A stretch of DNA of 64,000 nucleotides from Candidatus Latescibacterota bacterium (GTDB lineage: Bacteria > Latescibacterota > UBA2968): the NCBI GenBank assembly GCA_965198115.1, contig OZ240241.1, forward strand, positions 5,984,001 to 6,048,000, written 5' to 3'. Of this stretch, positions 1 through 64,000 are shown one piece after another. The notes below the pieces were generated by a model. It saw only the letters and a program-made list of their open reading frames with translations, was not told where the DNA came from and did no database searches. A program made the translations under genes and the position numbers. The stretch's first letter is position 1; each line of letters opens with the position of its first letter.

Positions 1-70
1 GCTGAATCACCGCCAGCCTGTAGTCTTTTTCCGGGTCCAAGCCATTCGCTCCTTACTCATTTTCACATAC

Positions 71-105
71 GAGAAAGCGCCAGGACATCACGACGTCCCA
101 GCGCT
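71..105 (-). terminator. Possible intrinsic terminator downstream of the UDP-glucuronate decarboxylase gene
   Basis: Minus-strand stem AGCGCTGGGAC...GTCCTGGCGCT followed by a short TTCTC tail, ~30 nt after the stop at 137. Confidence 0.45.
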
Positions 106-136
106 CAAACCCGTAGTGCCGTCACTCTACAGCGTT

Positions 137-1099
137 TTACCGCCAACCGCCCACAGCCAACCGCCCACCATCTTTTTCAGCCCGAAACCATTCGATCGTC
201 CGCCGCAACCCCTGCTCCGGATCGATTTCCGGTTCCCAACCCAAAAGCTTCTTCGCCAGACCGATATCCGGTTGCCTTACTTTCGGATCATCCTCCATCG
301 GCGGTAGAAACTTCAGCTTGCTCTCGCTCTCACTGATCTTGAGGATACGCTCCGCCAGCTCGAGCATCGACATCTCCGACGGGTTTCCTATGTTGACAGG
401 CTCGTGATAGTCCGCCTGCATCAAGGCGTAGATCCCACGCACGAGGTCGGACACGAAGCAGATGCTCCGGGTCTGTTTCCCGTCACCGAAGATCGTGATG
501 TCGTCGCCTTTCAGTGCTTGGGAAATGAATGCCGGAATCGCTCTTCCATCATCCTTCCGCATCCGGGGCCCGTAGGTGTTGAAAATGCGGATGATCCGCG
601 TGTCGATCCCGACCTCGCGGTGATAGGCCATCGTCATCGCCTCCGCGAACCGCTTCGCTTCGTCGTAGACGCCACGAACACCGATCGGATTCACGTTCCC
701 CCAGTAATTCTCCGGCTGCGGATGGACCAGCGGATCGCCGTAGGACTCGGACGTCGACGCCAGAAAAAACTTGGCTTGCTTCACCCGAGCCAGACCCAGG
801 CAGTGATAGGTCCCCAGGGCGCCCACTTTCATCGTATGGATCGAATGCACAAGGTAGTCTTTGGGGCTCGCCGGGCTGGCAAAATGCAGGATGTAATCCA
901 GCTGCCCGGCTACGTGAACGAAGTTCGTCACGTCATAGTTCAGGAAGGTAAATCCCTCTCGGCCAATCAGGTGAGCGATGTTGTCCACCCGACCCGTCAA
1001 AAGGTTATCCATCGCCACCACCTCGTGATCGTGCTCGAGCATGAACTCACAGAGATGGGAACCGAGGAACCCCGCGCCGCCTGTAATCAAAATCCGCAC
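137..1099 (-). CDS. UDP-glucuronic acid decarboxylase family NAD-dependent epimerase/dehydratase
   Basis: [48 protein letters not shown] motifs; GTG start at 1099 preferred over 1114. Confidence 0.92.
139..166. repeat. Heptamer tandem repeat (ACCGCCA-like x4) inside the gene's 3' end
   Basis: accgcca accgccc acagcca accgccc; encodes the C-terminal [10 protein letters not shown] tail. Confidence 0.7.
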
Positions 1100-1141
1100 G
1101 ATTTCACCCAACAATGGCCGGCATCCGATGCCGTCTTTCTT

Positions 1142-1176
1142 TGGTCACTGGTCAATGGTCAACTGTCACTGGTCAA
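1142..1176. repeat. Heptamer tandem repeat (TGGTCAA-like x5), intergenic
   Basis: tggtcac tggtcaa tggtcaa ctgtcac tggtcaa, immediately 3' of the stop at 1179. Confidence 0.85.
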
Positions 1177-1178
1177 TG

Positions 1179-2438
1179 CTAGTACTCCGCCCAAACCTCA
1201 TCCAACCCCGGCTGCCGTTCGACGGCCAGAGCCTGCTTCGTGACCGACATAAAAACGTCTTTCTCAGCCTCCGTCATCGTCTTCTTCCTGCGTGCCATCA
1301 CACGCTCGGCCAGAGCCAGGCCCCGCTCCTCATCGTAGCGCACGACCCGATCGCCGTCGACCCAGGCGAAGCTGGGGACGAATTTAGGACTCCGAGGAGT
1401 AAAAACGCTGCTGCAGAAACCGATCACGGCCCCGGTCGGGAAACTGACGTTGATACCGCCTTTACTGTGATCGCCCACGAACATGCCAACGAACTGTTCG
1501 TTCGTCTCGACATCGCGACCGTTGATCGGGACGCGAACGGTCCCATACGTGTTCTTCAGATCACTGTTGATACAATCGGCCGCGATGTTGACCCACGAAG
1601 ATATGTAGCTGTGCCCCAGAAACCCGTCGTGTTGCTTGTTCGAATATCCCTGGATAATCGATGCTTCGATTTCGCCACCGACTTTGCAGACCGGGCCGAG
1701 CGTGGTCCCGGCGTGCACGGTTGCACCGGCCTGAATCAGGCTGCCCGCTCCGATATAAGCTGGCCCCTGGATATACGAATGAGGCAGGATTGTCGTGCCT
1801 TCGTCGATCCAGACCGGACCGTCTTCCGCATCCACGACCACGCACGGTTTGAGGACCGACCCCTCACCCAGAAATACCTGATCGTTTCCGAGTACGTGAC
1901 AAACTCGGCCGTATAGACCCGCGCCCCGACTGTCGATAGACCAATCCTCGACCAGGACGTCCTCGTTCGAACTCACCAGATCCCACGGCCACGTCACCAT
2001 CCTCACGATGTCCGATACGTCGCGCCGTGGAAGTCCCGCCGTCACTGCGCGCAGCCTCGCCTCGTCGAGCATCACGTCCGCGGTCAACTCGCGTGACAGG
2101 ATATCATCGGCCACGACACAAGCCACCGAATCTTCTGAGCCCGCAACACCCACCCACGCCTCGTCACCCGTTTCAGGAAGCTCGGACCAGATGCCGCGGC
2201 CATTCACAAGCAAGCTGCTTTCCGACAGCCCTCCGTTCACCTCGCACGATGTCTGTTCAGCAACCATCTCCGCCAGCACGGGCCGGCACCACAGTGACAG
2301 CGCCCCTTTCGGCGAAAGCGCGCGAACTCGGTCGATTAGTGGATGAACTCCGCAGAGAAGCTGGAAAACCGCTCGAACGTAAACGAGGGGCAACAAACGC
2401 TGCCACCCCGGATCTTCATAGAGAACGACTCGTCCCAT
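1179..2438 (-). CDS. GlmU-like sugar nucleotidyltransferase/acetyltransferase (Bacteroidota-type alternative GlmU family)
   Basis: LLPLVYVRAVFQLLCG N-terminus, left-handed beta-helix hexapeptides, KVGGEIEASII, SNKQHDGFLGHS, NSDLKNTY; ATG at 2438; adjacent to glmS. Confidence 0.8.
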   Translation of the reverse strand: MGRVVLYEDPGWQRLLPLVYVRAVFQLLCGVHPLIDRVRALSPKGALSLWCRPVLAEMVAEQTSCEVNGGLSESSLLVNGRGIWSELPETGDEAWVGVAGSEDSVACVVADDILSRELTADVMLDEARLRAVTAGLPRRDVSDIVRMVTWPWDLVSSNEDVLVEDWSIDSRGAGLYGRVCHVLGNDQVFLGEGSVLKPCVVVDAEDGPVWIDEGTTILPHSYIQGPAYIGAGSLIQAGATVHAGTTLGPVCKVGGEIEASIIQGYSNKQHDGFLGHSYISSWVNIAADCINSDLKNTYGTVRVPINGRDVETNEQFVGMFVGDHSKGGINVSFPTGAVIGFCSSVFTPRSPKFVPSFAWVDGDRVVRYDEERGLALAERVMARRKKTMTEAEKDVFMSVTKQALAVERQPGLDEVWAEY

Positions 2439-2561
2439 TGATCTCAAGTACCGTTTCGATCGCGCACGACCGGTCTCAACGTCGAACCGAACCGGATCAT
2501 CCACCTTCCAGAGCGCCTGGATCTCCGGTGTGCACGAAGTCTCGACTCACCCCGATCCCCA

Positions 2562-2632
2562 TCCCCGAATAGGGCCTGGACCTCCCGGATTCCCCACACC
2601 CTCCGTGTCCTCCGTGTTCTCAGTGGTTGCTT
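2562..2632. repeat. Composite intergenic repeat, copy 1
   Basis: tccccgaatagggcctggacctcc...ccctccgtgtcctccgtgt...gtggttgctt; matches 4546-4638. Confidence 0.8.
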
Positions 2633-2650
2633 GGCTTTTGGGTTGTTACG

Positions 2651-4482
2651 TTACTCGACCGTGACGCTCTTCGCCAGGTTGCGGGGCTTATCGACATTCT
2701 GACCACGGAGGAGTGCGGCGTGGTAAGCCAGCAATTGAAGTGGAATCGTCGTCAACAGAGGCGAAAGAAGGGGCATTGTGGCAGGAACACGAATGACTTC
2801 CGAAACCAGAGATGCCAGGTCCTCGTCGTCCTCCGTCGTGACGGCGACAACTTGTCCGCCACGCACCTTAACCTCTTCTATATTCGACAGCACCTTGTCG
2901 AACGTGTGGTCTCTCGGGGCTACGACGATCACCGGCATACCCTCGTCGATCAACGCGATCGGTCCGTGCTTCATCTCTGCAGCCGGCATGCCCTCCGCGT
3001 GAATGTAGCTGACCTCTTTCAACTTCAGCGCTCCCTCGAGTGCGACCGGATAGTTCACCCGCGCCCGAGGTAGAGGCAGTTGTCCCACTCCACGACACGT
3101 TCGGCCAGGGATCTGACCTGGTCCTCCGTTTCCAGCGTCACATCCACCTTTTCCGGGATTGTCGAAAGCGCCTCCAATAGTTCCGCTGTGCGCTCCGCCG
3201 ACATGTTCCGACGACGGCCCAGATCGATCGCCATCATCGCCAGAACCGCGACGTGAGCGGTAAACGCCTTCGTGCTGGCCACACCGATTTCAGCCCCGGC
3301 GTGAAGATACACACCAGCATCCGTCTCTCGCGAGATCGTCGACCCTACGACATTCACGACACCGAAGGTCGTAGCGCCCTTCATCCTGACTTCGCGCAGA
3401 GCGGCCAGCGTATCGGCCGTTTCCCCCGACTGACTGATGGCGATCGCGAGAGTACCGTCTTCAATGATCGGGTTCCGGTATCTCAACTCGCTCGCATACT
3501 CGACCTCGGTCGGAACGCGAGCCAGTTCTTCAAACAGATATTCACCGATCAGTCCGGCGTGCCAGGCCGTCCCACACCCCGTTAACAGGACACGACGCGC
3601 GCGGGCCAGTTCTCGATCCAGCCCGACCAGGCCCCCGAGCGCGACACGCTGACCTTCGAAATCCAGCCGACCCCGCATGGCACTTCGCAGACTGTCGCCC
3701 TGCTCGTGGATTTCCTTGTGCATGTGGTGTTCGTGCTCGGCCAGCTCAATCTCTTCGAGCGTCAGCTCGAGCGTGTCGACCGTCTTCTCCAACGGCGTCT
3801 GATCGAGCGTCGTTACTTGAATCCCATCTGGACCGAGCGTGACGAACTCACCGTCGTCGGGATAGACCACGCGATTTGTGTGCTCTACGATCGCCCCGCC
3901 ATCGGAAGCGACGATGTATTCGTCGTCGCCGATCCCCACGAGCAGGGGGCTTCCGCGGCGAACAGCCACCAACGTGTGGGGAACCTCGGAACAGAGGATG
4001 GCCAGACCGAAGGTCCCGCGCACATCTCGTACGGCCTGACGCACACTCGCCAAAAAGTCGCCCGTCTGATCGAAGAAGAAACCGATCAGCTGTGCAATCG
4101 ATTCAGTGTCTGTTTCACTCTGGAAAGTGACACCCTGGCCTTCGAGGAACTGGCGTATGGCGCCGTGGTTCTCGACAATTCCGTTGTGAACGATCGAAAT
4201 GCGGCGTTGGGTATCGAAGTGGGGATGGGCGTTGATTTCGCTCGGGCGGCCGTGTGTCGCCCATCGGGTGTGGGCGATTCCGATCGTTCCGTCGAGGGGA
4301 CGGGCATCGAGCGTGTCGGATAGGGCAGACACCTTCCCGACCGTCTTGCAGTCATTCAGTTGGCCGTCGACAATCGTCGCGACACCGGCCGAATCGTAAC
4401 CGCGATACTCGAGGCGGCGAAGGCCGTTCAGGAGAATGGGTGCCGCTTGTCGACCACCGACATATCCAACAATCCCACACAC
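2651..4482 (-). CDS. glmS: Glutamine--fructose-6-phosphate aminotransferase (1-nt frameshift at ~3058, likely sequencing error)
   Basis: [53 protein letters not shown]; ORFs 3055..4482 and 2651..3088 join as YLGRG|VNYP if one G is added to a G run. Confidence 0.96.
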
Positions 4483-4545
4483 AACAATAGCTCCTACGAG
4501 ACGTTACACAATCAGGTGAAGAACTCCGGACAGCCTCTGATTCTC

Positions 4546-4638
4546 TCCCCGAATAGGGCCTGGATCTCCAGGCGCCCCCACCCTCCTTGTGCTCCGTGTC
4601 CGGCGCCTGCCCTGAGCGAAGTCGAAGGGTGGTTGCTT
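4546..4638. repeat. Composite intergenic repeat, copy 2, containing a REP-like 25-mer
   Basis: tccccgaatagggcctggatctccaggc (palindrome gcctgga-tc-tccaggc) ...ccctccttgtgctccgtgt...[gcctgccctgagcgaagtcgaaggg 4605-4629]tggttgcttt. Confidence 0.8.
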
Positions 4639-4650
4639 TCGTCTTTAGCG

Positions 4651-5994
4651 CTAAAGCTTGAACACCTTCCCGATCGAGCGCTCTGTTCCCTTCGTCGAAT
4701 TGCGCGTATCGAACACACACTTCGCGTGATCAACGACCCACTGGAAGTCGTAGTCATCGTGGTTGGTCGTGATCACCACGCAGTCGGCCTCGCCGAGCGC
4801 TTCCTCGGTCAGATCGGATGCGACCATGTTGAGATCGTCCACAGCCAACCTTGGCACGAAAGGATCGTGGTAGGAAACGTGTGCGCCCTTTTGCTGGAGC
4901 ATTTCGATGATGTCGAGTGCCGGAGATTCACGGACATCTCCGACGTTCGGTTTGTAAGTCACACCCAGCACCAGGACCTTTGACCCTTTGACGCTCCGCT
5001 CGAAAAGATTCAACACATCGGAAACTTTCGAAACGACGTATCCGGGCATGCTTCGCGTCACCTCGCTGGCCAGTTCGATGAATCGCGAGTTGAAATCCAG
5101 AGTCTTGAGCTTCCAGGCCAGGTAATGAGGATCGATCGGAATGCAATGGCCTCCCAACCCCGGACCCGGGTAGAAGGGCATGAATCCGTAGGGCTTGGTT
5201 CCGGCAGCGTCGATCACTTCCCACACATCGATACCAAGCCGGTCGCACATTAACGCGACCTCGTTCACCAGGGCGATGTTCACGTTGCGGTAGGTATTCT
5301 CGAGGAGTTTCGTAATCTCGGCGGTCTGGGTCGAAGACACCGTCACCACTTCGGAAATGACCTGGTGGTAAAAGGTGGCTGCGATCTCCGTACACGCGGG
5401 TGTTGTGCCACCCACAACCTTGGGCGTGTTCGTTAGCGTGTAGACCGTATTCCCTGGATCGATCCGCTCGGGCGAGTAGGCGAGGTAGAAGTCGGTTCCC
5501 GCCACCAACCCACCCTCTTCCAGAATCGGCCGTACGATATCCTGAGTAGTGCCTGGGAAAGTCGTGCTCTCGAGGATGACCAGCTGGTTCCGACGCAAGC
5601 ACGATCGGACTCCCTGGCACGCGCTCAGAATGTAGGACACGTCCGGATCCCGCGTCTTGCCCAGAGGCGTTGGAACACAAATGATGATCACATCGACGTC
5701 GGCCACGTCGGCATAGTCCGTCGTTGCACGGAGCTTGCCCACGGACTTCAGCCCGGCCACTTCGAAATCCGGTACGTCTCCCACATCCGACTTGCCGGCT
5801 TCGATCGTCGCCACCTTCTCGGCCGAAATATCCACACCCAGCACTTCGAAGCCTGCTTTGCCCAGTTCGATCGACATGGGCAGCCCGACGTAGCCTAACC
5901 CCACCACGGCTACACGAGCGGTCCGCGTCGTCAACCGTTCTTCCAACCGAGTATCTGCATCGAGAGCAGCCGTACTCACTTTATCGCCACCCAC
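4651..5994 (-). CDS. UDP-N-acetyl-hexosamine 6-dehydrogenase (WecC/WbpA-type nucleotide sugar dehydrogenase)
   Basis: VVGLGYVGLP, ICVPTP, LESTTFPGTT, SPERIDPGN, KLLENTYRNVNIA, GPGLGGHCIPIDP, YKPNVGDVRESP; start may be GTG at 5979. Confidence 0.9.
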   Translation of the reverse strand: MGGDKVSTAALDADTRLEERLTTRTARVAVVGLGYVGLPMSIELGKAGFEVLGVDISAEKVATIEAGKSDVGDVPDFEVAGLKSVGKLRATTDYADVADVDVIIICVPTPLGKTRDPDVSYILSACQGVRSCLRRNQLVILESTTFPGTTQDIVRPILEEGGLVAGTDFYLAYSPERIDPGNTVYTLTNTPKVVGGTTPACTEIAATFYHQVISEVVTVSSTQTAEITKLLENTYRNVNIALVNEVALMCDRLGIDVWEVIDAAGTKPYGFMPFYPGPGLGGHCIPIDPHYLAWKLKTLDFNSRFIELASEVTRSMPGYVVSKVSDVLNLFERSVKGSKVLVLGVTYKPNVGDVRESPALDIIEMLQQKGAHVSYHDPFVPRLAVDDLNMVASDLTEEALGEADCVVITTNHDDYDFQWVVDHAKCVFDTRNSTKGTERSIGKVFKL

Positions 5995-6052
5995 CCTTCC
6001 CTGCTCGGTTCACGACGATTCCGAGAAACACGCCAGCAACGCTCATTGTCAC

Positions 6053-6086
6053 AATGTTCGATTCTCGATATTCGATCTTCAATGTC
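6053..6086. repeat. Heptamer tandem repeat (GATxTTC-like x5), intergenic
   Basis: aatgttc gattctc gatattc gatcttc aatgtc, abutting the argF stop. Confidence 0.7.
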
Positions 6087-6996
6087 AGGCTCCCATCGTG
6101 CGCATGAGAATCGCCTTCTGAGCGTGCAACCTGTTTTCAGCTTGGTCGACCGCGACACATCGATCTGAAGCCATCACGCCCGCCGTCACCTCATACCCTT
6201 TGTGCGCAGGTAAGCAGTGCATCACGTATGCCTTCGTCTGATCGAGCAATTCTTCGTTGATCTGATACGGGGCGAACGCGGCGATACGTCGTTCTCTTTC
6301 TTCCTTGTAGCTCTCGTCACCGAAGAATTCCATGTCGATCCACGTATCCGTGTAGAGGAAGTCGGCCTCCTTTGCAGCGCCAACCAGATCGAGCGTCTCC
6401 GCATACAGTCCCGACGCGCGCGCGTCGGCAATCAACGCCTCGTCGTCCGATGCGGGGTTGACCTCTGGAGCGACGACCGTTATCCGGACACCCGTCTTCA
6501 TAGATACGGCGATCAACGAATTACACACGTTGTTCCGTATGCCCGTGTAAACGAGGTGCACCCCGTCCAGCTTGCCGACCATCTCCCGCACGGTCAGCAG
6601 ATCACCCACGGCCTGACACGGGTGATAGCGGTCGCAACATCCGTTGATGATGGGAACCTCCGACCCGGACGCCAGGTCGAGCAGATCGTCGTGATGTATC
6701 ATACGCGCGGCGATTCCATCGACGTAGCGCGAAAGGACCTGGGCTTCGTCGCGAAGGTCTGCCAGCGTAAAGTTCGTGGCTCGCCAGTCCAGATAGACGG
6801 CGTGGCCACCGAGCTGTGTCATTCCCACTTCGAACGACGTGCGCGTTCGCGTTGACGTCTTTTGAAACAGGATGCCCAGACTCTGGCCGTTCAACACTTG
6901 ACGATAGCGGTCGGCGTGATCTTTCACGTCCATCGCTTCGTCGAGCGTCGCGAGCACCTCGTCCGACGTCCAGTCCTTGAGCGTGATCAGATCCAT
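6085..6996 (-). CDS. argF: Ornithine carbamoyltransferase
   Basis: FQKTSTRTR, HPCQA and MHCLPA motifs, QAENRLHAQKA; the SMG loop reads DTWIDME. Confidence 0.85.
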   Translation of the reverse strand: MDLITLKDWTSDEVLATLDEAMDVKDHADRYRQVLNGQSLGILFQKTSTRTRTSFEVGMTQLGGHAVYLDWRATNFTLADLRDEAQVLSRYVDGIAARMIHHDDLLDLASGSEVPIINGCCDRYHPCQAVGDLLTVREMVGKLDGVHLVYTGIRNNVCNSLIAVSMKTGVRITVVAPEVNPASDDEALIADARASGLYAETLDLVGAAKEADFLYTDTWIDMEFFGDESYKEERERRIAAFAPYQINEELLDQTKAYVMHCLPAHKGYEVTAGVMASDRCVAVDQAENRLHAQKAILMRTMGA

Positions 6997-7959
6997 TCAG
7001 GTGAGTGTCGCCTCGACTTCCTCGAGCAGCTCCTTAAGAGACTCGCCCAGCGATTTTTCGATCGTGCAACCCGACGCGTTCCGATGACCTCCCCCGCCGA
7101 ATTTCCGGGCAATGACGTTCACGTCGACGGTGCCCCTCGACCGGAGGCTGACGCGGTGTACGCCGGCGGATTGCTCCTTGAAGAAGAGGGCCACCTCCAC
7201 GCCATCGATCGACATCGCCTGATCCACGATGCCGTCCAGGTCGCCGCCCAGCGAAAAGGTCTCGTGGTCGATCGAAACCGTGACGATCCGACCGTCGGCG
7301 TGCAGCTCCAGACCGGCTAACCCCACACCCAACGACTTGACCGTCTCGAAGGTCTGGTGGGCAAACAGCTGATCGGCGATCCACGCGGGATCTGCACCGT
7401 GACGGACGAGCTCGGCGCACGCTCTGAGGGCGCGCTCCGGGTGAGAGTATTTGAAGAGCTTCGTGTCGAACGCGATGCCGGCGTAGACTTGCGTGGCCAT
7501 CCCGGGGCTAATCTCCACGCCGAATTCCTTGATCAACTCGAAAACCAACTCGCTCGCAGCGCTCGCACCCGAGTCGATCAAAAGAACATTGCCCTCTTCA
7601 GAGCCCCCGGCGTGATGGTCGATGATCATCGTACGCGTGTCCATATCGATCAGCCGTGCGACGTTTCCGACACGGTGGGCCGAAATCGTGGGTGTATCCA
7701 CGAACACGGCGAACGGAATAGCATCTGTCGATTCGTAGTCGTAAACACTCTCGATCTTTTCGAACCCTTCGAGGAAGGCGAATTTCCGATCGGGCTCGGC
7801 ATCGGCCACGACAATGCGATTCGCCTTACCCATCTGATCCAGCATGCTGGAAAGACCCAGCATCGCCCCGATGCCGTCGCCATCGGCATTCACGTGAGTC
7901 GATAGCAAATAGGGTCCATCCGACTCGAAATAAGCGACCGCATGGGTGAAATCCATCAC
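6997..7959 (-). CDS. nrnA: DHH/DHHA1 bifunctional oligoribonuclease/PAP phosphatase
   Basis: HVNADGDG, IDHH, SAASEL, VSLRS, GGGGHRNASG. Confidence 0.85.
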   Translation of the reverse strand: MMDFTHAVAYFESDGPYLLSTHVNADGDGIGAMLGLSSMLDQMGKANRIVVADAEPDRKFAFLEGFEKIESVYDYESTDAIPFAVFVDTPTISAHRVGNVARLIDMDTRTMIIDHHAGGSEEGNVLLIDSGASAASELVFELIKEFGVEISPGMATQVYAGIAFDTKLFKYSHPERALRACAELVRHGADPAWIADQLFAHQTFETVKSLGVGLAGLELHADGRIVTVSIDHETFSLGGDLDGIVDQAMSIDGVEVALFFKEQSAGVHRVSLRSRGTVDVNVIARKFGGGGHRNASGCTIEKSLGESLKELLEEVEATLT

Positions 7960-7984
7960 GGCATCTCCTGACGCGCGATGAGCA

Positions 7985-9724
7985 TCATTCCATCTCGTCG
8001 ATTTCGTCCAGCAGGGACTCGACGTCAGCTGAAGTGAGTCGGAAGCTTCTCAGCTTGAAGGTCGCGGCCGAATCGTAGTCCAGCAGGCTCTCGGAGCGAA
8101 ACACGACGCCGTGGTGAAGCGCCGCTTCCTTGCGTGTCAGCACACCCGAGGAAACTTCCTCCGACAAGAGCCTGATCGATCGCTCATACGGGTGTCCGTA
8201 TCCGCCGCCACCGGCCGTTTCCAACCGGACTCGGTCACCCGCCTTCAGGGCGAACCCTTCCACTTTTCTTGGGGGAGTCATCCAGTGTCCATCCGTATGG
8301 ACCCTAACGTCAGCTGTCGATCCTCGCGCCCCTCGATGATGACCTCCTGCACCACGTTCGCCACGGTCGACGTAGAGCGTCAGCCTCGAATCGGTGTCGA
8401 CACGAAATTCGATCAGGGTCCCATCACCGCCCCGGTAACGACCCGGGCCGCCCGATCCCACTCGACGCTCGTAGCGCGTAACACGTACGGGATACATTCG
8501 TTCGATCGTCTCGATCGCGGGAAACACACCCCGTCTGGGAGGGGCGCCGATGTTGACAAGACCGTCGCCACGCCCGCTCGCACCGCCCCCCGATCCAACG
8601 GACAGACGCAGCGTGAAGGGCTCGCCACGATCGTGTCCTTCGACGACGACCAGATTGCCGCCTCCGGCGTCGACGGCCGAACCTCGTCCGTGCACGGCCT
8701 GCGACAGTGCCTCGATCACACCCGAAACGACGCGCCCGGCGACTTCGTTTCCTCCACTCACCGCCTGCGGGAACCTCGCGTCGAGATACGTCCCCTCAGG
8801 TCGAGCGACCGAAATCACGGACTCGAAGTCGGCAGAGGTCGGTACATCGGGAAGAAGCTGCCGCAATCCGGCCACGCAACCCGCCTGAACGGCCGAAAAC
8901 GGACAGTGCGTCGCACCCGGTCTACCTTCGCTCCCCTCGAATGAAAGACGAATCTGCCCCACCTCGACCCGCGCGGTCGTGACCAGACGGACCGGACGCC
9001 CGGAGACCGGGTCATCGAGCCGGTCGCGACACACGTAGGTTCCGGGCGAGAAGGAGGCCAGGGCCTCGTCCAACGAACGTTGCGCACCAGCCCTTACTCT
9101 CTCCGCAGCTTCGACCAGGCTCTTGGGTCCGATGCGATCCATCAACGTGCGGATTCGACTCGCGCCGGCCGAAAGGGCAGAGATCTGCGCGAGGAGACTC
9201 CCCCGAAAAATCGCCGGATCCCGCGTATTCGCAGCGATCAGATCGATCGACGATGGCTCGGCAAAAGAGTCGGTGCCCAGACGCAGCCTCGGCACCCGCA
9301 CACCTTCCTGCGCTATATCCCACGCGTCCGGACACACGCCCCCGGGCACACGCCCCCCAATATCGGGATAATGTCCTGCCGAGGCCAGCCACGCGACGCC
9401 GAGATCTCCCAGGTCGAGAGGTATCGCGACACGGAATTCGCACAACGAACAGCCCCCGGCAAACGGGTCGTTCGAAAGGAGGACCTCATCGTCGGCGGCC
9501 TCCATCGCTGCGTGGCCGCCCATCCACGTTGCCAGCAAAGCGGCGAGAAAGGGTGTGCTCTTCGACCCCGATGTCCACGGCAGCTCCCTCGGCCCAACCA
9601 GCAGGACCGCCGTGCCACCTCCCTGAATCGACGCCTCGAACGCTCGGGCGCGAAACACGGCCTCGGCTTCATCCACGGCGGCCTGGACACGGGACCAGAT
9701 GCGGGTCGTCTCGATTCCCGTCAT
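7985..9724 (-). CDS. Hydantoinase B/oxoprolinase family protein (divergent)
   Basis: NDPFAGG, HYPDIGGRVPGG, QEGVRVP, SGGPGRYRGGDG, ETAGGGGYGHP. Confidence 0.8.
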   Translation of the reverse strand: MTGIETTRIWSRVQAAVDEAEAVFRARAFEASIQGGGTAVLLVGPRELPWTSGSKSTPFLAALLATWMGGHAAMEAADDEVLLSNDPFAGGCSLCEFRVAIPLDLGDLGVAWLASAGHYPDIGGRVPGGVCPDAWDIAQEGVRVPRLRLGTDSFAEPSSIDLIAANTRDPAIFRGSLLAQISALSAGASRIRTLMDRIGPKSLVEAAERVRAGAQRSLDEALASFSPGTYVCRDRLDDPVSGRPVRLVTTARVEVGQIRLSFEGSEGRPGATHCPFSAVQAGCVAGLRQLLPDVPTSADFESVISVARPEGTYLDARFPQAVSGGNEVAGRVVSGVIEALSQAVHGRGSAVDAGGGNLVVVEGHDRGEPFTLRLSVGSGGGASGRGDGLVNIGAPPRRGVFPAIETIERMYPVRVTRYERRVGSGGPGRYRGGDGTLIEFRVDTDSRLTLYVDRGERGAGGHHRGARGSTADVRVHTDGHWMTPPRKVEGFALKAGDRVRLETAGGGGYGHPYERSIRLLSEEVSSGVLTRKEAALHHGVVFRSESLLDYDSAATFKLRSFRLTSADVESLLDEIDEME

Positions 9725-11717
9725 CGCGATTTACCCACTTCGACGAGCAACAGACCGTGCTCGTCCGTCCGGAACGACGCCCCTGGAGGGACGAGGGTCG
9801 TTGCGCCATCTTCCTCGATCACGGCGAGCCCACGAAGCGTCTTTTCGATCGGCAATGATCCACGATCGTAGACCGGACATACGATGGCCTCTTTCCCAAA
9901 CCGAACGCATCGATCCTCGATCGGCTCACCCGACCCTCCCGGCACGACGGGAAGCAACGCGTCGACTTGACGACTGTTGGCCTGAATGGCCGCCGTGCGA
10001 GCTCCTCTGACCTCCAGCGGAATCGCTTCGAGCCCGGGCAGACCCGCTCTCCCCGCGAACATCGATTTCAACGTACTCTCATCGAAACCAGACGGCGGGT
10101 GCAGGGTCACGCCGGTTGCCTGACTCCGATAAGCCACGTCGATCTCGACCACAATGTCGGCTTCGTCGACGCCCAGCGCCTCTCGCACGCTCGCCGTCTG
10201 TTCACCGATCAGCGTATGCAGGTCGACCAGACACGCCTCGGTGACCGGGATGGAAACCTGTGCGGATCGGATTTCACGCCGCTCGGCCAGGAGACCTCCC
10301 CACGCGGAGAACAGACCGGCGCGGGGGGGAACGAGGACGGTCGGAATGCCGAGGTCGGTCGCGATACCGGCAGCGTGCAAAGGACCGGCGCCTCCGTAGG
10401 CAACGAGGATTGCCTCATCCAGCGGGCAACGCTTTTCCAAAGAGAGCGTCCGGAGTTCGCAGGCCATCATTTCGTCGATCGTGTCCACGATCAACCATGC
10501 TGCTTCGGCCGCGTCAAGATCGAGGGGGGCCGCTACGCGTTCCACGACGACACGTCTCGCGGCGTCCTCGTCGAGGTGCCGCTCCCCTTCCGGCAGACGC
10601 AACCGGTTCTCCAACCGCCCCAGAACGATGTTTGCATCCGTGACCGCCGCCCGATGCGTTTGCTTCCCGTAACACGCCGGACCGGGGTCGGCGCCCAGAC
10701 CATCCGGCCCGACGTCGACGCCCCCCGTGTCGTTCGGTCGGACGATCGATCCGCCTCCTGCCCCGATCGTCGTAATGTCCAGCATCTCGACCGCAATCGG
10801 CAGACCGAACCCGAGTGTGCGTTCCCGCGTCAGCGAAGGCACACCGTCTGCGACCAGACACGCATCGAAGCTCGTTCCACCCATATCACACGTCACGAAA
10901 GACGTGTAGCCCGCCAGCGCACATAGATGGTGCGCCCCGCTCACGCCTGCCGCCGGACCCGAAACGGCCGTACGGGCTGCGTCACTCACGGCGTCGTCCG
11001 GAACCACACTGCCGCCATCCGACGTCACGATCCGGAGCCTGTCACCACAGCCGACGGTCTTCAGCTCGCGGTTCAGCGAACGGAGATACCGTTCGATCAT
11101 CGGCGTAACATAGGTGCTGGCCGCGGCGGTCGAGAATCGCTCGAATTCTGACGATACGTCACAGACCGACGAAGAGCAGACGATCGGCACCTCCGGCAAT
11201 ATCGCTTTGACACCCTCTCGAACCCGCTGCTCGTTCGATCCATCGGTCGTCGAGTGAAGAAGACCCACCACAATGGCTTCCACCTTCTTTTCTCGCAACG
11301 CGATGGCGAGCTCGCGAATGGCGTTTCCATCGACAACGCGTTCTACACCCTCGGGTGTCGTCCTCTCATCGATCTCGAAGCGCAGTTCCCTCGGAACCAG
11401 AGGATCGAATCGGGGCTCCGAACCGTAGGGCGAACGTCGGGTGCCACGTCTCAACTCGAGGACATCCCGAAACCCGCGCGTCGTGATCATTCCGCATCGC
11501 GAACCCTTTCGCTCCACCAGCGCGTTCGTCGCCACCGTCGTGCCGTGGAGAATTTCGTCCACTTCGGAGGCGGGAACGCCCACGCTGCCGAGCGCTTCGA
11601 GGAAGCCCCGGGCATAGTCATCTGGTGTCGATGGCACCTTGACGATCGCAGGGCTCCGTCCGACCAGCAGACCAGATCCGTGAATGTGCCGCCAATGTCG
11701 ACGCCGACCAGAACCAC
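9721..11717 (-). CDS. Hydantoinase A/oxoprolinase family protein (1-nt frameshift at ~11648)
   Basis: GVDIGGTFTD (ORF 11487..11717) continues as VKVPSTP, HGTTVATNAL, SGPAAGV, DMGGTSFD, IGAGGGSI, GADPGPACY, YGGAGPLH. Confidence 0.88.
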
Positions 11718-11719
11718 GA

Positions 11720-12952
11720 TCAGTGTACCTTCAGCCAGCCCACGGGATCCAACGCTTCTTCTCCCTTCATCAGCTCGAAGTGCAGTCGGGCCTTGCCGTC
11801 AAGCCGACCCGTACTGCCGACCGTGCCCAGAATCGCTCCTTCGTCCAGGATCTCTTCGGCGCGGACATTGCGTGTGGCCAGGTGGCCGTAAAGCGTAAAA
11901 TACCCTCCCGGATGGCGGAGCAACACGAGCTGTCCATAGCCACGGAGCCAGTCCACCAGTACGACCTCACCCGGGGCGACGGCCTGCACGTCAGTGCCTT
12001 CGGGCGCGTCGATGTCGATGCCCCGATTGAACGTCCAAGTCTTCAATTCAGGATCCTGGTGACGACCGAATCGAGAGACGATGCGACCTTCCGTCGGACG
12101 TCGCAGCTCGCCTCGCTTGCCGTCGAAATCGAAAGGCGGCAACTCGGCAAGTCGTAAGCCCGCCCGCTGGCGCCGTTCGATCTCTTTGATGATCTCGCCG
12201 ATCCTGGCGGTGACTTCGACCTTGTGCGTTTCACTTTGCTGGATCTCGTCCCGGTAGACGTCTTCCTGTTGGACGAGCCACTTCAATTGCTTCGACTTTT
12301 CCTTCGCATCACCGCTCAACGTTTGCTCGACCGACCGCTTTGCCTTCAGGAGAGAGGCCTGATGGGCCAGCTGTGCCCGTCTCAGCTGCAGGACCTCGTG
12401 CAAGCGCAAGCGATCTGCCCGTAGGGCTTCGAGATCGACTTGGTCCTGCACAGCCGCTTTCTCCAGGTAGAGCAGCTGCCTGACACCTTCGATGAACGAG
12501 CCGGAGCTGAACAGAATCGCTACGGAGCTCGCCGCATCAACCCGGCCATTCCGACCAAGGGGATTCTGACGGCTGCGCTTGTAGGTTTCTCGGATGCGCG
12601 CAGCCGTTCCGCGTTCACGCGCTGCCAACGACCGTTCTGCTCGCGTAACGTCGTGCGATGTTCGATCGAGGCGACTCGACAGCTGGTTCTCGCGTGTTCG
12701 AAGTCGTTTGAGTTCACCCCGCGTGCTCGCGATGCGCTTCTCGATCGCGCCGATCTCGTCAGCCACCGACACCTTGGCCCGGGAGGTTTTCTTCAGCGCC
12801 TTCCTCCCGGCAGCCAGCTCCGCTTCCAGACTGTCGAGGGCGGCTTGCTCCGCCTCCAGCCGGCGCTTCAGATCCGATTGCGCGACGCTCGCAGAGATGC
12901 AGACCGCAAAAGCCAGAGCGACGGGAGCGATGTGATTAAAAAAACGAATCAC
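11720..12952 (-). CDS. envC: Murein hydrolase activator EnvC-like protein (coiled coil + M23 domain)
   Basis: Signal peptide, long coiled coil, NRGIDI/GYGQLVLLRH/TLYGHL/LHFEL M23 motifs; follows ftsEX; GTG start at 12952. Confidence 0.8.
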   Translation of the reverse strand: MIRFFNHIAPVALAFAVCISASVAQSDLKRRLEAEQAALDSLEAELAAGRKALKKTSRAKVSVADEIGAIEKRIASTRGELKRLRTRENQLSSRLDRTSHDVTRAERSLAARERGTAARIRETYKRSRQNPLGRNGRVDAASSVAILFSSGSFIEGVRQLLYLEKAAVQDQVDLEALRADRLRLHEVLQLRRAQLAHQASLLKAKRSVEQTLSGDAKEKSKQLKWLVQQEDVYRDEIQQSETHKVEVTARIGEIIKEIERRQRAGLRLAELPPFDFDGKRGELRRPTEGRIVSRFGRHQDPELKTWTFNRGIDIDAPEGTDVQAVAPGEVVLVDWLRGYGQLVLLRHPGGYFTLYGHLATRNVRAEEILDEGAILGTVGSTGRLDGKARLHFELMKGEEALDPVGWLKVH

Positions 12953-12957
12953 GGTCC

Positions 12958-13821
12958 TCACCCGATCGCCTGCAACACGCGGTTCAGCGATGCCCAGCTT
13001 CCGACCACCCCCAGACCGGCTCCCAGGACGATCAGCGACACGGCTACCAGTGAGGGTGGCAAAAAGGCGCCGACGGGGACCACACCCGACCACAGTGAAG
13101 AGCTCACCATCACCGCCAGCGCCGCCAAAACCCCACCTGTCGTGCCCTGAAGACCGCCCCCCATCATAAACGTCGTGCGTATAAACCCGTTCGATGCTCC
13201 GACCACACGCATGACCTCGATCGCGTCCCGTTGAGCCAGAACCATCAGTTTGGCCGTGTTGCTCACGGCAAACCCGCACGCCAGACAGAGCACCGCCATC
13301 AGAAACAGACCTACCCAGACGCTCAGCTTCACGACCTGCTCCACCTGCTTGAGCCACTTTTCCCCCGTCTTGACCTGCTCCACGTCGCGATGTCCGTCAA
13401 CGAGGGCCGACACCGCCTCGGCCGACACCCGAACGGAGGCATCGGGCGAGAACCGAACACGCAGGGAGGCAGGAAGCGGATTGGTCGTCAACGCCGACAG
13501 CAGATCCTCGCCGAACAGCGTCTCGAATTCTTTGGCCGCGGCGGCCTTATCGATGTAGTCGACCACCGAAACACCATTGATCGACCGGAGATCTTCGCCC
13601 AACGCCATCGCTGCCTGGCGCGTGACTCCGTCTTTCAAGTAGATCTCGACTTCCACCCGATCTTTCAACGATGCCGCCGCCAGACGGGCGCCATCCAGCA
13701 GCTGGGCGAACACACCGATCAACAGAAGCGACGCGGCGATGGCCAGACAGGAAAGGACGCCGACCGTTCCCGTCCGATACAGCCCGAGACTGGCTTCCCG
13801 AAATGCACGCCCGATCGACAC
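12958..13821 (-). CDS. ftsX: Cell division ABC permease FtsX
   Basis: Four TM segments, NPLPAS, IEVMRVVGASNGFIR; lies between ftsE and envC. Confidence 0.88.
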   Translation of the reverse strand: MSIGRAFREASLGLYRTGTVGVLSCLAIAASLLLIGVFAQLLDGARLAAASLKDRVEVEIYLKDGVTRQAAMALGEDLRSINGVSVVDYIDKAAAAKEFETLFGEDLLSALTTNPLPASLRVRFSPDASVRVSAEAVSALVDGHRDVEQVKTGEKWLKQVEQVVKLSVWVGLFLMAVLCLACGFAVSNTAKLMVLAQRDAIEVMRVVGASNGFIRTTFMMGGGLQGTTGGVLAALAVMVSSSLWSGVVPVGAFLPPSLVAVSLIVLGAGLGVVGSWASLNRVLQAIG

Positions 13822-13835
13822 GTTGCGGTTCCTTT

Positions 13836-14486
13836 CTACTCCACCACACGCCCGCCGTCGAGCCGAATCGCACGACGCGGATGACGCTCGACGACCGACA
13901 GATCGTGCGTGGCCATCAGGACTGACGTTCCCCGCACGTTCATTTCACTGAAAATCGACAGCACCCGATCGGCCGACTCGCGATCCAGGTTGGCGGTCGG
14001 TTCGTCCGCCAGCAGAATGAACGGCTCGTTGATCAACGCCCGTGCGATCGCCACGCGCTGTTGTTCGCCTCCCGACAGCGACGACGGGTGTGCGTCCCGC
14101 ACGTGCAACAGATCGACGTAGGTCAGGAGCGACAGCGTCCGTTGTTTGACTTCCCTTCGAGGAAACCCGGTCACCTCGAGCGCGAACGCGACGTTTTCGT
14201 AGACGGTTCGATCGCGCAGGAGACGGAATTCTTGAAAGACCATTCCCACGCGCCGGCGAACGTTCGGAATACTTCGATCCTGGATCGTGGACGAATCGTA
14301 TTCCCCGACGAACACGACGCCACGGGTCGGGCGTTCCTCGAACATGAGAAGCCGCAGCAGCGTGGTCTTTCCGGCTCCTGTGGCACCCAGGATATACACG
14401 AACTCCCCGCGGTCCACCTCGAAGTCGACATCTTCGAGCAACACGCGACCGTCCCGTTCCACCCACACGTGCTGAAACTCGACCAT
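13836..14486 (-). CDS. ftsE: Cell division ATP-binding protein FtsE
   Basis: GATGAGKTT, RRRVGMVFQEFRLL, LSGGEQQRVAIARA, LADEPTANLD. Confidence 0.9.
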   Translation of the reverse strand: MVEFQHVWVERDGRVLLEDVDFEVDRGEFVYILGATGAGKTTLLRLLMFEERPTRGVVFVGEYDSSTIQDRSIPNVRRRVGMVFQEFRLLRDRTVYENVAFALEVTGFPRREVKQRTLSLLTYVDLLHVRDAHPSSLSGGEQQRVAIARALINEPFILLADEPTANLDRESADRVLSIFSEMNVRGTSVLMATHDLSVVERHPRRAIRLDGGRVVE

Positions 14487-14488
14487 CG

Positions 14489-15244
14489 TCAGGCCCGCAA
14501 CACGAAGTGAACCCGATCCGAACGCTCCGTGGGGGACCGGAACCCGAATCCGTCGTAGGCCTCCTCCAGTCGAAAGGGGGAAGCCTCGATCACGGGCTCG
14601 ATTTCAGACAGGGGGTAGATGCGCTGTCGATGCCGCTCGTTCACGACCCGCTTGGGTTTCTTGAACGTGATCTCGAAGTCGTTGAACTGGATGCCCTCAC
14701 GGAAGTAACTGTGTCGTGTGTAGGAGAATCCATCGCCGCGTTCCCGTTCGCGAAGGTCGCTGAAGTAGCGCACGGAATTCGCTTCGGTACAGAGGTCGAA
14801 GATGAACAGACCGCCCGGATAGATCGTCTCGTGGATGCGGTCGAGAGCGACGGCGAAGTCGTCGAGGGACATGAGATAGTTCATGCTGTCGTAGAGGCAC
14901 ACTGCCGTGTCATACGGCTTGAACCCTTCTAGATCCAGGAACGCCTGATTCCAAAACGGGATGTCGTAGCCCGCTTCGACGGCCTTCTCCTTCGCGCGTT
15001 CCAGCATGGGTGCGCACCCGTCGGCGCCGCCGGTCCGGTAGCCCCGCTTGCGTAGCTCGATCGTCAGGGAACCCGTTCCGCACGCAATGTCGAGGATGGT
15101 CCGCGCGACCATGTCGTGACGCACCAACAGGGACTCGACGTAGTCGGCCCAGTGTACGTAGTCGACGTGCCGCATCACATAGTCGTAGATCGTCGCGAGC
15201 GCTGTGTAAGGCGTCTGGAACTCGGTTTGTTCTCGATTCAACAC
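14489..15244 (-). CDS. Class I SAM-dependent methyltransferase
   Basis: ILDIACGTG, CLYDSMNYL, PGGLFIFD. Confidence 0.85.
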   Translation of the reverse strand: MLNREQTEFQTPYTALATIYDYVMRHVDYVHWADYVESLLVRHDMVARTILDIACGTGSLTIELRKRGYRTGGADGCAPMLERAKEKAVEAGYDIPFWNQAFLDLEGFKPYDTAVCLYDSMNYLMSLDDFAVALDRIHETIYPGGLFIFDLCTEANSVRYFSDLRERERGDGFSYTRHSYFREGIQFNDFEITFKKPKRVVNERHRQRIYPLSEIEPVIEASPFRLEEAYDGFGFRSPTERSDRVHFVLRA

Positions 15245-15314
15245 GCACCAAATGAAAACGGTCAGCCTGTTCGGTTCGGCTGACCGGAATCAGATCTCCC
15301 TTCGAGCGGGCGCC

Positions 15315-15587
15315 TCAGAAATCGGTGACGTCTCGGGATTCGTCCCGCAAAACCCGGTGGTAGAGGTGGGCTTCCCCTTTTGCTACGTTGCCCGTCGGCA
15401 ACCCCAGCACCTCGACTTTCAAAAACCGGTCCACGAACGCGATCGCGATCCGTTGCCCGGGGATGACCTCTCGCCCTGCCTTCGCCACGTGTTCGTCGAC
15501 GCTGACGATTCCGTTGTCGCACGCGCGCTTGGCGTCCGCCCGGCGTTTGATTAGAAAGGTCTTCTTCAGGAAAAGGTCCAGGCGCAC
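15315..15587 (-). CDS. S4-domain RNA-binding protein (YabO/RqcP-Hsp15 family)
   Basis: MRLDLFLKKTFLIKRRADAKRACDNG...AKAGREV; 90 aa. Confidence 0.82.
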   Translation of the reverse strand: MRLDLFLKKTFLIKRRADAKRACDNGIVSVDEHVAKAGREVIPGQRIAIAFVDRFLKVEVLGLPTGNVAKGEAHLYHRVLRDESRDVTDF

Positions 15588-15599
15588 GGCTTCTCGACC

Positions 15600-16850
15600 T
15601 CAGGGAAGCCGAATGTCCACGTGGAGTTTATCTCGTGTCTCAGCCATCAGACGGTCGAAAAGATCCTGGAGCTTTGACTGGCGAACCAGATCTTCGAGTT
15701 CGGCGTCTTCATCGTTGACCCGAACGAGATGCCATCCGAACTCCGACTGAATCGGAGGACTCACATCGCCCAACGACATTCCAGACATGGCGTGCGCGAA
15801 CCCCGGTGGGGGATTTTCTTCCGTATAGGTCCCCAGAGTCCCGCCCTGGGCAGCCGATTCGGCGTGGTCGGAAAATTCTCGAGCCAGATCGGCGAAGTTC
15901 TCGCCGTTCTGAACGCGTTCGTAGAGTTTTACCGTCTTCTGGTAGGCCAGTGTCACGTCAGCCTCCGACGGCTGGAGGGCGATCAATATGTGACGCGCGC
16001 GGACTCGCTCACCAGAGATTTCTTCCAACTTGAGGATGTGGAAGCCGAAGTCGCTCTTCACGACCTCGCTCAGCTCACCCGGGCGAAGCGCGTAGGCTGC
16101 CGTTTCGACTTCCGAAACCATGTCGCCGCGGCCGAAGAACCCCAGGTCGCCGCCGTTCGGGCCGCTTCCAGGATCTTCCGAAAACTCGCGTGCCAGGGCG
16201 GCGAAATCCACGCCCTTCCGTGCGCGTTCCAGGATGAGCTCGATCCGTCCCCGGGCTTCGTTCTGCCGGTCGGGAGCGGCCACGGGCGACACCATGATGT
16301 GGCTCAGGGAGTAGATGGGTGGCAACCGGCCCTCGTGCCGGGTTCGAAAGTCCTGAAGATCCCGTCGCGTGACCGACACATCCTGAACCATCCGGCCATA
16401 CATCATCTGCCGGATCATCTCCTTACGGAATCGCTTTCGCAATCGATCCCGCACCTCGCGTTCGGTCAAACCCTCTTCCCGCAACTGCTGTGAGAAGACT
16501 GCAGCCCCATACTCATCTTTCATCTCACGGATCCGCTCTCGAACGCGTTCTTCGATCACGTCTCGAGGAACCTCGACGCTGTCCTCTTTGGCCCTCGCAA
16601 GCAGAAGCTGTTCCTGAATCAGATTCTCCAGGAGCTCGAGAAAGATCTTCTCCCCCTTGCCCGCTACAAGATCTTCGCGCGACAGTCCCTGCTGCAGAGC
16701 CACGACCGCCATCTGCGTGAGGATGTCCGATCGCAGGATGATCGATCGGTCGACGACCGCCACGATCTCGTCGGCGAGCTCACGGCGAGCCGCCGAGTGG
16801 GCGGGCACCACGATCATCGCGATCAGTAGCCACGGGAGACAGCGTTTCAC
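15600..16850 (-). CDS. surA: SurA-like periplasmic chaperone/peptidyl-prolyl isomerase
   Basis: Signal peptide, DEIVAVVD N-domain, two parvulin domains (FAALAREFSEDPGS..NGGDLG; FGFHI / FGWHL). Confidence 0.8.
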   Translation of the reverse strand: MKRCLPWLLIAMIVVPAHSAARRELADEIVAVVDRSIILRSDILTQMAVVALQQGLSREDLVAGKGEKIFLELLENLIQEQLLLARAKEDSVEVPRDVIEERVRERIREMKDEYGAAVFSQQLREEGLTEREVRDRLRKRFRKEMIRQMMYGRMVQDVSVTRRDLQDFRTRHEGRLPPIYSLSHIMVSPVAAPDRQNEARGRIELILERARKGVDFAALAREFSEDPGSGPNGGDLGFFGRGDMVSEVETAAYALRPGELSEVVKSDFGFHILKLEEISGERVRARHILIALQPSEADVTLAYQKTVKLYERVQNGENFADLAREFSDHAESAAQGGTLGTYTEENPPPGFAHAMSGMSLGDVSPPIQSEFGWHLVRVNDEDAELEDLVRQSKLQDLFDRLMAETRDKLHVDIRLP

Positions 16851-17680
16851 GTCAGTTTGTGTCCGATTTCAGCGCGTCTTCGTAAACTAGTGACCGGCAC
16901 GCGGTTTCTGATGGCGTCCAGCAGAGCCTGCCTGGCACGATCGCGGCGGGACGACAGAATCCGCTGTCGAATTTCGCCCCGCACCTCCAGCAGGTCTCTC
17001 ACGATACCGGCATCACGACGGTCGAGAACCTCGATCAGGTGGTGACCCAGGTGGGTCCGCGCCTGAACGGGCCGGCCGACTTGGGCCCCTTCGTAGACTG
17101 ACCAGAAGGCCGGGTCAACGCGGTCTTCGCTAAAGTAACCCAGGTCACCGCCTCGCTCGGCCGACTCGTCGATCGATTCTTCCCTCGCCACCTGATCGAA
17201 CAGTTCACCACGTTCGAGCCGGCCCTTCACACGGCCGAGGTCCGCCCGATTGGCGACGAGAATGTGTCGTGCCCGGAGCGACGGCTGGTCGCGAACGAAA
17301 TCATCCTGATGCTCCAGGTAGTATTGCTGGATCGTCTCCTCGTTCAGATCCGCGTCCTGCGAATAGGTTCGCTCGAGCAACTCGGCCGTGAGCAGGTCGC
17401 GGCGCGCCTGCTCGATCTGTTGCAGGAGGGAGAGGTCCTTGTCCAGCTCCAGCCGAGTCGCCTCCTGGTAGAATAATTGCTCATCCACCCACGCATCGAC
17501 CAGCCGGCGTCGATCCGCTGCGTGCACACGGCCCGCCATCTGGACGGGGATTCGCGAGTCCAGCTCCTGAGCGGTCAAATAGGTCTTTCCGACCTTCGCC
17601 AGGAGGTCACCCGTCGGCACGTCCTGACAGCCGAACCCGACCAGACAGATCAGGGCCAACGCCGCACGACGGACGCCCAT
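16847..17680 (-). CDS. PpiC-type peptidyl-prolyl isomerase lipoprotein (PrsA-like)
   Basis: Lipobox LVGFGC, ARHILV, ERGGDLGYF; ATG at 17680. Confidence 0.8.
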   Translation of the reverse strand: MGVRRAALALICLVGFGCQDVPTGDLLAKVGKTYLTAQELDSRIPVQMAGRVHAADRRRLVDAWVDEQLFYQEATRLELDKDLSLLQQIEQARRDLLTAELLERTYSQDADLNEETIQQYYLEHQDDFVRDQPSLRARHILVANRADLGRVKGRLERGELFDQVAREESIDESAERGGDLGYFSEDRVDPAFWSVYEGAQVGRPVQARTHLGHHLIEVLDRRDAGIVRDLLEVRGEIRQRILSSRRDRARQALLDAIRNRVPVTSLRRRAEIGHKLT

Positions 17681-17754
17681 GAAAATACCCTCGAATCGCT
17701 CTAACTCTCTGAAGATCAAAAAGTTCCGTCAATATTACCGCGGAATATAGGGCT

Positions 17755-20700
17755 TCAAATCAGGCTCATCAATACCTTTTTGGCCGACGCAACTCGTCCC
17801 GCGGCGCTGTTGCCTTCCAACTCGACTTCGATCTTCGCCGTCTCGCCCAGAAGGAACTGGAGGGGCTGGGGCGACTGCTTGACCATGCGTTCCACGTCTC
17901 CACGCGATAACGGGGCGTCGGACAGGAACGTCAGCGTCAAGATCTGACCCACGTTGAGCGTCTCGATCTTGAGCTGCCGGCTCAACAGACGAAGATGGAG
18001 CGTGTCCAGGAGCGACGACGTCGGTTCGGGAAGTTTACCAAAGCGATCCTGGAGCTCTTCTTCGATCGCCAGGACCTCGACCGGCTGGTGTACTTCCCCA
18101 AGACGCTGGTAGAAGCTCATCTTCTCGTCGGCATCGGGCAAGTAGTCGTCGGGAATGTAGGCCGATACGCTCACTTGAATGTCGGGATCGACCCCGGGTT
18201 CCACCTCCACACCCTTGATCTCGTTGACCGCCTCATCCAGCAGTCGACAATACATATCGAACCCGATCGCAGAGATGTGTCCGTGCTGTTGGGCGCCCAG
18301 TAGGTTTCCTGCGCCGCGAATCTCCATGTCTCGCATCGAGATGTGAAAACCCGAACCCAGATCGGAGAATTCCTCGATCGCTCGAAGCCGTCTCACGGCT
18401 GGTTTTCGCAGCGCCTTCCACGACTGGATCAACAGGAAAGCGTAGGCCCGCTGATTGGACCGGCCCACGCGACCTCGAAGCTGGTAGAGCTGCGCCAGAC
18501 CCAACCGGTCGGCGCGGTTCACGATCAGCGTGTTCACGGAAGGGATGTCCAAACCCGACTCGATGATCATCGTCGAAATGAGACAGTCATACTTCCGATC
18601 CATGAAGTCGATCATCACTTTTTCAAGGTCTCGCTCCGCCATCTGTCCGTGCCCCACGCCGAAACGTACCTGGGGAACGAGTCGCTCCAAGAATTCCTTC
18701 ATCGTGTGGATCGACTGGATGCGGTTGTGTACGAAGTAAACCTGCCCCCCGCGGTCGATCTCTCGTAGAATGGCCTCGGCGATATGCTCTTCCGAAAACG
18801 CCTGGATCTCCGTGTGGATGGGCAGCCGCTCTTTGGGTGCTGTTTCGATGATCGACATGTCGCGTGCCCCCATCAGCGACATGTGGAGGGTGCGAGGAAT
18901 CGGTGTGGCTGTCAGCGTCAGAACGTCGACGAGTCGACGCAACTGTTTGAGGCGCTCCTTGTGACGCACCCCGAAGCGGTGTTCTTCGTCCACGACCAGC
19001 AGACCGAGATCCTTGAACGCGACATCTTTGGACAGCAGTCGGTGCGTGCCGATCAGCACATCCACTCGACCCGATTTTGCACCCATGATGACCCTGGTTT
19101 GCTCGGTCCGCGTGCGAAAACGTGAGAGGACGTCCACGCGAACGGGTAGCTCTTGCATCCGCTCCTGAAACGTGCGCCCGTGCTGTTGGGCCAGAATCGT
19201 CGTCGGCACGAGCACAGCGACCTGTTTTCCGTCACTGATCGCCTTGAACGCCGCGCGAATGGCGACTTCGGTCTTTCCGTAGCCGACATCACCGCAGATC
19301 AGACGGTCCATCGGCGCGGAGGCTTCCATGTCTTCGCGAACGTCATCGATCGCCTGCATCTGGTCACGCGTTTCCTGATAGGGGAACGAAGCGGCCAGAG
19401 CCAGGTGGAGCGCGCCGTCGGTGGCAAACGACGTACCGGGTCGAGCCTTCCGCTCGGCATACAGCGCGACGAGCTCTGTCGCCATCTTGAAGATTTCCTT
19501 CTTCGTCTTCTCCTTGACACGCTCCCACGCCGCCGTGCCCAGCTTGCTCAGGATCGGGGCCGCACCCTCCTGGCTCGAGTACTTCTGAACCCGGTCCATC
19601 TGGTCGACCGGCACGAAAACCCGGTCTCCTTCGCGGTAGGACAGAGTCAGACAGTCACGGCTGATCCCGTCGACCGACAACCGATCGAGACCCGCGTAAC
19701 GGCCGATCCCGTGGTCTACGTGCACCACGAAATCCCCCTTCTGGAGCGCCGTCACGCTCTTTATAGGTGCACCTTCACTGAATCGTCGGTAGCGCCTCTG
19801 CCGACGGTGTCGGCTGTAGACCTCGTGGTCGTTCGTCACCGCCACCTGGCCGGCAGGATAGATGAACCCGGTCTGGAGCGTTCCGACATCGACCGCAAGC
19901 GTCGCGCTCGATTCGGCCAGCAACTCCTCCATTCGGGCCTTCTGACCCTGGCTCTCGCACAACAGTACCAGATCGTATCCGTCACGCCAGAGTCGGGTCA
20001 GGTCGTCTTCCAGGACGGGAAGGTGCCCCTCGTATCGCCGGGCGGAAAGACCCCCGAAGTCCAGGCAGTTTTCTGGTGTTCCCAGCACTTCATTTTGGAC
20101 ACGGGCCCTCGCTGCCAAGTGGGTCTGGACGGAGTCGACCGACACGACCACCTCTGTCCACGGCAGGGGTTCAGGTTCGTCACGTCTGGGTTTCTGTCTC
20201 TCCGCCGACTTCTGAATCCGTTCGGTGGCGCTCTCGAGTGCCGTCTCGACGGACGGAGGATCGTCCACGAAGACAAGCCCTTCTTCGGGCACGTGATCGA
20301 ACAACGTGCACGTTCCTTCATACAGCGTGCCCAGATACTGCTCTGCGCCGTCGAAGGCCCCCTCCGTCGCGAGGGACTCTCTAAGGACCGTCAGGTCGAT
20401 TCCTACCCGTTTTTCGAGCGCAACGAGGTTTTCCTGGTAGACATCCTGCATCGTATCGACGAAAACGACCTCCCGGGCTGGCAGGATGCGAACGGTCTCG
20501 AGCGTTTCCACCGAACGCTGGGTCACCAGGTCGAAGGCACGGATCGACGTGATCTCATCCCCCCAGAACTCGAGTCGAACGGGGTGATCGTTTCCGAAGG
20601 AGCAGACGTCCAGAATGCCGCCGCGGATCGAGAACTGACCAACTCCCTCGACCCGCTTCACGTGTTCGTAGCCCGTCTCGACCAGATGGGTCGCGAGTTC

Positions 20701-21234
20701 CTGAAGGTCGGCTTCATCCGAGACGCTCAAATCCTGTACCGCAAGGTCGTAAAGATCGAACGAAAGCGTATGGCTCAGCAGGGCCGACGCCGTCGTCACG
20801 ATGACGCCTTTGCCCGTGCGAAGCAGGTCGAGCGCCTCGACCCGGAGGCCCACGACATCCAGGTGGGGTGAGCGACCCTCATAGGGCGACATGTCCCAGT
20901 CGGGGAAGTAGCCGACGGTGCCAGGTGGCAGGATGCGTTCGAGATCGTCGCGAACGGCGTCGGCTCGCTCCGTGTCCGCATAGACGGCCAGAACCGGACG
21001 CGCGTGCAGTTCGGTCAGGTGCGCGAGGGCGAACGCGGCCAGCGAGCCGGGCAGACCCCGAACCGGCAGCTGTGCCGATGCCTCGGGCAGGCGCTCTCCG
21101 AGCGCTCGGAAGGGCTCTGTTTCGCGGAGACGTCTGTAAATGCGCCTGATGGGCAGAGAAGCCTCTGAGGACAACGCCAAAAGCCACCTCCCTACATCGG
21201 GGAAGGTGGTCGGCAAAACAACAAATCGGCTCAA
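17755..21234 (-). CDS. mfd: Transcription-repair coupling factor
   Basis: [61 protein letters not shown]; true start may be slightly downstream. Confidence 0.96.
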
Positions 21235-21264
21235 GGCGAGGCGACGAGCCGAAGCGGGTAAATT

Positions 21265-21342
21265 TGGCGGGGTAGACGGGGCTCGAACCCGCGACCTTCG
21301 GCGTGACAGGCCGACACTCTAACCAGACTGAGCTACTACCCC
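21265..21342 (-). tRNA. tRNA-Asp(GTC)
   Basis: GGGGTAG/CTACCCC acceptor stem, TCGGC-CTGTCAC-GCCGA anticodon arm, GGTTCGAGCCC T arm, encoded CCA. Confidence 0.97.
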
Positions 21343-21370
21343 GCACCAAGACCTGGGGTCAAGGATTCGG

Positions 21371-21399
21371 AAAGTAACATAGGTCACCGGGGGTGTCAA
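21371..21399 (-). promoter_or_regulatory. Sigma70 promoter for tRNA-Asp/mfd
   Basis: TTGACA-17 nt-TACTTT with extended -10 TG. Confidence 0.8.
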
Positions 21400-21554
21400 G
21401 CCAATTCGCCCGTTCGCGGTCGCCGAACCGCCCGTTCCCCAGGGGTTTAGACGACTTTTGGGTTCTCGGGCCGCGTTGCGTAGCACCGGTCGATGTGGTA
21501 TATTTTGCGCTTTCCACGCCAACGGAATCACCCCGTTTTTCGGAGTCCGCAACG

Positions 21555-22861
21555 TTGAATTCGGAACCCATCGGAGTCGGTTTACTCGGGCTTGGTGTCG
21601 TGGGCAGCGGTGTCCACCAGATCCTTCAGAATCGAGAGGATACGTTCGCGCAAGACCACGGATTCCGTCTCGACGTCCGCCGCATTGCGGTGCGAGACAC
21701 GACCCGGCAGCGGTCGGTGCCGGTCCCGGCCGGCCGCCTTACCGACGACGCCGGCGGAGTCATCGACGATCCGGACGTCCAGATCGTCATCGAGGTCATC
21801 GGGGGGCTCGAACCCGCAAGGGAACTGTGTCTTTCGGCCATCAGGGCTGGCAAGGACGTCGTCACGGCCAACAAGGCCCTGATCGCCGAGCACGGTGCCG
21901 AACTGTTCGAAACCGCATTCGCGAACGACGCTGGCCTCGCGTTCGAAGCCAGCGTGTGCGGCGGCATTCCGATCATCCGCTCACTGACCCAGGGGCTTTC
22001 GGCAAACGGGATCGACTCGCTCTACGGTATCCTGAACGGCACGACGAACTACATTCTCACTAAAATGTCCGATGAGGGCGGATCTTACGACGAAATCCTG
22101 AAACGGGCTCAGGACCTGGGTTTCGCGGAGGCCGATCCGACGATGGACGTCGACGGAACCGACGCCGCCCAAAAGCTGTCGATTCTGTGTCGTCTCGCCT
22201 TCCGAGCCGAGATACCCTACACGCAGATCCTTCGAGAAGGCATCGACAAGATCACGGCACTCGACATCGAATATGCCCGTAACCTCGGCTATGCCATCAA
22301 ACTGCTCGGGATCGCTCGATCGGCGGGAGACCAGGTCGAAGCCCGTGTCCATCCGACGCTGGTCCCGACAGACGCGTTGCTCGCGAACATCAAGGACGAA
22401 TTCAACGCTGTCGAGGTGGTTGGCGACGCCGCCGGACCCCAGGTTTATTACGGACGGGGAGCCGGCCCCTACCCACGGCTAGCGCCATCGTCTCCGACTT
22501 GCTCGAACAGGCAGATCGACGGACAACGGGACGCCAGCGGATTAGTCGCCGTCTCGTAGACGTCAAAACCGGTGCCCCCATCCCGAAGGGCCAGATCGAG
22601 ACGAGTTACTACTGTCGCTTCACCGTACAGGATACCCCTGGTGTTCTGGCCGAAATTGCGCAGATTTTCTCACAACACACGATCAGTATCGCCACCGTCA
22701 TTCAGCAGGGTCGGTCCGAGGAGGAAAGGGGCGCCGTCCCTCTGATCATGACGACCCACGAAGCCGTCGAGGCCGACATGCAGCGAGCGATCGACGGCAT
22801 CGGCGATCTGGTCACGGTCCGGGAAACACCCCAGGTTCTTCGGATCGAATCCTTCAAGTAA
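21555..22861 (+). CDS. hom: Homoserine dehydrogenase with C-terminal ACT domain (1-nt frameshift at ~22468)
   Basis: GLLGLGVVGSG, VVTANKA, FEASVCGGIP, GILNGTTNY, GFAEADP; GRGAGP|LPTASAIVSD is restored by one extra C; ACT motif DTPGVLAEI in ORF 22499..22861. Confidence 0.92.
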
Positions 22862-22874
22862 AGCGAGTGACCGC

Positions 22875-23141
22875 ATGGATCTCTTTGCTGCCATCTTCAT
22901 CGTCGTAGCACTCGGTTCGACGGTGCTCGTCAAATACGCGACGACGGTGCGGACGATCCGTCTGCGCGAAACCTTGATCGAGGTCGAGAGCGAACTCAGA
23001 ACCGAGCGAGGGAAGCTCAAAGCTGCTCAGAACCAGAAGGAAGTCCTCACGCGTGAACTGAAGAAGGCCCAGCGCCAGAAGAAGTCGCTCGACAAGAAAT
23101 CGAAACACTACGAAGAGGAGTTGACGAGTCTGAATCGATGA
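22875..23141 (+). CDS. Hypothetical small protein with N-terminal TM segment and coiled coil
   Basis: ATG 13 nt after the hom stop, hydrophobic N-terminus, K/E-rich heptads, followed by a terminator. Confidence 0.6.
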   Translation: MDLFAAIFIVVALGSTVLVKYATTVRTIRLRETLIEVESELRTERGKLKAAQNQKEVLTRELKKAQRQKKSLDKKSKHYEEELTSLNR

Positions 23142-23157
23142 CGGTTTTTTAACAAAC

Positions 23158-23203
23158 GACGAACGCGCCCGTTCCCGGTTGGGAGCAGGCGCGTTTTTCG
23201 TTC
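23158..23203. terminator. Bidirectional terminator hairpin between convergent genes
   Basis: gaacgcgcc..ttccc-ggtt-gggag..ggcgcgtttttc. Confidence 0.65.
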
Positions 23204-23218
23204 GATGCTGAAATCTCG

Positions 23219-23863
23219 TCAGCGGCTGGCCACGTGCGCTTCCATGCCCATGAGCACGCGGAGTTTCGGTTCGAGCTGTTCGCGTGTTCGCGGGCCTACG
23301 TGTTTTTCGTAGATCATTCCTGTGCGGTCGATGAGGAACGTGGTCGGCATGAGGGCGATACTGCCGTCGGCGACGACGGGTGGCTCGTGGCCGAATCCGT
23401 CGATCGTCGGAATCGCCTCGACCCTCGACCAGATGCGCTCCATCTTGTCCACGGGCTCGAGCGCAATGGGGTAGGTAAGACCGATCTTCGCCACGAAGCG
23501 TTTTACGTAATCCCGACCACCCGCATCCATGGAAACACCCACGACGACGAGTCCGTCGTTCTTGTAGGCCCGATGCAGTTCCTCGAAATGGGGAAGCTCG
23601 ACGCGGCACGGCGGGCACCACGTCGCCCAAAAGTTCAGGACCACGACGTTGCCACGTAGCGCCGACAGCCGAACGTCCTGGCCGTCGAGGTAGTGAAGCG
23701 TCACGTCGGGCGCCGCGATGGTCCCGACGCGGTCTGTTTCGTCTCCGGCGTCGCCACAGCTCGCAACGAGCAGTGCGAGCAGGGGGAAAAGCAGACGAAG
23801 GAAACCGTGGGTGTTCAAGATGCCCTCCTCTGGGTAGCTGTTCGATAAGCCCAGAGTGAGCAA
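23219..23863 (-). CDS. TlpA/ResA-like thiol-disulfide oxidoreductase lipoprotein
   Basis: Lipobox LVASC, NFWATWCPPC, PTTFLIDR; start uncertain. Confidence 0.85.
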   Translation of the reverse strand: MLTLGLSNSYPEEGILNTHGFLRLLFPLLALLVASCGDAGDETDRVGTIAAPDVTLHYLDGQDVRLSALRGNVVVLNFWATWCPPCRVELPHFEELHRAYKNDGLVVVGVSMDAGGRDYVKRFVAKIGLTYPIALEPVDKMERIWSRVEAIPTIDGFGHEPPVVADGSIALMPTTFLIDRTGMIYEKHVGPRTREQLEPKLRVLMGMEAHVASR

Positions 23864-23961
23864 CAGCTATGCCATTCCCGGTTGTTCGCCGGGAGACCGG
23901 CGATGGCGACGGATTGTCGGGTCTGACGTCTCATCCAATCGAGTCGACTCTACCGATGGCA

Positions 23962-26448
23962 TCAGGATGCGTCCGAAGAGCCTACAGCGCCGTTTCCCTG
24001 TCCGTTCGCGCTCCCCTCGCCGTGTTCGGGTTGCTCATCGATCCGCGCGACGTCGATCACACGATCCCCCTCACCCAGGTTGATCAACCTCACCCCCTGC
24101 GTGTTTCGCCCGATGATGTTCACGCCCTTCGTGGGCAGGCGAATCAGGATGCCGTCCTGAGAGATAATCATCACCTCGTCGGCGTCGCTGACGCCCTTGA
24201 TCGCGACCACGCCGCCGTTCCGGTCGGTCGTCTTGATGTTGATAACGCCCTTTCCCCCCCGCCGTGTCAACCGGTAGTCGGAAATCTCCGTTCGTTTGCC
24301 GTAGCCCAGTTCGCAAACCGTCAGCAGCCCCGCCGAGTCGTCGGCGACCACCATGCCGATTACGCGGTCATCCCCTTCGAGCTGAATCCCGCGGACCCCC
24401 TGGCTCCCACGTCCGGTCGGTCGCACATCCCGTTCGTGGAAGCGAACGGCCTGGCCGTCACGAGTGGCGACGATGATTTCCTGATCTCCGTCGGAGATCC
24501 AGGCTTCGACGAGTTCGTCGTCGTCCAGAATGGTCATGGCAATGATGCCCCCCCGACGCGGTCGGCTGTAGGCCGACAGAGCAGTCTTTTTGACCTGCCC
24601 CTGGCGCGTCGTCTGGACGAGGAATCGGTCTTCGTCGAACGTCTTGACCGGCACGATCGCTGCGACCTTGTGGGTTTCGTCGATGTCGATCAAGTTGATC
24701 ACGGGTCGACCTCGCGCCACGCGTGTCCCCTGCGGGATCCGGTAGACCTTCAGCCAGTGGCAATGCCCCTTGTCGGTCAGGAAGAGGATGTAGTCGTGGG
24801 TCGAGGCGACGAACAGGTGCTCGACGAAATCTTCTTCCTTCGTGGCCATACCGGCGACACCGCGGCCGCCCCGATGTTGGCTCCGGTAGGTGTCGACCGG
24901 AATCCGCTTGATGTAGCCGCTATGTGAGATCGTGATGACCACATCCTCGACCGGAATCAGGTCCTCCACGTCGATCTCTTCGGCAGAGACGACGATTTCG
25001 CTCCGTCGATCGTCGCCGTAAGCCTTTTTGATCTCGTTCAGCTCTTGCTTGATGATGTCCATTCGGACATCTCGGCTGTCGAGAATCCCCCGGAGGCGCT
25101 CGATCTCTTCCGTGAGCGATCGATATTCGTCCTCGATCTTCTGCTGTTCCAGGTTGGTCAGACGCTGGAGGGTCATCGTCAGGATCGCCTGTGCCTGCCG
25201 TTCCGTCAGCTCGAGCTGCTCCATCAACGCGACACGGGCTTCCGCCGGGTCCTCGGAGCCCCGGACGATGCGGATCACCTCGTCGATGTTGTCCAGCGCA
25301 ATGCGCAGCCCCTCCAAAATGTGTGCGCGCTCCTCGGCGACTCGCAATTCGAACGTCGTCCGCCGGACGACGACCTCGTGACGATGGTCGACGAAATGGA
25401 ACAACATCTCCTTCAAGTTCAGCTGGCGCGGCACGCCGTTCACCAGTGCGATTGTGTTCGCCGCGAACGTCGTCTCGAGCTGTGTGTGCTTGTAGAGCTG
25501 ATTCAGGACCACGTCGGGGTTGGCGTCGCGTCGCAATTCGACGACGATGCGTAGTCCCTCCCGATCGGACTCATCGCGAATGTTCGTGATTCCATCGATA
25601 TGTTTGTCCCGAACCAGGTCGGCCATTTTTTCCAGCAACGTGGCCTTTGCGACCATGTAGGGAATCTCGGTGATCACCACGACCTCTCGGTCGCCACGAG
25701 CTTCTTCCACGAAAGCCTTCGCGCGAACCCGGATGTGACCTTTGCCGAGGTGATACGCGGCCCGAACACCGACCATGCCGTGAATGATGCCCCCCGTCGG
25801 GAAATCCGGGGCCTTGACGTGCTCCATCAGCTCGTCGATCGAAATGTCGGGGTCGTCGATCAGGGCGCAAAGACCATCCACGATTTCCCTCAGGTTGTGA
25901 GGAGGAATCGCCGTCGCCATGCTGACCGCGATCCCCACGGCGCCGTTGCACAGCAAGTTTGGAAAACGCGACGGCAACACCGTCGGTTCTTCCAGGCGTT
26001 CGTCGTAGTTCGGCTGAAAATCGACGGTTTCCTTGTCGAGATCGGTCAGCATCTCGCCGCCCGCTCCGGCCAGACGGGACTCGGTGTATCGCATGGCCGC
26101 CGGGGGATACCCGTCGATCGAGCCGAAGTTGCCTTGGCCTTCGACGAGCAGGTATCGCATGCGGAAATCCTGTGCCAGGTGGACCAGCGTCGGGTAGACG
26201 ATCGCTTCGCCGTGTGGGTGGTAGTTGCCCGACGTATGACCGGCCACGTTCGCGCACTTGCGGTGCTGGCGGCCGGGTTGAAGACCCAGATCGTTCATGG
26301 CAACCAGAATCCGGCGCTGCGAGGGCTTGAGCCCGTCGCGAACGTCTGGCAACGCTCGGTTTACGAGCGTGCTCATGGAATAATCCAACATCGACTTGTT
26401 CAGCTCGTCGCCGATGTCGACTGGTACTATTCGTTGTCGCTCCAGCAT
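23962..26448 (-). CDS. gyrA: DNA gyrase subunit A
   Basis: RALPDVRDGLKP, YHPHGE, AAMRYTE, GyrA-box QHRGGRG, C-terminal pinwheel. Confidence 0.97.
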   Translation of the reverse strand: MLERQRIVPVDIGDELNKSMLDYSMSTLVNRALPDVRDGLKPSQRRILVAMNDLGLQPGRQHRKCANVAGHTSGNYHPHGEAIVYPTLVHLAQDFRMRYLLVEGQGNFGSIDGYPPAAMRYTESRLAGAGGEMLTDLDKETVDFQPNYDERLEEPTVLPSRFPNLLCNGAVGIAVSMATAIPPHNLREIVDGLCALIDDPDISIDELMEHVKAPDFPTGGIIHGMVGVRAAYHLGKGHIRVRAKAFVEEARGDREVVVITEIPYMVAKATLLEKMADLVRDKHIDGITNIRDESDREGLRIVVELRRDANPDVVLNQLYKHTQLETTFAANTIALVNGVPRQLNLKEMLFHFVDHRHEVVVRRTTFELRVAEERAHILEGLRIALDNIDEVIRIVRGSEDPAEARVALMEQLELTERQAQAILTMTLQRLTNLEQQKIEDEYRSLTEEIERLRGILDSRDVRMDIIKQELNEIKKAYGDDRRSEIVVSAEEIDVEDLIPVEDVVITISHSGYIKRIPVDTYRSQHRGGRGVAGMATKEEDFVEHLFVASTHDYILFLTDKGHCHWLKVYRIPQGTRVARGRPVINLIDIDETHKVAAIVPVKTFDEDRFLVQTTRQGQVKKTALSAYSRPRRGGIIAMTILDDDELVEAWISDGDQEIIVATRDGQAVRFHERDVRPTGRGSQGVRGIQLEGDDRVIGMVVADDSAGLLTVCELGYGKRTEISDYRLTRRGGKGVINIKTTDRNGGVVAIKGVSDADEVMIISQDGILIRLPTKGVNIIGRNTQGVRLINLGEGDRVIDVARIDEQPEHGEGSANGQGNGAVGSSDAS

Positions 26449-26499
26449 TGAAATTCGCTCTCCTGCTTCGATTGGCTGATCAGGGACATCGGTCGAGCG

Positions 26500-28431
<1,932 letters not shown>

Positions 28432-28443
28432 TCAAAATCTCCT

Positions 28444-28776
28444 TCAGGTGAACCGAATCGATCGGATGGCCGGTCCCCCGGCCATCTCGTTGAGCAATTC
28501 TACAAAGCGCTGTTCTTCGAACCGCAGACGATGCCGCCACACCGGATCCTTGATACGGACAATCATTTCGCCACTCTGGATCCGCTCGCTCGCGCTCACG
28601 GCCGCGGCCCGTTCGCCTGCCAGACGCTCTGCCGCTTCGGGCCAGGCCAGCACGGCCCGACGCTCGAGCAACGGTTGCTCGAGACCGGCGCGGCGCACGA
28701 AAGCCTTGATGACTTCCCCCAGGCTTTCGAGACGGCCTGCTCGGCTCGATGAGGGTTCAGAGGTCGACGATGCCAT
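28444..28776 (-). CDS. DUF721/DciA family protein
   Basis: Position between recF and gyrB; pattern SLGEVI...W...W...L...L...N....I..IRF; start uncertain. Confidence 0.72.
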   Translation of the reverse strand: MASSTSEPSSSRAGRLESLGEVIKAFVRRAGLEQPLLERRAVLAWPEAAERLAGERAAAVSASERIQSGEMIVRIKDPVWRHRLRFEEQRFVELLNEMAGGPAIRSIRFT

Positions 28777-29842
28777 ACGGTCTTCCCCGAATGTCCAGAT
28801 CGGGGTCCCTGGCCGTCGTCAGAACAACCTGGCCGAACTCGGACACCAGTTCGAGCACTGCCCGCGCGCGCGGGGTATCGAGTTCGGAGAACACGTCATC
28901 CATGAGGAGCACGGGTCGATGGTCGGTGTGTTCGTGTAGGTAAGCGGCCTCGGCCAATTTCCAGGAGAGAAGCGCGCTCTTCATCTGACCCTTGGATCCG
29001 AACTGATGAATCGGTCGTCCGTCGAGCTGGAAAATCAGGTGATCCCTGTGGGGTCCCGACAGCGTGTGCCCTAACCTGACTTCGTCCTCGCGTCGTGCGC
29101 GCAGGGCACTTAGCAGGTCGCCACAACGCGTCTCGGGGTCGCTCGAAGCCACCGTCCCACGGTAGGACAGCGAAAGGGTTTCGGCCTCGGACGAGATTCT
29201 TTCGTAGTAGCTCTTTGCCTTCGGCTCCAGGAACGTGAGGGTGCTGAGCCGGTCGGAGACGATTCGGGCCCCTGCCTCGGCAAGCTGTGAATCCCACGCC
29301 TCGAGCTGACCCGAGTCGACCAACAACCGAGGGCCTGCATCCTTCAGAAGCCGGTTACGTTGGGCTAAAACCCGACGATACGTCTCGAGGTCGGACAGGT
29401 GCGATGGACTCGATTGCGAGATCAGGATGTCGAGCAGACGACGTCGCTCGGGCGGTGTTCGCAATACCAGGTCGACATCTTCAGGGGAGAAGAGGACCGC
29501 ATTGAACTGACCCACGATGGCGGATACGCGCTGCAGGGGTTCCCCGCCCACGAAGGCCTTCTTCTTGTGCAGTTGCGCGTCGAAAGCGATTCGGAGTTCG
29601 ACGGGCTCGTCCCGCCGCTCGACCGATCCTTCGACGATGAAGCTGTGTGCTCCCCAGCGCACCACATCCCGGTCGTTCGCACCGCGCGACGATTTGGCGA
29701 TGGCCAGGAAGAAAATCGCTTCGAGGATGTTCGATTTGCCGCGACCGTTTGCGCCACTGATCGCTACACCCTCGGCTGGAAACTCGAAAACCGCCCGGTC
29801 GAAATTCCGGTAGTCGGCGAGCTCGAGCCTGCTCAGGTGCAC
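28757..29842 (-). CDS. recF: DNA replication/repair protein RecF
   Basis: YRNF, GANGRGKSNILEAI, PPERRRLLD, GPHRD, GSKGQ, LMDDVFSELD. Confidence 0.95.
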   Translation of the reverse strand: MHLSRLELADYRNFDRAVFEFPAEGVAISGANGRGKSNILEAIFFLAIAKSSRGANDRDVVRWGAHSFIVEGSVERRDEPVELRIAFDAQLHKKKAFVGGEPLQRVSAIVGQFNAVLFSPEDVDLVLRTPPERRRLLDILISQSSPSHLSDLETYRRVLAQRNRLLKDAGPRLLVDSGQLEAWDSQLAEAGARIVSDRLSTLTFLEPKAKSYYERISSEAETLSLSYRGTVASSDPETRCGDLLSALRARREDEVRLGHTLSGPHRDHLIFQLDGRPIHQFGSKGQMKSALLSWKLAEAAYLHEHTDHRPVLLMDDVFSELDTPRARAVLELVSEFGQVVLTTARDPDLDIRGRPYGIVDL

Positions 29843-29843
29843 A

Positions 29844-31034
29844 TCATTCGCTCAGTCGCAACGGCATGAGGAGACAGAGGTAGTCTTCACCTTCGGATTG
29901 ATCGACGGGCCTGATGATACCCGCGGTGACCGCGCTGTCGAGCTCGAACACGACATCGTCCGATTCAATCCGTCGCAAGATGTCCAGGAGATAGCCTGCG
30001 TTGTATCCGATCGCCATGGTCTCTTGATCATACTTTGCGTCGAGGGCTTCCTTTGCTTCGCCACCGATTTCCTGGCTGTTCGCCGAGAGCTCGATCTGAT
30101 CCTCGCCCAGTTCGAGGCGGACCTGATGCGTCTGGCTGCTCGCCAGAATTGACACACGACGGACGGCTGGTGCGAGCGCGTTGTTGGCGACGTGCATTCT
30201 TTTCGAATTGCCCGCAGGGATCACCTGTTCGTAGTCGACGTAGGGGCCTTCGATGAGGCGGGTGAACAGGCGGATGTCCTCTCCCCCTTCACCGTCGAAG
30301 TCCTCGGCGTCGACCAGTTCGAACATGAGATGGTTTTGACCGAACGACACCCGGCTGAGTCTGCTCCCCCCGGACACGAGCTTGAGGACGTGGTTGAGGG
30401 CGCGGGGGGGAACGATCGCTTCAGTCACGACCTGCTTCCCCTTGGGGCCCTGGAGGGTCTTTGAGAACTTGACGAGTCGGTGGCCATCGGTAGCAACCAT
30501 CGTCATTCGCCCCTCGCGAACTTGCCAGAGCACACCGTTCAGGACGGGTCTGGTTTCGTCCCTCGAGACCGCGAAGACGGTCTTCGAAATCATGTCCCCG
30601 AGCAGATCGCCGGACAATCCTCCCTCTTCTTCCTCCGTCCCGAACGTCATTTCGGGACCCTCGATTTCGGAGGGGAGCTCTGGGAAATCCTCGGCCGGAA
30701 CCGACATGAGCACATACGTTCCTTCGAGACCTGCCTGCCGTTCGATCGTGACTTTTCCTTCGTTGGCGACCACTGTAATCGTTTCGTCGGGAAGTTCCCG
30801 CACGATCTCGCTGAACTTCCGAGCAGGAACAGTCGTTGCACCAGGTTCGTCGACCTGACCGGAAACACCGCAGATGATCGAGATGTCGAGGTCGGTCGCA
30901 CTGAGCTCGATGCCGTCGGGGGTGGCCTGAATCAAGATGTTGGAAAGGACCGGGAGAGCGCTCTTGGAGGGGACGATGTCGAGGACTGCCTGAATGCCTC
31001 GAACCAGCTCTTCACGTTCGATTACCGCTTTCAC
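29844..31034 (-). CDS. dnaN: DNA polymerase III beta clamp
   Basis: LPVLSNIL, ATDLD, ETRPVLNGV, ATDGHRL, RLIEGPY, LLMPLRL; GTG start at 31034. Confidence 0.95.
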   Translation of the reverse strand: MKAVIEREELVRGIQAVLDIVPSKSALPVLSNILIQATPDGIELSATDLDISIICGVSGQVDEPGATTVPARKFSEIVRELPDETITVVANEGKVTIERQAGLEGTYVLMSVPAEDFPELPSEIEGPEMTFGTEEEEGGLSGDLLGDMISKTVFAVSRDETRPVLNGVLWQVREGRMTMVATDGHRLVKFSKTLQGPKGKQVVTEAIVPPRALNHVLKLVSGGSRLSRVSFGQNHLMFELVDAEDFDGEGGEDIRLFTRLIEGPYVDYEQVIPAGNSKRMHVANNALAPAVRRVSILASSQTHQVRLELGEDQIELSANSQEIGGEAKEALDAKYDQETMAIGYNAGYLLDILRRIESDDVVFELDSAVTAGIIRPVDQSEGEDYLCLLMPLRLSE

Positions 31035-31165
31035 CGAATGACCCTCCGATTGCCTTGGAATTGGACCGTGAATACTTACGGAAAAGGGGCCCAAATCGAG
31101 CGCTCAAACTGCTCGAAAATTGGGTCCCTTTTAGGGCCTCTTCTTACTCGCCCAAAATCTTACGT

Positions 31166-31194
31166 AATATACTGATTTTTAGTAAACTTGTCAA
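31166..31194 (-). promoter_or_regulatory. Sigma70 promoter for dnaN-recF-gyrBA
   Basis: TTGACA-17 nt-TATATT. Confidence 0.8.
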
Positions 31195-31199
31195 CGAAC

Positions 31200-31636
31200 A
31201 GAACCCTCCGAAAACGGCTCTTTTCAGACCTGATATTACCCCCTATTTCCGGTCCATTTTTCACTCTACTGAAACGGCTTCACATCGGGTGTGGAAAACT
31301 CATTCCCTAAGACCCTCTGGCGACGTGTATAACTCCTGATTTTTAGGCCATTTCCAACCAGTACCCGACGTGTGGAAAAGAGGTGTGGATAACGATTGTG
31401 GATTGACTTTCGATCTGTCGAAGGTGAACAACCTTCGATTTACTCACATCTCTTCACTCGACCTCCACATTTTTTTCACGTCGTATTGCATACTCTTCGT
31501 CTCGCATCTTGTCTCTCTTTCCACACATCCCCAGGCTTGTTGTTGTCATTATTGTTTCTGACTTCTATTTCAAAACAATAAAAACAGCGACACCTTCAAA
31601 GGCATCGCTTCGCTCAAAAGACTCTGTAATGGACAA
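31200..31636. other. Replication origin oriC (dnaA-dnaN intergenic)
   Basis: AT-rich; DnaA boxes TGTGGAAAA (31290, 31371), TGTGGATAA (31384), TGTGGATTG (31397), CTTTCCACA (31517); trinucleotide repeats at 31537-31554. Confidence 0.9.
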
Positions 31637-32998
31637 CTACCCCAATCCTTGCCGCAGTAACTGCGCCTCAAGCTGTCGAACCAGTTCAGAAAAAGCTGAG
31701 TCCTTTTCCATCCTCCTCTGAACACTCCGAACCGCGTGAATGACCGTCGTATGATCTTTTCGTCCGAACTGAACGCCGATCGACTTGAGTGGAGATCGCG
31801 TCAACGTCTTGCACATGAACATTCCGACGTGTCGAGCCTGAGCAAGTTCCTGTCGTCGCGAGGAACTCGTGAGCTGATCGATCGACAGCGAGAAGAAATC
31901 GGCTGTTGCTTCCTGAATGCGTGAAAGACTGAGATTTGGGTCACCACGTCTGTTTTCGATCGTATGGGGAAGAAGTCGACTGACGAGTCCGGTCGTAAGA
32001 CGCTCCCCCTTGATTTCAGCGAATGCGAGAATTCGAGTCAAAGCACCCTCGAGTTCACGTACGTTCGTCGCGTGTCGTTCCGCGATGTATCGAGCTGCGT
32101 CTTGTGGAAGACGAACACTCCGCGACTCTGCCTTGTGGTTGAGAATCGCGATTCGCGTTTCGAGGTCCGGTGCGTCGATACTGGCCACGAGCCCGCTTTC
32201 GAACCTCGAAACCAGACGCGGTTCGAACCCCTTTAGATTCGGTGGGGCGCAATCCGAAGTCAGAACGATCTGTTTATCGTTTTGAAAGAGCGTGTTGAAC
32301 GTATGAAAAAATTCTCGTTGGCTTCCTTCGGTCTGCAAGAAAAACTGAACGTCGTCGACGAGAAGAATGTCAGCTGTTCTGTAAATAGCGACGAATTCAC
32401 TCGTATCACGCCGTCGAATGCTTGAGATATAGTCGGAGATGAACTTCTCAGCCGTCACGAACACGATGCGCTTGGCGGTCGCACGGCTTTGACAATAATG
32501 CCCGATTGCTTGGAGAAGATGAGTCTTCCCCAGCCCAACACCGCTGTAAATCACGAGTGGATTGAATACCGTCTTCCCGGGTGATTCGGCCACTGCCTGA
32601 GCAGCCGAGAAAGCGAACTCGTTTCCTTCTCCCACGACGAAGTTGTCGAAACGATACCGGGTGTTGATCGGAAAGGTGAACTCGATTTGCGGAGGTGCTT
32701 CATCCTCGCTCACAGGTTTCGAGGTGGCAACGGAATCATCAGTCGTCGTGCCGGATGAGTGTAAAGAAACGACCGGCCGCCACCCTTTGGTCTCGTAAAC
32801 GGCGCGCTCGATGACCCACCCGTAATGCTCGTGGATCCAATCGCCGAAGAATGCATCCGGCACAAGCAGAATGAGTTCATTGGGGTCGAAGCGATCGACC
32901 TCGACAGGTTCGAACCAGGTCTGAAAACTCTGGGGCTGGACGAGTGATCGTATTGCCGGAAGACAATCGCGCCACGCGTCGGATGGCGTATCAGGCAA
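31637..32998 (-). CDS. dnaA: Chromosomal replication initiator DnaA
   Basis: YRFDNFVVGEGN, FNPLVIYSGVGLGKTHLL, LLVDDVQF, NVRELEGAL, FGRKDHTTVIHA. Confidence 0.97.
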   Translation of the reverse strand: MPDTPSDAWRDCLPAIRSLVQPQSFQTWFEPVEVDRFDPNELILLVPDAFFGDWIHEHYGWVIERAVYETKGWRPVVSLHSSGTTTDDSVATSKPVSEDEAPPQIEFTFPINTRYRFDNFVVGEGNEFAFSAAQAVAESPGKTVFNPLVIYSGVGLGKTHLLQAIGHYCQSRATAKRIVFVTAEKFISDYISSIRRRDTSEFVAIYRTADILLVDDVQFFLQTEGSQREFFHTFNTLFQNDKQIVLTSDCAPPNLKGFEPRLVSRFESGLVASIDAPDLETRIAILNHKAESRSVRLPQDAARYIAERHATNVRELEGALTRILAFAEIKGERLTTGLVSRLLPHTIENRRGDPNLSLSRIQEATADFFSLSIDQLTSSSRRQELAQARHVGMFMCKTLTRSPLKSIGVQFGRKDHTTVIHAVRSVQRRMEKDSAFSELVRQLEAQLLRQGLG

Positions 32999-33221
32999 AG
33001 GGGTATACCTACCCGACCGAAGGTGAAGGCGGGGACTTCACCAGAATAAGAACGATGATCTGCTGATGTGAGGAATCGGATGTTGCGGGGGATCCAGAAG
33101 CGTGCATCTTCACGGAATCGACCCGAAGCAGCGGGGACCGCTTCAGACCAGCCGCCAGGAAGCTACTTAGGGAGACTGGAGAAAGGATCCGTGAGAGATC
33201 TCCTCGTCTGGAATGGGCAGA

Positions 33222-33250
33222 AAGCTAAGCGGCTGATCGATCTGTGTCAA
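33222..33250 (-). promoter_or_regulatory. Sigma70 promoter for dnaA
   Basis: TTGACA-17 nt-TAGCTT. Confidence 0.65.
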
Positions 33251-33371
33251 GACATAGCAAATGGATGCAAGTCCCTTAAAAACAATATGTAATATTCTTT
33301 TCACAAGATAATGTATAGAGTTTTTTTGGGGCGCAATATCTGGTGTCGCGGTCGCTCAATTTCCAAATATC

Positions 33372-33400
33372 TTGACAGGGTCGGACCGGGAAGATAAATT
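33372..33400 (+). promoter_or_regulatory. Sigma70 promoter for the rpmH operon
   Basis: TTGACA-17 nt-TAAATT. Confidence 0.78.
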
Positions 33401-33479
33401 GTGACTTCTTCGGAAGTTATGCATAGGCAAGCTTCATTTTTGACGATAGATCTGGGCATTCACTCCAGGACACCAGAAG

Positions 33480-33614
33480 ATGAAACGCACGTTTCAACCC
33501 CATAACAGAAAGCGCAAGAACAAGCACGGATTCCGGAAGCGCATGAGCACGCCCGGTGGCCGAGCCGTCATCAACCGCCGCCGCCGTAAAGGGCGCAAAC
33601 GCGTTAGCGTTTGA
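33480..33614 (+). CDS. rpmH: 50S ribosomal protein L34
   Basis: Hand translation (too short for the ORF track): [44 protein letters not shown]; AGGA RBS. Confidence 0.97.
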
Positions 33615-33635
33615 TACGCTCTGGGCAGGCCCTCT

Positions 33636-33956
33636 GTGGGGAAGCCCGATCTCCGTCTCCGAAAGGAAGTTCGCGCCCTCCTGAAGTCCGGTCGTGTCTA
33701 TCGCGGCCGGCTTCTTCACGTACGGATTGGTCCTTCCAACCTTTCCCGAACCCTCATTTCGGTGCGACGGAAATTCGGCTCTGCAGTCGCCCGGAATCGT
33801 GTGCGACGGCAACTGCGGCATCTCTGCCAGGAACGGGATCTGCTCACCCTGCGCGGCCACCTCATCCTTCTGAGCGTCAGCGACGGAGCTTCCACGGCGA
33901 CCTACGAAGAACTGAAGGACGACTTTCTACGGGCTGTCCGTTCGCTCGATCTGTAG
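33636..33956 (+). CDS. rnpA: Ribonuclease P protein component
   Basis: ISVRRKFGSAVARNRVRRQLR (RNR motif); position after rpmH. Confidence 0.92.
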   Translation: MGKPDLRLRKEVRALLKSGRVYRGRLLHVRIGPSNLSRTLISVRRKFGSAVARNRVRRQLRHLCQERDLLTLRGHLILLSVSDGASTATYEELKDDFLRAVRSLDL

Positions 33957-33977
33957 CACCCTCCACCAACCGACGAT

Positions 33978-35675
33978 ATGGATAGAAGAACCCTCCTGGC
34001 CTTCGGACTGATCGGCATCATCATTTTCCTGATGCCCTATTACTTCCGGTGGATCAATGGCCAGCCCCTCATCCCTGAAGAATCGCTACCGACCTACCCA
34101 GAAGCGTCACAGCCTCAGGTATTGACCCGTCCCGTGCCGGAACTCGCCACGCCCCTGGCTCCCGTCCCCGATCCGGACGCAAGCAAAGAAACCGTCACTG
34201 CTTCGACGACCGAACCCGTTCCTTACCAGGCCCGCAACGTCGTTGTCGAGACGGAGCTCTACACAGCCACGTTCTCGACACGAGGGGGCCAGATCGTCAG
34301 CTGGCGTTTAAAAGATCACGTCGATGGGGCGGGCTATCCACTCGAGCTGATCGAACCAGGAACAGCGGGTCTGGGGTTGGCCGTCGCCGGGAAGGCGCTC
34401 ACGGAGGTCGAATTCTCCCCGAACCGTTTTCATCTACAGCTTATCGCACACGAACAGGGGGAAATCACGTTCACGGCGATGAGCGGTGGGAAGACGATCA
34501 CTACGCGGATACTGTTCCAGGGCAACCGCTACCGTGTCGAATTCTCCGTGTCCTCAGTGGGTTTGGCACCAGACGACAAGGTGCGTGTCGGCTGGGACAC
34601 CTTCCCCGCCGAGACAGAAGGGGAAACAGGGGAAGGAGGTGGGTTTTACGCGTTTGATTACGACCAGGTCGTAACGAGCGCGGGCGATGTCGTCGAATCG
34701 TGGACACGGGAAAACCTGGCCGATCTCGAACAGTCTCGCCCGAGTGGCCGGATCGGGTGGTTCTCGATCCGTGGGAAGTATTTCATGAGCGCCATCATCC
34801 CCGTGCACAGCCTCGTCTACGACCTGGATCTCCACGATCCGGATGGGACGCCACGTCGGCAGGTTGCGGCCATCCAGACGCACTATCCCGGAGAACCCCT
34901 CTCATTCGGTCTCTACATCGGCCCCCTGTCCTATCGACTCCTGACGCGTCAGGATATCGATCTCTACGGCAGAGAGACCGTTGTCGGTCTGGATGACATG
35001 GTCCAATTCGGGTGGGCCTTCCTTCGCCCGGTTCTCAAGCCCGCGACGATCCTGATCATCCACGCTTTTTCTGCTCTCCGCAACGCCATTCCCAACTACG
35101 GGCTCGTGATCATCATCTTTTCGATCCTGGTCAAGATCGTCCTCTTCCCTTTGACCCGCAAAAGCACCGAGGCGACAGCCAAGATGCAGGAACTGCAACC
35201 CCAAATCACGGTGTTGCGGGAGAAACACGGGGACAACCAGCAGAAATTGAATCAGGAGATGATGAAACTCTACAAGGATCAGAAAGTGAACCCCCTGGGG
35301 GGTTGTCTCCCCCTGTTTTTGCAGGCACCGATCCTCTTTTCGTTGTTCAACGTGTTCCGAAACGCCATAGAGCTGAGACAGGCGGGCTTCGTCCTATGGA
35401 TGACCGACCTGTCCAAGCCCGATACCCTGACCATCGGGAGCTTAGACGTCCACATTCTTCCGCTCATCATGGCAGGATCGATGTTCATTCAGCAGAAGAT
35501 GACTATGAAGGATCCGAAACAAGCCGCCCTCGTCTACATCATGCCCGTCTTCATGATCTGGATTTTCTGGAGCATGTCCTCCGGACTCGTCCTCTACTTC
35601 ACGATGTACAACCTCCTCTCGGTCTTCGAACAGAGGGCCGTTAAAAAGACGGTTCCCGCACCCCAGGCCGCCTGA
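33978..35675 (+). CDS. yidC: Membrane protein insertase YidC
   Basis: N-terminal TM, periplasmic domain, NYGLVII, KMQELQP, NPLGGCLP, SGLVLY. Confidence 0.95.
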   Translation: MDRRTLLAFGLIGIIIFLMPYYFRWINGQPLIPEESLPTYPEASQPQVLTRPVPELATPLAPVPDPDASKETVTASTTEPVPYQARNVVVETELYTATFSTRGGQIVSWRLKDHVDGAGYPLELIEPGTAGLGLAVAGKALTEVEFSPNRFHLQLIAHEQGEITFTAMSGGKTITTRILFQGNRYRVEFSVSSVGLAPDDKVRVGWDTFPAETEGETGEGGGFYAFDYDQVVTSAGDVVESWTRENLADLEQSRPSGRIGWFSIRGKYFMSAIIPVHSLVYDLDLHDPDGTPRRQVAAIQTHYPGEPLSFGLYIGPLSYRLLTRQDIDLYGRETVVGLDDMVQFGWAFLRPVLKPATILIIHAFSALRNAIPNYGLVIIIFSILVKIVLFPLTRKSTEATAKMQELQPQITVLREKHGDNQQKLNQEMMKLYKDQKVNPLGGCLPLFLQAPILFSLFNVFRNAIELRQAGFVLWMTDLSKPDTLTIGSLDVHILPLIMAGSMFIQQKMTMKDPKQAALVYIMPVFMIWIFWSMSSGLVLYFTMYNLLSVFEQRAVKKTVPAPQAA

Positions 35676-35689
35676 ACTCGATTTCCGCC

Positions 35690-37033
35690 GTGATCGCCTC
35701 CGATCAGGACACGATCGTCGCAGCTGCCACCGCCCACGGTGAGGCCGCCATCGGTATTGTCCGCCTGTCCGGGTCATCGGCCATTCCTATCGCCGCTCGA
35801 CACTGTCGTGGCTCCCTCGGTCAAGTCGAAGATCGACGTCTCACGCTCTCATCGTTCTGGATCGATGGCAAGCCGATCGACGATGTCATGGTAGTGGTCA
35901 TGCGTGGGCCGCATAGCTACACCGGCGAGGATACCGTCGAGATTCAGGCCCACGGGGGACCCGCACTGATCGATCGGATCGTGCGTGCCGTCGAAAAATC
36001 GGGTGCCAGGCGAGCTGAGCAGGGGGAGTTCACGAAGCGCGCCTTTCTGAACGGAAAGCTCGATCTTACGCAGGCCGAAGCCGTGATCGATCTGATCAAG
36101 GCGCACACCGACCTGGGCCTTGAGGCCGCCTATTTTCAGCTCAAAGGAGGACTCCGAGCGCGGTTCGAGGAGATCCGGGACCATCTTCGACGGGCGCTCG
36201 TTCTACTCGAAGCGCAACTCGATTTTTCAGAAGATGTCGAAGTCGATCCGAAAGCACTCGCACGAACGCTCGGAGAGGCTGCGCAGTCGATAGGGGATCA
36301 GATCGAAAGCTATCGACAGGGTAAACGGGTCAGGGAAGGCGCCCGAGTCGCTCTGTGCGGACAGCCGAACGTAGGGAAGTCGAGTCTGTTGAACGCACTG
36401 CTGGCGGAAGAGCGTGCTATCGTGACCGATGTTCCGGGCACCACTCGCGATACGATCGAAGAATCCGTCGATCTCGATGGGGTGCGGGTGACACTCACGG
36501 ATACGGCTGGGCTGCGAGCCACGACGGATTCGATCGAGATCGAGGGCAACAAACGGTCGATACGGGCCATCGAGCAGGCTGACCTCGTGATTCGCGTGGT
36601 CGACGGCCATCAGCCGCCCGGCGAGCAGGATCTCTCATTTCTTCGGGAAATCCATCCTCACGTGCTGGTCGTCGTCAATAAACGGGATCTGGGAACCCAT
36701 CCCGCGTGGGCAAACCGCCTGGCGTGTCCTTACGTCGAGGTGTCTGCTCTCAACGGGTCGGGACTCGGGAAGCTCCGTGCCGCGATTCGCGAGCATTGCT
36801 TGGGCGGAGAAGCGAACACCGAATCCGTCACCCACGAACGGCACGCGAGTCTGCTCAGCACCTCAAAAGAGGGCCTGGAGCGGGCACAAAAGGCCCTATC
36901 CAGGGACGAGCCCTGGGAGATCGTGAGCCTGGAGGTGGGCGAATCGATTGCGGCCCTGAGTGCCATTCTGGGTGAAACCACGCCCCAGGACACGCTCGAT
37001 GCCATTTTCACGACCTTCTGTATCGGGAAGTGA
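35690..37033 (+). CDS. mnmE: tRNA modification GTPase MnmE
   Basis: GIVRLSG, SYTGED, GQPNVGKSSL, PGTTRD, DTAG, NKRD, FCIGK. Confidence 0.96.
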   Translation: MIASDQDTIVAAATAHGEAAIGIVRLSGSSAIPIAARHCRGSLGQVEDRRLTLSSFWIDGKPIDDVMVVVMRGPHSYTGEDTVEIQAHGGPALIDRIVRAVEKSGARRAEQGEFTKRAFLNGKLDLTQAEAVIDLIKAHTDLGLEAAYFQLKGGLRARFEEIRDHLRRALVLLEAQLDFSEDVEVDPKALARTLGEAAQSIGDQIESYRQGKRVREGARVALCGQPNVGKSSLLNALLAEERAIVTDVPGTTRDTIEESVDLDGVRVTLTDTAGLRATTDSIEIEGNKRSIRAIEQADLVIRVVDGHQPPGEQDLSFLREIHPHVLVVVNKRDLGTHPAWANRLACPYVEVSALNGSGLGKLRAAIREHCLGGEANTESVTHERHASLLSTSKEGLERAQKALSRDEPWEIVSLEVGESIAALSAILGETTPQDTLDAIFTTFCIGK

Positions 37034-37713
37034 TGTTTCACGTGAAACGTAAAGCGGGCGATTCGGCTCTGGAGATGACGCAAGACGAGTTCTCCAGATA
37101 CACAGCCACGCTCGGTCTCTCTGTCGACGACCCGACTTTCGAGGCATTCAAGTACTATGCCGAACTGCTGCGGGCCTGGTCCCAGCGGGTCCGTCTGATT
37201 TCCCACGGTGATCGAGACCACATATGGAGCCGCCATTTTCTGGACAGTCTCACGGGCGTCCACGCTCTCTCGGAGGAAGGAAAGTTACTCGACCTCGGTT
37301 CAGGAGCTGGATTCCCCGGTCTCCCCCTTAAGCTCGTCGTGCCCGGACTTCGGGTCACCCTCGTCGATTCTGCCCGGATGAAGTGTTTGTTCCTGAAGCA
37401 GGTCGTGTCGGAGCTGCATCTTGACGCCGTCGAGGTCTCCCACGGAAGGGTTGAGGACATCCGGGATCGCTCCTTCGACCACGTCCTCGCCCGAGGCATC
37501 GGCTCTCTCAACACCTTATGGGCACTCGCGTGCCCCCTGCTAGACCACGGATCCAGTCTGATCGCCTACAAGGGACCTGATGAAGCGATCCATTTAGATG
37601 ATCCAGGCCTTGTGATCAACCGTCGTGTCGTCCGAAACCCGGCCAATGGTCGGGAACGGGCCATCGTTTCCGTCAGACGGAGCGATGACGTTCCACGTGA
37701 AACACCCGTGTAG
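37033..37713 (+). CDS. rsmG: 16S rRNA m7G527 methyltransferase
   Basis: RHFLDSL, LDLGSGAGFPGLPL, LVDS, YKG; start at 37030/37033 or 37075. Confidence 0.9.
   Translation: MFHVKRKAGDSALEMTQDEFSRYTATLGLSVDDPTFEAFKYYAELLRAWSQRVRLISHGDRDHIWSRHFLDSLTGVHALSEEGKLLDLGSGAGFPGLPLKLVVPGLRVTLVDSARMKCLFLKQVVSELHLDAVEVSHGRVEDIRDRSFDHVLARGIGSLNTLWALACPLLDHGSSLIAYKGPDEAIHLDDPGLVINRRVVRNPANGRERAIVSVRRSDDVPRETPV
37034..37049. other. parS site
   Basis: TGTTTCACGTGAAACG, 1 mismatch to TGTTTCACGTGAAACA. Confidence 0.88.
37689..37704. other. parS site
   Basis: CGTTCCACGTGAAACA within the last codons of rsmG. Confidence 0.85.
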
Positions 37714-37742
37714 AATCCCAACAGGGATGACCATCTGAACAA

Positions 37743-37790
37743 ATAGAGAACCCCCGCTCCCAAGATCATTCGGGTGCGGGGGCTCTCTAT
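37743..37790. terminator. Hairpin between convergent rsmG and FAH-family genes
   Basis: atagaga.cccccgc.ccc...gggtgcgggggctctctat. Confidence 0.65.
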
Positions 37791-37807
37791 TCCGTCTAAA
37801 GGCGCAC

Positions 37808-38647
37808 CTACACGCAGGTGTTCTCCAGGCGTCCGAGTCCTTCCACCTCGCAAACCACTTTATCTCCCGGCTTCAGCCAAATCTGGGGGTCTCTCGCCAT
37901 CCCGACTCCGGGTGGCGTCCCGGTGAAAATCAGGTCTCCTGGTGCAAGCGTGAACACGTGAGATAGGTAGGCGATCAACTGAGGCACGTTGAAGATCAGC
38001 TGAGCTGTGTTCGAATCCTGCACGGTTTCTCCGTTGAGTTCACAACGAATCGCCAGAGTGTGTGGATCGGCGACCTCGTCGGACGTGACGATATCGGGGC
38101 CGATCGGCGCGAAGGTGTCGAACGTCTTCCCCAGCATCCACTGGCCGCCCGGCTTCTCCAGCTGGTAGTCGCGGGCGCTGACGTCGTGACCGACGGTATA
38201 GCCGGCAACGTAATTCATCGCATCCGCCTCTGATATGTCTCGACCACCCGTTCCGATCACAACGACCAGCTCCACCTCGTAGTCCGTCTTTTGGCTCGTG
38301 GGTGGCACCCGAATTTCGCCACCCGGCCCGATGATGGAGGACGTGTATTTAGAGAAGATGATCGGTTCTTCCGGAATGGGCATGCCGCTCTCTGCGGCGT
38401 GGTCGGCATAGTTGAGGCCGATGCAAATGATCTTCTCCGGATTCAGGATCGGGGCAAGAATTCTCGCGCTGTCCGCATCGACACCGCCCCCGGCACCGAT
38501 AGCGGCCTCTGCCGCCTTCAAAGCCTGGGCCCCGCCCTCGAGGAACGATCGCGTGTCGGCAGCGATGCTCGAGAGGTCGATGATGGTCCCATTGCTTCGA
38601 GCCCCCAGGGTCGGTGCGCCCCCCTTTTCAAACGTAACCAGACGCAT
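37808..38647 (-). CDS. Fumarylacetoacetate hydrolase family protein
   Basis: KIICIGLNYADH, DYEVEL, DVSARDYQ, GKTFDTF, TGTPPGVG. Confidence 0.92.
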   Translation of the reverse strand: MRLVTFEKGGAPTLGARSNGTIIDLSSIAADTRSFLEGGAQALKAAEAAIGAGGGVDADSARILAPILNPEKIICIGLNYADHAAESGMPIPEEPIIFSKYTSSIIGPGGEIRVPPTSQKTDYEVELVVVIGTGGRDISEADAMNYVAGYTVGHDVSARDYQLEKPGGQWMLGKTFDTFAPIGPDIVTSDEVADPHTLAIRCELNGETVQDSNTAQLIFNVPQLIAYLSHVFTLAPGDLIFTGTPPGVGMARDPQIWLKPGDKVVCEVEGLGRLENTCV

Positions 38648-38683
38648 GTGTGTAATCTCCTTAATTTACTGTTAATAAAGAAT

Positions 38684-40075
38684 TTAAGTTGATGATGTCG
38701 TCATGTCTTCCGGACATACGTAATGATCGAACTGCTCCGCGGTGAGGAACCCCTGTGCAATGGCAGATTCCTTGAGCGTCAGATTTTCTTCGTATGCCTT
38801 TTTTGCGACTTTGGCGGCGTTGTCGTATCCGATGTGGGGGTTGAGGGCAGTCACGAGCATCAGGGACTCGTTCAGCGAACGCTGAATTCTATCCTCATTA
38901 GGCTCGATTCCGACGGCACAGTGCGCTTCGAAAGCCACACAGGCGTCGGCGAGCAATCGGATGGATTGCAGCAGGTTGTGAATCAGAACCGGTTTGAACA
39001 CGTTGAGCTCGAAGTTTCCCGACGCGCCCGCTATCCCGATCGTCGTATCGTTGCCCATCACCTGCGCCGCCACCATCGTCATAGCTTCACTCTGGGTGGG
39101 GTTCACCTTCCCGGGCATGATCGAGCTCCCTGGCTCGTTTTCGGGAATCCGCAGCTCGCCTATCCCACACCGCGGGCCTGATGCCAACCATCGGATGTCA
39201 TTGGCGATCTTCATGAGTGCGCCTGCGAGGACTTTGAGACTTCCACTGGCCTGGACGATGGCATCGTGGGCGGCGAGCGACTCGAACTTGTTTGGGGCGG
39301 AGACGAAAGGCATCACGGTCATTTCGGCAATCTTGGCCGCCGCACGTAAGCCGAACTCTGGATGGGTGTTGAGACCCGTGCCGACGGCGGTCCCGCCGAG
39401 CGCCAGCTCGTAAAGGTCGGGGAGGCTTCGCTCGATCCGTTCGATTCCCTTCGTGAGCTGAGCGACATAGCCCGAGAATTCCTGCCCGAGGGTCAGGGGG
39501 ACCGCGTCCATCAGGTGTGTGCGTCCGAGTTTCGTGATATGGGCAAACGTGCTGGCTTTGACATCGAGGGTGTCTCGGAGCTTCGACACAGCAGGGAGCA
39601 GCCGTCGCTGGATCTCCTCGGCTGCGGCGATGTGCATGGCCGTGGGAAAGGTGTCGTTCGACGATTGACCCATGTTGACGTCGTCGTTGGGATGGACCGG
39701 ATTCTTGCTCCCGAGCGTTCCACCCGTGAATTCGATCGCCCGGTTCGAGATCACCTCGTTGGTGTTCATGTTCGACTGTGTTCCACTGCCGGTCTGCCAG
39801 ACTCTGAGGGGAAAATGATCGTCCAACAGACCCTCGATGACTTCGTCGGCTGCCCTGGCGATCAGATCTGCCTTTTCAGAGGGTAACTTTCCCAGCTCGG
39901 CGTTCACGAGGGCGGCTGCTCTCTTGAGGATTCCCATGGCCCGAATCAGCTCCCGGGGCAGGGTTTCGGTGCCAATATCGAAGTGGATGAGGGAGCGTGC
40001 GGTCTGTGCCCCATAATAGCGATCGTCGGGGACTTCAATCTCCCCCATGCTGTCTGTTTCGATGCGAGGGCTCAT
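38684..40075 (-). CDS. fumC: Class II fumarate hydratase
   Basis: [42 protein letters not shown]. Confidence 0.96.
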
Positions 40076-40285
40076 GCGTTCTCCGACTGAACGGAGTTAA
40101 CCACCACGATCCGGCCAAGGTAATCGGCCCTATGTGAAGGAGCAAGCGAAAGTGGGCTGTGAAGGTCCGACACTAGGTCGAATTCCCCGAACCTCTTGCT
40201 ACCCTTTTCTGATTTAGGTAACTTGGCCGAGCTTCGCTCGAACGATAGAGTTCCGAGAAACGGACATCCACGGAGATCGAATGTA

Positions 40286-41527
40286 ATGGCTGAAGTCCCG
40301 CAAGATGGAGAGGAAATCACCCTTTCGGACGGGGTTCTGAAGGTTCCCGATCGACCGATTATCCCCTTCATCGAGGGGGACGGGACCGGACCCGACATCT
40401 GGCGATCGGCTTCTGCCGTGATGGAGGCTGCGATCCAGAAAGCCTACGGTGGGAAACGCCAGATCGCGTGGATGGAGGTCCTGGCGGGGGAGAAATCGTT
40501 CAACGAAACCGGGTCCTGGTTGCCCGACGAGACGGTGGACGCATTCAGGACTTATCTCGTGGGCATCAAAGGCCCTCTGACGACCCCGGTCGGTGGAGGC
40601 ATCCGCAGTCTGAACGTCGCGCTCCGGCAGATCCTGGATCTCTACGTGTGTCTGCGACCCGTACGCTACTTTGCGGGCGTACCGTCACCGGTTCGCCATC
40701 CAGAACTCGTAGATATGGTGATTTTTCGTGAGAACACCGAGGATATCTACGCGGGGATCGAATTCGAGGACGGGTCGGAGGAGAATACAAAGTTCAAAGC
40801 TCTTCTGCAGGAACACTTTCCGGAATCCTACAAGAAGATCCGGTTCCCGGACACGGCAGGCATCGGTCTGAAGCCGGTTTCGCGCGAAGGCACATCCCGC
40901 CTGGTCAAGGCGGCGATCGACTATGCCGTCGACCAGAGGCGCGACAGCGTCACCCTCGTTCACAAAGGGAACATTATGAAGTTCTCAGAGGGTGCCTTCA
41001 TGGACTGGGGTTACGAGGTCGCCCGGACCGACTACGGGGGAGACTTGATCGACGGTGGTCCGTGGACCCTGGTGAAGGCGAATGGCCACGAGATCGTGAT
41101 CAAAGACGTCATCGCCGACGCGTTTTTGCAGCAGATTCTGACACGGCCCGCCGAATACGGCGTGATCGCGACGATGAACCTGAACGGCGACTACGTGAGC
41201 GACGCCCTCGCTGCGCAGGTCGGCGGGATCGGGATCGCCCCCGGCGGCAACATCAACTACCAGACGGGGCACGCCATTTTCGAGGCGACCCACGGGACCG
41301 CTCCGAAATACGCGGGACAGGACAAGGTGAACCCGGGTTCGGTCCTGCTGTCGGGAGAGATGATGCTGCGTCATCTGGGCTGGCACGAAGCGTGCGACCT
41401 GATCGTTTCCGGTTTGGAGAAGACGATCTCGTCGAAGGTGGTGACCTACGATTTTGCGCGTTTGATGGATGGGGCGAAGGAAGTGAAGTGTTCCGAGTTC
41501 GGGCGGGCCGTGATCGAGAACATGTGA
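40286..41527 (+). CDS. icd: NADP-dependent isocitrate dehydrogenase (dimeric type)
   Basis: [45 protein letters not shown]; ATG at 40286. Confidence 0.96.
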
Positions 41528-41546
41528 GTCGATTCTGGCGTGCCAC

Positions 41547-42260
41547 TTGTCTTTGGGGGCTAACGTGGGATCAACGAGATGGATTGCTTGGGTCACCTTG
41601 CTGGGTATGGCTTGCACCGATCAGGCCAAGACCGATCAGACCAAGATCGACCAGATGGAGCAAGAGAACGCGAACCTGCAAGAAAAGGTCAAAGATCTCG
41701 AGCGAAAACTCGCCGGCTCTGAGGCGGTCAGGACGGTCCTCAACGATCGAATGTCTTTTCTGGCCAAGCATATCGAGGGGATCAAAGCGACGATCGTTAC
41801 GACGGAGGGGGACATCGAGGTTGGCTTTTACCCCGACAAGGCCCCGATACACGCTTTCAATTTCATCACGAGGGCCGAGAGCGGGTTCTACGACGGAACC
41901 ATCTTCCACCGGGTCATCAAGGATTTCATGATCCAGGGCGGCGATCCCCTTAGCAAGGACAAGAACCCGGCCAACGACGGATCGGGCGGCCCCGTTGTCC
42001 AGATTCCCCACGAGTTCAACGATGTGAAGCACGTTCCCGGGATTCTGTCGATGGCACGAACGTCCGACGTAACCGCGGGGGCGGGGAGCCAGTTTTTCAT
42101 CATGCACGGTACGACTCCCGCGCTGGACGGAAACTACACGGTGTTCGGGAAGGTTTCCAACGGGATGAACGTCGTGAACAAGATTGCGGAAGCTAAAACT
42201 GGACAGGGCGATCGCCCATCCAAAGCGATGAAGATCATTCGCATCGACGTCAAGCGGTAG
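41547..42260 (+). CDS. Cyclophilin-type PPIase lipoprotein with N-terminal coiled coil
   Basis: Lipobox LGMAC, FHRVIKDFMIQGGDP, AGSQFFI, LDGNYTVFG; start uncertain. Confidence 0.88.
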   Translation: MSLGANVGSTRWIAWVTLLGMACTDQAKTDQTKIDQMEQENANLQEKVKDLERKLAGSEAVRTVLNDRMSFLAKHIEGIKATIVTTEGDIEVGFYPDKAPIHAFNFITRAESGFYDGTIFHRVIKDFMIQGGDPLSKDKNPANDGSGGPVVQIPHEFNDVKHVPGILSMARTSDVTAGAGSQFFIMHGTTPALDGNYTVFGKVSNGMNVVNKIAEAKTGQGDRPSKAMKIIRIDVKR

Positions 42261-42318
42261 TGTCCATGCGATAAGGACGATCGGCGAACCCCTGGGATTT
42301 CGATTTCCTTCTTGGGGG

Positions 42319-42431
42319 TTTTCCACTTTTACACAGTCAGCTCCTATGTCCCTACATAGACCCGATCAGGTGAGAAACAGTTAGAAATCCACACGTTATC
42401 TACACCCTCGACAGCTACCCGGAGTGGATAA
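42319..42431. promoter_or_regulatory. Secondary DnaA-box cluster
   Basis: TTTTCCACT 42319, TTTTACACA 42327, AAATCCACA 42385, TTATCTACA 42396, AGTGGATAA 42423 in an AT-rich intergenic region. Confidence 0.6.
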
Positions 42432-42496
42432 CGTAAATCTGCCTCCAATATGGGGAACTCGTTGTTTTATAGTGGGTTTAGGCTTGGTAATTTCAC

Positions 42497-43159
42497 TTGC
42501 TGGCCCATGACCTTTGGTCTATATTTTCCAGCGGCACTTGCGATTTTAGCCCCGGGAGCCTCACGCGCTTGATCGAGAGAGTCAAAGACGATGTGGCAGC
42601 AATGCTGCAGCCTTCCACGAACTTTCTCGTGCGGCTTCGCTGTTCGCCCGATGTTCTGACCCTCCTGGGGTTCGCACTCAATCTGCTCGCCGCAACGCTG
42701 TTCGCCCTGGGGTTCTACCGATGGGGCGGTTTGGCTGTCCTGATCGCGGGCGTTTTCGACTTCTTCGACGGGCAAGTGGCGCGTGCCGGAAAGACCGCAT
42801 CGAAGTTCGGTGCGCTCCTCGACTCGACGGTCGATCGGTATTCTGAGATCATCGTCTGGTTCGGACTGGCCGTGAGCTTCATCCGGGCCGGGTCGCTGTG
42901 GACGAGCTCGGCCCTTTTCTTCGCCATGGCCGGATCTTTGATGGTGAGCTACGTAAGAGCCCGTGCGGAAGGTCTGGGCGAAGAGTGTAACATCGGTTTC
43001 ATGCAGCGTCCCGAGCGTGTGATTGCGCTCGGCGCGGGGGGTCTGATCGGCACGATCGGCCTAACGGCCGCTGCGTGGGTGATCGCCGTGCTTTCGAACG
43101 TCACTGCCCTCGAACGTGTCCTCTACGTTCGTCGGCAGACCCGCGAAGACGAGTCCTGA
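42497..43159 (+). CDS. CDP-alcohol phosphatidyltransferase (PIP-synthase-like clade)
   Basis: DFFDGQVAR...GALLDSTVDRYSE, VSYVRARAEGLG, GFMQRPER; true start probably downstream (42569 or 42602). Confidence 0.85.
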   Translation: MLAHDLWSIFSSGTCDFSPGSLTRLIERVKDDVAAMLQPSTNFLVRLRCSPDVLTLLGFALNLLAATLFALGFYRWGGLAVLIAGVFDFFDGQVARAGKTASKFGALLDSTVDRYSEIIVWFGLAVSFIRAGSLWTSSALFFAMAGSLMVSYVRARAEGLGEECNIGFMQRPERVIALGAGGLIGTIGLTAAAWVIAVLSNVTALERVLYVRRQTREDES

Positions 43160-43196
43160 ATCCCGCATCGACGTCTCTTCGTCACCGGTTCCGACG

Positions 43197-43221
43197 CCCT
43201 TCGACTACGCTCAGGGTAGGC
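43197..43221. repeat. REP-like 25-mer, inverted copy of 4605-4629
   Basis: cccttcgactacgctcagggtaggc; its reverse complement differs from 4605-4629 at 2 positions. Confidence 0.8.
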
Positions 43222-43255
43222 TCGGGGCCGGTTCGCTTTTGGGCGATCGACCACC

Positions 43256-43885
43256 ATGGCCGGATATTTCCTGACGTTCGAAGGAATCGATGGCAACGGG
43301 AAGAGCACGCACGCTCTACGATTGGCCGAGGTCTTCAAGAGCGCCGGAAACCGTGTCGTCCTGACGCACGAGCCCGGTGCCACGCCGCTCGGTCAAAGGC
43401 TGAGATCCGAGCTGCTGAGTGGTGAGGAACCGATCTCGGATGTGGCCGAGCTGTTGCTGTTCGCCGCCGATCGGGCCCAACACGTGAGCGAGGTCATTCG
43501 CCCTGCGCTCGAACGAGGCCACGTCGTTATCTCCGATCGCTTTGCCGATTCGACACGCGCGTATCAGGGATTCGGCCGAGGTGTCGACCGGGCCCTGCTC
43601 GAACGCGCCATTTCCTTGGCAACCGGCGGCCTCACGCCCGATTTGACGATCCTGATCGACGTCGAATTGGCCGAGGCACGGGCCCGATCGGACGACGAAC
43701 CGGATCGATTGGAAAGCGAGCCGGACGTCTTTTTCGAACGAGTGCGTCGGGGCTTCCTTGACCTCGCTTCCGAAGATCCCGACCGTATTCGTGTGGTCGA
43801 TGGCTCCGGATCGCTCGATGCCACAGCCGCCGCCATCCTGGCCGCGGTCGGCGATCGTTTACCCGACCTGAAACAATCCGTCTGA
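43256..43885 (+). CDS. tmk: Thymidylate kinase
   Basis: FEGIDGNGKST, EPG, LLFAADRAQH, ISDRFADSTRAYQG, PDLT. Confidence 0.95.
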   Translation: MAGYFLTFEGIDGNGKSTHALRLAEVFKSAGNRVVLTHEPGATPLGQRLRSELLSGEEPISDVAELLLFAADRAQHVSEVIRPALERGHVVISDRFADSTRAYQGFGRGVDRALLERAISLATGGLTPDLTILIDVELAEARARSDDEPDRLESEPDVFFERVRRGFLDLASEDPDRIRVVDGSGSLDATAAAILAAVGDRLPDLKQSV

Positions 43886-43944
43886 CGAAGCGTCAGCGTG
43901 ACGGGTGTTGGAGCACTGCCGCCGCTTCACCCGCTGGAGGCTTT

Positions 43945-45846
43945 ATGTTTCGTTTCCGAAAACTGTTCCTCCTCACGTTCCTCGTCTGTCTTGTTTCCGT
44001 CTACGTCACGATCGATTCGAGGTTGGTGACGGGGGCGGACGCCTTCGCCGACGTCGACGAGGCTATCGAGAACTTCCACGACGTGTTCAACCAGATCTCG
44101 TCGTCTTACTTCAAAGAAGTCGAGGTGGGGGAGCTCAGCGACGCAGCCATTCAGGGCATGCTCGAGGAACTGGATCCGAACACGCAGTATTACGATCAGC
44201 AGGGGAGGGATGAGCTGCGCGAGAAGATGCGCGGCAAGTTCGGTGGTCTGGGCATCAGCATCAGCAAAAAGTACGGTCCTGTGCCCGTGGTGATGAGCAT
44301 CTTCGGCGGCACTCCCGCCGATACCGCGGGTCTCGAAATGGGCGATCGCATCGTAATGATCGAGGGGGACTCGACACACGGCGACGAACTCGAGGAGGTC
44401 GTCGGTCTTCTACGCGGGAACCCGGGGACAGGGGTCACGATCACGATCGAACGCCCCGGTTCGGCGGAAACGTTCGATCAGCAGATCATTCGCGATCGTA
44501 TCAAGATCCCGAGTGTGGGTCTCAGTCGTGAGATCGAACCCGGGATCGGTTTCGTGTCGATGTCGGGCACGCTCAACAGCCACTTTGCCGAAGGCACGGC
44601 CGACGAACTGGGCGAGGCACTGCGGAGCCTGAAAGCCGAGGATCTTGATGGATTGATCGTCGATCTGCGCAGCAATCCGGGCGGGTTGCTGATCCAGGCG
44701 ATCGCTGTGGCCGATCACTTCCTCCCGCCGAATCAGAGGGTGGTCTCCACGAGAGGGCGTGAAGGGAACCAGAACGAGACCTACCGAACGCGAAAACCCG
44801 CCGTCGCGGGACACGTACCTCTGATCATACTCGTCAACGGAAGCAGTGCGAGCGCGTCGGAGATCGTGGCCGGTGCCGTCCAGGATTCCGATCGGGGGCT
44901 AATCCTGGGGTTGGACACTTTCGGCAAAGGGTCCGTCCAGACAGTGCGTCAAATCGGACGCAGCAAGGCCCTGAAACTGACGACCGCCGTTTACTACACG
45001 CCGAGTGGGCGGAGCATTCACCGGTCGGTCGATCGGGGTCGACGCGGGGGCAGGCTCCTGCTCTACCTGACGGACGCGGCCCGGGTGCCTGTCTACGAGG
45101 CCGTCGCCATCATCGGCCAGGCCGAGGATCACGACAACGCCGTCAACGAGCTGATGCAGCGGTACAGCTTGAGCACGGAAGAAGCCGAAAAGCTGATCCA
45201 GACCGATCTGTCCTCGTTCGTCGGTCTGGGACGTGGGGACGACGGGAACACACCGAAAGGAAGCGACCCCAAGAAGATTTTCAAGACATCGGGCGGTCGA
45301 ACCATCTATGGGGGCGGTGGTATCACACCCGATGTCGAGGTTGAACACCGACGTCATAAACGGATCGTCGTCGAGTATATCCGGAACTATTTATTCTTCG
45401 ACTTCGCCGTGGATTATCTGACGCGGAACAGCGTTCCGGAGTCGGTCGGAGACTTCCACGTGTCGGACGCTATCGTCGATGAATTCAAGACGTTCCTCTC
45501 GGATACGACGCAGACGCACGGGTACGAATACAAAGCCATCCCCGAGTTTCGAATGCTGGACCTTAAGAAGGCATTCGGGGACTCGGTCGAGCTGTTGGAG
45601 GAAACGAAGAGGGCGTTCGACGGGTTGGAGACCGCTGCCAGGGCAAAACGCGAGTCGGAATTCGAAGCAGCGAGAGAGGATCTCCGTCGGTTGATCGAAG
45701 AGAGCATCGCCGCCGCGGCCTGGGGGGAACGAGCAAAACAGCTGGTCAGTCTGCGCTACGATCCGCAGTTCGAGGAGGCGCTGCGCATTTTGCGGGATGG
45801 GAGGCTCTATCAGAGGAAGCTTGCGCTGGCGGATCCAGACGAATAG
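43945..45846 (+). CDS. ctpA: S41 family carboxy-terminal processing protease with PDZ domain
   Basis: Signal/TM, FGGLGI PDZ, DLRSNPGGLL, SASASEIVAGA, TFGKGSVQ, YYTPSGRSI, GGGGITPD. Confidence 0.9.
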   Translation: MFRFRKLFLLTFLVCLVSVYVTIDSRLVTGADAFADVDEAIENFHDVFNQISSSYFKEVEVGELSDAAIQGMLEELDPNTQYYDQQGRDELREKMRGKFGGLGISISKKYGPVPVVMSIFGGTPADTAGLEMGDRIVMIEGDSTHGDELEEVVGLLRGNPGTGVTITIERPGSAETFDQQIIRDRIKIPSVGLSREIEPGIGFVSMSGTLNSHFAEGTADELGEALRSLKAEDLDGLIVDLRSNPGGLLIQAIAVADHFLPPNQRVVSTRGREGNQNETYRTRKPAVAGHVPLIILVNGSSASASEIVAGAVQDSDRGLILGLDTFGKGSVQTVRQIGRSKALKLTTAVYYTPSGRSIHRSVDRGRRGGRLLLYLTDAARVPVYEAVAIIGQAEDHDNAVNELMQRYSLSTEEAEKLIQTDLSSFVGLGRGDDGNTPKGSDPKKIFKTSGGRTIYGGGGITPDVEVEHRRHKRIVVEYIRNYLFFDFAVDYLTRNSVPESVGDFHVSDAIVDEFKTFLSDTTQTHGYEYKAIPEFRMLDLKKAFGDSVELLEETKRAFDGLETAARAKRESEFEAAREDLRRLIEESIAAAAWGERAKQLVSLRYDPQFEEALRILRDGRLYQRKLALADPDE

Positions 45847-45867
45847 CCAGCCCCCACTCCGCAAGTG

Positions 45868-45910
45868 AAAGAGGCGACCGTCCCGAGCGACGATCGCCTC
45901 TTTTGTTTTT
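45868..45910. terminator. Bidirectional intrinsic terminator
   Basis: aaagaggcgaccgtc-ccgagc-gacgatcgcctctttt between convergent ctpA and cyclase genes. Confidence 0.8.
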
Positions 45911-45922
45911 CAGGAGAGAAAA

Positions 45923-48757
45923 CTACTTAGCATCCAGGTTGTGGACGGCATCCCACGCTTCGTCGGGGGGTATGGCCTTGAATTCGTTACAACGTTCGAC
46001 GAAGATCTTGGCTGGGTCCGTCTTCGGCGTCGATCTTCAGACCCGCCTGGAAGTGTGCGATCGCCTCGTCCCACTTCCGTTCGCTATACATGTTGAAGCC
46101 GTTGACGTAGGCGTCGACGACATCCAGCTTGTCTCGCGACACCTCTCCTTTTCGCCCGAGGACTTCGTAAACACGGACGGGTTCATCTTTCCCGACGACG
46201 CGAATACTGTCGAGGGGTCGAACCTCCATGATATCGCCCGCTGCCCGATAGGTGAACTCGGAGATCATGGTCGTGATACCGTAGGCCTTGCCCGCGCCCT
46301 CGAGTCGTGAGGCCAGGTTGACGGCGTCGCCCATGACCGTGTAGTCCACACGGGAGTGCGATCCGAGATTGCCGACGACCATCTCACCCGTGTTCACGCC
46401 CATCCTGACACGCAGGAATTCCCCGCGTCCCTGTTCCGCCCACATCTGCCTCAGCTCGGTCATGCGGTTCTCTTCCTCGAACTTGCGACGGAGGTCCGCG
46501 CACTTCTGTTGCATGTCGATGCAGGCGAACACGGCGGCTTGAGCGTGATCGTGCATGATCATCGGTGCGCCCCAAAAGGCCATGATCGCGTCGCCTTCGA
46601 ACTTGTCGATCGTGCCCTCGTGGATGGCGATGATCTCGCACATCTCCGTCAGATACTCGTTGAGGAGCTCGACGAGCTCGACAGCCGTCAAGTTTTCCGA
46701 GATTGTCGAAAAACTGGCAAGGTCGGAAAAGAAGACCGTCATCACACGCTGATCGCCGCCGAGCTGGTTCACGAGATCCGGGTTCTCGACGAGCTGATCG
46801 ACGACCTTGGGGTCGAGGTAGTGCCCGAACGCACCCTGGACAAACTCCTTTTCCTTCTCTTTCTGCACGTAATCATACAGGGTGATCGTCAGATATCCGA
46901 TCGTCAGCGTCGCGACGGGGCCGAGCATGTCCGCCCAGATCCCCGCCTGAACGAACAGAAGGATCACCCCGATGATGTATGCCGAAAGGATGCTCACCAC
47001 GACAGCCGCTCCAGACAGAGCTTTGAACCTGGGAACGAGGACGCCGATCAGGACACCCAGTACGAGCATGACCACCATATTCTGCCAGACCGTCAAGCGG
47101 CGCAGAAAATTCTGCGTCAAGATCGTGTTGAAGACGTTGACGTGCGCCCCGAGCATGGCTTCCCGTGCCCCGAACGGCGTCGGATTCAGGTCGTGTGTTC
47201 CAGTCGCCGTCAGCCCGTAGAAGAAGATCGTGCCATCGAACTCATCGGCGCTCAGGATCCGGTCCGAGGACTGTTCGCCGTGAAGACCACCCGTGATGAT
47301 ACGGTCGAGAAAGAACAGTGGATGATCGTGCGGCTGCACGCCTCCCGACCGCACGAGTGTACGGATGATCCCTACGCCGAGGTCGATTTCTTCCAGCCGG
47401 GAGACGCTCATCCTGCCTGCCACCTCTTCGAGCGAGAGGTCGGGGTTCTCGGTGAGCACGTCGACGATTCCCAGGTTGTTCTTGATCCGGTTGAAATAGG
47501 GAGCGAGAATCTCGGCGATCGGGGCGATTTCCTCCGCCGGAACACCCATCATCTCGATGAAACCTTCCACAGAGAGCGACCGATCGGCGCGCAAGACCTC
47601 TTCCATTCCGGCGCAGTCGATGACGATGTTCCGATATTCGAGCAACAGGTCCGCGGGGAGGTCGACACCGGCCTCGCTGGCCCTGGCCAGGAAGGCATCA
47701 TCGTCGCCGAATGTGTCGGGTGTCTCTATAAGAGCCCGTTTGGCGAATTTGAGGGCGCGATTCTGAGGTTCCGTCTCTGCAAAATCCATGATCAGGTTGT
47801 AGGGGAAGTGACGATACGTTCCGTTGAATGAGCCCGCCCAGTTCACGAGTAGCTCGCATTGTCCGGAAACGGGAATGCGCAGATCGGCGACGCGTCCATC
47901 TGGAAACCTGACAGACGGCAGCACGATTCGCCCAGGTTGAAATCGAACCTGGTCGAGAGGGACGTTGAGGTAGTCGCACGCCATGGCTAGGCCGAGTGAA
48001 AAATAGACCCGGCCGTCGTAATAGATGGCCATTCGGTAGTGCCGGACGACGCCGTCGTGATCGGGTTTGGGAAGCGCGAAACCGACACCGCGGGAAGATT
48101 CGATGTAGGGAGGATGGGCACATCGATGTCCGTTGCGACGAAGAGCTGCCCACCCACTTCTCTCGCTCTGGGTACGGAGAACCGAGATAACCCTTCGACC
48201 GCCCGGTCTTTGCCCGGAGACCTCTCGCGCTGATTCTGTTCGGCGAACTCGACTGTCTTGCCTTCGGCGATTTCGAATGTCTGCGACAGATAGACGATTC
48301 CGGTCTTGTTGGCGACGTCGACGAAGTCCCGGTCGTGATCCTGCACCAGGTCGAGAACGGCCGATCGCGTGAAGCCTTCGTCCCCAAGGTCGGCAACGGC
48401 GTCCGGCGACAGACGCTCCCCGGCCGGCTCGTAGAAGAACATATCGAAGCCGACCATCCGGGCGCCGTAGGTGTGAATCGTCTCGACCATGCGAGCGTGA
48501 AGATCCCGCGTGAACGGAAACCCGTGTGTCTGGTAGGCCAGATCATCGATGTCGATCGTGGCGACCGACGGGAGCTGGAAGGGTTCTCCGAACCAGTCGT
48601 TACGCTTCCGGAAGCGGAAGTCGTAGCTGCTCGACTCGAGATCCTGGTAGAAATTGGTCATCGAGATCAGGGCGATCACGATCGCCGCGGCGATACCGAG
48701 AAAGAGCTCGATTGAAAAACCGGACTCTGACTTTACCTGTTTCTCTTCGTCGGGCAT
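45923..48757 (-). CDS. CHASE2-domain class III adenylate cyclase with C-terminal TPR (frameshifts at ~48110 and ~46013)
   Basis: N-terminal TM; CHASE2 motifs IDIDD, FPFTR, VGFDMFF, DHDGVVR, THDLNPTPF; 3 TM; FSDLASFS, IDKFEGDAIMAFWGAP, YTVMGDAVNLASRLEG; the repaired C-terminus ends WDAVHNLDAK*. Confidence 0.88.
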
Positions 48758-48848
48758 TGGGTGTCCTCGCTGGGGTGAGCGACATCCGGAAACGACGCCC
48801 CAGAATATAAACTGCGATAGGAGGGTGGCGCAAAACGCTGTTACGTCC

Positions 48849-48889
48849 AAACATAGAAAGGCGATGCCGGATCGTGTCCGACATCGCCT
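48849..48889 (-). terminator. Intrinsic terminator between the small TPR gene and the cyclase
   Basis: AGGCGATGTCGGA-CACGA-TCCGGCATCGCCT followed by TTCTATGTTT. Confidence 0.75.
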
Positions 48890-48913
48890 ATGGGGAGTTG
48901 ATGTATCGCCAGG

Positions 48914-49303
48914 CTACTCGATGCCCGTCAGCTCTCCGGCCGCCTGCTCGGCGAATGGGGAATCTCCGTGGTTCTCGACGAGGTCGCTGTAGACTTTCTT
49001 GGCCTCTTCGAGTTCTCCGAGCTGGACGTGACACTGGGCGACGAAGAATTTCTGCTCGGGCACGGCCTCTCCGTTCGGATCGGCTTCGATCGAAGATGTC
49101 AGCTGCGTGATCGCATTCTTCAGGTCGACGCGGCTGGGATATCGCACGCCGCCCTTGTAATAGAGCTGGTCGAGCACGGCATCTTCGGCCTCGGCTCCAC
49201 GCACACCGGCCACGGTGCGTGTCTGCTGCGTCTCGTAGGCCTGCTTTTTGGTGACTTTCTGGATCGCCTTGAGTGGGTGAAACCTGCCAGGTCCACCCGT
49301 CAC
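48914..49303 (-). CDS. Small TPR protein (YbgF/BamD-like C-terminal TPR); 5' end uncertain
   Basis: TVAGVRGAE motif, then FFVAQCHVQLGELEEAKKVYSDLVENHGDSPFAEQA; no signal peptide visible. Confidence 0.65.
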   Translation of the reverse strand: MTGGPGRFHPLKAIQKVTKKQAYETQQTRTVAGVRGAEAEDAVLDQLYYKGGVRYPSRVDLKNAITQLTSSIEADPNGEAVPEQKFFVAQCHVQLGELEEAKKVYSDLVENHGDSPFAEQAAGELTGIE

Positions 49304-49456
49304 CTGTTATGAAAATACGGCAAATCGGGGTGGGAGCACGTGATTCAGGACACGCCAGAGAAGAATTTCATGACCCGTTTAACATGTTGTTTTAAACAGG
49401 GATACATAATTTGTGCGGTTGAAAAAGTGCGTGGCGTCACACCGGGAACGAACTTT

Positions 49457-52400
49457 CTAATCTAGAAATTCGAGCTGTCCCTGCAAGGAAGGCTCGAGCT
49501 CAACGGCGCGACGATACGACGCTTTAGCCTGTGCCGCATCGCCCTGCAGATGTCGGAGAATCGCGAGGTTCAGATGGAATCCGGCATTTTGGAGCTGGCG
49601 TTCGAGGGCCCGTTCGAACGATTCCGCCGCACCGGGATAGTCGCGTTGGTGGATCAGCACGACGCCTTTGCCGTTGAGGGCATCGGCATTCCCCGGGTTG
49701 AGGGAGATGGCGCGATCGAACGCCTCGGTCGCACGATCGTAGCGTTTGAGACGAAGGAAAGCGGCTCCGTCATCGTAGGCCTTGTCAGAAGCGATGCGCT
49801 GCAACGGCCCGACGGATCCGGTCGTTGACGCGGTCACGGAGATCTCCGACAACGGTCGCCCGCCGGTGATCACGTCGAGCTGTCCTTCGTAGGACGCGTC
49901 GTAGGCCACAGCCTTCTTGTAGGCGGCGATCGCCTCGTCCTTCTTGCCCTGGAGGTGATACGTGATCGCCAGGTTAGCCTGATAGCCAGCGTTGTTGGGA
50001 TCGATGGCGATGGCCTTCCGATAGGCGTCGATGGCCTCGGTATACTGATGCTTGCGGGTGGCGATGACGCCCTTGCCATTGAGCGCGTCGGCATTCTCAG
50101 GATTCAACGAAAGCGCTCTGTCGAATTGCTCGGTTGCGCGATCGTCCCGTTTAAGCCTCAGGTAGGCGGCGCCGTCGTCATAGGACTTTTCGGATGCGAT
50201 GCGCTGGAGCGGGTCGACTTTTGTGGGCCGGGTCGATACGGCGCCCGTGAGGAAATCGAGGGTACCCGCAAAGTCCCGATTGATCCGGACCGCCTCCTGA
50301 TAGACCTGTTGCGCGTCGTCGCCTCTGCCCTGGAGGTGGTAGGTGAGCGCGAGGTTGATCCTGAAGCCAGCGTCATTCGGGTTGAGCTCGAGCGCCTTGT
50401 TGTAAAGCTCGAGCGCCTCGTCGTAGCGCCGCCGCTTGGTCATGACGACGCCCAATGCGTTGTAGGCGTCGGCCAGACCCGCGTCCATCTTGATCGCGTC
50501 GGTGAAGGACGTTTCCGCCCGCTCGAGCTGGTTCAGTCGCAGATAGGCTGCACCGGCATCGTAGAGTCCCTCGGCACTGTCGAGGGAGACGCCGGAGACG
50601 AGCGCGATCCGGTCCAGACGCGTCTCGAAATACGCCAGGTCGCGGTTGAAGAGAGCTCTTCGATCGAGGCTTGGGACGGAATGGCGATGTCTGAGTCGGG
50701 GACGACACCCGGGCGAAACGTCTGCTGGGCCTCGGAGACGAGAATTTCGTTGATGAAGCCGCGTTCTTTCCGCACGTAGTACTCTTCGGCCCCGTTCCGC
50801 CACGCGTCGGAGAATGACGATCCGAATAGCGTCGTTTCCACGGGCAACCAGATGCGGTTGTCCCACAGGACGTATTCACGCTCGTTCAGGAAGTAGTCGC
50901 CGGCATCCTGAACAGAGATGCCACTGTCGAACATCATGTAGATGTGGCCGTATTGCGGGTCGTTGACGTCCAGGATGGCGGTCGGGATGTTCAGATTCTC
51001 GAGCATCGAGCAAAACAGCGCAGTGCAGTCGTCGCAGTCACCGATCTTCACGTCGAGGTATTCGTAGGGGTACTTAACGGAGTCGAAAACAGAATCGTCC
51101 TGGAAGATTTCGAGATACGGTGTGGTCTGATCCTGCTGATAGCGGAGACCGTGTGCGCCGATGGCGTCGAAGATGAGGGCGGCCTTCCCAATGTTGTTGT
51201 TCCCGAATTTTTCCCGGAGCAGGTCGGCATAATTCCCGACGAGGCCCCGAGCGAACGCGTCGACGGTTCTGCTTTCGGGCGTGATAAAGGCGGCGATGCG
51301 GCGCGGGTTGGACCAGCTGAGCTTGCCCTTCCCGAGGACGTAGACGCTGTTGAGCGTGCGGGTCGACGTCTTGTTCGCTCTGCCCTGACGGTAGCTCACC
51401 TTGACCGTCGGCTGTACGAGATTGTCGTAGTAGGACGGTTGCGTCGACAGCAGGTCCTGTGGGAACGTCAACGTGAAGCCGTATCGTTCTGTCGATTGAG
51501 CCGGGAGAACGACCGTCTCTTCGTGGGGGGTCTTGGTCAACGTCGGGACATCGATGCTGACGGTCACCGGCAGGGCGTTGGCGGACGCGTTCCGCAGGAC
51601 GACGTCGACGAAGTCGGCCTCCTCATAGGTTCGGTAGAGAGACTTGAAAATAGGTGCAGGCCGCACGATGGCGTCTTTGATGTTGACGATCGACGCGTTG
51701 TAGGAAAGGCCTAGAGTGACGTGGTGCGTCGGGGGCAGGACAGGGTGATGCTCGAACGCATAGTCGAGTTGCGCCGAATTCCACTTGAGGCCGAAGCCGA
51801 GGGCAAAAGCCAGTGTCTGATCCGCCCCCGTTGGCGGACTGAGTGGTCGATTGACGCCGCCCCGCAACAGGAGGGCGGCCAGCGGCTGGTATTCGGCACC
51901 GAAGTGGAAATCATCGCTGTCGACGTCGAGGGCGAGTTTCACATCGGGGTGTGGCTGGACGGATACACCGCCCCGGATGGTCTGTTCGAGCAGCTCTTCT
52001 TCGAATTGCGTGGTGTCATCCTGGAGTTTGGTTCCGCCGATGTCCTGTAGGGCGACCCCGAACCGCAGTTTATCGAAGGGCGGTTTTTTTGGAGTGAAAA
52101 CGAGACCGACGTCAAGACCGAATCCGCTGGCGTTGCGCAGGCTCACGTCGTCGAGTTCGATCGTCTGGAACACGCTCTTAAGTCCGACTCCGAGGGAGAA
52201 GCTGCGGTGGAGCTGCATCCCGTAGGTCAGGTTGACCACGTTGAGGGCATCGCTGAGTTCGGTGTCCCCGAAACTTTCGCGAACCCAGCCAAGACCGATG
52301 GCGTGACGCTCGAACAGCGGGAAAACGTAGGACGCATAGGAGCTGTTGATGTCGAGACCGAACCGGTCGGCATAGGAGAAAACGACTTCCTGACGTTGGA

Positions 52401-52587
52401 GGGTCGGAAGCCCTGAGGGATTCCAGAAAGTGGCCGAGGCGTCGTCAGCCAACCCCGTCACGGTGCCTCCGAGACCAATCGTGCGGGCAGTCGTGGCGAA
52501 AGTGGGTCGCTGGGCCTAGCTGTTACCGGCCAGAGCCACGACGCAGACCGATACGAGAACGGTCAGCCTGGTGAGGGTGTGTGGCAT
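49457..52587 (-). CDS. Fusion of a PorV/PorQ-like beta-barrel, a transglutaminase-like domain and TPR arrays (in-frame TAG at 52516-52518; 2-nt frameshift at ~50655)
   Basis: ATG overlaps the upstream TGA; signal peptide; ARTIGLGG..GLADDASATFWNPSGL and LDYAF..HPVL..THHVTL barrel motifs; GDCDD...GHIY...PVETT triad; about 9 TPRs. Confidence 0.75.
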
Positions 52588-53492
52588 CAGGGCGTATCGT
52601 TCCGGTAGAGGATGCTGGCCTCGAACGACGGGAACTGGCTGTTCACGAGATAGATGTCGAGGTCGCCATCGCCATCGAAGTCGCCGACAGCCGCGTCGAT
52701 ACCGTAGGATCCTCCGATCGACAGACCAGCGGCGGCCGTCTCATCCGTGAAGGTTCCCGATGTCTGAAGCAGAATCTGGCTGACTTGCCCGGCACTGGAG
52801 TTGGCGCCGTTGACGAGCAGGACATCGAAGTCGTTGTCTCCGTCGAAATCCGCCCAGGCGCTTGCCCATCCGATCCACGTGGTCGCTGTCCCGGCCAGGT
52901 CGCCTGTCGCGACATTCGTGAATACATCATCACCGTCGTTCCGGTAGAGGGCGTTGCCGCCGACGTTGACGACCGCCAGGTCGAGGTCACTGTCTCCGTC
53001 GTAGTCGACCCACCGGGCGGCGTGTCCGATGTCGGTGTTGTCGATGGAAGCTTCGCACGCGACCTCTGTGAAACGGCCTGTACCATCGTTCTTGTAGAGT
53101 GCGTTGCTCTGCTCGCGATTGACGACGTAGAGATCGAGGTCTCCGTCACCGTCGTAATCGCCCCACGCGGCGTCTTCGCTGTCCCCGAGATGATCGACGG
53201 CGGCGGAGAACCCGACCTCGGAAAAAGTGCCGTTCCCGTTGTTGCGATACAACCGGTTGACGCTGGCGTTCGCGTTCGCAGCCCAATTGGTGACGTAGAG
53301 ATCAAGGTCGCCGTCGCCGTCGTAGTCGCCCCACGTGGCGCTCGTAGCGACGCGGGAAGCGTTGGGCATCGAATTGGCGACACCCGCACTGCTCGTCACG
53401 TCGGTGAATTGCATCTGGGCACATACCGGTTTTGCCCAGAGCAGGAAAATCGACGTGGCGGCAGCGAGACAGGTTTTGGGTAGATGGGTCAT
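52587..53492 (-). CDS. Secreted FG-GAP/VCBS repeat protein
   Basis: Signal peptide, five (G/A/V)DxDGDxDxD Ca-binding repeats, LYRN motifs. Confidence 0.88.
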   Translation of the reverse strand: MTHLPKTCLAAATSIFLLWAKPVCAQMQFTDVTSSAGVANSMPNASRVATSATWGDYDGDGDLDLYVTNWAANANASVNRLYRNNGNGTFSEVGFSAAVDHLGDSEDAAWGDYDGDGDLDLYVVNREQSNALYKNDGTGRFTEVACEASIDNTDIGHAARWVDYDGDSDLDLAVVNVGGNALYRNDGDDVFTNVATGDLAGTATTWIGWASAWADFDGDNDFDVLLVNGANSSAGQVSQILLQTSGTFTDETAAAGLSIGGSYGIDAAVGDFDGDGDLDIYLVNSQFPSFEASILYRNDTP

Positions 53493-53503
53493 GGAGTTCG
53501 TTT

Positions 53504-56500
53504 CTACCGATTCACGACAGCTACGGTTTTTTGGGTCTGCTCGCCGTTGGCATTAATGACAACGATGTAGAGACCGCTTCTGACGATTTCATTGCGATGA
53601 TCACGACCATCCCAGGTCAGGAGATTGCGCCCTGCATTCATTTGACGACCTGGCTCGAGGACGCGTTGTAAACGTCCCCCGCGGTCGTAGATCTCGACAC
53701 GCACGGTGGCGGTCGCACCCAGATCGAAAGAGAGATCCGTGGTGGTGACGAGTGAGGGTATGGCGATCCGAGGACGTCCCGGTCCCGGTGGAGCCAAGCG
53801 GCGACCAGCGGGAGAGAAGGCCCGGTTGGAGAACTCGATATTTGAAATGGAGCCTGTCCCACCGGCTCCTGATCCGCCGATGAAGAGGCCATAGGTGCCG
53901 AAGTCGGAGATGGAAACCCGGACGACCTGCTGTTCGATCGTGCCTCCGACACGCGTCCATTCGCCCCCCACAAGCCGGAAGATGGCAAGTTGGTCGGATG
54001 TCGTAGCCCCGGGTATGACGATACTGAACGTGGCGGGCTTTCGAAGTTCGATGACCGGTTCGGATGTGATTACGTAGGCCAGGGCCGATGTTTCCGTCGC
54101 CTCGGACGGTGCCGAGTCGATGAAAACGGTCTCGATCTGCACGTCGGGATTCTGGGATAACGTATCGGGCAAGACATTGGGCGAGAGTTCGAGCGTGGCT
54201 GCGCCATCGCTGCTCTGCACGAGGCCGCCCTGACCCCGCGCGATCAGAGCGGGTATGACGGACTCGAAGGGGTTCATCGTGTTCCCCTTCAGGTCGATCG
54301 CCCCCTCCACGCGCACGATGACCGTACCACCCGGTGTCTGCTCCGTGATTTCCACTTCACCGATCCAGAGTCCCCCGCTGTAACTGATCTGTTCGAAAGG
54401 AAGGGGATCATCGATGCCCGTGAGTTGGAGTGTGACCGTGGGGCTGACGGTGTTGTCCATCCCGGCCGGTTCATCTGAGAAGTTGAGTACCACACTGGCT
54501 CTGCGACCTGTTGCCAGCACACGCGGTCTTACCTGAACGCTGTCTACGACCGGTTCAACGGTGTCGACGAGGAAAGACTGTTCGACGCTCCAGGCGGACG
54601 CAAGGAAGCCGAGGTCGACGCTGCGGATCGCCCAGAAATAGGTGCCGGTTTCGAGGTTGATCAGCTGTAGGGATGATCCTCGAACATCGCCAAACCCCGT
54701 GGGACCTGCACCGGACCGAATTTCATTGCCGTCCGGTGTAGACCCGACTCGCACCTGATAGCTCAATGCACCGTCGGCCGTCGGGGTGGTTCCCCGATCG
54801 GTCGCCGGCAACCAACCGAGGGTCACGGCAGATCCCACACTGGCAGCAGTCAGGCCATCCGGAGCCTCGGGGTTGCGGTTCGGGTTGAATCGGGCTTCGA
54901 GGTTATCGTTGACGCGGCTGGACGGGACGAAACTGGCCGTCGCCTGCCCCATACTTGCGAGATCCAGGTCGCCGTCCGAATCAATGTCCGCCCAGGACAA
55001 CGACGAGGACGTGACGCCCACGAGAACATCGATCGGCTCCTGGCCGAACAGGCCATTGTCGTTCCTGTATAGCTGAAGTATCTGGCTCCCGTCCACCACA
55101 CCGCTCACGGCCAGGTCGAGGTCCCCGTCGTTGTCGAAATCTGCCCACCCCACTTCACCGGCTGCAAAACCCGTAAGGTTGGCGTCGATGCCTGTCAGCA
55201 AACCGGTCCCAGGATATAGGTCAACGCGCTGCTGCCGGAAGCATCGTCCCTGTTTGTCGTTCCCCGTCCGCCGATTCGCCCGATACGACGAGATCCAGGT
55301 CCCCATCACCGTCTGAATCCCCCCACGCGAGATCGCCCCCGCGTAACCCGGGGAGATCGATGGCAGGATCTTCTGTGACGGACCCCAGCGGTTCGTTCCG
55401 GGCAATGTAGGTGGCCGGTTCGGACGTATTGGTGTGGCCGGTGACGGCGAGGTCAAGGTCTCCATCGTTGTCGACATCGGCCCAGGCAACGGACCCGACG
55501 ACGCGTGTGGCGCTGAAGAATCGGTCCTCGCGCAGAATCCCGGCGGCATTCGTGAACAACTGAAGCGTGGCTTCCCACGTCGCATTCCAGCCGGACAGGA
55601 CGAGATCGAGGTCGCCGTCGTTATCGTAATCCGCCCAGGCCAGATCGCCACCGGATACGGGTGTGAGATCGGCGTTGCCGGTGTCCTGGACGAGGGTTCC
55701 GAGGGGCTCGTTCAGGTAGATCACGGCCTGACGGAATCCGTCTGTTCCATAGCCGGTCGCGGCGAGGTCGAGGTCGCCGTCTCCGTCCAGATCGCCCCAG
55801 GCCAGTCGCCCGCCATACAGGTTGATCAGCCTGTCGGAGTTGGGTTCGTCCAGGACAAGGGTCGAAGGTCCGCCAAGGGGGCTACCGATTCGGCCCGCAT
55901 CGATTCGACCATTGCGGAAGAGAACGGTGCGTGGGTCTCCGCCGGCGGCCGGGAGGCCCAAGGCGATGAGGTCGGGGTCGGCGGTCGTGATGCCCGATGC
56001 GATGAGGTCGAGGTCACCATCGTTGTCGACATCGCCCCAGGCAAGGGCGCTGTAGCGAAGGTTCTCGGCTCGCAGCGCGGGTTGCGCGGCATCTTCGGTG
56101 AAGCTGCCTGCCTGGTTCACGTAGAGGCTGAGCGTACCTACGCCGGACGCCGTCGCACCGGACAGGGCGATGTCGAGATCGCCGTCGCCATCGTAGTCTC
56201 CGAAGGCGGCTTGCCCGAGGTGGATGTTGTCGAAGGTGTCCGTTGTGGCGGAAAGGACCCCGCCCTGGCTGAGATAGAGTTGGGTCAGAGGGCTGCAGGT
56301 GTCGGCCGGTCCAGTGAGCCCGGTGACCAGCAGGTCTGGATCGCCATCGCCGTCGACATCGGCCCAAGATGTGGAGGAGGCCCAGACGCCCGTGAGGGTC
56401 GACGATTGGGTAAAAGTCTGCCCTTCGACCGTGGGGATCGAAGCCGCGATAAGAGTAGCCGCGGCGAGCGCTCGGAAGATGATGGACTTCCCTGCCCGCG

Positions 56501-56522
56501 GACAGGAGATGCGATGACTCAA
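53504..56522 (-). CDS. Secreted FG-GAP repeat protein with FN3, Ig-like, ZU5-like and FlgD/T9SS-type C-terminal domains (frameshift at ~55220-55260)
   Basis: TTG start with AAGGA RBS and signal peptide; about 9 WxDxDxDGDLD repeats across ORFs 55221..56609 and 53504..55651; C-terminal FSP...EIYD..GR...WDGRD...SGLYIV. Confidence 0.8.
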
Positions 56523-56578
56523 GTGGTGTCCTTCTCGTGGCCCGTTGGAGGCTCCAAAACTACCCGTAAAACGCCGGG

Positions 56579-56608
56579 CAATGTAGTGAGCGGCGGACCG
56601 TAAAGTCA
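56579..56608 (-). promoter_or_regulatory. Possible sigma70 promoter for the FG-GAP/barrel operon
   Basis: TTGACT-18 nt-TACATT. Confidence 0.5.
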
Positions 56609-56643
56609 AGCTTTTGAGGCTTTACGAATGTTGGAAGGAACAC

Positions 56644-56682
56644 AAAAGGGCCGTCGGCCCTGATGACCGACGGCCCCCTTTC
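56644..56682 (-). terminator. Intrinsic terminator after the giant surface protein gene
   Basis: aaaagggccgtcgg-ccctgatga-ccgacggccc; T-run on the minus strand. Confidence 0.75.
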
Positions 56683-56702
56683 CTGCAATGCTGCCCGTGA
56701 AC

Positions 56703-59700
56703 CTATTTGAGCAGCAACATCTTGTGGACCTGCGAGTAGGTCTGGGTCTCGCTGGTCGCGTGGACGCGGTAGAGATACACGCCGCTGGCCACACCCCGTC
56801 CGAACCGGTCCTTGCCGTTCCATCGCAGGGCGTAAAACCCGGGGACGTGCCGCTCGTCGGCGAGCGTGATGATTTCCTGTCCGAGGATGTTGTAGACGAT
56901 CAGCGAGAGATCGGCTGCTTCGGGAACCGCATAGCGAATCGTCGTCTCGGGGTTGAACGGGTTGGGGAAGTTGTGCTCGAGCGCAAAGTCCTCGGGTAAC
57001 AACGACAGACGCGCACCGATGTTTTCGGCGGCGCTGACGACGAGGCTTCCATCGATGATGAGACCTTCAACGATGTTCAGAAGATCGCCTTGCGGATGGT
57101 CCTCAGTCAGGATGAACCGGACCCGCGCGAAGGTCCCCTCGGCTGCCGTTACGGCATCGCCCATCGTCACGGCCCCGGCGATAAAGACCTCTTCGGCCTC
57201 GGCGTCGTGGTCGAGCACACCGAAGGCTTCGGCCTCACGTCCGTCGATCAACAACAGGCCGTCGGGCTGATACGCCTCGACAAACTTCAAGGACGCGGGA
57301 TCGTAGTCCAGGGTAATCCCCATCCCCTTCAGGTCCCGGGCGTTCTGGACGGTAATGTCGACCACCCACTCCCCACCCGATTCGCTGCTGACCGGGCGAC
57401 CGACGAGTTCGATCCGCGTGGTCGTGTCGATGCTGTAGGCCGCGATGACCGCCGACTTGGATGCGGCGGCGTCGGGTTGCACGTAGGTCAGGTTGAACCG
57501 GTTTACCATCTGGACGAAGTCGGTGAAGTTGACCAAACCGTCGTTGTTGAAATCACCTCCATCGATGAAGTTCGCATCGCCGCTCGCCGAGTTGAAGGCT
57601 CCGACGAGCGATACGAAGTCGGTGAAGTTGACGGCAAAATCGCCGTTGATGTCACCTATATACGGTGGCTCTTCGAGGTCGACGGCAAAAGATCCCGTCA
57701 GGAATTCGCTGTCGAACGTCCCATCGCTCGCCTTGATCCGGTAGTGATAGGTCGTGCCGTCGTCGAGCGTGCGGTCTACGGTCCACGCCGTGATGGCGCG
57801 GCTGTCGGTCGAGCCGAGACCCGCACCCTCGGCCAGGCCCGATTCGACGGTAATCGCATCCGTGAACTCGGATGTCGTCGAAATCTGGAAAGTGTAGGTG
57901 AGATCGGCGCCGGGGTTGAGGTCGGACGCCGAGCTATTGTTGACGACGAACGTCGGCGAGGCCGGATCGCCCTGTTTGACGAACAGAGACGGCACCGACG
58001 GTCCCCCATCGGCGGCGGGTGTGACGGATCCCGTCGCGTCGGACGGATCGCTCTGTGTCTGCTGCAGGCCCAGTGCCCGGATGCGATAGTCGTAGTTCGT
58101 GCCGTTGACGACGTTGTTGTCGATGTAGGTGGTGATGTTCTCGAGCGTCGCGATGGGCGAGAAGTCCCCGCTTCCTTCGGATCGCTCGATGACATTCCCG
58201 GTGAGGCCGCCCGATGTGCTTTCCGTCCAGGTCAATGCAACAACGTTGTTTCCGGCCGTTGCGGCCAACGCAGTCGGGGGAACCACGGTCGGCGATTCAC
58301 CCTCTGCGAGGGTCGTGAAAGTGAGCAGGCTGCCCGAAGCCGGCCCGTTCCCGGACCGGTCGATGGATTCAACCTGGTAGGAATACTCGGTGCTCGCCGT
58401 GAGATTCGTGAGGGTGACGGAGTGGTCGGTCACGTCTTACGCGTCGCCCGAATTGAAGTCCAAACTGCCGCTCAGCCCGAACTGAACCGAGCTGTCGGAC
58501 AGCTCGTTCGTACTCCAGGTGACGACGGCCTCGTTGTCGGAAGCGACGACCGAAACGCTGCTGATTTCGGGTTGTAGGATGTCGGGTTCGGACTCGGTCG
58601 TGAACTCGAGAATCGAGCTCGTCGCCGGGCCGTTGTTGCTCTGATCGATCGACGCGACCTGGTAGAAGTAGGGCGTTCCCGCGTCGAGGTTGGTGAGGGT
58701 CAGGCTATGGGTGGTGTTGAAGTCTTCTTCAGTGACGATCTCAGTCAGGTTGTCGGACGCCGTGCCGAATGAGATTTCGGCGTCGGCTGCCTCGCTCGTC
58801 ACCCAGCTGATCGTCGCCTGACGATCGTTGAGGTAGATGACCGATGGGTTGGTGGAAATGACCGGTGCTGTGAGATCTTCGGAAGCAGGTGTCGATCCGA
58901 ACACGACCGCACTCTTGGTCGCGCCGTTGCCTGACGCGTCCGTCGATCCAACCTGGTAGGCAAAGGTCGATCCTGCCGCGAGTTTTGTGAGCACCAAACG
59001 GTGCGTGGTCTCGTTCGTTCCCGAAACTTCCTGGCCATCAAGGGTGGATTCGTCTGTCCCAAAATCAACCGTGCTGTTTGCACTCTCGTCCGTTTCCCAC
59101 TCGACTGTGAGACTCGACGAGGTGCTGGCGACGACGGTCGGGCCACCCGTGATAACCGGGAATTGCGTGTCTTCCTCGGTCGAGGTCGTAAAGCTTCCGA
59201 ACCCACCGGGGACCTGCTTCTTCGTCGTTGTCGGGTCGATGCCCAGAACCGTGTTTCCGGCTGCGTCGGTCGAACTGACCTGGAACAGGTAGTCGAGTCC
59301 AGGTGCGAGTCCGGTGACCGTTACAGAATGGCCACGTACAAGCTCGTTGTCCTCGAAAACGATCTTCGAGGCGTCCCCAAAGATGGGTGCGCTCTCGATT
59401 GACGCGTCGGGAGAACCCGGCAGGACACCGACGGCCACGCTGGAGGTCGACAGCTTGTCCGTGCGCCAGTGGAAGATGACGAAGTCGTCGCCGATCTCTG
59501 CGAGCGGACCTTCCAGGATGATCGGCGGGTTCGTGTCCTCGGACAATCGCGTAGTGAAAGTGTGATCGTTGCTGAGACCTAGTACCGCCGCATTCGCGTC
59601 GGTCGTGACGATGTTCCCCGCGGCATCCGCGGATCCGACGGCATAATGGTATTCCGTGCCGGGCACCAGATCGGTGATGGTCTGGGAATGGAATCGTGCT

Positions 59701-62700
59701 CCCTCGGCTGTTTCGAAGAAGTTGTCGTAGTCGATCGTCAGACCGTAAGAGAGCCGTGTGTCGGCCGGCACGTCGGTCAACCACTCGATGGTCGCCGAGG
59801 TTGCCTGGAGATTGACGACGCGGGGTCCACGTGTGATGGTCGGTGGCGTGTCGTCTTCGATGAGAGGTGTCGTGAACGACAGCCCCTCCGTGATGCTTTC
59901 GTTTCCTTCCGTATCGACCGTCGTCACTTCATACGTGTATGTGGTACCTGCAATCAATCCCGCCAGTCTCAGGGCGTGCCGTCTTTCGACGCTCAGGTCT
60001 TCGACGGACTCTTCGTCCTCGCTTCCCTGTTTGGCCGCTGCTTCGGGCCGGAAGGTGATGATGGCGCTGTGAATCTCGTTGGCGCCCCACGTAATCGTCG
60101 CCCCGTTGGGAGTGACACCGATCGCGACGGGTCGCGAGAATACGACGGGAGCCACTGTGTCGGGCGCGCCGAGGGTGGCGAACGAAAGCTCGCCAAGGTT
60201 ATAGGTTGGGCCATTTCCGGCCAGGTCGGTGACGGCGAGTTGGTTGGTCAGTCGGATTTCGTGACGCCGTGCCGGTGCGGTGGTCGTGATCGACTCACCC
60301 TGGATTCCAGTCGTGTCTCCCAACACACTCGTCGTCGAGTCGTATTGGACCGTAACGGTCGCCGGCTCGTTCGTTTGGAGCACGATGAGGGCCTCAGTAT
60401 TGCTCCGGCGAGGCACGACGGGCGGCCTCACGATTCTGGCATCGACCGTGTCTTCATCGGCCGTTGTCCTGAAGGCGAACATCTCGCTCAGTATTTCATT
60501 GCCTGATGCATCGACTGACCGGACCTGATACGCATAGGCCGTGTCGGCCAGCAAGTTGGACAGCGCGAGACGGTGCTCGTTCACAAGATCGTCCACGACG
60601 AGGCTGTCCGTCAGGTCGGCGGAAACCTGTTTGGCAACGCCGCCGACGGCCGATCCTAGCGCATAGAAGATCGCGCTGCTGCTTGGTTTGGTGGTGATCC
60701 ACCGGACGGCGGCCGCATTGAAGCCCGTGGCGATTGCCGGCCGTCCGACGATGCGGGGTCGCTGCGTATCGACGGTGGTACGCAGCTGGAATCGCCGTGG
60801 TTGCGGAGTTTCGAATGTGTTACCGAGTGCGTCCGTCAAACTGAGCGAGAAAAAGTAGGGCTGGCCGGTCGTGAGCCCAGACAGTCGCAATTCGTGGATT
60901 TTGGACTCTTCGGTACTGCTGACTGTCTCTGTCAGGGCGGCCTGGTCCGTACCGAATGACACAACGGCGTTCGAGGTTTCATCCGTCTCAAGGACGATGG
61001 TCACGCCGTCGGTCGTGATACCGACGGCTGCGGGACCCCTCACGATGCGTGGCGGCCGCGTATCGGCCATCCTGCGCGTGACGAGGATGAGCGGTCTGTT
61101 CGGGAACGGTTCGGATTCACGCCCCTGGGAGTCGATGGCAGTCACTTGATAGAAATAGCGGGTTCCGGGTGAGAGACCCGTGAGCTCGACCCGATGACGC
61201 CTACCCGTCGTGGTTTCGGTGGCGGTCAGGTCGAGGTTGTTGGGATCGGTACCGGCCATCACGCTGCCTGTACCGTCTCGGTTCGTCCCCCACTGGATGA
61301 TGGCGGATTCGTTCGTGACGCGGAGTGGAACGACCGGGTCGGATACGACCGGGGCATCGCTGACATTGGAGCCGAGCGTGAGCGTGATGTTCGGCTCGAT
61401 GGTGGTTGGCGTTTCGGCGACGTAGGTCACCTGCGAGAAGGTGATCTGCGTTCCGCGAAATTCGGGTCGTGTGCGGAGACGGAGAAGACCGAGCGGAACG
61501 TTGCCGCTCACCGGCACGGACGACGTCGCCCTGACCGAGATCGAGTTGCCCTCGACGCTGATGAGGGACGGCGCGACACCACCGGGTGGTTCGATGTTCA
61601 GGACGGCGTTGGGTGTACCTTCGACGCCCGACGGAGGAAACGCAAGGCTTTCGACCGTGAGGGAGAGGCCGTTGAAGTTAGGGGCCAGTTCGATGAGCAG
61701 CGTGCCCGCTCGTGAGGGATCGGCTCCCGCGCTCACGGGAGAGAGGCTCCCGATGTCGAACGAAATGAGATCTCCGACGACCATGGGCTCGGAGAGCTTG
61801 ATTGTGAACGAACCGGTTGCGGAGGTGATGTTTTGGAACCGCACTCGGATCACTCATTCGGATCTGCGCCTGTACACCGAGGCCGCCTTCGAAGTTGGAC
61901 CCGAAGATCTCGACAGCGACGGTGGATCCCCCTTCGGCGATGACGGACAGCGACTGTGGAACGAGCGCGTTGTTGCCGGTACCGTTCTGAATATCGACGT
62001 CGCCATTCGCGAACGAGGAAGGGCTGGTGGGGGGTAAACCGCTCCCCGATGACGTCTGTACCCCACCCGTGGGTTCTATGTTGAGCACGGCGTTCGGCGC
62101 GCCTTCGACACCCGAAACCGAGAAAACGAGGGATTCGACGGTGAGAGACAGTCCATTGAAGTCGGGGGCGAGCTCGAGAATCAGAGTACCCGCCCGAGAC
62201 GGATCTGAACCGGCGTTAACACCGGTCAGGCTGCCGATGTCGAACGAGATGAGATCTCCGTCGATCATCGGCTCGGAGAGTTTGATCGTGAAGGAACCCG
62301 TGGCGGAGGTGACGGATTGGACCGCACTGGGGTCACTCATTCGGACTTCGACTTCAACCCCGAGGGCGCCTTCGAAGTTCAATCCGTAGACCTCGACGGC
62401 TACCGTCGATCCGCCGTCGGCGTGACCGAAAGCGCAGACGTATCGGGGCTGCCGTCACCCGATCCGACCTGGATGTCGAACGCTCCGTTGGCGAACGAAG
62501 ACGGCTGCGCGGTCGGCAGACCGCCTCCGTCACCTCCACCGTCGGCCCCGGGCACGGCGGCCACGAAGGGCGGCGCAGGAATAAATTCCGTCCCTTGGGG
62601 CGCGATGTCGTTCAGATCCACCTCAACCCGAACTCCGAAGCTCGTTACGTCAACCAGATTGCCGGCGAACATCTGGATGGGGATCGGGCCTCCCGGGTTC

Positions 62701-63309
62701 GCACGACTCCGATTTCGGTTTTGATTACCCGGATCCCTGTTCAGGTCGGCTGCGAACGTTTTGGGTATGGCACTCTGGTTCGCAGCTCCGAGTTCGATGT
62801 TGGGTTGCAACGTGGTCGTCCCGACAGAGACTTCCGAGGCCGTCAATTGCAGCGTGGTGAAGGTGGCCGACAGCGTAAACGTGAGTCTGCCGATGAACTG
62901 AAGCCCATCGCCGTCGTCGGCAGGGGCGAAAATACTGATCCAGTTGGCCCTGAGTTCGCTCCCATCGATCGATGCCGGCAACGTTTGTGGGAAGAAGGAC
63001 CCCCCCCGCCGTGACGATGCTCGAAGCGACGATGGCGCTGGGATCGCTGAGCTGAAAGACTACCTCGACGCCGTTCTGACCGGCGAAATCGGAGGCGAAG
63101 ACTTCGATGACTATCGTTTCACCTGGTAGGGCGATCACATCGCGTGTGTCCGTCAGGGCCTGATCGCCCGTGTCGACGGCAATGTCGATTCCGACCTGTT
63201 GCGCGTCGGCTGTACCCGGGCCAAGGGCCCAGAGGGAGAGGGCCACCGTGATGACGGCCAGCCCAATCCGGCTGATGTCGCAGAGGCTAAGCGTCCTCAC
63301 TCGACTCAT
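56703..63309 (-). CDS. Giant secreted protein (~2,200 aa): cohesin-like domains, ~12 FN3-like repeats, dockerin/EF-hand pair, cohesin, T9SS/FlgD C-terminal domain (frameshifts at ~63005, ~62420, ~61837; in-frame TAA at 58437-58439)
   Basis: Signal peptide ending ADA|QQ; five ORFs join into one reading; GDINGDFAVNFTDF/GDFNNDGLVNFTDF; LPEDFALEHNFPNPFNPETTI...KMLLLK. Confidence 0.8.
61580..62525 (-). repeat. Internal tandem duplication (~483 bp unit x2) in the giant gene
   Basis: PSSFANG..DIQ...NFEG.LGV...RMSDPSAV...TSATGSFTIKLSEPM..GDLISFDIGSL...DPSRAGTL..ELAP.FNGLSLTVESL...PNAVLNIEP.GG occurs twice. Confidence 0.9.
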
Positions 63310-63475
63310 ACCATTCCTCCAAACGTGGGGGTATAGACCTAAATAGTCTTGGTTTCTGAACAAAAGAAGCCGTCTCGGATTCGATCCGTGATTGCAAAAT
63401 CTACTGACAATATGGTCGGGGGCCAAATGCTTGTCGTGACGGGCCCGTAGACACGTCTCGGAAGCAAGTATACGC

Positions 63476-64000
63476 CTACGGTTCCGCGAGTTCTGTGCGG
63501 TCGGTCACAGGGACCTGAGGATCCAGCTTTTTGCGAAAATGGCTGTCGAGGTCGGGCCCACCCATTGCGCGGAGGTCGTCGAGGATGAATAGATCGACGT
63601 TGGAACGGTCTTGAGGCACCCATCGACTGGCCTGCTCGGCGTCGAACAGGCCGATGACGGGTCTTCCCATGGATACGGCGAGGTGGAAGATGTCGGTGTT
63701 GGCCGCTACGACGCGGTCGCAGGCCCCGATCAGGGCTACCTGCCTGGGCAGATCTTCGTTCTGGAACATCAGGGCTCTTTGCCCGAGCACTTCCTTGATC
63801 TGGTTCGCTTCTTTTCGCTCGTGGTAGTTGAAGAAAATCAGGACCCGTGCGTTTTTGGCCGCCGCCTGCGCGATCGTGAGCCATTGCCTGACCGTCAGGC
63901 CCTCTGTGGGCGGCGCGCTCACATCGATTCCGACGTAGCGATCGTCGGGGCCTCCGCCGACGAGGAATCGATCGCGGATTTTCCGTGCTCCCTCATCCGA
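63476..64000 (-). CDS. Glycosyltransferase family 9 (heptosyltransferase-like), 5' part outside the window
   Basis: ALIGACDRVVAANTDIFHLAVSMGRPVIGLF resembles the GT9 C-terminal motif; the frame is open to the window edge. Confidence 0.65.
   Translation of the reverse strand, partial: SDEGARKIRDRFLVGGGPDDRYVGIDVSAPPTEGLTVRQWLTIAQAAAKNARVLIFFNYHERKEANQIKEVLGQRALMFQNEDLPRQVALIGACDRVVAANTDIFHLAVSMGRPVIGLFDAEQASRWVPQDRSNVDLFILDDLRAMGGPDLDSHFRKKLDPQVPVTDRTELAEP

Follow-up and report, generated by a model that had tools for sequence, protein, structure and literature searches.

What signal would a PorV-like outer-membrane barrel pass on when it carries its own thiol enzyme and is encoded between genes for putative type IX secretion (T9SS) cargo and a gene for a CHASE2 adenylate cyclase? 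The question is raised by six co-oriented genes on the minus strand at 45923-63309 of the window, the 64,000-nucleotide stretch of Candidatus Latescibacterota DNA that we analysed (Table 1). A sequence-only reading had already described these six genes, with terminators at ~56660 and ~48870, and both the genes and the hairpins are there. Since terminator-like sites overall total fewer than shuffles predict (10 found, 13.8 expected), no sites but these two long stems are notable. Intact relatives of the six genes probably form a conserved envelope-signalling module, and in many uncultured bacteria the genes for cargo, fusion, small TPR protein and CHASE2 cyclase remain linked. No description of the module or of its AGVRG peptide was found in the literature outside subscription papers.

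Table 1. Features of the module in the window
Feature	Position	Strand	Basis
Giant secreted FN3-repeat/dockerin protein with T9SS-type C-terminal domain (CTD)	56703..63309	-	Pfam/TIGR profiles, ortholog alignment
Terminator-like hairpin, 16 pairs, 3' of giant gene	56644..56680	-	
FG-GAP beta-propeller protein with FlgD/T9SS-type C-terminus	53504..56522	-	Cargo upstream of fusion in relatives
Secreted FG-GAP propeller without CTD	52587..53492	-	
Fusion: signal peptide, PorV/PorQ-family barrel, Ig domain, transglutaminase-like domain, TPR array	49457..52587	-	
Fusion sub-features: predicted 14-strand barrel; codons Cys 51036, His 50946, Glu 50838	~52515-51700 (barrel)	-	
Small secreted TPR protein with VAGVRG-AEAED motif; AGVRG codons 49210-49196	48914..49303	-	
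Terminator-like hairpin, 13 pairs, ahead of cyclase gene	48859..48889	-	
CHASE2 (large insert), transmembrane helices, class III adenylate cyclase	45923..48757	-	

The same gene order is present in 10 of the 40 relatives searched. Among 80 loci from several phyla, CTD cargo lies upstream of the fusion in 63 of the 64 that have at least 2.2 kb of upstream sequence, and an AGVRG small protein lies downstream in 67 of 71; where both flanks are present, the cyclase and the CTD cargo are each found in 32 of 33. The fusion thus co-occurs with both partners in other genomes, and the caveat that its link to the cyclase was one of adjacency only can be lifted, as the linkage is kept in 10 rearranged loci where the cyclase is placed upstream of the cargo. 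The enzyme domain occurs in 66, CHASE2 in 80 and both in 61 of 168 genomes of the phylum; for the window's class (132 genomes) the figures are 52 with both, 4 with the enzyme only, 1 with CHASE2 only and 75 with neither, all these counts including kin and so not being independent. The CTD-less FG-GAP gene is absent from Marinimicrobia-type loci.

The copy in the window is likely a decaying pseudogene cluster. None of its six genes is spared, and together they hold 9 frameshifts or stops, two in-frame deletions and one lost 5' end. The giant gene is frameshifted near 63000, 62420 and 61833, and a TAA interrupts its frame at 58439-58437; the intact ortholog has 2058 aa. The FG-GAP/CTD gene is broken near 55230, with ~375 residues of the 1354-aa ortholog gone, and the CTD-less FG-GAP gene has an in-frame deletion of ~120 residues relative to a 423-aa ortholog. 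A TAG at 52518-52516 and a frameshift near 50653 interrupt the fusion gene (intact ortholog, 1041 aa), the small TPR gene has lost its first 35 residues, signal peptide included, and the cyclase gene is frameshifted near 48108 and 46015. Logan contigs from two runs of one sample, which may themselves be the source of the assembly and whose library type is off record, match the entire 17.7 kb with 0 differing letters and 0 gaps at a depth of ~10. Breaks amount to 9 per ~6,000 codons at the locus and to 15 per 34,600 in 86 other orthologous ORFs (Poisson P ~0.001), the latter being a crude longest-ORF pick in which 13 of 86 are broken. The identical run contigs and the excess of breaks argue against assembly noise or polishing error as the origin of the lesions. 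Polishing, which had been advised earlier, would therefore not repair the genes; the damage is in the run DNA. Decay in this genome has struck all six module genes together and has spared SprA, the PorU-like gene and the housekeeping genes close by.

The N-terminal domain of the fusion had been read as a PorV-like barrel, and profile and structure predictions bear this out. The fusion scores 107.9 bits with the PorV/PorQ family model NF033709 (curated cut-off 90) and 38.6 bits with NF033710, the equivalog model of PorV proper, under the required 250. The AlphaFold2 model (mean pLDDT 90.4) has 14 strands within residues 41-271, and its best Foldseek matches, 6h3i_F (E 1.9e-10) and 8gl6_F, each represent chain F of a T9SS translocon structure; the predicted structure is a 14-strand outer-membrane barrel with an N-terminal plug and a PorV-like fold. 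The Cys domain is, as had been supposed, transglutaminase-like (papain fold), and its fold and Cys-His-acid triad point to a thiol enzyme. Across 120 sequences, GDCDD and the His motif are present in all 120 and the Glu motif in 119. In VIA, the domain matches 3kd4 (Z 10.4, rmsd 3.1, 135 aligned), LapG (Z 9.2, rmsd 3.6, 146 aligned), PNGase (Z 8.8) and transglutaminases (Z 8.4-8.7); Foldseek gave nothing for it at E 0.001 or better. Because the enzyme comes after the 14th strand, it is predicted to be periplasmic; PorV, by contrast, engages CTDs on the outer side of the membrane.

Cargo, translocon and sortase genes resemble those of type IX secretion. In the giant protein, described earlier as FN3/cohesin/dockerin-like, the FN3 repeats, the dockerin (Dockerin_1, 27.5 bits, cut-off 22.9) and the CTD stand; Pfam cohesin was found neither in the window pieces nor in the intact 2058-aa ortholog, so that "cohesin-like" was a judgement by eye. 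Its C-terminus matches FlgD_ig/TIGR04183 at 28.4 bits (cut-off 23), as a type A CTD. The FG-GAP cargo reaches 22.8 with TIGR04183, just below the cut-off, and its intact ortholog 28 over 27 with FlgD_ig; both supposed T9SS/FlgD-type C-termini are thus recovered, as are the two FG-GAP proteins, one with and one without such a C-terminus. SprA and PorU, which had been suggested as genes to look for, both have intact counterparts. TIGR04189 (SprA/Sov) scores above cut-off in 5/5 genomes, with a 2138-aa open frame in this one, and PF01364 marks a PorU-like C25 peptidase in 5/5, here an open frame of 1991 aa whose C-terminus matches a CTD profile. Family models for GldM, GldN and GldL matched 0/5 genomes, and gave no match in controls either.

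A candidate site of action lies in the small TPR protein, where V-A-G-V-R-G is invariant in 37/37 aligned sequences; a deviant ortholog at locus L148 reads TVAARRA. The best ESM Atlas feature score of this protein, 0.75, serves as a lead only. By sequence, VAGVRG parallels the Arg-Gly-Thr self-cleavage motif of FecR-type proteins beside CHASE2 genes and the AAIKG of M48-peptidase neighbours, a likeness that is new. E. coli FecR cleaves itself between Gly181 and Thr182, according to the available text of PMC12036975. At the site aligned with this Gly-Thr, FecR-domain neighbours of CHASE2 read x-R-G in 15/15 proteobacterial plasmid loci, two of them VVAGVRG followed by T. SH3-M48 neighbours read AAIKG followed by F in 3 loci. 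In Sinorhizobium meliloti replicons, a 1209-aa FecR+TPR protein directly before the CHASE2 match carries AAIRG followed by T; we infer that it is NsrA, the records being unannotated. Where the FecR domain lacks the Arg (11 cases), the fetched stretch contained no CHASE2 gene. For 15 Arg-Gly FecR domains no CHASE2 lay in the 1.5-kb flanks, 2 of them being known as adjacent from other data, so that neighbours of CHASE2 are not the only carriers of the motif. A motif-bearing neighbour was present in 9 of 20 fetched CHASE2 loci of the phylum (five FecR, three SH3-M48, and L148 in deviant form only), and many CHASE2 loci there are without one. No FecR domain was found in the fusion or elsewhere in this genome. 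As the small protein is without a FecR domain and mostly has Ala after the Gly, it would need an enzyme in order to be cut.

The presumed receiver is the sole CHASE2 gene found in this genome. Its intact ortholog matches PF05226 and PF00211 and has the catalytic-type motifs SDIAS, DKFEGD and TVMGDAVNLAAR; the six genes include no GGDEF/EAL gene, as a LapD-type c-di-GMP receptor would be. Sequence comparison matched none of the solved structures to CHASE2, and predicted complexes of the CHASE2 domain with a 35-residue peptide ending at Gly scored 0.24 and 0.01 (mark 0.32).

The small protein is also encoded in 102 viral loci of marine phages. Fusion or cyclase genes flank it in 0/80 of the viral loci kept, and a pilin-like gene lies within 1.9 kb in 67/80. 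In a motif-plus-stop scan, 16 of 25 matches were low-GC phage ORFs that copy the N-terminal peptide of the small protein; they form two unrelated families, with ~7 groups under 50% identity, and are tail-region proteins, those examined sitting in baseplate gene clusters. A second scan added no carrier family (4 of 7 matches already known, 3 unrelated). The carrier has no Pfam or PHROG family, and Atlas neighbours at 0.90 and its gene position suggest a gp5/VgrG-like protein.

We hypothesize that the module is a surface-to-cAMP relay, a reading that we hold with evenly balanced confidence. By analogy with T9SS shuttles that are linked to their cargo, the T9SS-exported surface protein would bind the PorV-like barrel dedicated to it. 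Next, the Cys-His-Glu enzyme that the barrel would hold in the periplasm would cleave the small secreted TPR protein directly behind VAGVRG. With CHASE2 as its receptor, the new AGVRG-COOH terminus would activate the adenylate cyclase in the inner membrane; in other CHASE2 loci the same end could come from FecR-type self-cleavage or from an M48 peptidase. Through cAMP the relay probably controls surface structures: in Marinimicrobia, genes of secretin/pilus type lead into the module, and in phages the gene for the small protein is paired with a pilin-like one.

Alternatively, the enzyme could cut at the same Gly and pass the acyl end to an amine on peptidoglycan, the periplasmic domain of the cyclase or the cargo, thereby tethering the small protein. 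We consider such transpeptidation rather improbable. The transglutaminase-like fold, with transglutaminases among its matches, would suit it, and the phage proteins fix the peptide end and not its target; their tails could resemble the product and inhibit the enzyme instead of activating CHASE2. It leaves unexplained the Arg/Lys-Gly motif in FecR- and M48-type neighbours of unrelated CHASE2 proteins, where no such enzyme was seen. It is improbable, too, that there is no cut at all, VAGVRG serving as an internal binding strand by which the intact small protein contacts CHASE2 or the fusion, with another substrate for the enzyme. Conservation does run past the Gly (AEAED..L..LYY), and Ala follows it in 80/80 full-length phage copies, so the intact protein also matters; moreover, three CHASE2-linked FecR neighbours read RG followed by A or G, which would preclude self-cleavage by the Thr route. 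Against this stand the 16 phage proteins that terminate exactly at the Gly, none stopping one residue after (0/12 scan matches) or before (0 matches). The Gly is fixed while the next residue varies (A in 61, S/V/T/K in 6, of 67), and cleavage at the aligned position of FecR is established in the available text of PMC12036975. The proposal of the sequence-only reading, a dedicated shuttle whose Cys enzyme cleaves or cross-links CTD cargo in the manner of LapG or PorU, with the cyclase loosely attached, draws on the upstream cargo gene, on type B CTD cargo genes with a cognate shuttle gene directly after them (available text of PMC12618676), on the LapG match and on a cyclase-less paralog with its own cargo ~9 kb from the PorU-like gene, but is quite unlikely given the predicted periplasmic enzyme, the separate intact PorU-like sortase, the conserved candidate site in the small protein, the linkage of small protein and cyclase as tight as that of cargo, and the inside-out control of LapG by an inner-membrane receptor (PMC3032545, as far as its available text goes), where here the inner-membrane partner makes the messenger.

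The relay has precedents in part. In the NsrA-CyaK/CyaD1/CyaD2-Clr pathway of S. meliloti, an outer-membrane beta-barrel stands above inner-membrane CHASE2 cyclases, with a protein signal outside and cAMP inside; the available text of PMC7529298 and PMC13001267 names no periplasmic messenger. The window's barrel differs in being PorV-like, in carrying a Cys enzyme and in having its own T9SS cargo genes, and its motif lies in a separate small protein, not in a FecR domain. With FecR/FoxR signalling the module would share a Gly-terminated fragment at a short motif (PMC12036975), and FecR-domain genes, including FecR-CHASE2 kinase operons, occur beside CHASE2 sensors (PMC5192318); FecR cuts itself at Gly-Thr, where the small protein would depend on an enzyme. 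T9SS shuttles (PorV/PorQ and the cargo-linked PorP/SprF; PMC12618676) have in common with it the 14-strand barrel family, a gene directly 3' of CTD cargo and SprA/PorU-like genes in the genome, whereas here Ig, Cys-enzyme and TPR domains are fused to the barrel, the CTD is type A-like and the host lies outside Bacteroidota. LapA/LapG/LapD (PMC3032545) likewise combines a periplasmic transglutaminase-like Cys enzyme, a giant surface protein and a second messenger; in our module the enzyme is tethered to an outer-membrane barrel, export is T9SS-type, a cAMP cyclase replaces the c-di-GMP receptor and the direction would be outside-in. These comparisons draw on the available text of each source.

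More tentatively, it is tempting to propose that CHASE2 is a general receptor for C-terminal [AG]-[VI]-[RK]-Gly-COOH, unmasked by FecR self-cleavage, an M48 peptidase or a barrel-borne thiol protease. Marine phages might then hijack it through a ready-cut tail-spike end and an uncut precursor beside pilin, and so manipulate the cAMP of the host upon infection or later. CHASE2 sensor domains are widespread in bacteria, and the available text of PMC5192318 gives their ligand as unknown; a peptide of five C-terminal residues is a prediction both direct and cheap, and a testable lead on what CHASE2 detects. If true, a barrel of the T9SS shuttle type would have been turned to signal transduction in bacteria other than Bacteroidota, and phages would use a structural protein to imitate the ligand of a second-messenger pathway in their host. 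The fusion also occurs without small protein or cyclase, at L086, L114, L111 and as this genome's paralog L032, and at L033 the enzyme domain is borne on a propeller in place of the barrel.

The window belongs to a single 8.43-Mb contig and is close to its replication origin, with dnaA-dnaN-recF-gyrB-gyrA at 24-33 kb of the window. The nearest homologs that bear a name are assigned to Candidatus Latescibacterota. All six minus-strand genes of the module could be confirmed, and so could the domains named by the sequence-only reading, except for cohesin, which found no Pfam support. When congeneric intact orthologs (2058, 1354, 423, 1041, 165 and 967 aa) are taken as reference, all six genes are damaged. 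The giant FN3 gene contains one stop and three frameshifts, the first FG-GAP gene has a frameshift with about 375 residues gone, and the second has lost about 120 residues in frame. The fusion gene, encoding barrel, transglutaminase-like enzyme and TPRs, has one frameshift and one stop, the small-protein gene lacks residues 1-35 and the CHASE2 cyclase gene has two frameshifts. The stretch was matched without any difference by contigs of two runs from one sample, runs from which the assembly itself may have been made. Breaks at the module are about 3.5 times as dense as in 86 other orthologous ORFs. As the run contigs are identical and breaks are this dense, the module in the window is most likely decaying as a whole. 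The neighbourhood of the cyclase with a CtpA/Prc-like S41 protease, a type that reads C-terminal ends, is absent in other lineages.

The order cargo, FG-GAP protein, fusion, small protein and cyclase is kept in 10 of 40 relatives. We considered the best 80 of 193 loci confirmed in genome contigs, with labels including Latescibacterota, Gemmatimonadota-labelled MAGs, KSB1, Zixibacteria and Marinimicrobia, some of which look like misbinning. Where flanks reached at least 7 kb upstream and at least 1.5 kb downstream (33 of these 80 loci), the cyclase was found in 32 and cargo with the T9SS C-terminal domain (CTD) also in 32. Of the best 80 loci, 71 have at least 600 bases downstream of the fusion, and AGVRG lies there in 67. 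The cyclase comes ahead of the cargo in 10 of the best 80, mostly Marinimicrobia-type, and in most of these 10 it is preceded by secretin-type genes. A giant FN3 protein is not a fixed part of the module: Marinimicrobia-type loci have a single cargo of 1,300-1,400 aa. Exceptions to the composition are loci L086, L111 and L114, plus the paralog locus L032 of the window's genome. Among 168 genomes of the phylum, CHASE2 occurs in 61 of the 66 with the enzyme domain, and both are jointly present or jointly absent in 127 of 132 genomes of the window's class. We are dealing, very probably, with one signalling module, which is real and conserved and is dead in the window's genome. Two copies within one genome record set were seen twice (L073 and L072; L127 and L128). 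In genome G036 (L030/L031), an insertion of about 37 kb with similar transposase ORFs at its ends splits the fusion gene.

Locations of features in the window, the paralog locus, a variant enzyme locus and an example phage cassette
Feature	Location	Description
GlmS-like ORF	window 3055-4482	475 aa, one SIS domain matched; possibly another broken gene (usual size of GlmS about 610 aa)
Origin region	window 23962-35675	dnaA, dnaN, recF, gyrB, gyrA, yidC
GC skew	window ~32-38 kb	sign switch
S41 protease	window 43945-45846	CtpA/Prc-like, convergent with cyclase; same in 10 of the family's 80 best loci
Extra tandem copy	window 61678-62420	~180-residue N-terminal unit in giant gene, compared with intact ortholog
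Paralog locus L032	G000:C1:4353936-4370733	another barrel-enzyme-TPR fusion of 759 aa with intact triad, adjoining PorU-like gene; preceded by Reg_prop+FlgD cargo and NHL protein
Enzyme domain on Reg_prop/Y_Y_Y propeller	L033:6441-10004	no barrel; preceded by TonB-dependent receptor and MFS-cNMP protein
Example phage cassette	L175:2278-2754 and L175:3170-3757	

Residues 25-296 of the fusion pass the cut-off of NF033709, the PorV/PorQ family model, and the predicted structure of this domain is a barrel of 14 strands with 6h3i_F and 8gl6_F as nearest folds. Since the strand number is even and an N-terminal plug is present, the domains after the barrel are predicted to be periplasmic. By fold comparison, the second of them is the transglutaminase-like domain. 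Among the 120 homologs listed of 283, Cys517 and His547 are kept in all and Glu583 in 119; 117 also have the barrel, the remaining three being N-terminally partial. In a 740-aa protein (P0121), enzyme, TPRs and small protein are continuous in a single reading frame, which may be a frameshift artefact.

The conserved core of the small protein is W-x19-VAGVRG-A-EAED..L..LYY. Twenty other CHASE2 loci were inspected in the phylum: the adjacent gene encodes a FecR domain with A[AT][VI]RG-T in five, an SH3-M48 peptidase with AAIKG-F in three and a deviant small protein in one (L148); no motif-bearing neighbour was visible at the rest. A FecR-domain gene was near CHASE2 in all 15 loci inspected in plasmid records (12 picked from 38 matches, three from 8), and in all 15 domains Arg precedes the aligned Gly, two of them reading VVAGVRG followed by T. 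When 30 FecR loci from the phylum were compared, 11 lacked this Arg (mostly V-L-G followed by T), none of them with CHASE2; the other 19 have it, and four of these show CHASE2 within their short flanks. According to PMC12036975, E. coli FecR is cleaved between Gly181 and Thr182. Therefore, an Arg/Lys-Gly beside a CHASE2 sensor and a way to cut there (Thr, M48 peptidase or the module's Cys enzyme) are common to three unrelated architectures. At L272 and L279, CHASE2-linked FecR proteins with RG followed by A or G sit next to NHLP bacteriocin transporters that include peptidase domains, with a single C39 protein annotated; these could be a fourth cutter.

The small protein is also encoded at 102 viral loci. 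In the 80 kept for flank counts, Ala always follows the motif Gly, no flank contains fusion or cyclase (0 of 80) and 67 have a pilin-like gene beside the small-protein gene; gp32, RecA-like, exonuclease and baseplate genes are also nearby. The nearest relatives are Marinimicrobia-type for 79 and Latescibacterota-type for one. In IMG/VR (L155-L233), the secreted small protein and the pilin-like gene, often with a TonB_C protein too, form a marine phage cassette, and many copies have an additional N-terminal domain with two Cys. In a scan, the motif with a stop directly behind it turned up at 25 loci; 16 are low-GC phage ORFs and nine are unrelated. Over their last 30-45 residues, the 16 phage carriers reproduce the acidic, Trp-containing stretch of the small protein and terminate at VAGVRG; 13 fall into one family (30-100% identity) and three into another, and the scans found none with the stop one residue later or earlier than the motif Gly. 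Because the carriers stop exactly there, this Gly probably marks a functional terminus. At the three loci read out, carriers lie directly upstream of baseplate wedge genes, and as a lead, the main family resembles gp5/VgrG hubs. Baseplate-region proteins terminating exactly in VAGVRG are found at L237-L244, L247-L249, L252-L255 and L258, the tail occurring, depending on the phage, on two unrelated neighbouring genes. A full-length gene (L180) and a terminal form (L252) share one contig.

We propose as most likely mechanism, with about even chances of being right, that cargo would be seated on its cognate barrel, that a change there would activate the periplasmic enzyme, that the enzyme would cleave the small protein between Gly and Ala, and that the new C-terminal end would bind CHASE2 and raise cAMP. 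A rival keeps the conserved Cys enzyme at the centre and has it perform transpeptidation. Another takes the motif, at which the phage carriers end, as a binding strand that stays uncut. A third would have the enzyme process the cargo. The nearest known system is NsrA-CyaK (PMC7529298, PMC13001267). FecR-CHASE2 operons had been noted without mechanism (PMC5192318), another FecR-domain Clr target was named and found dispensable for signal perception (PMC5498481), and cargo-linked shuttles (PMC12618676) and LapG (PMC3032545) are described. No description of the module or the peptide was found in the literature searched. We regard the module as a new form of barrel-to-CHASE2 signalling, and it yields a sharp, testable ligand prediction.

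A search for GldL/M/N, run with no positive control, gave no match. The small protein and the cyclase are both absent at L032, where the paralog has its cargo near the PorU-like gene. The window's genome has an intact SprA gene and an intact PorU-like gene, and custom profiles gave eight barrel and 22 CTD matches, some of the latter not terminal.
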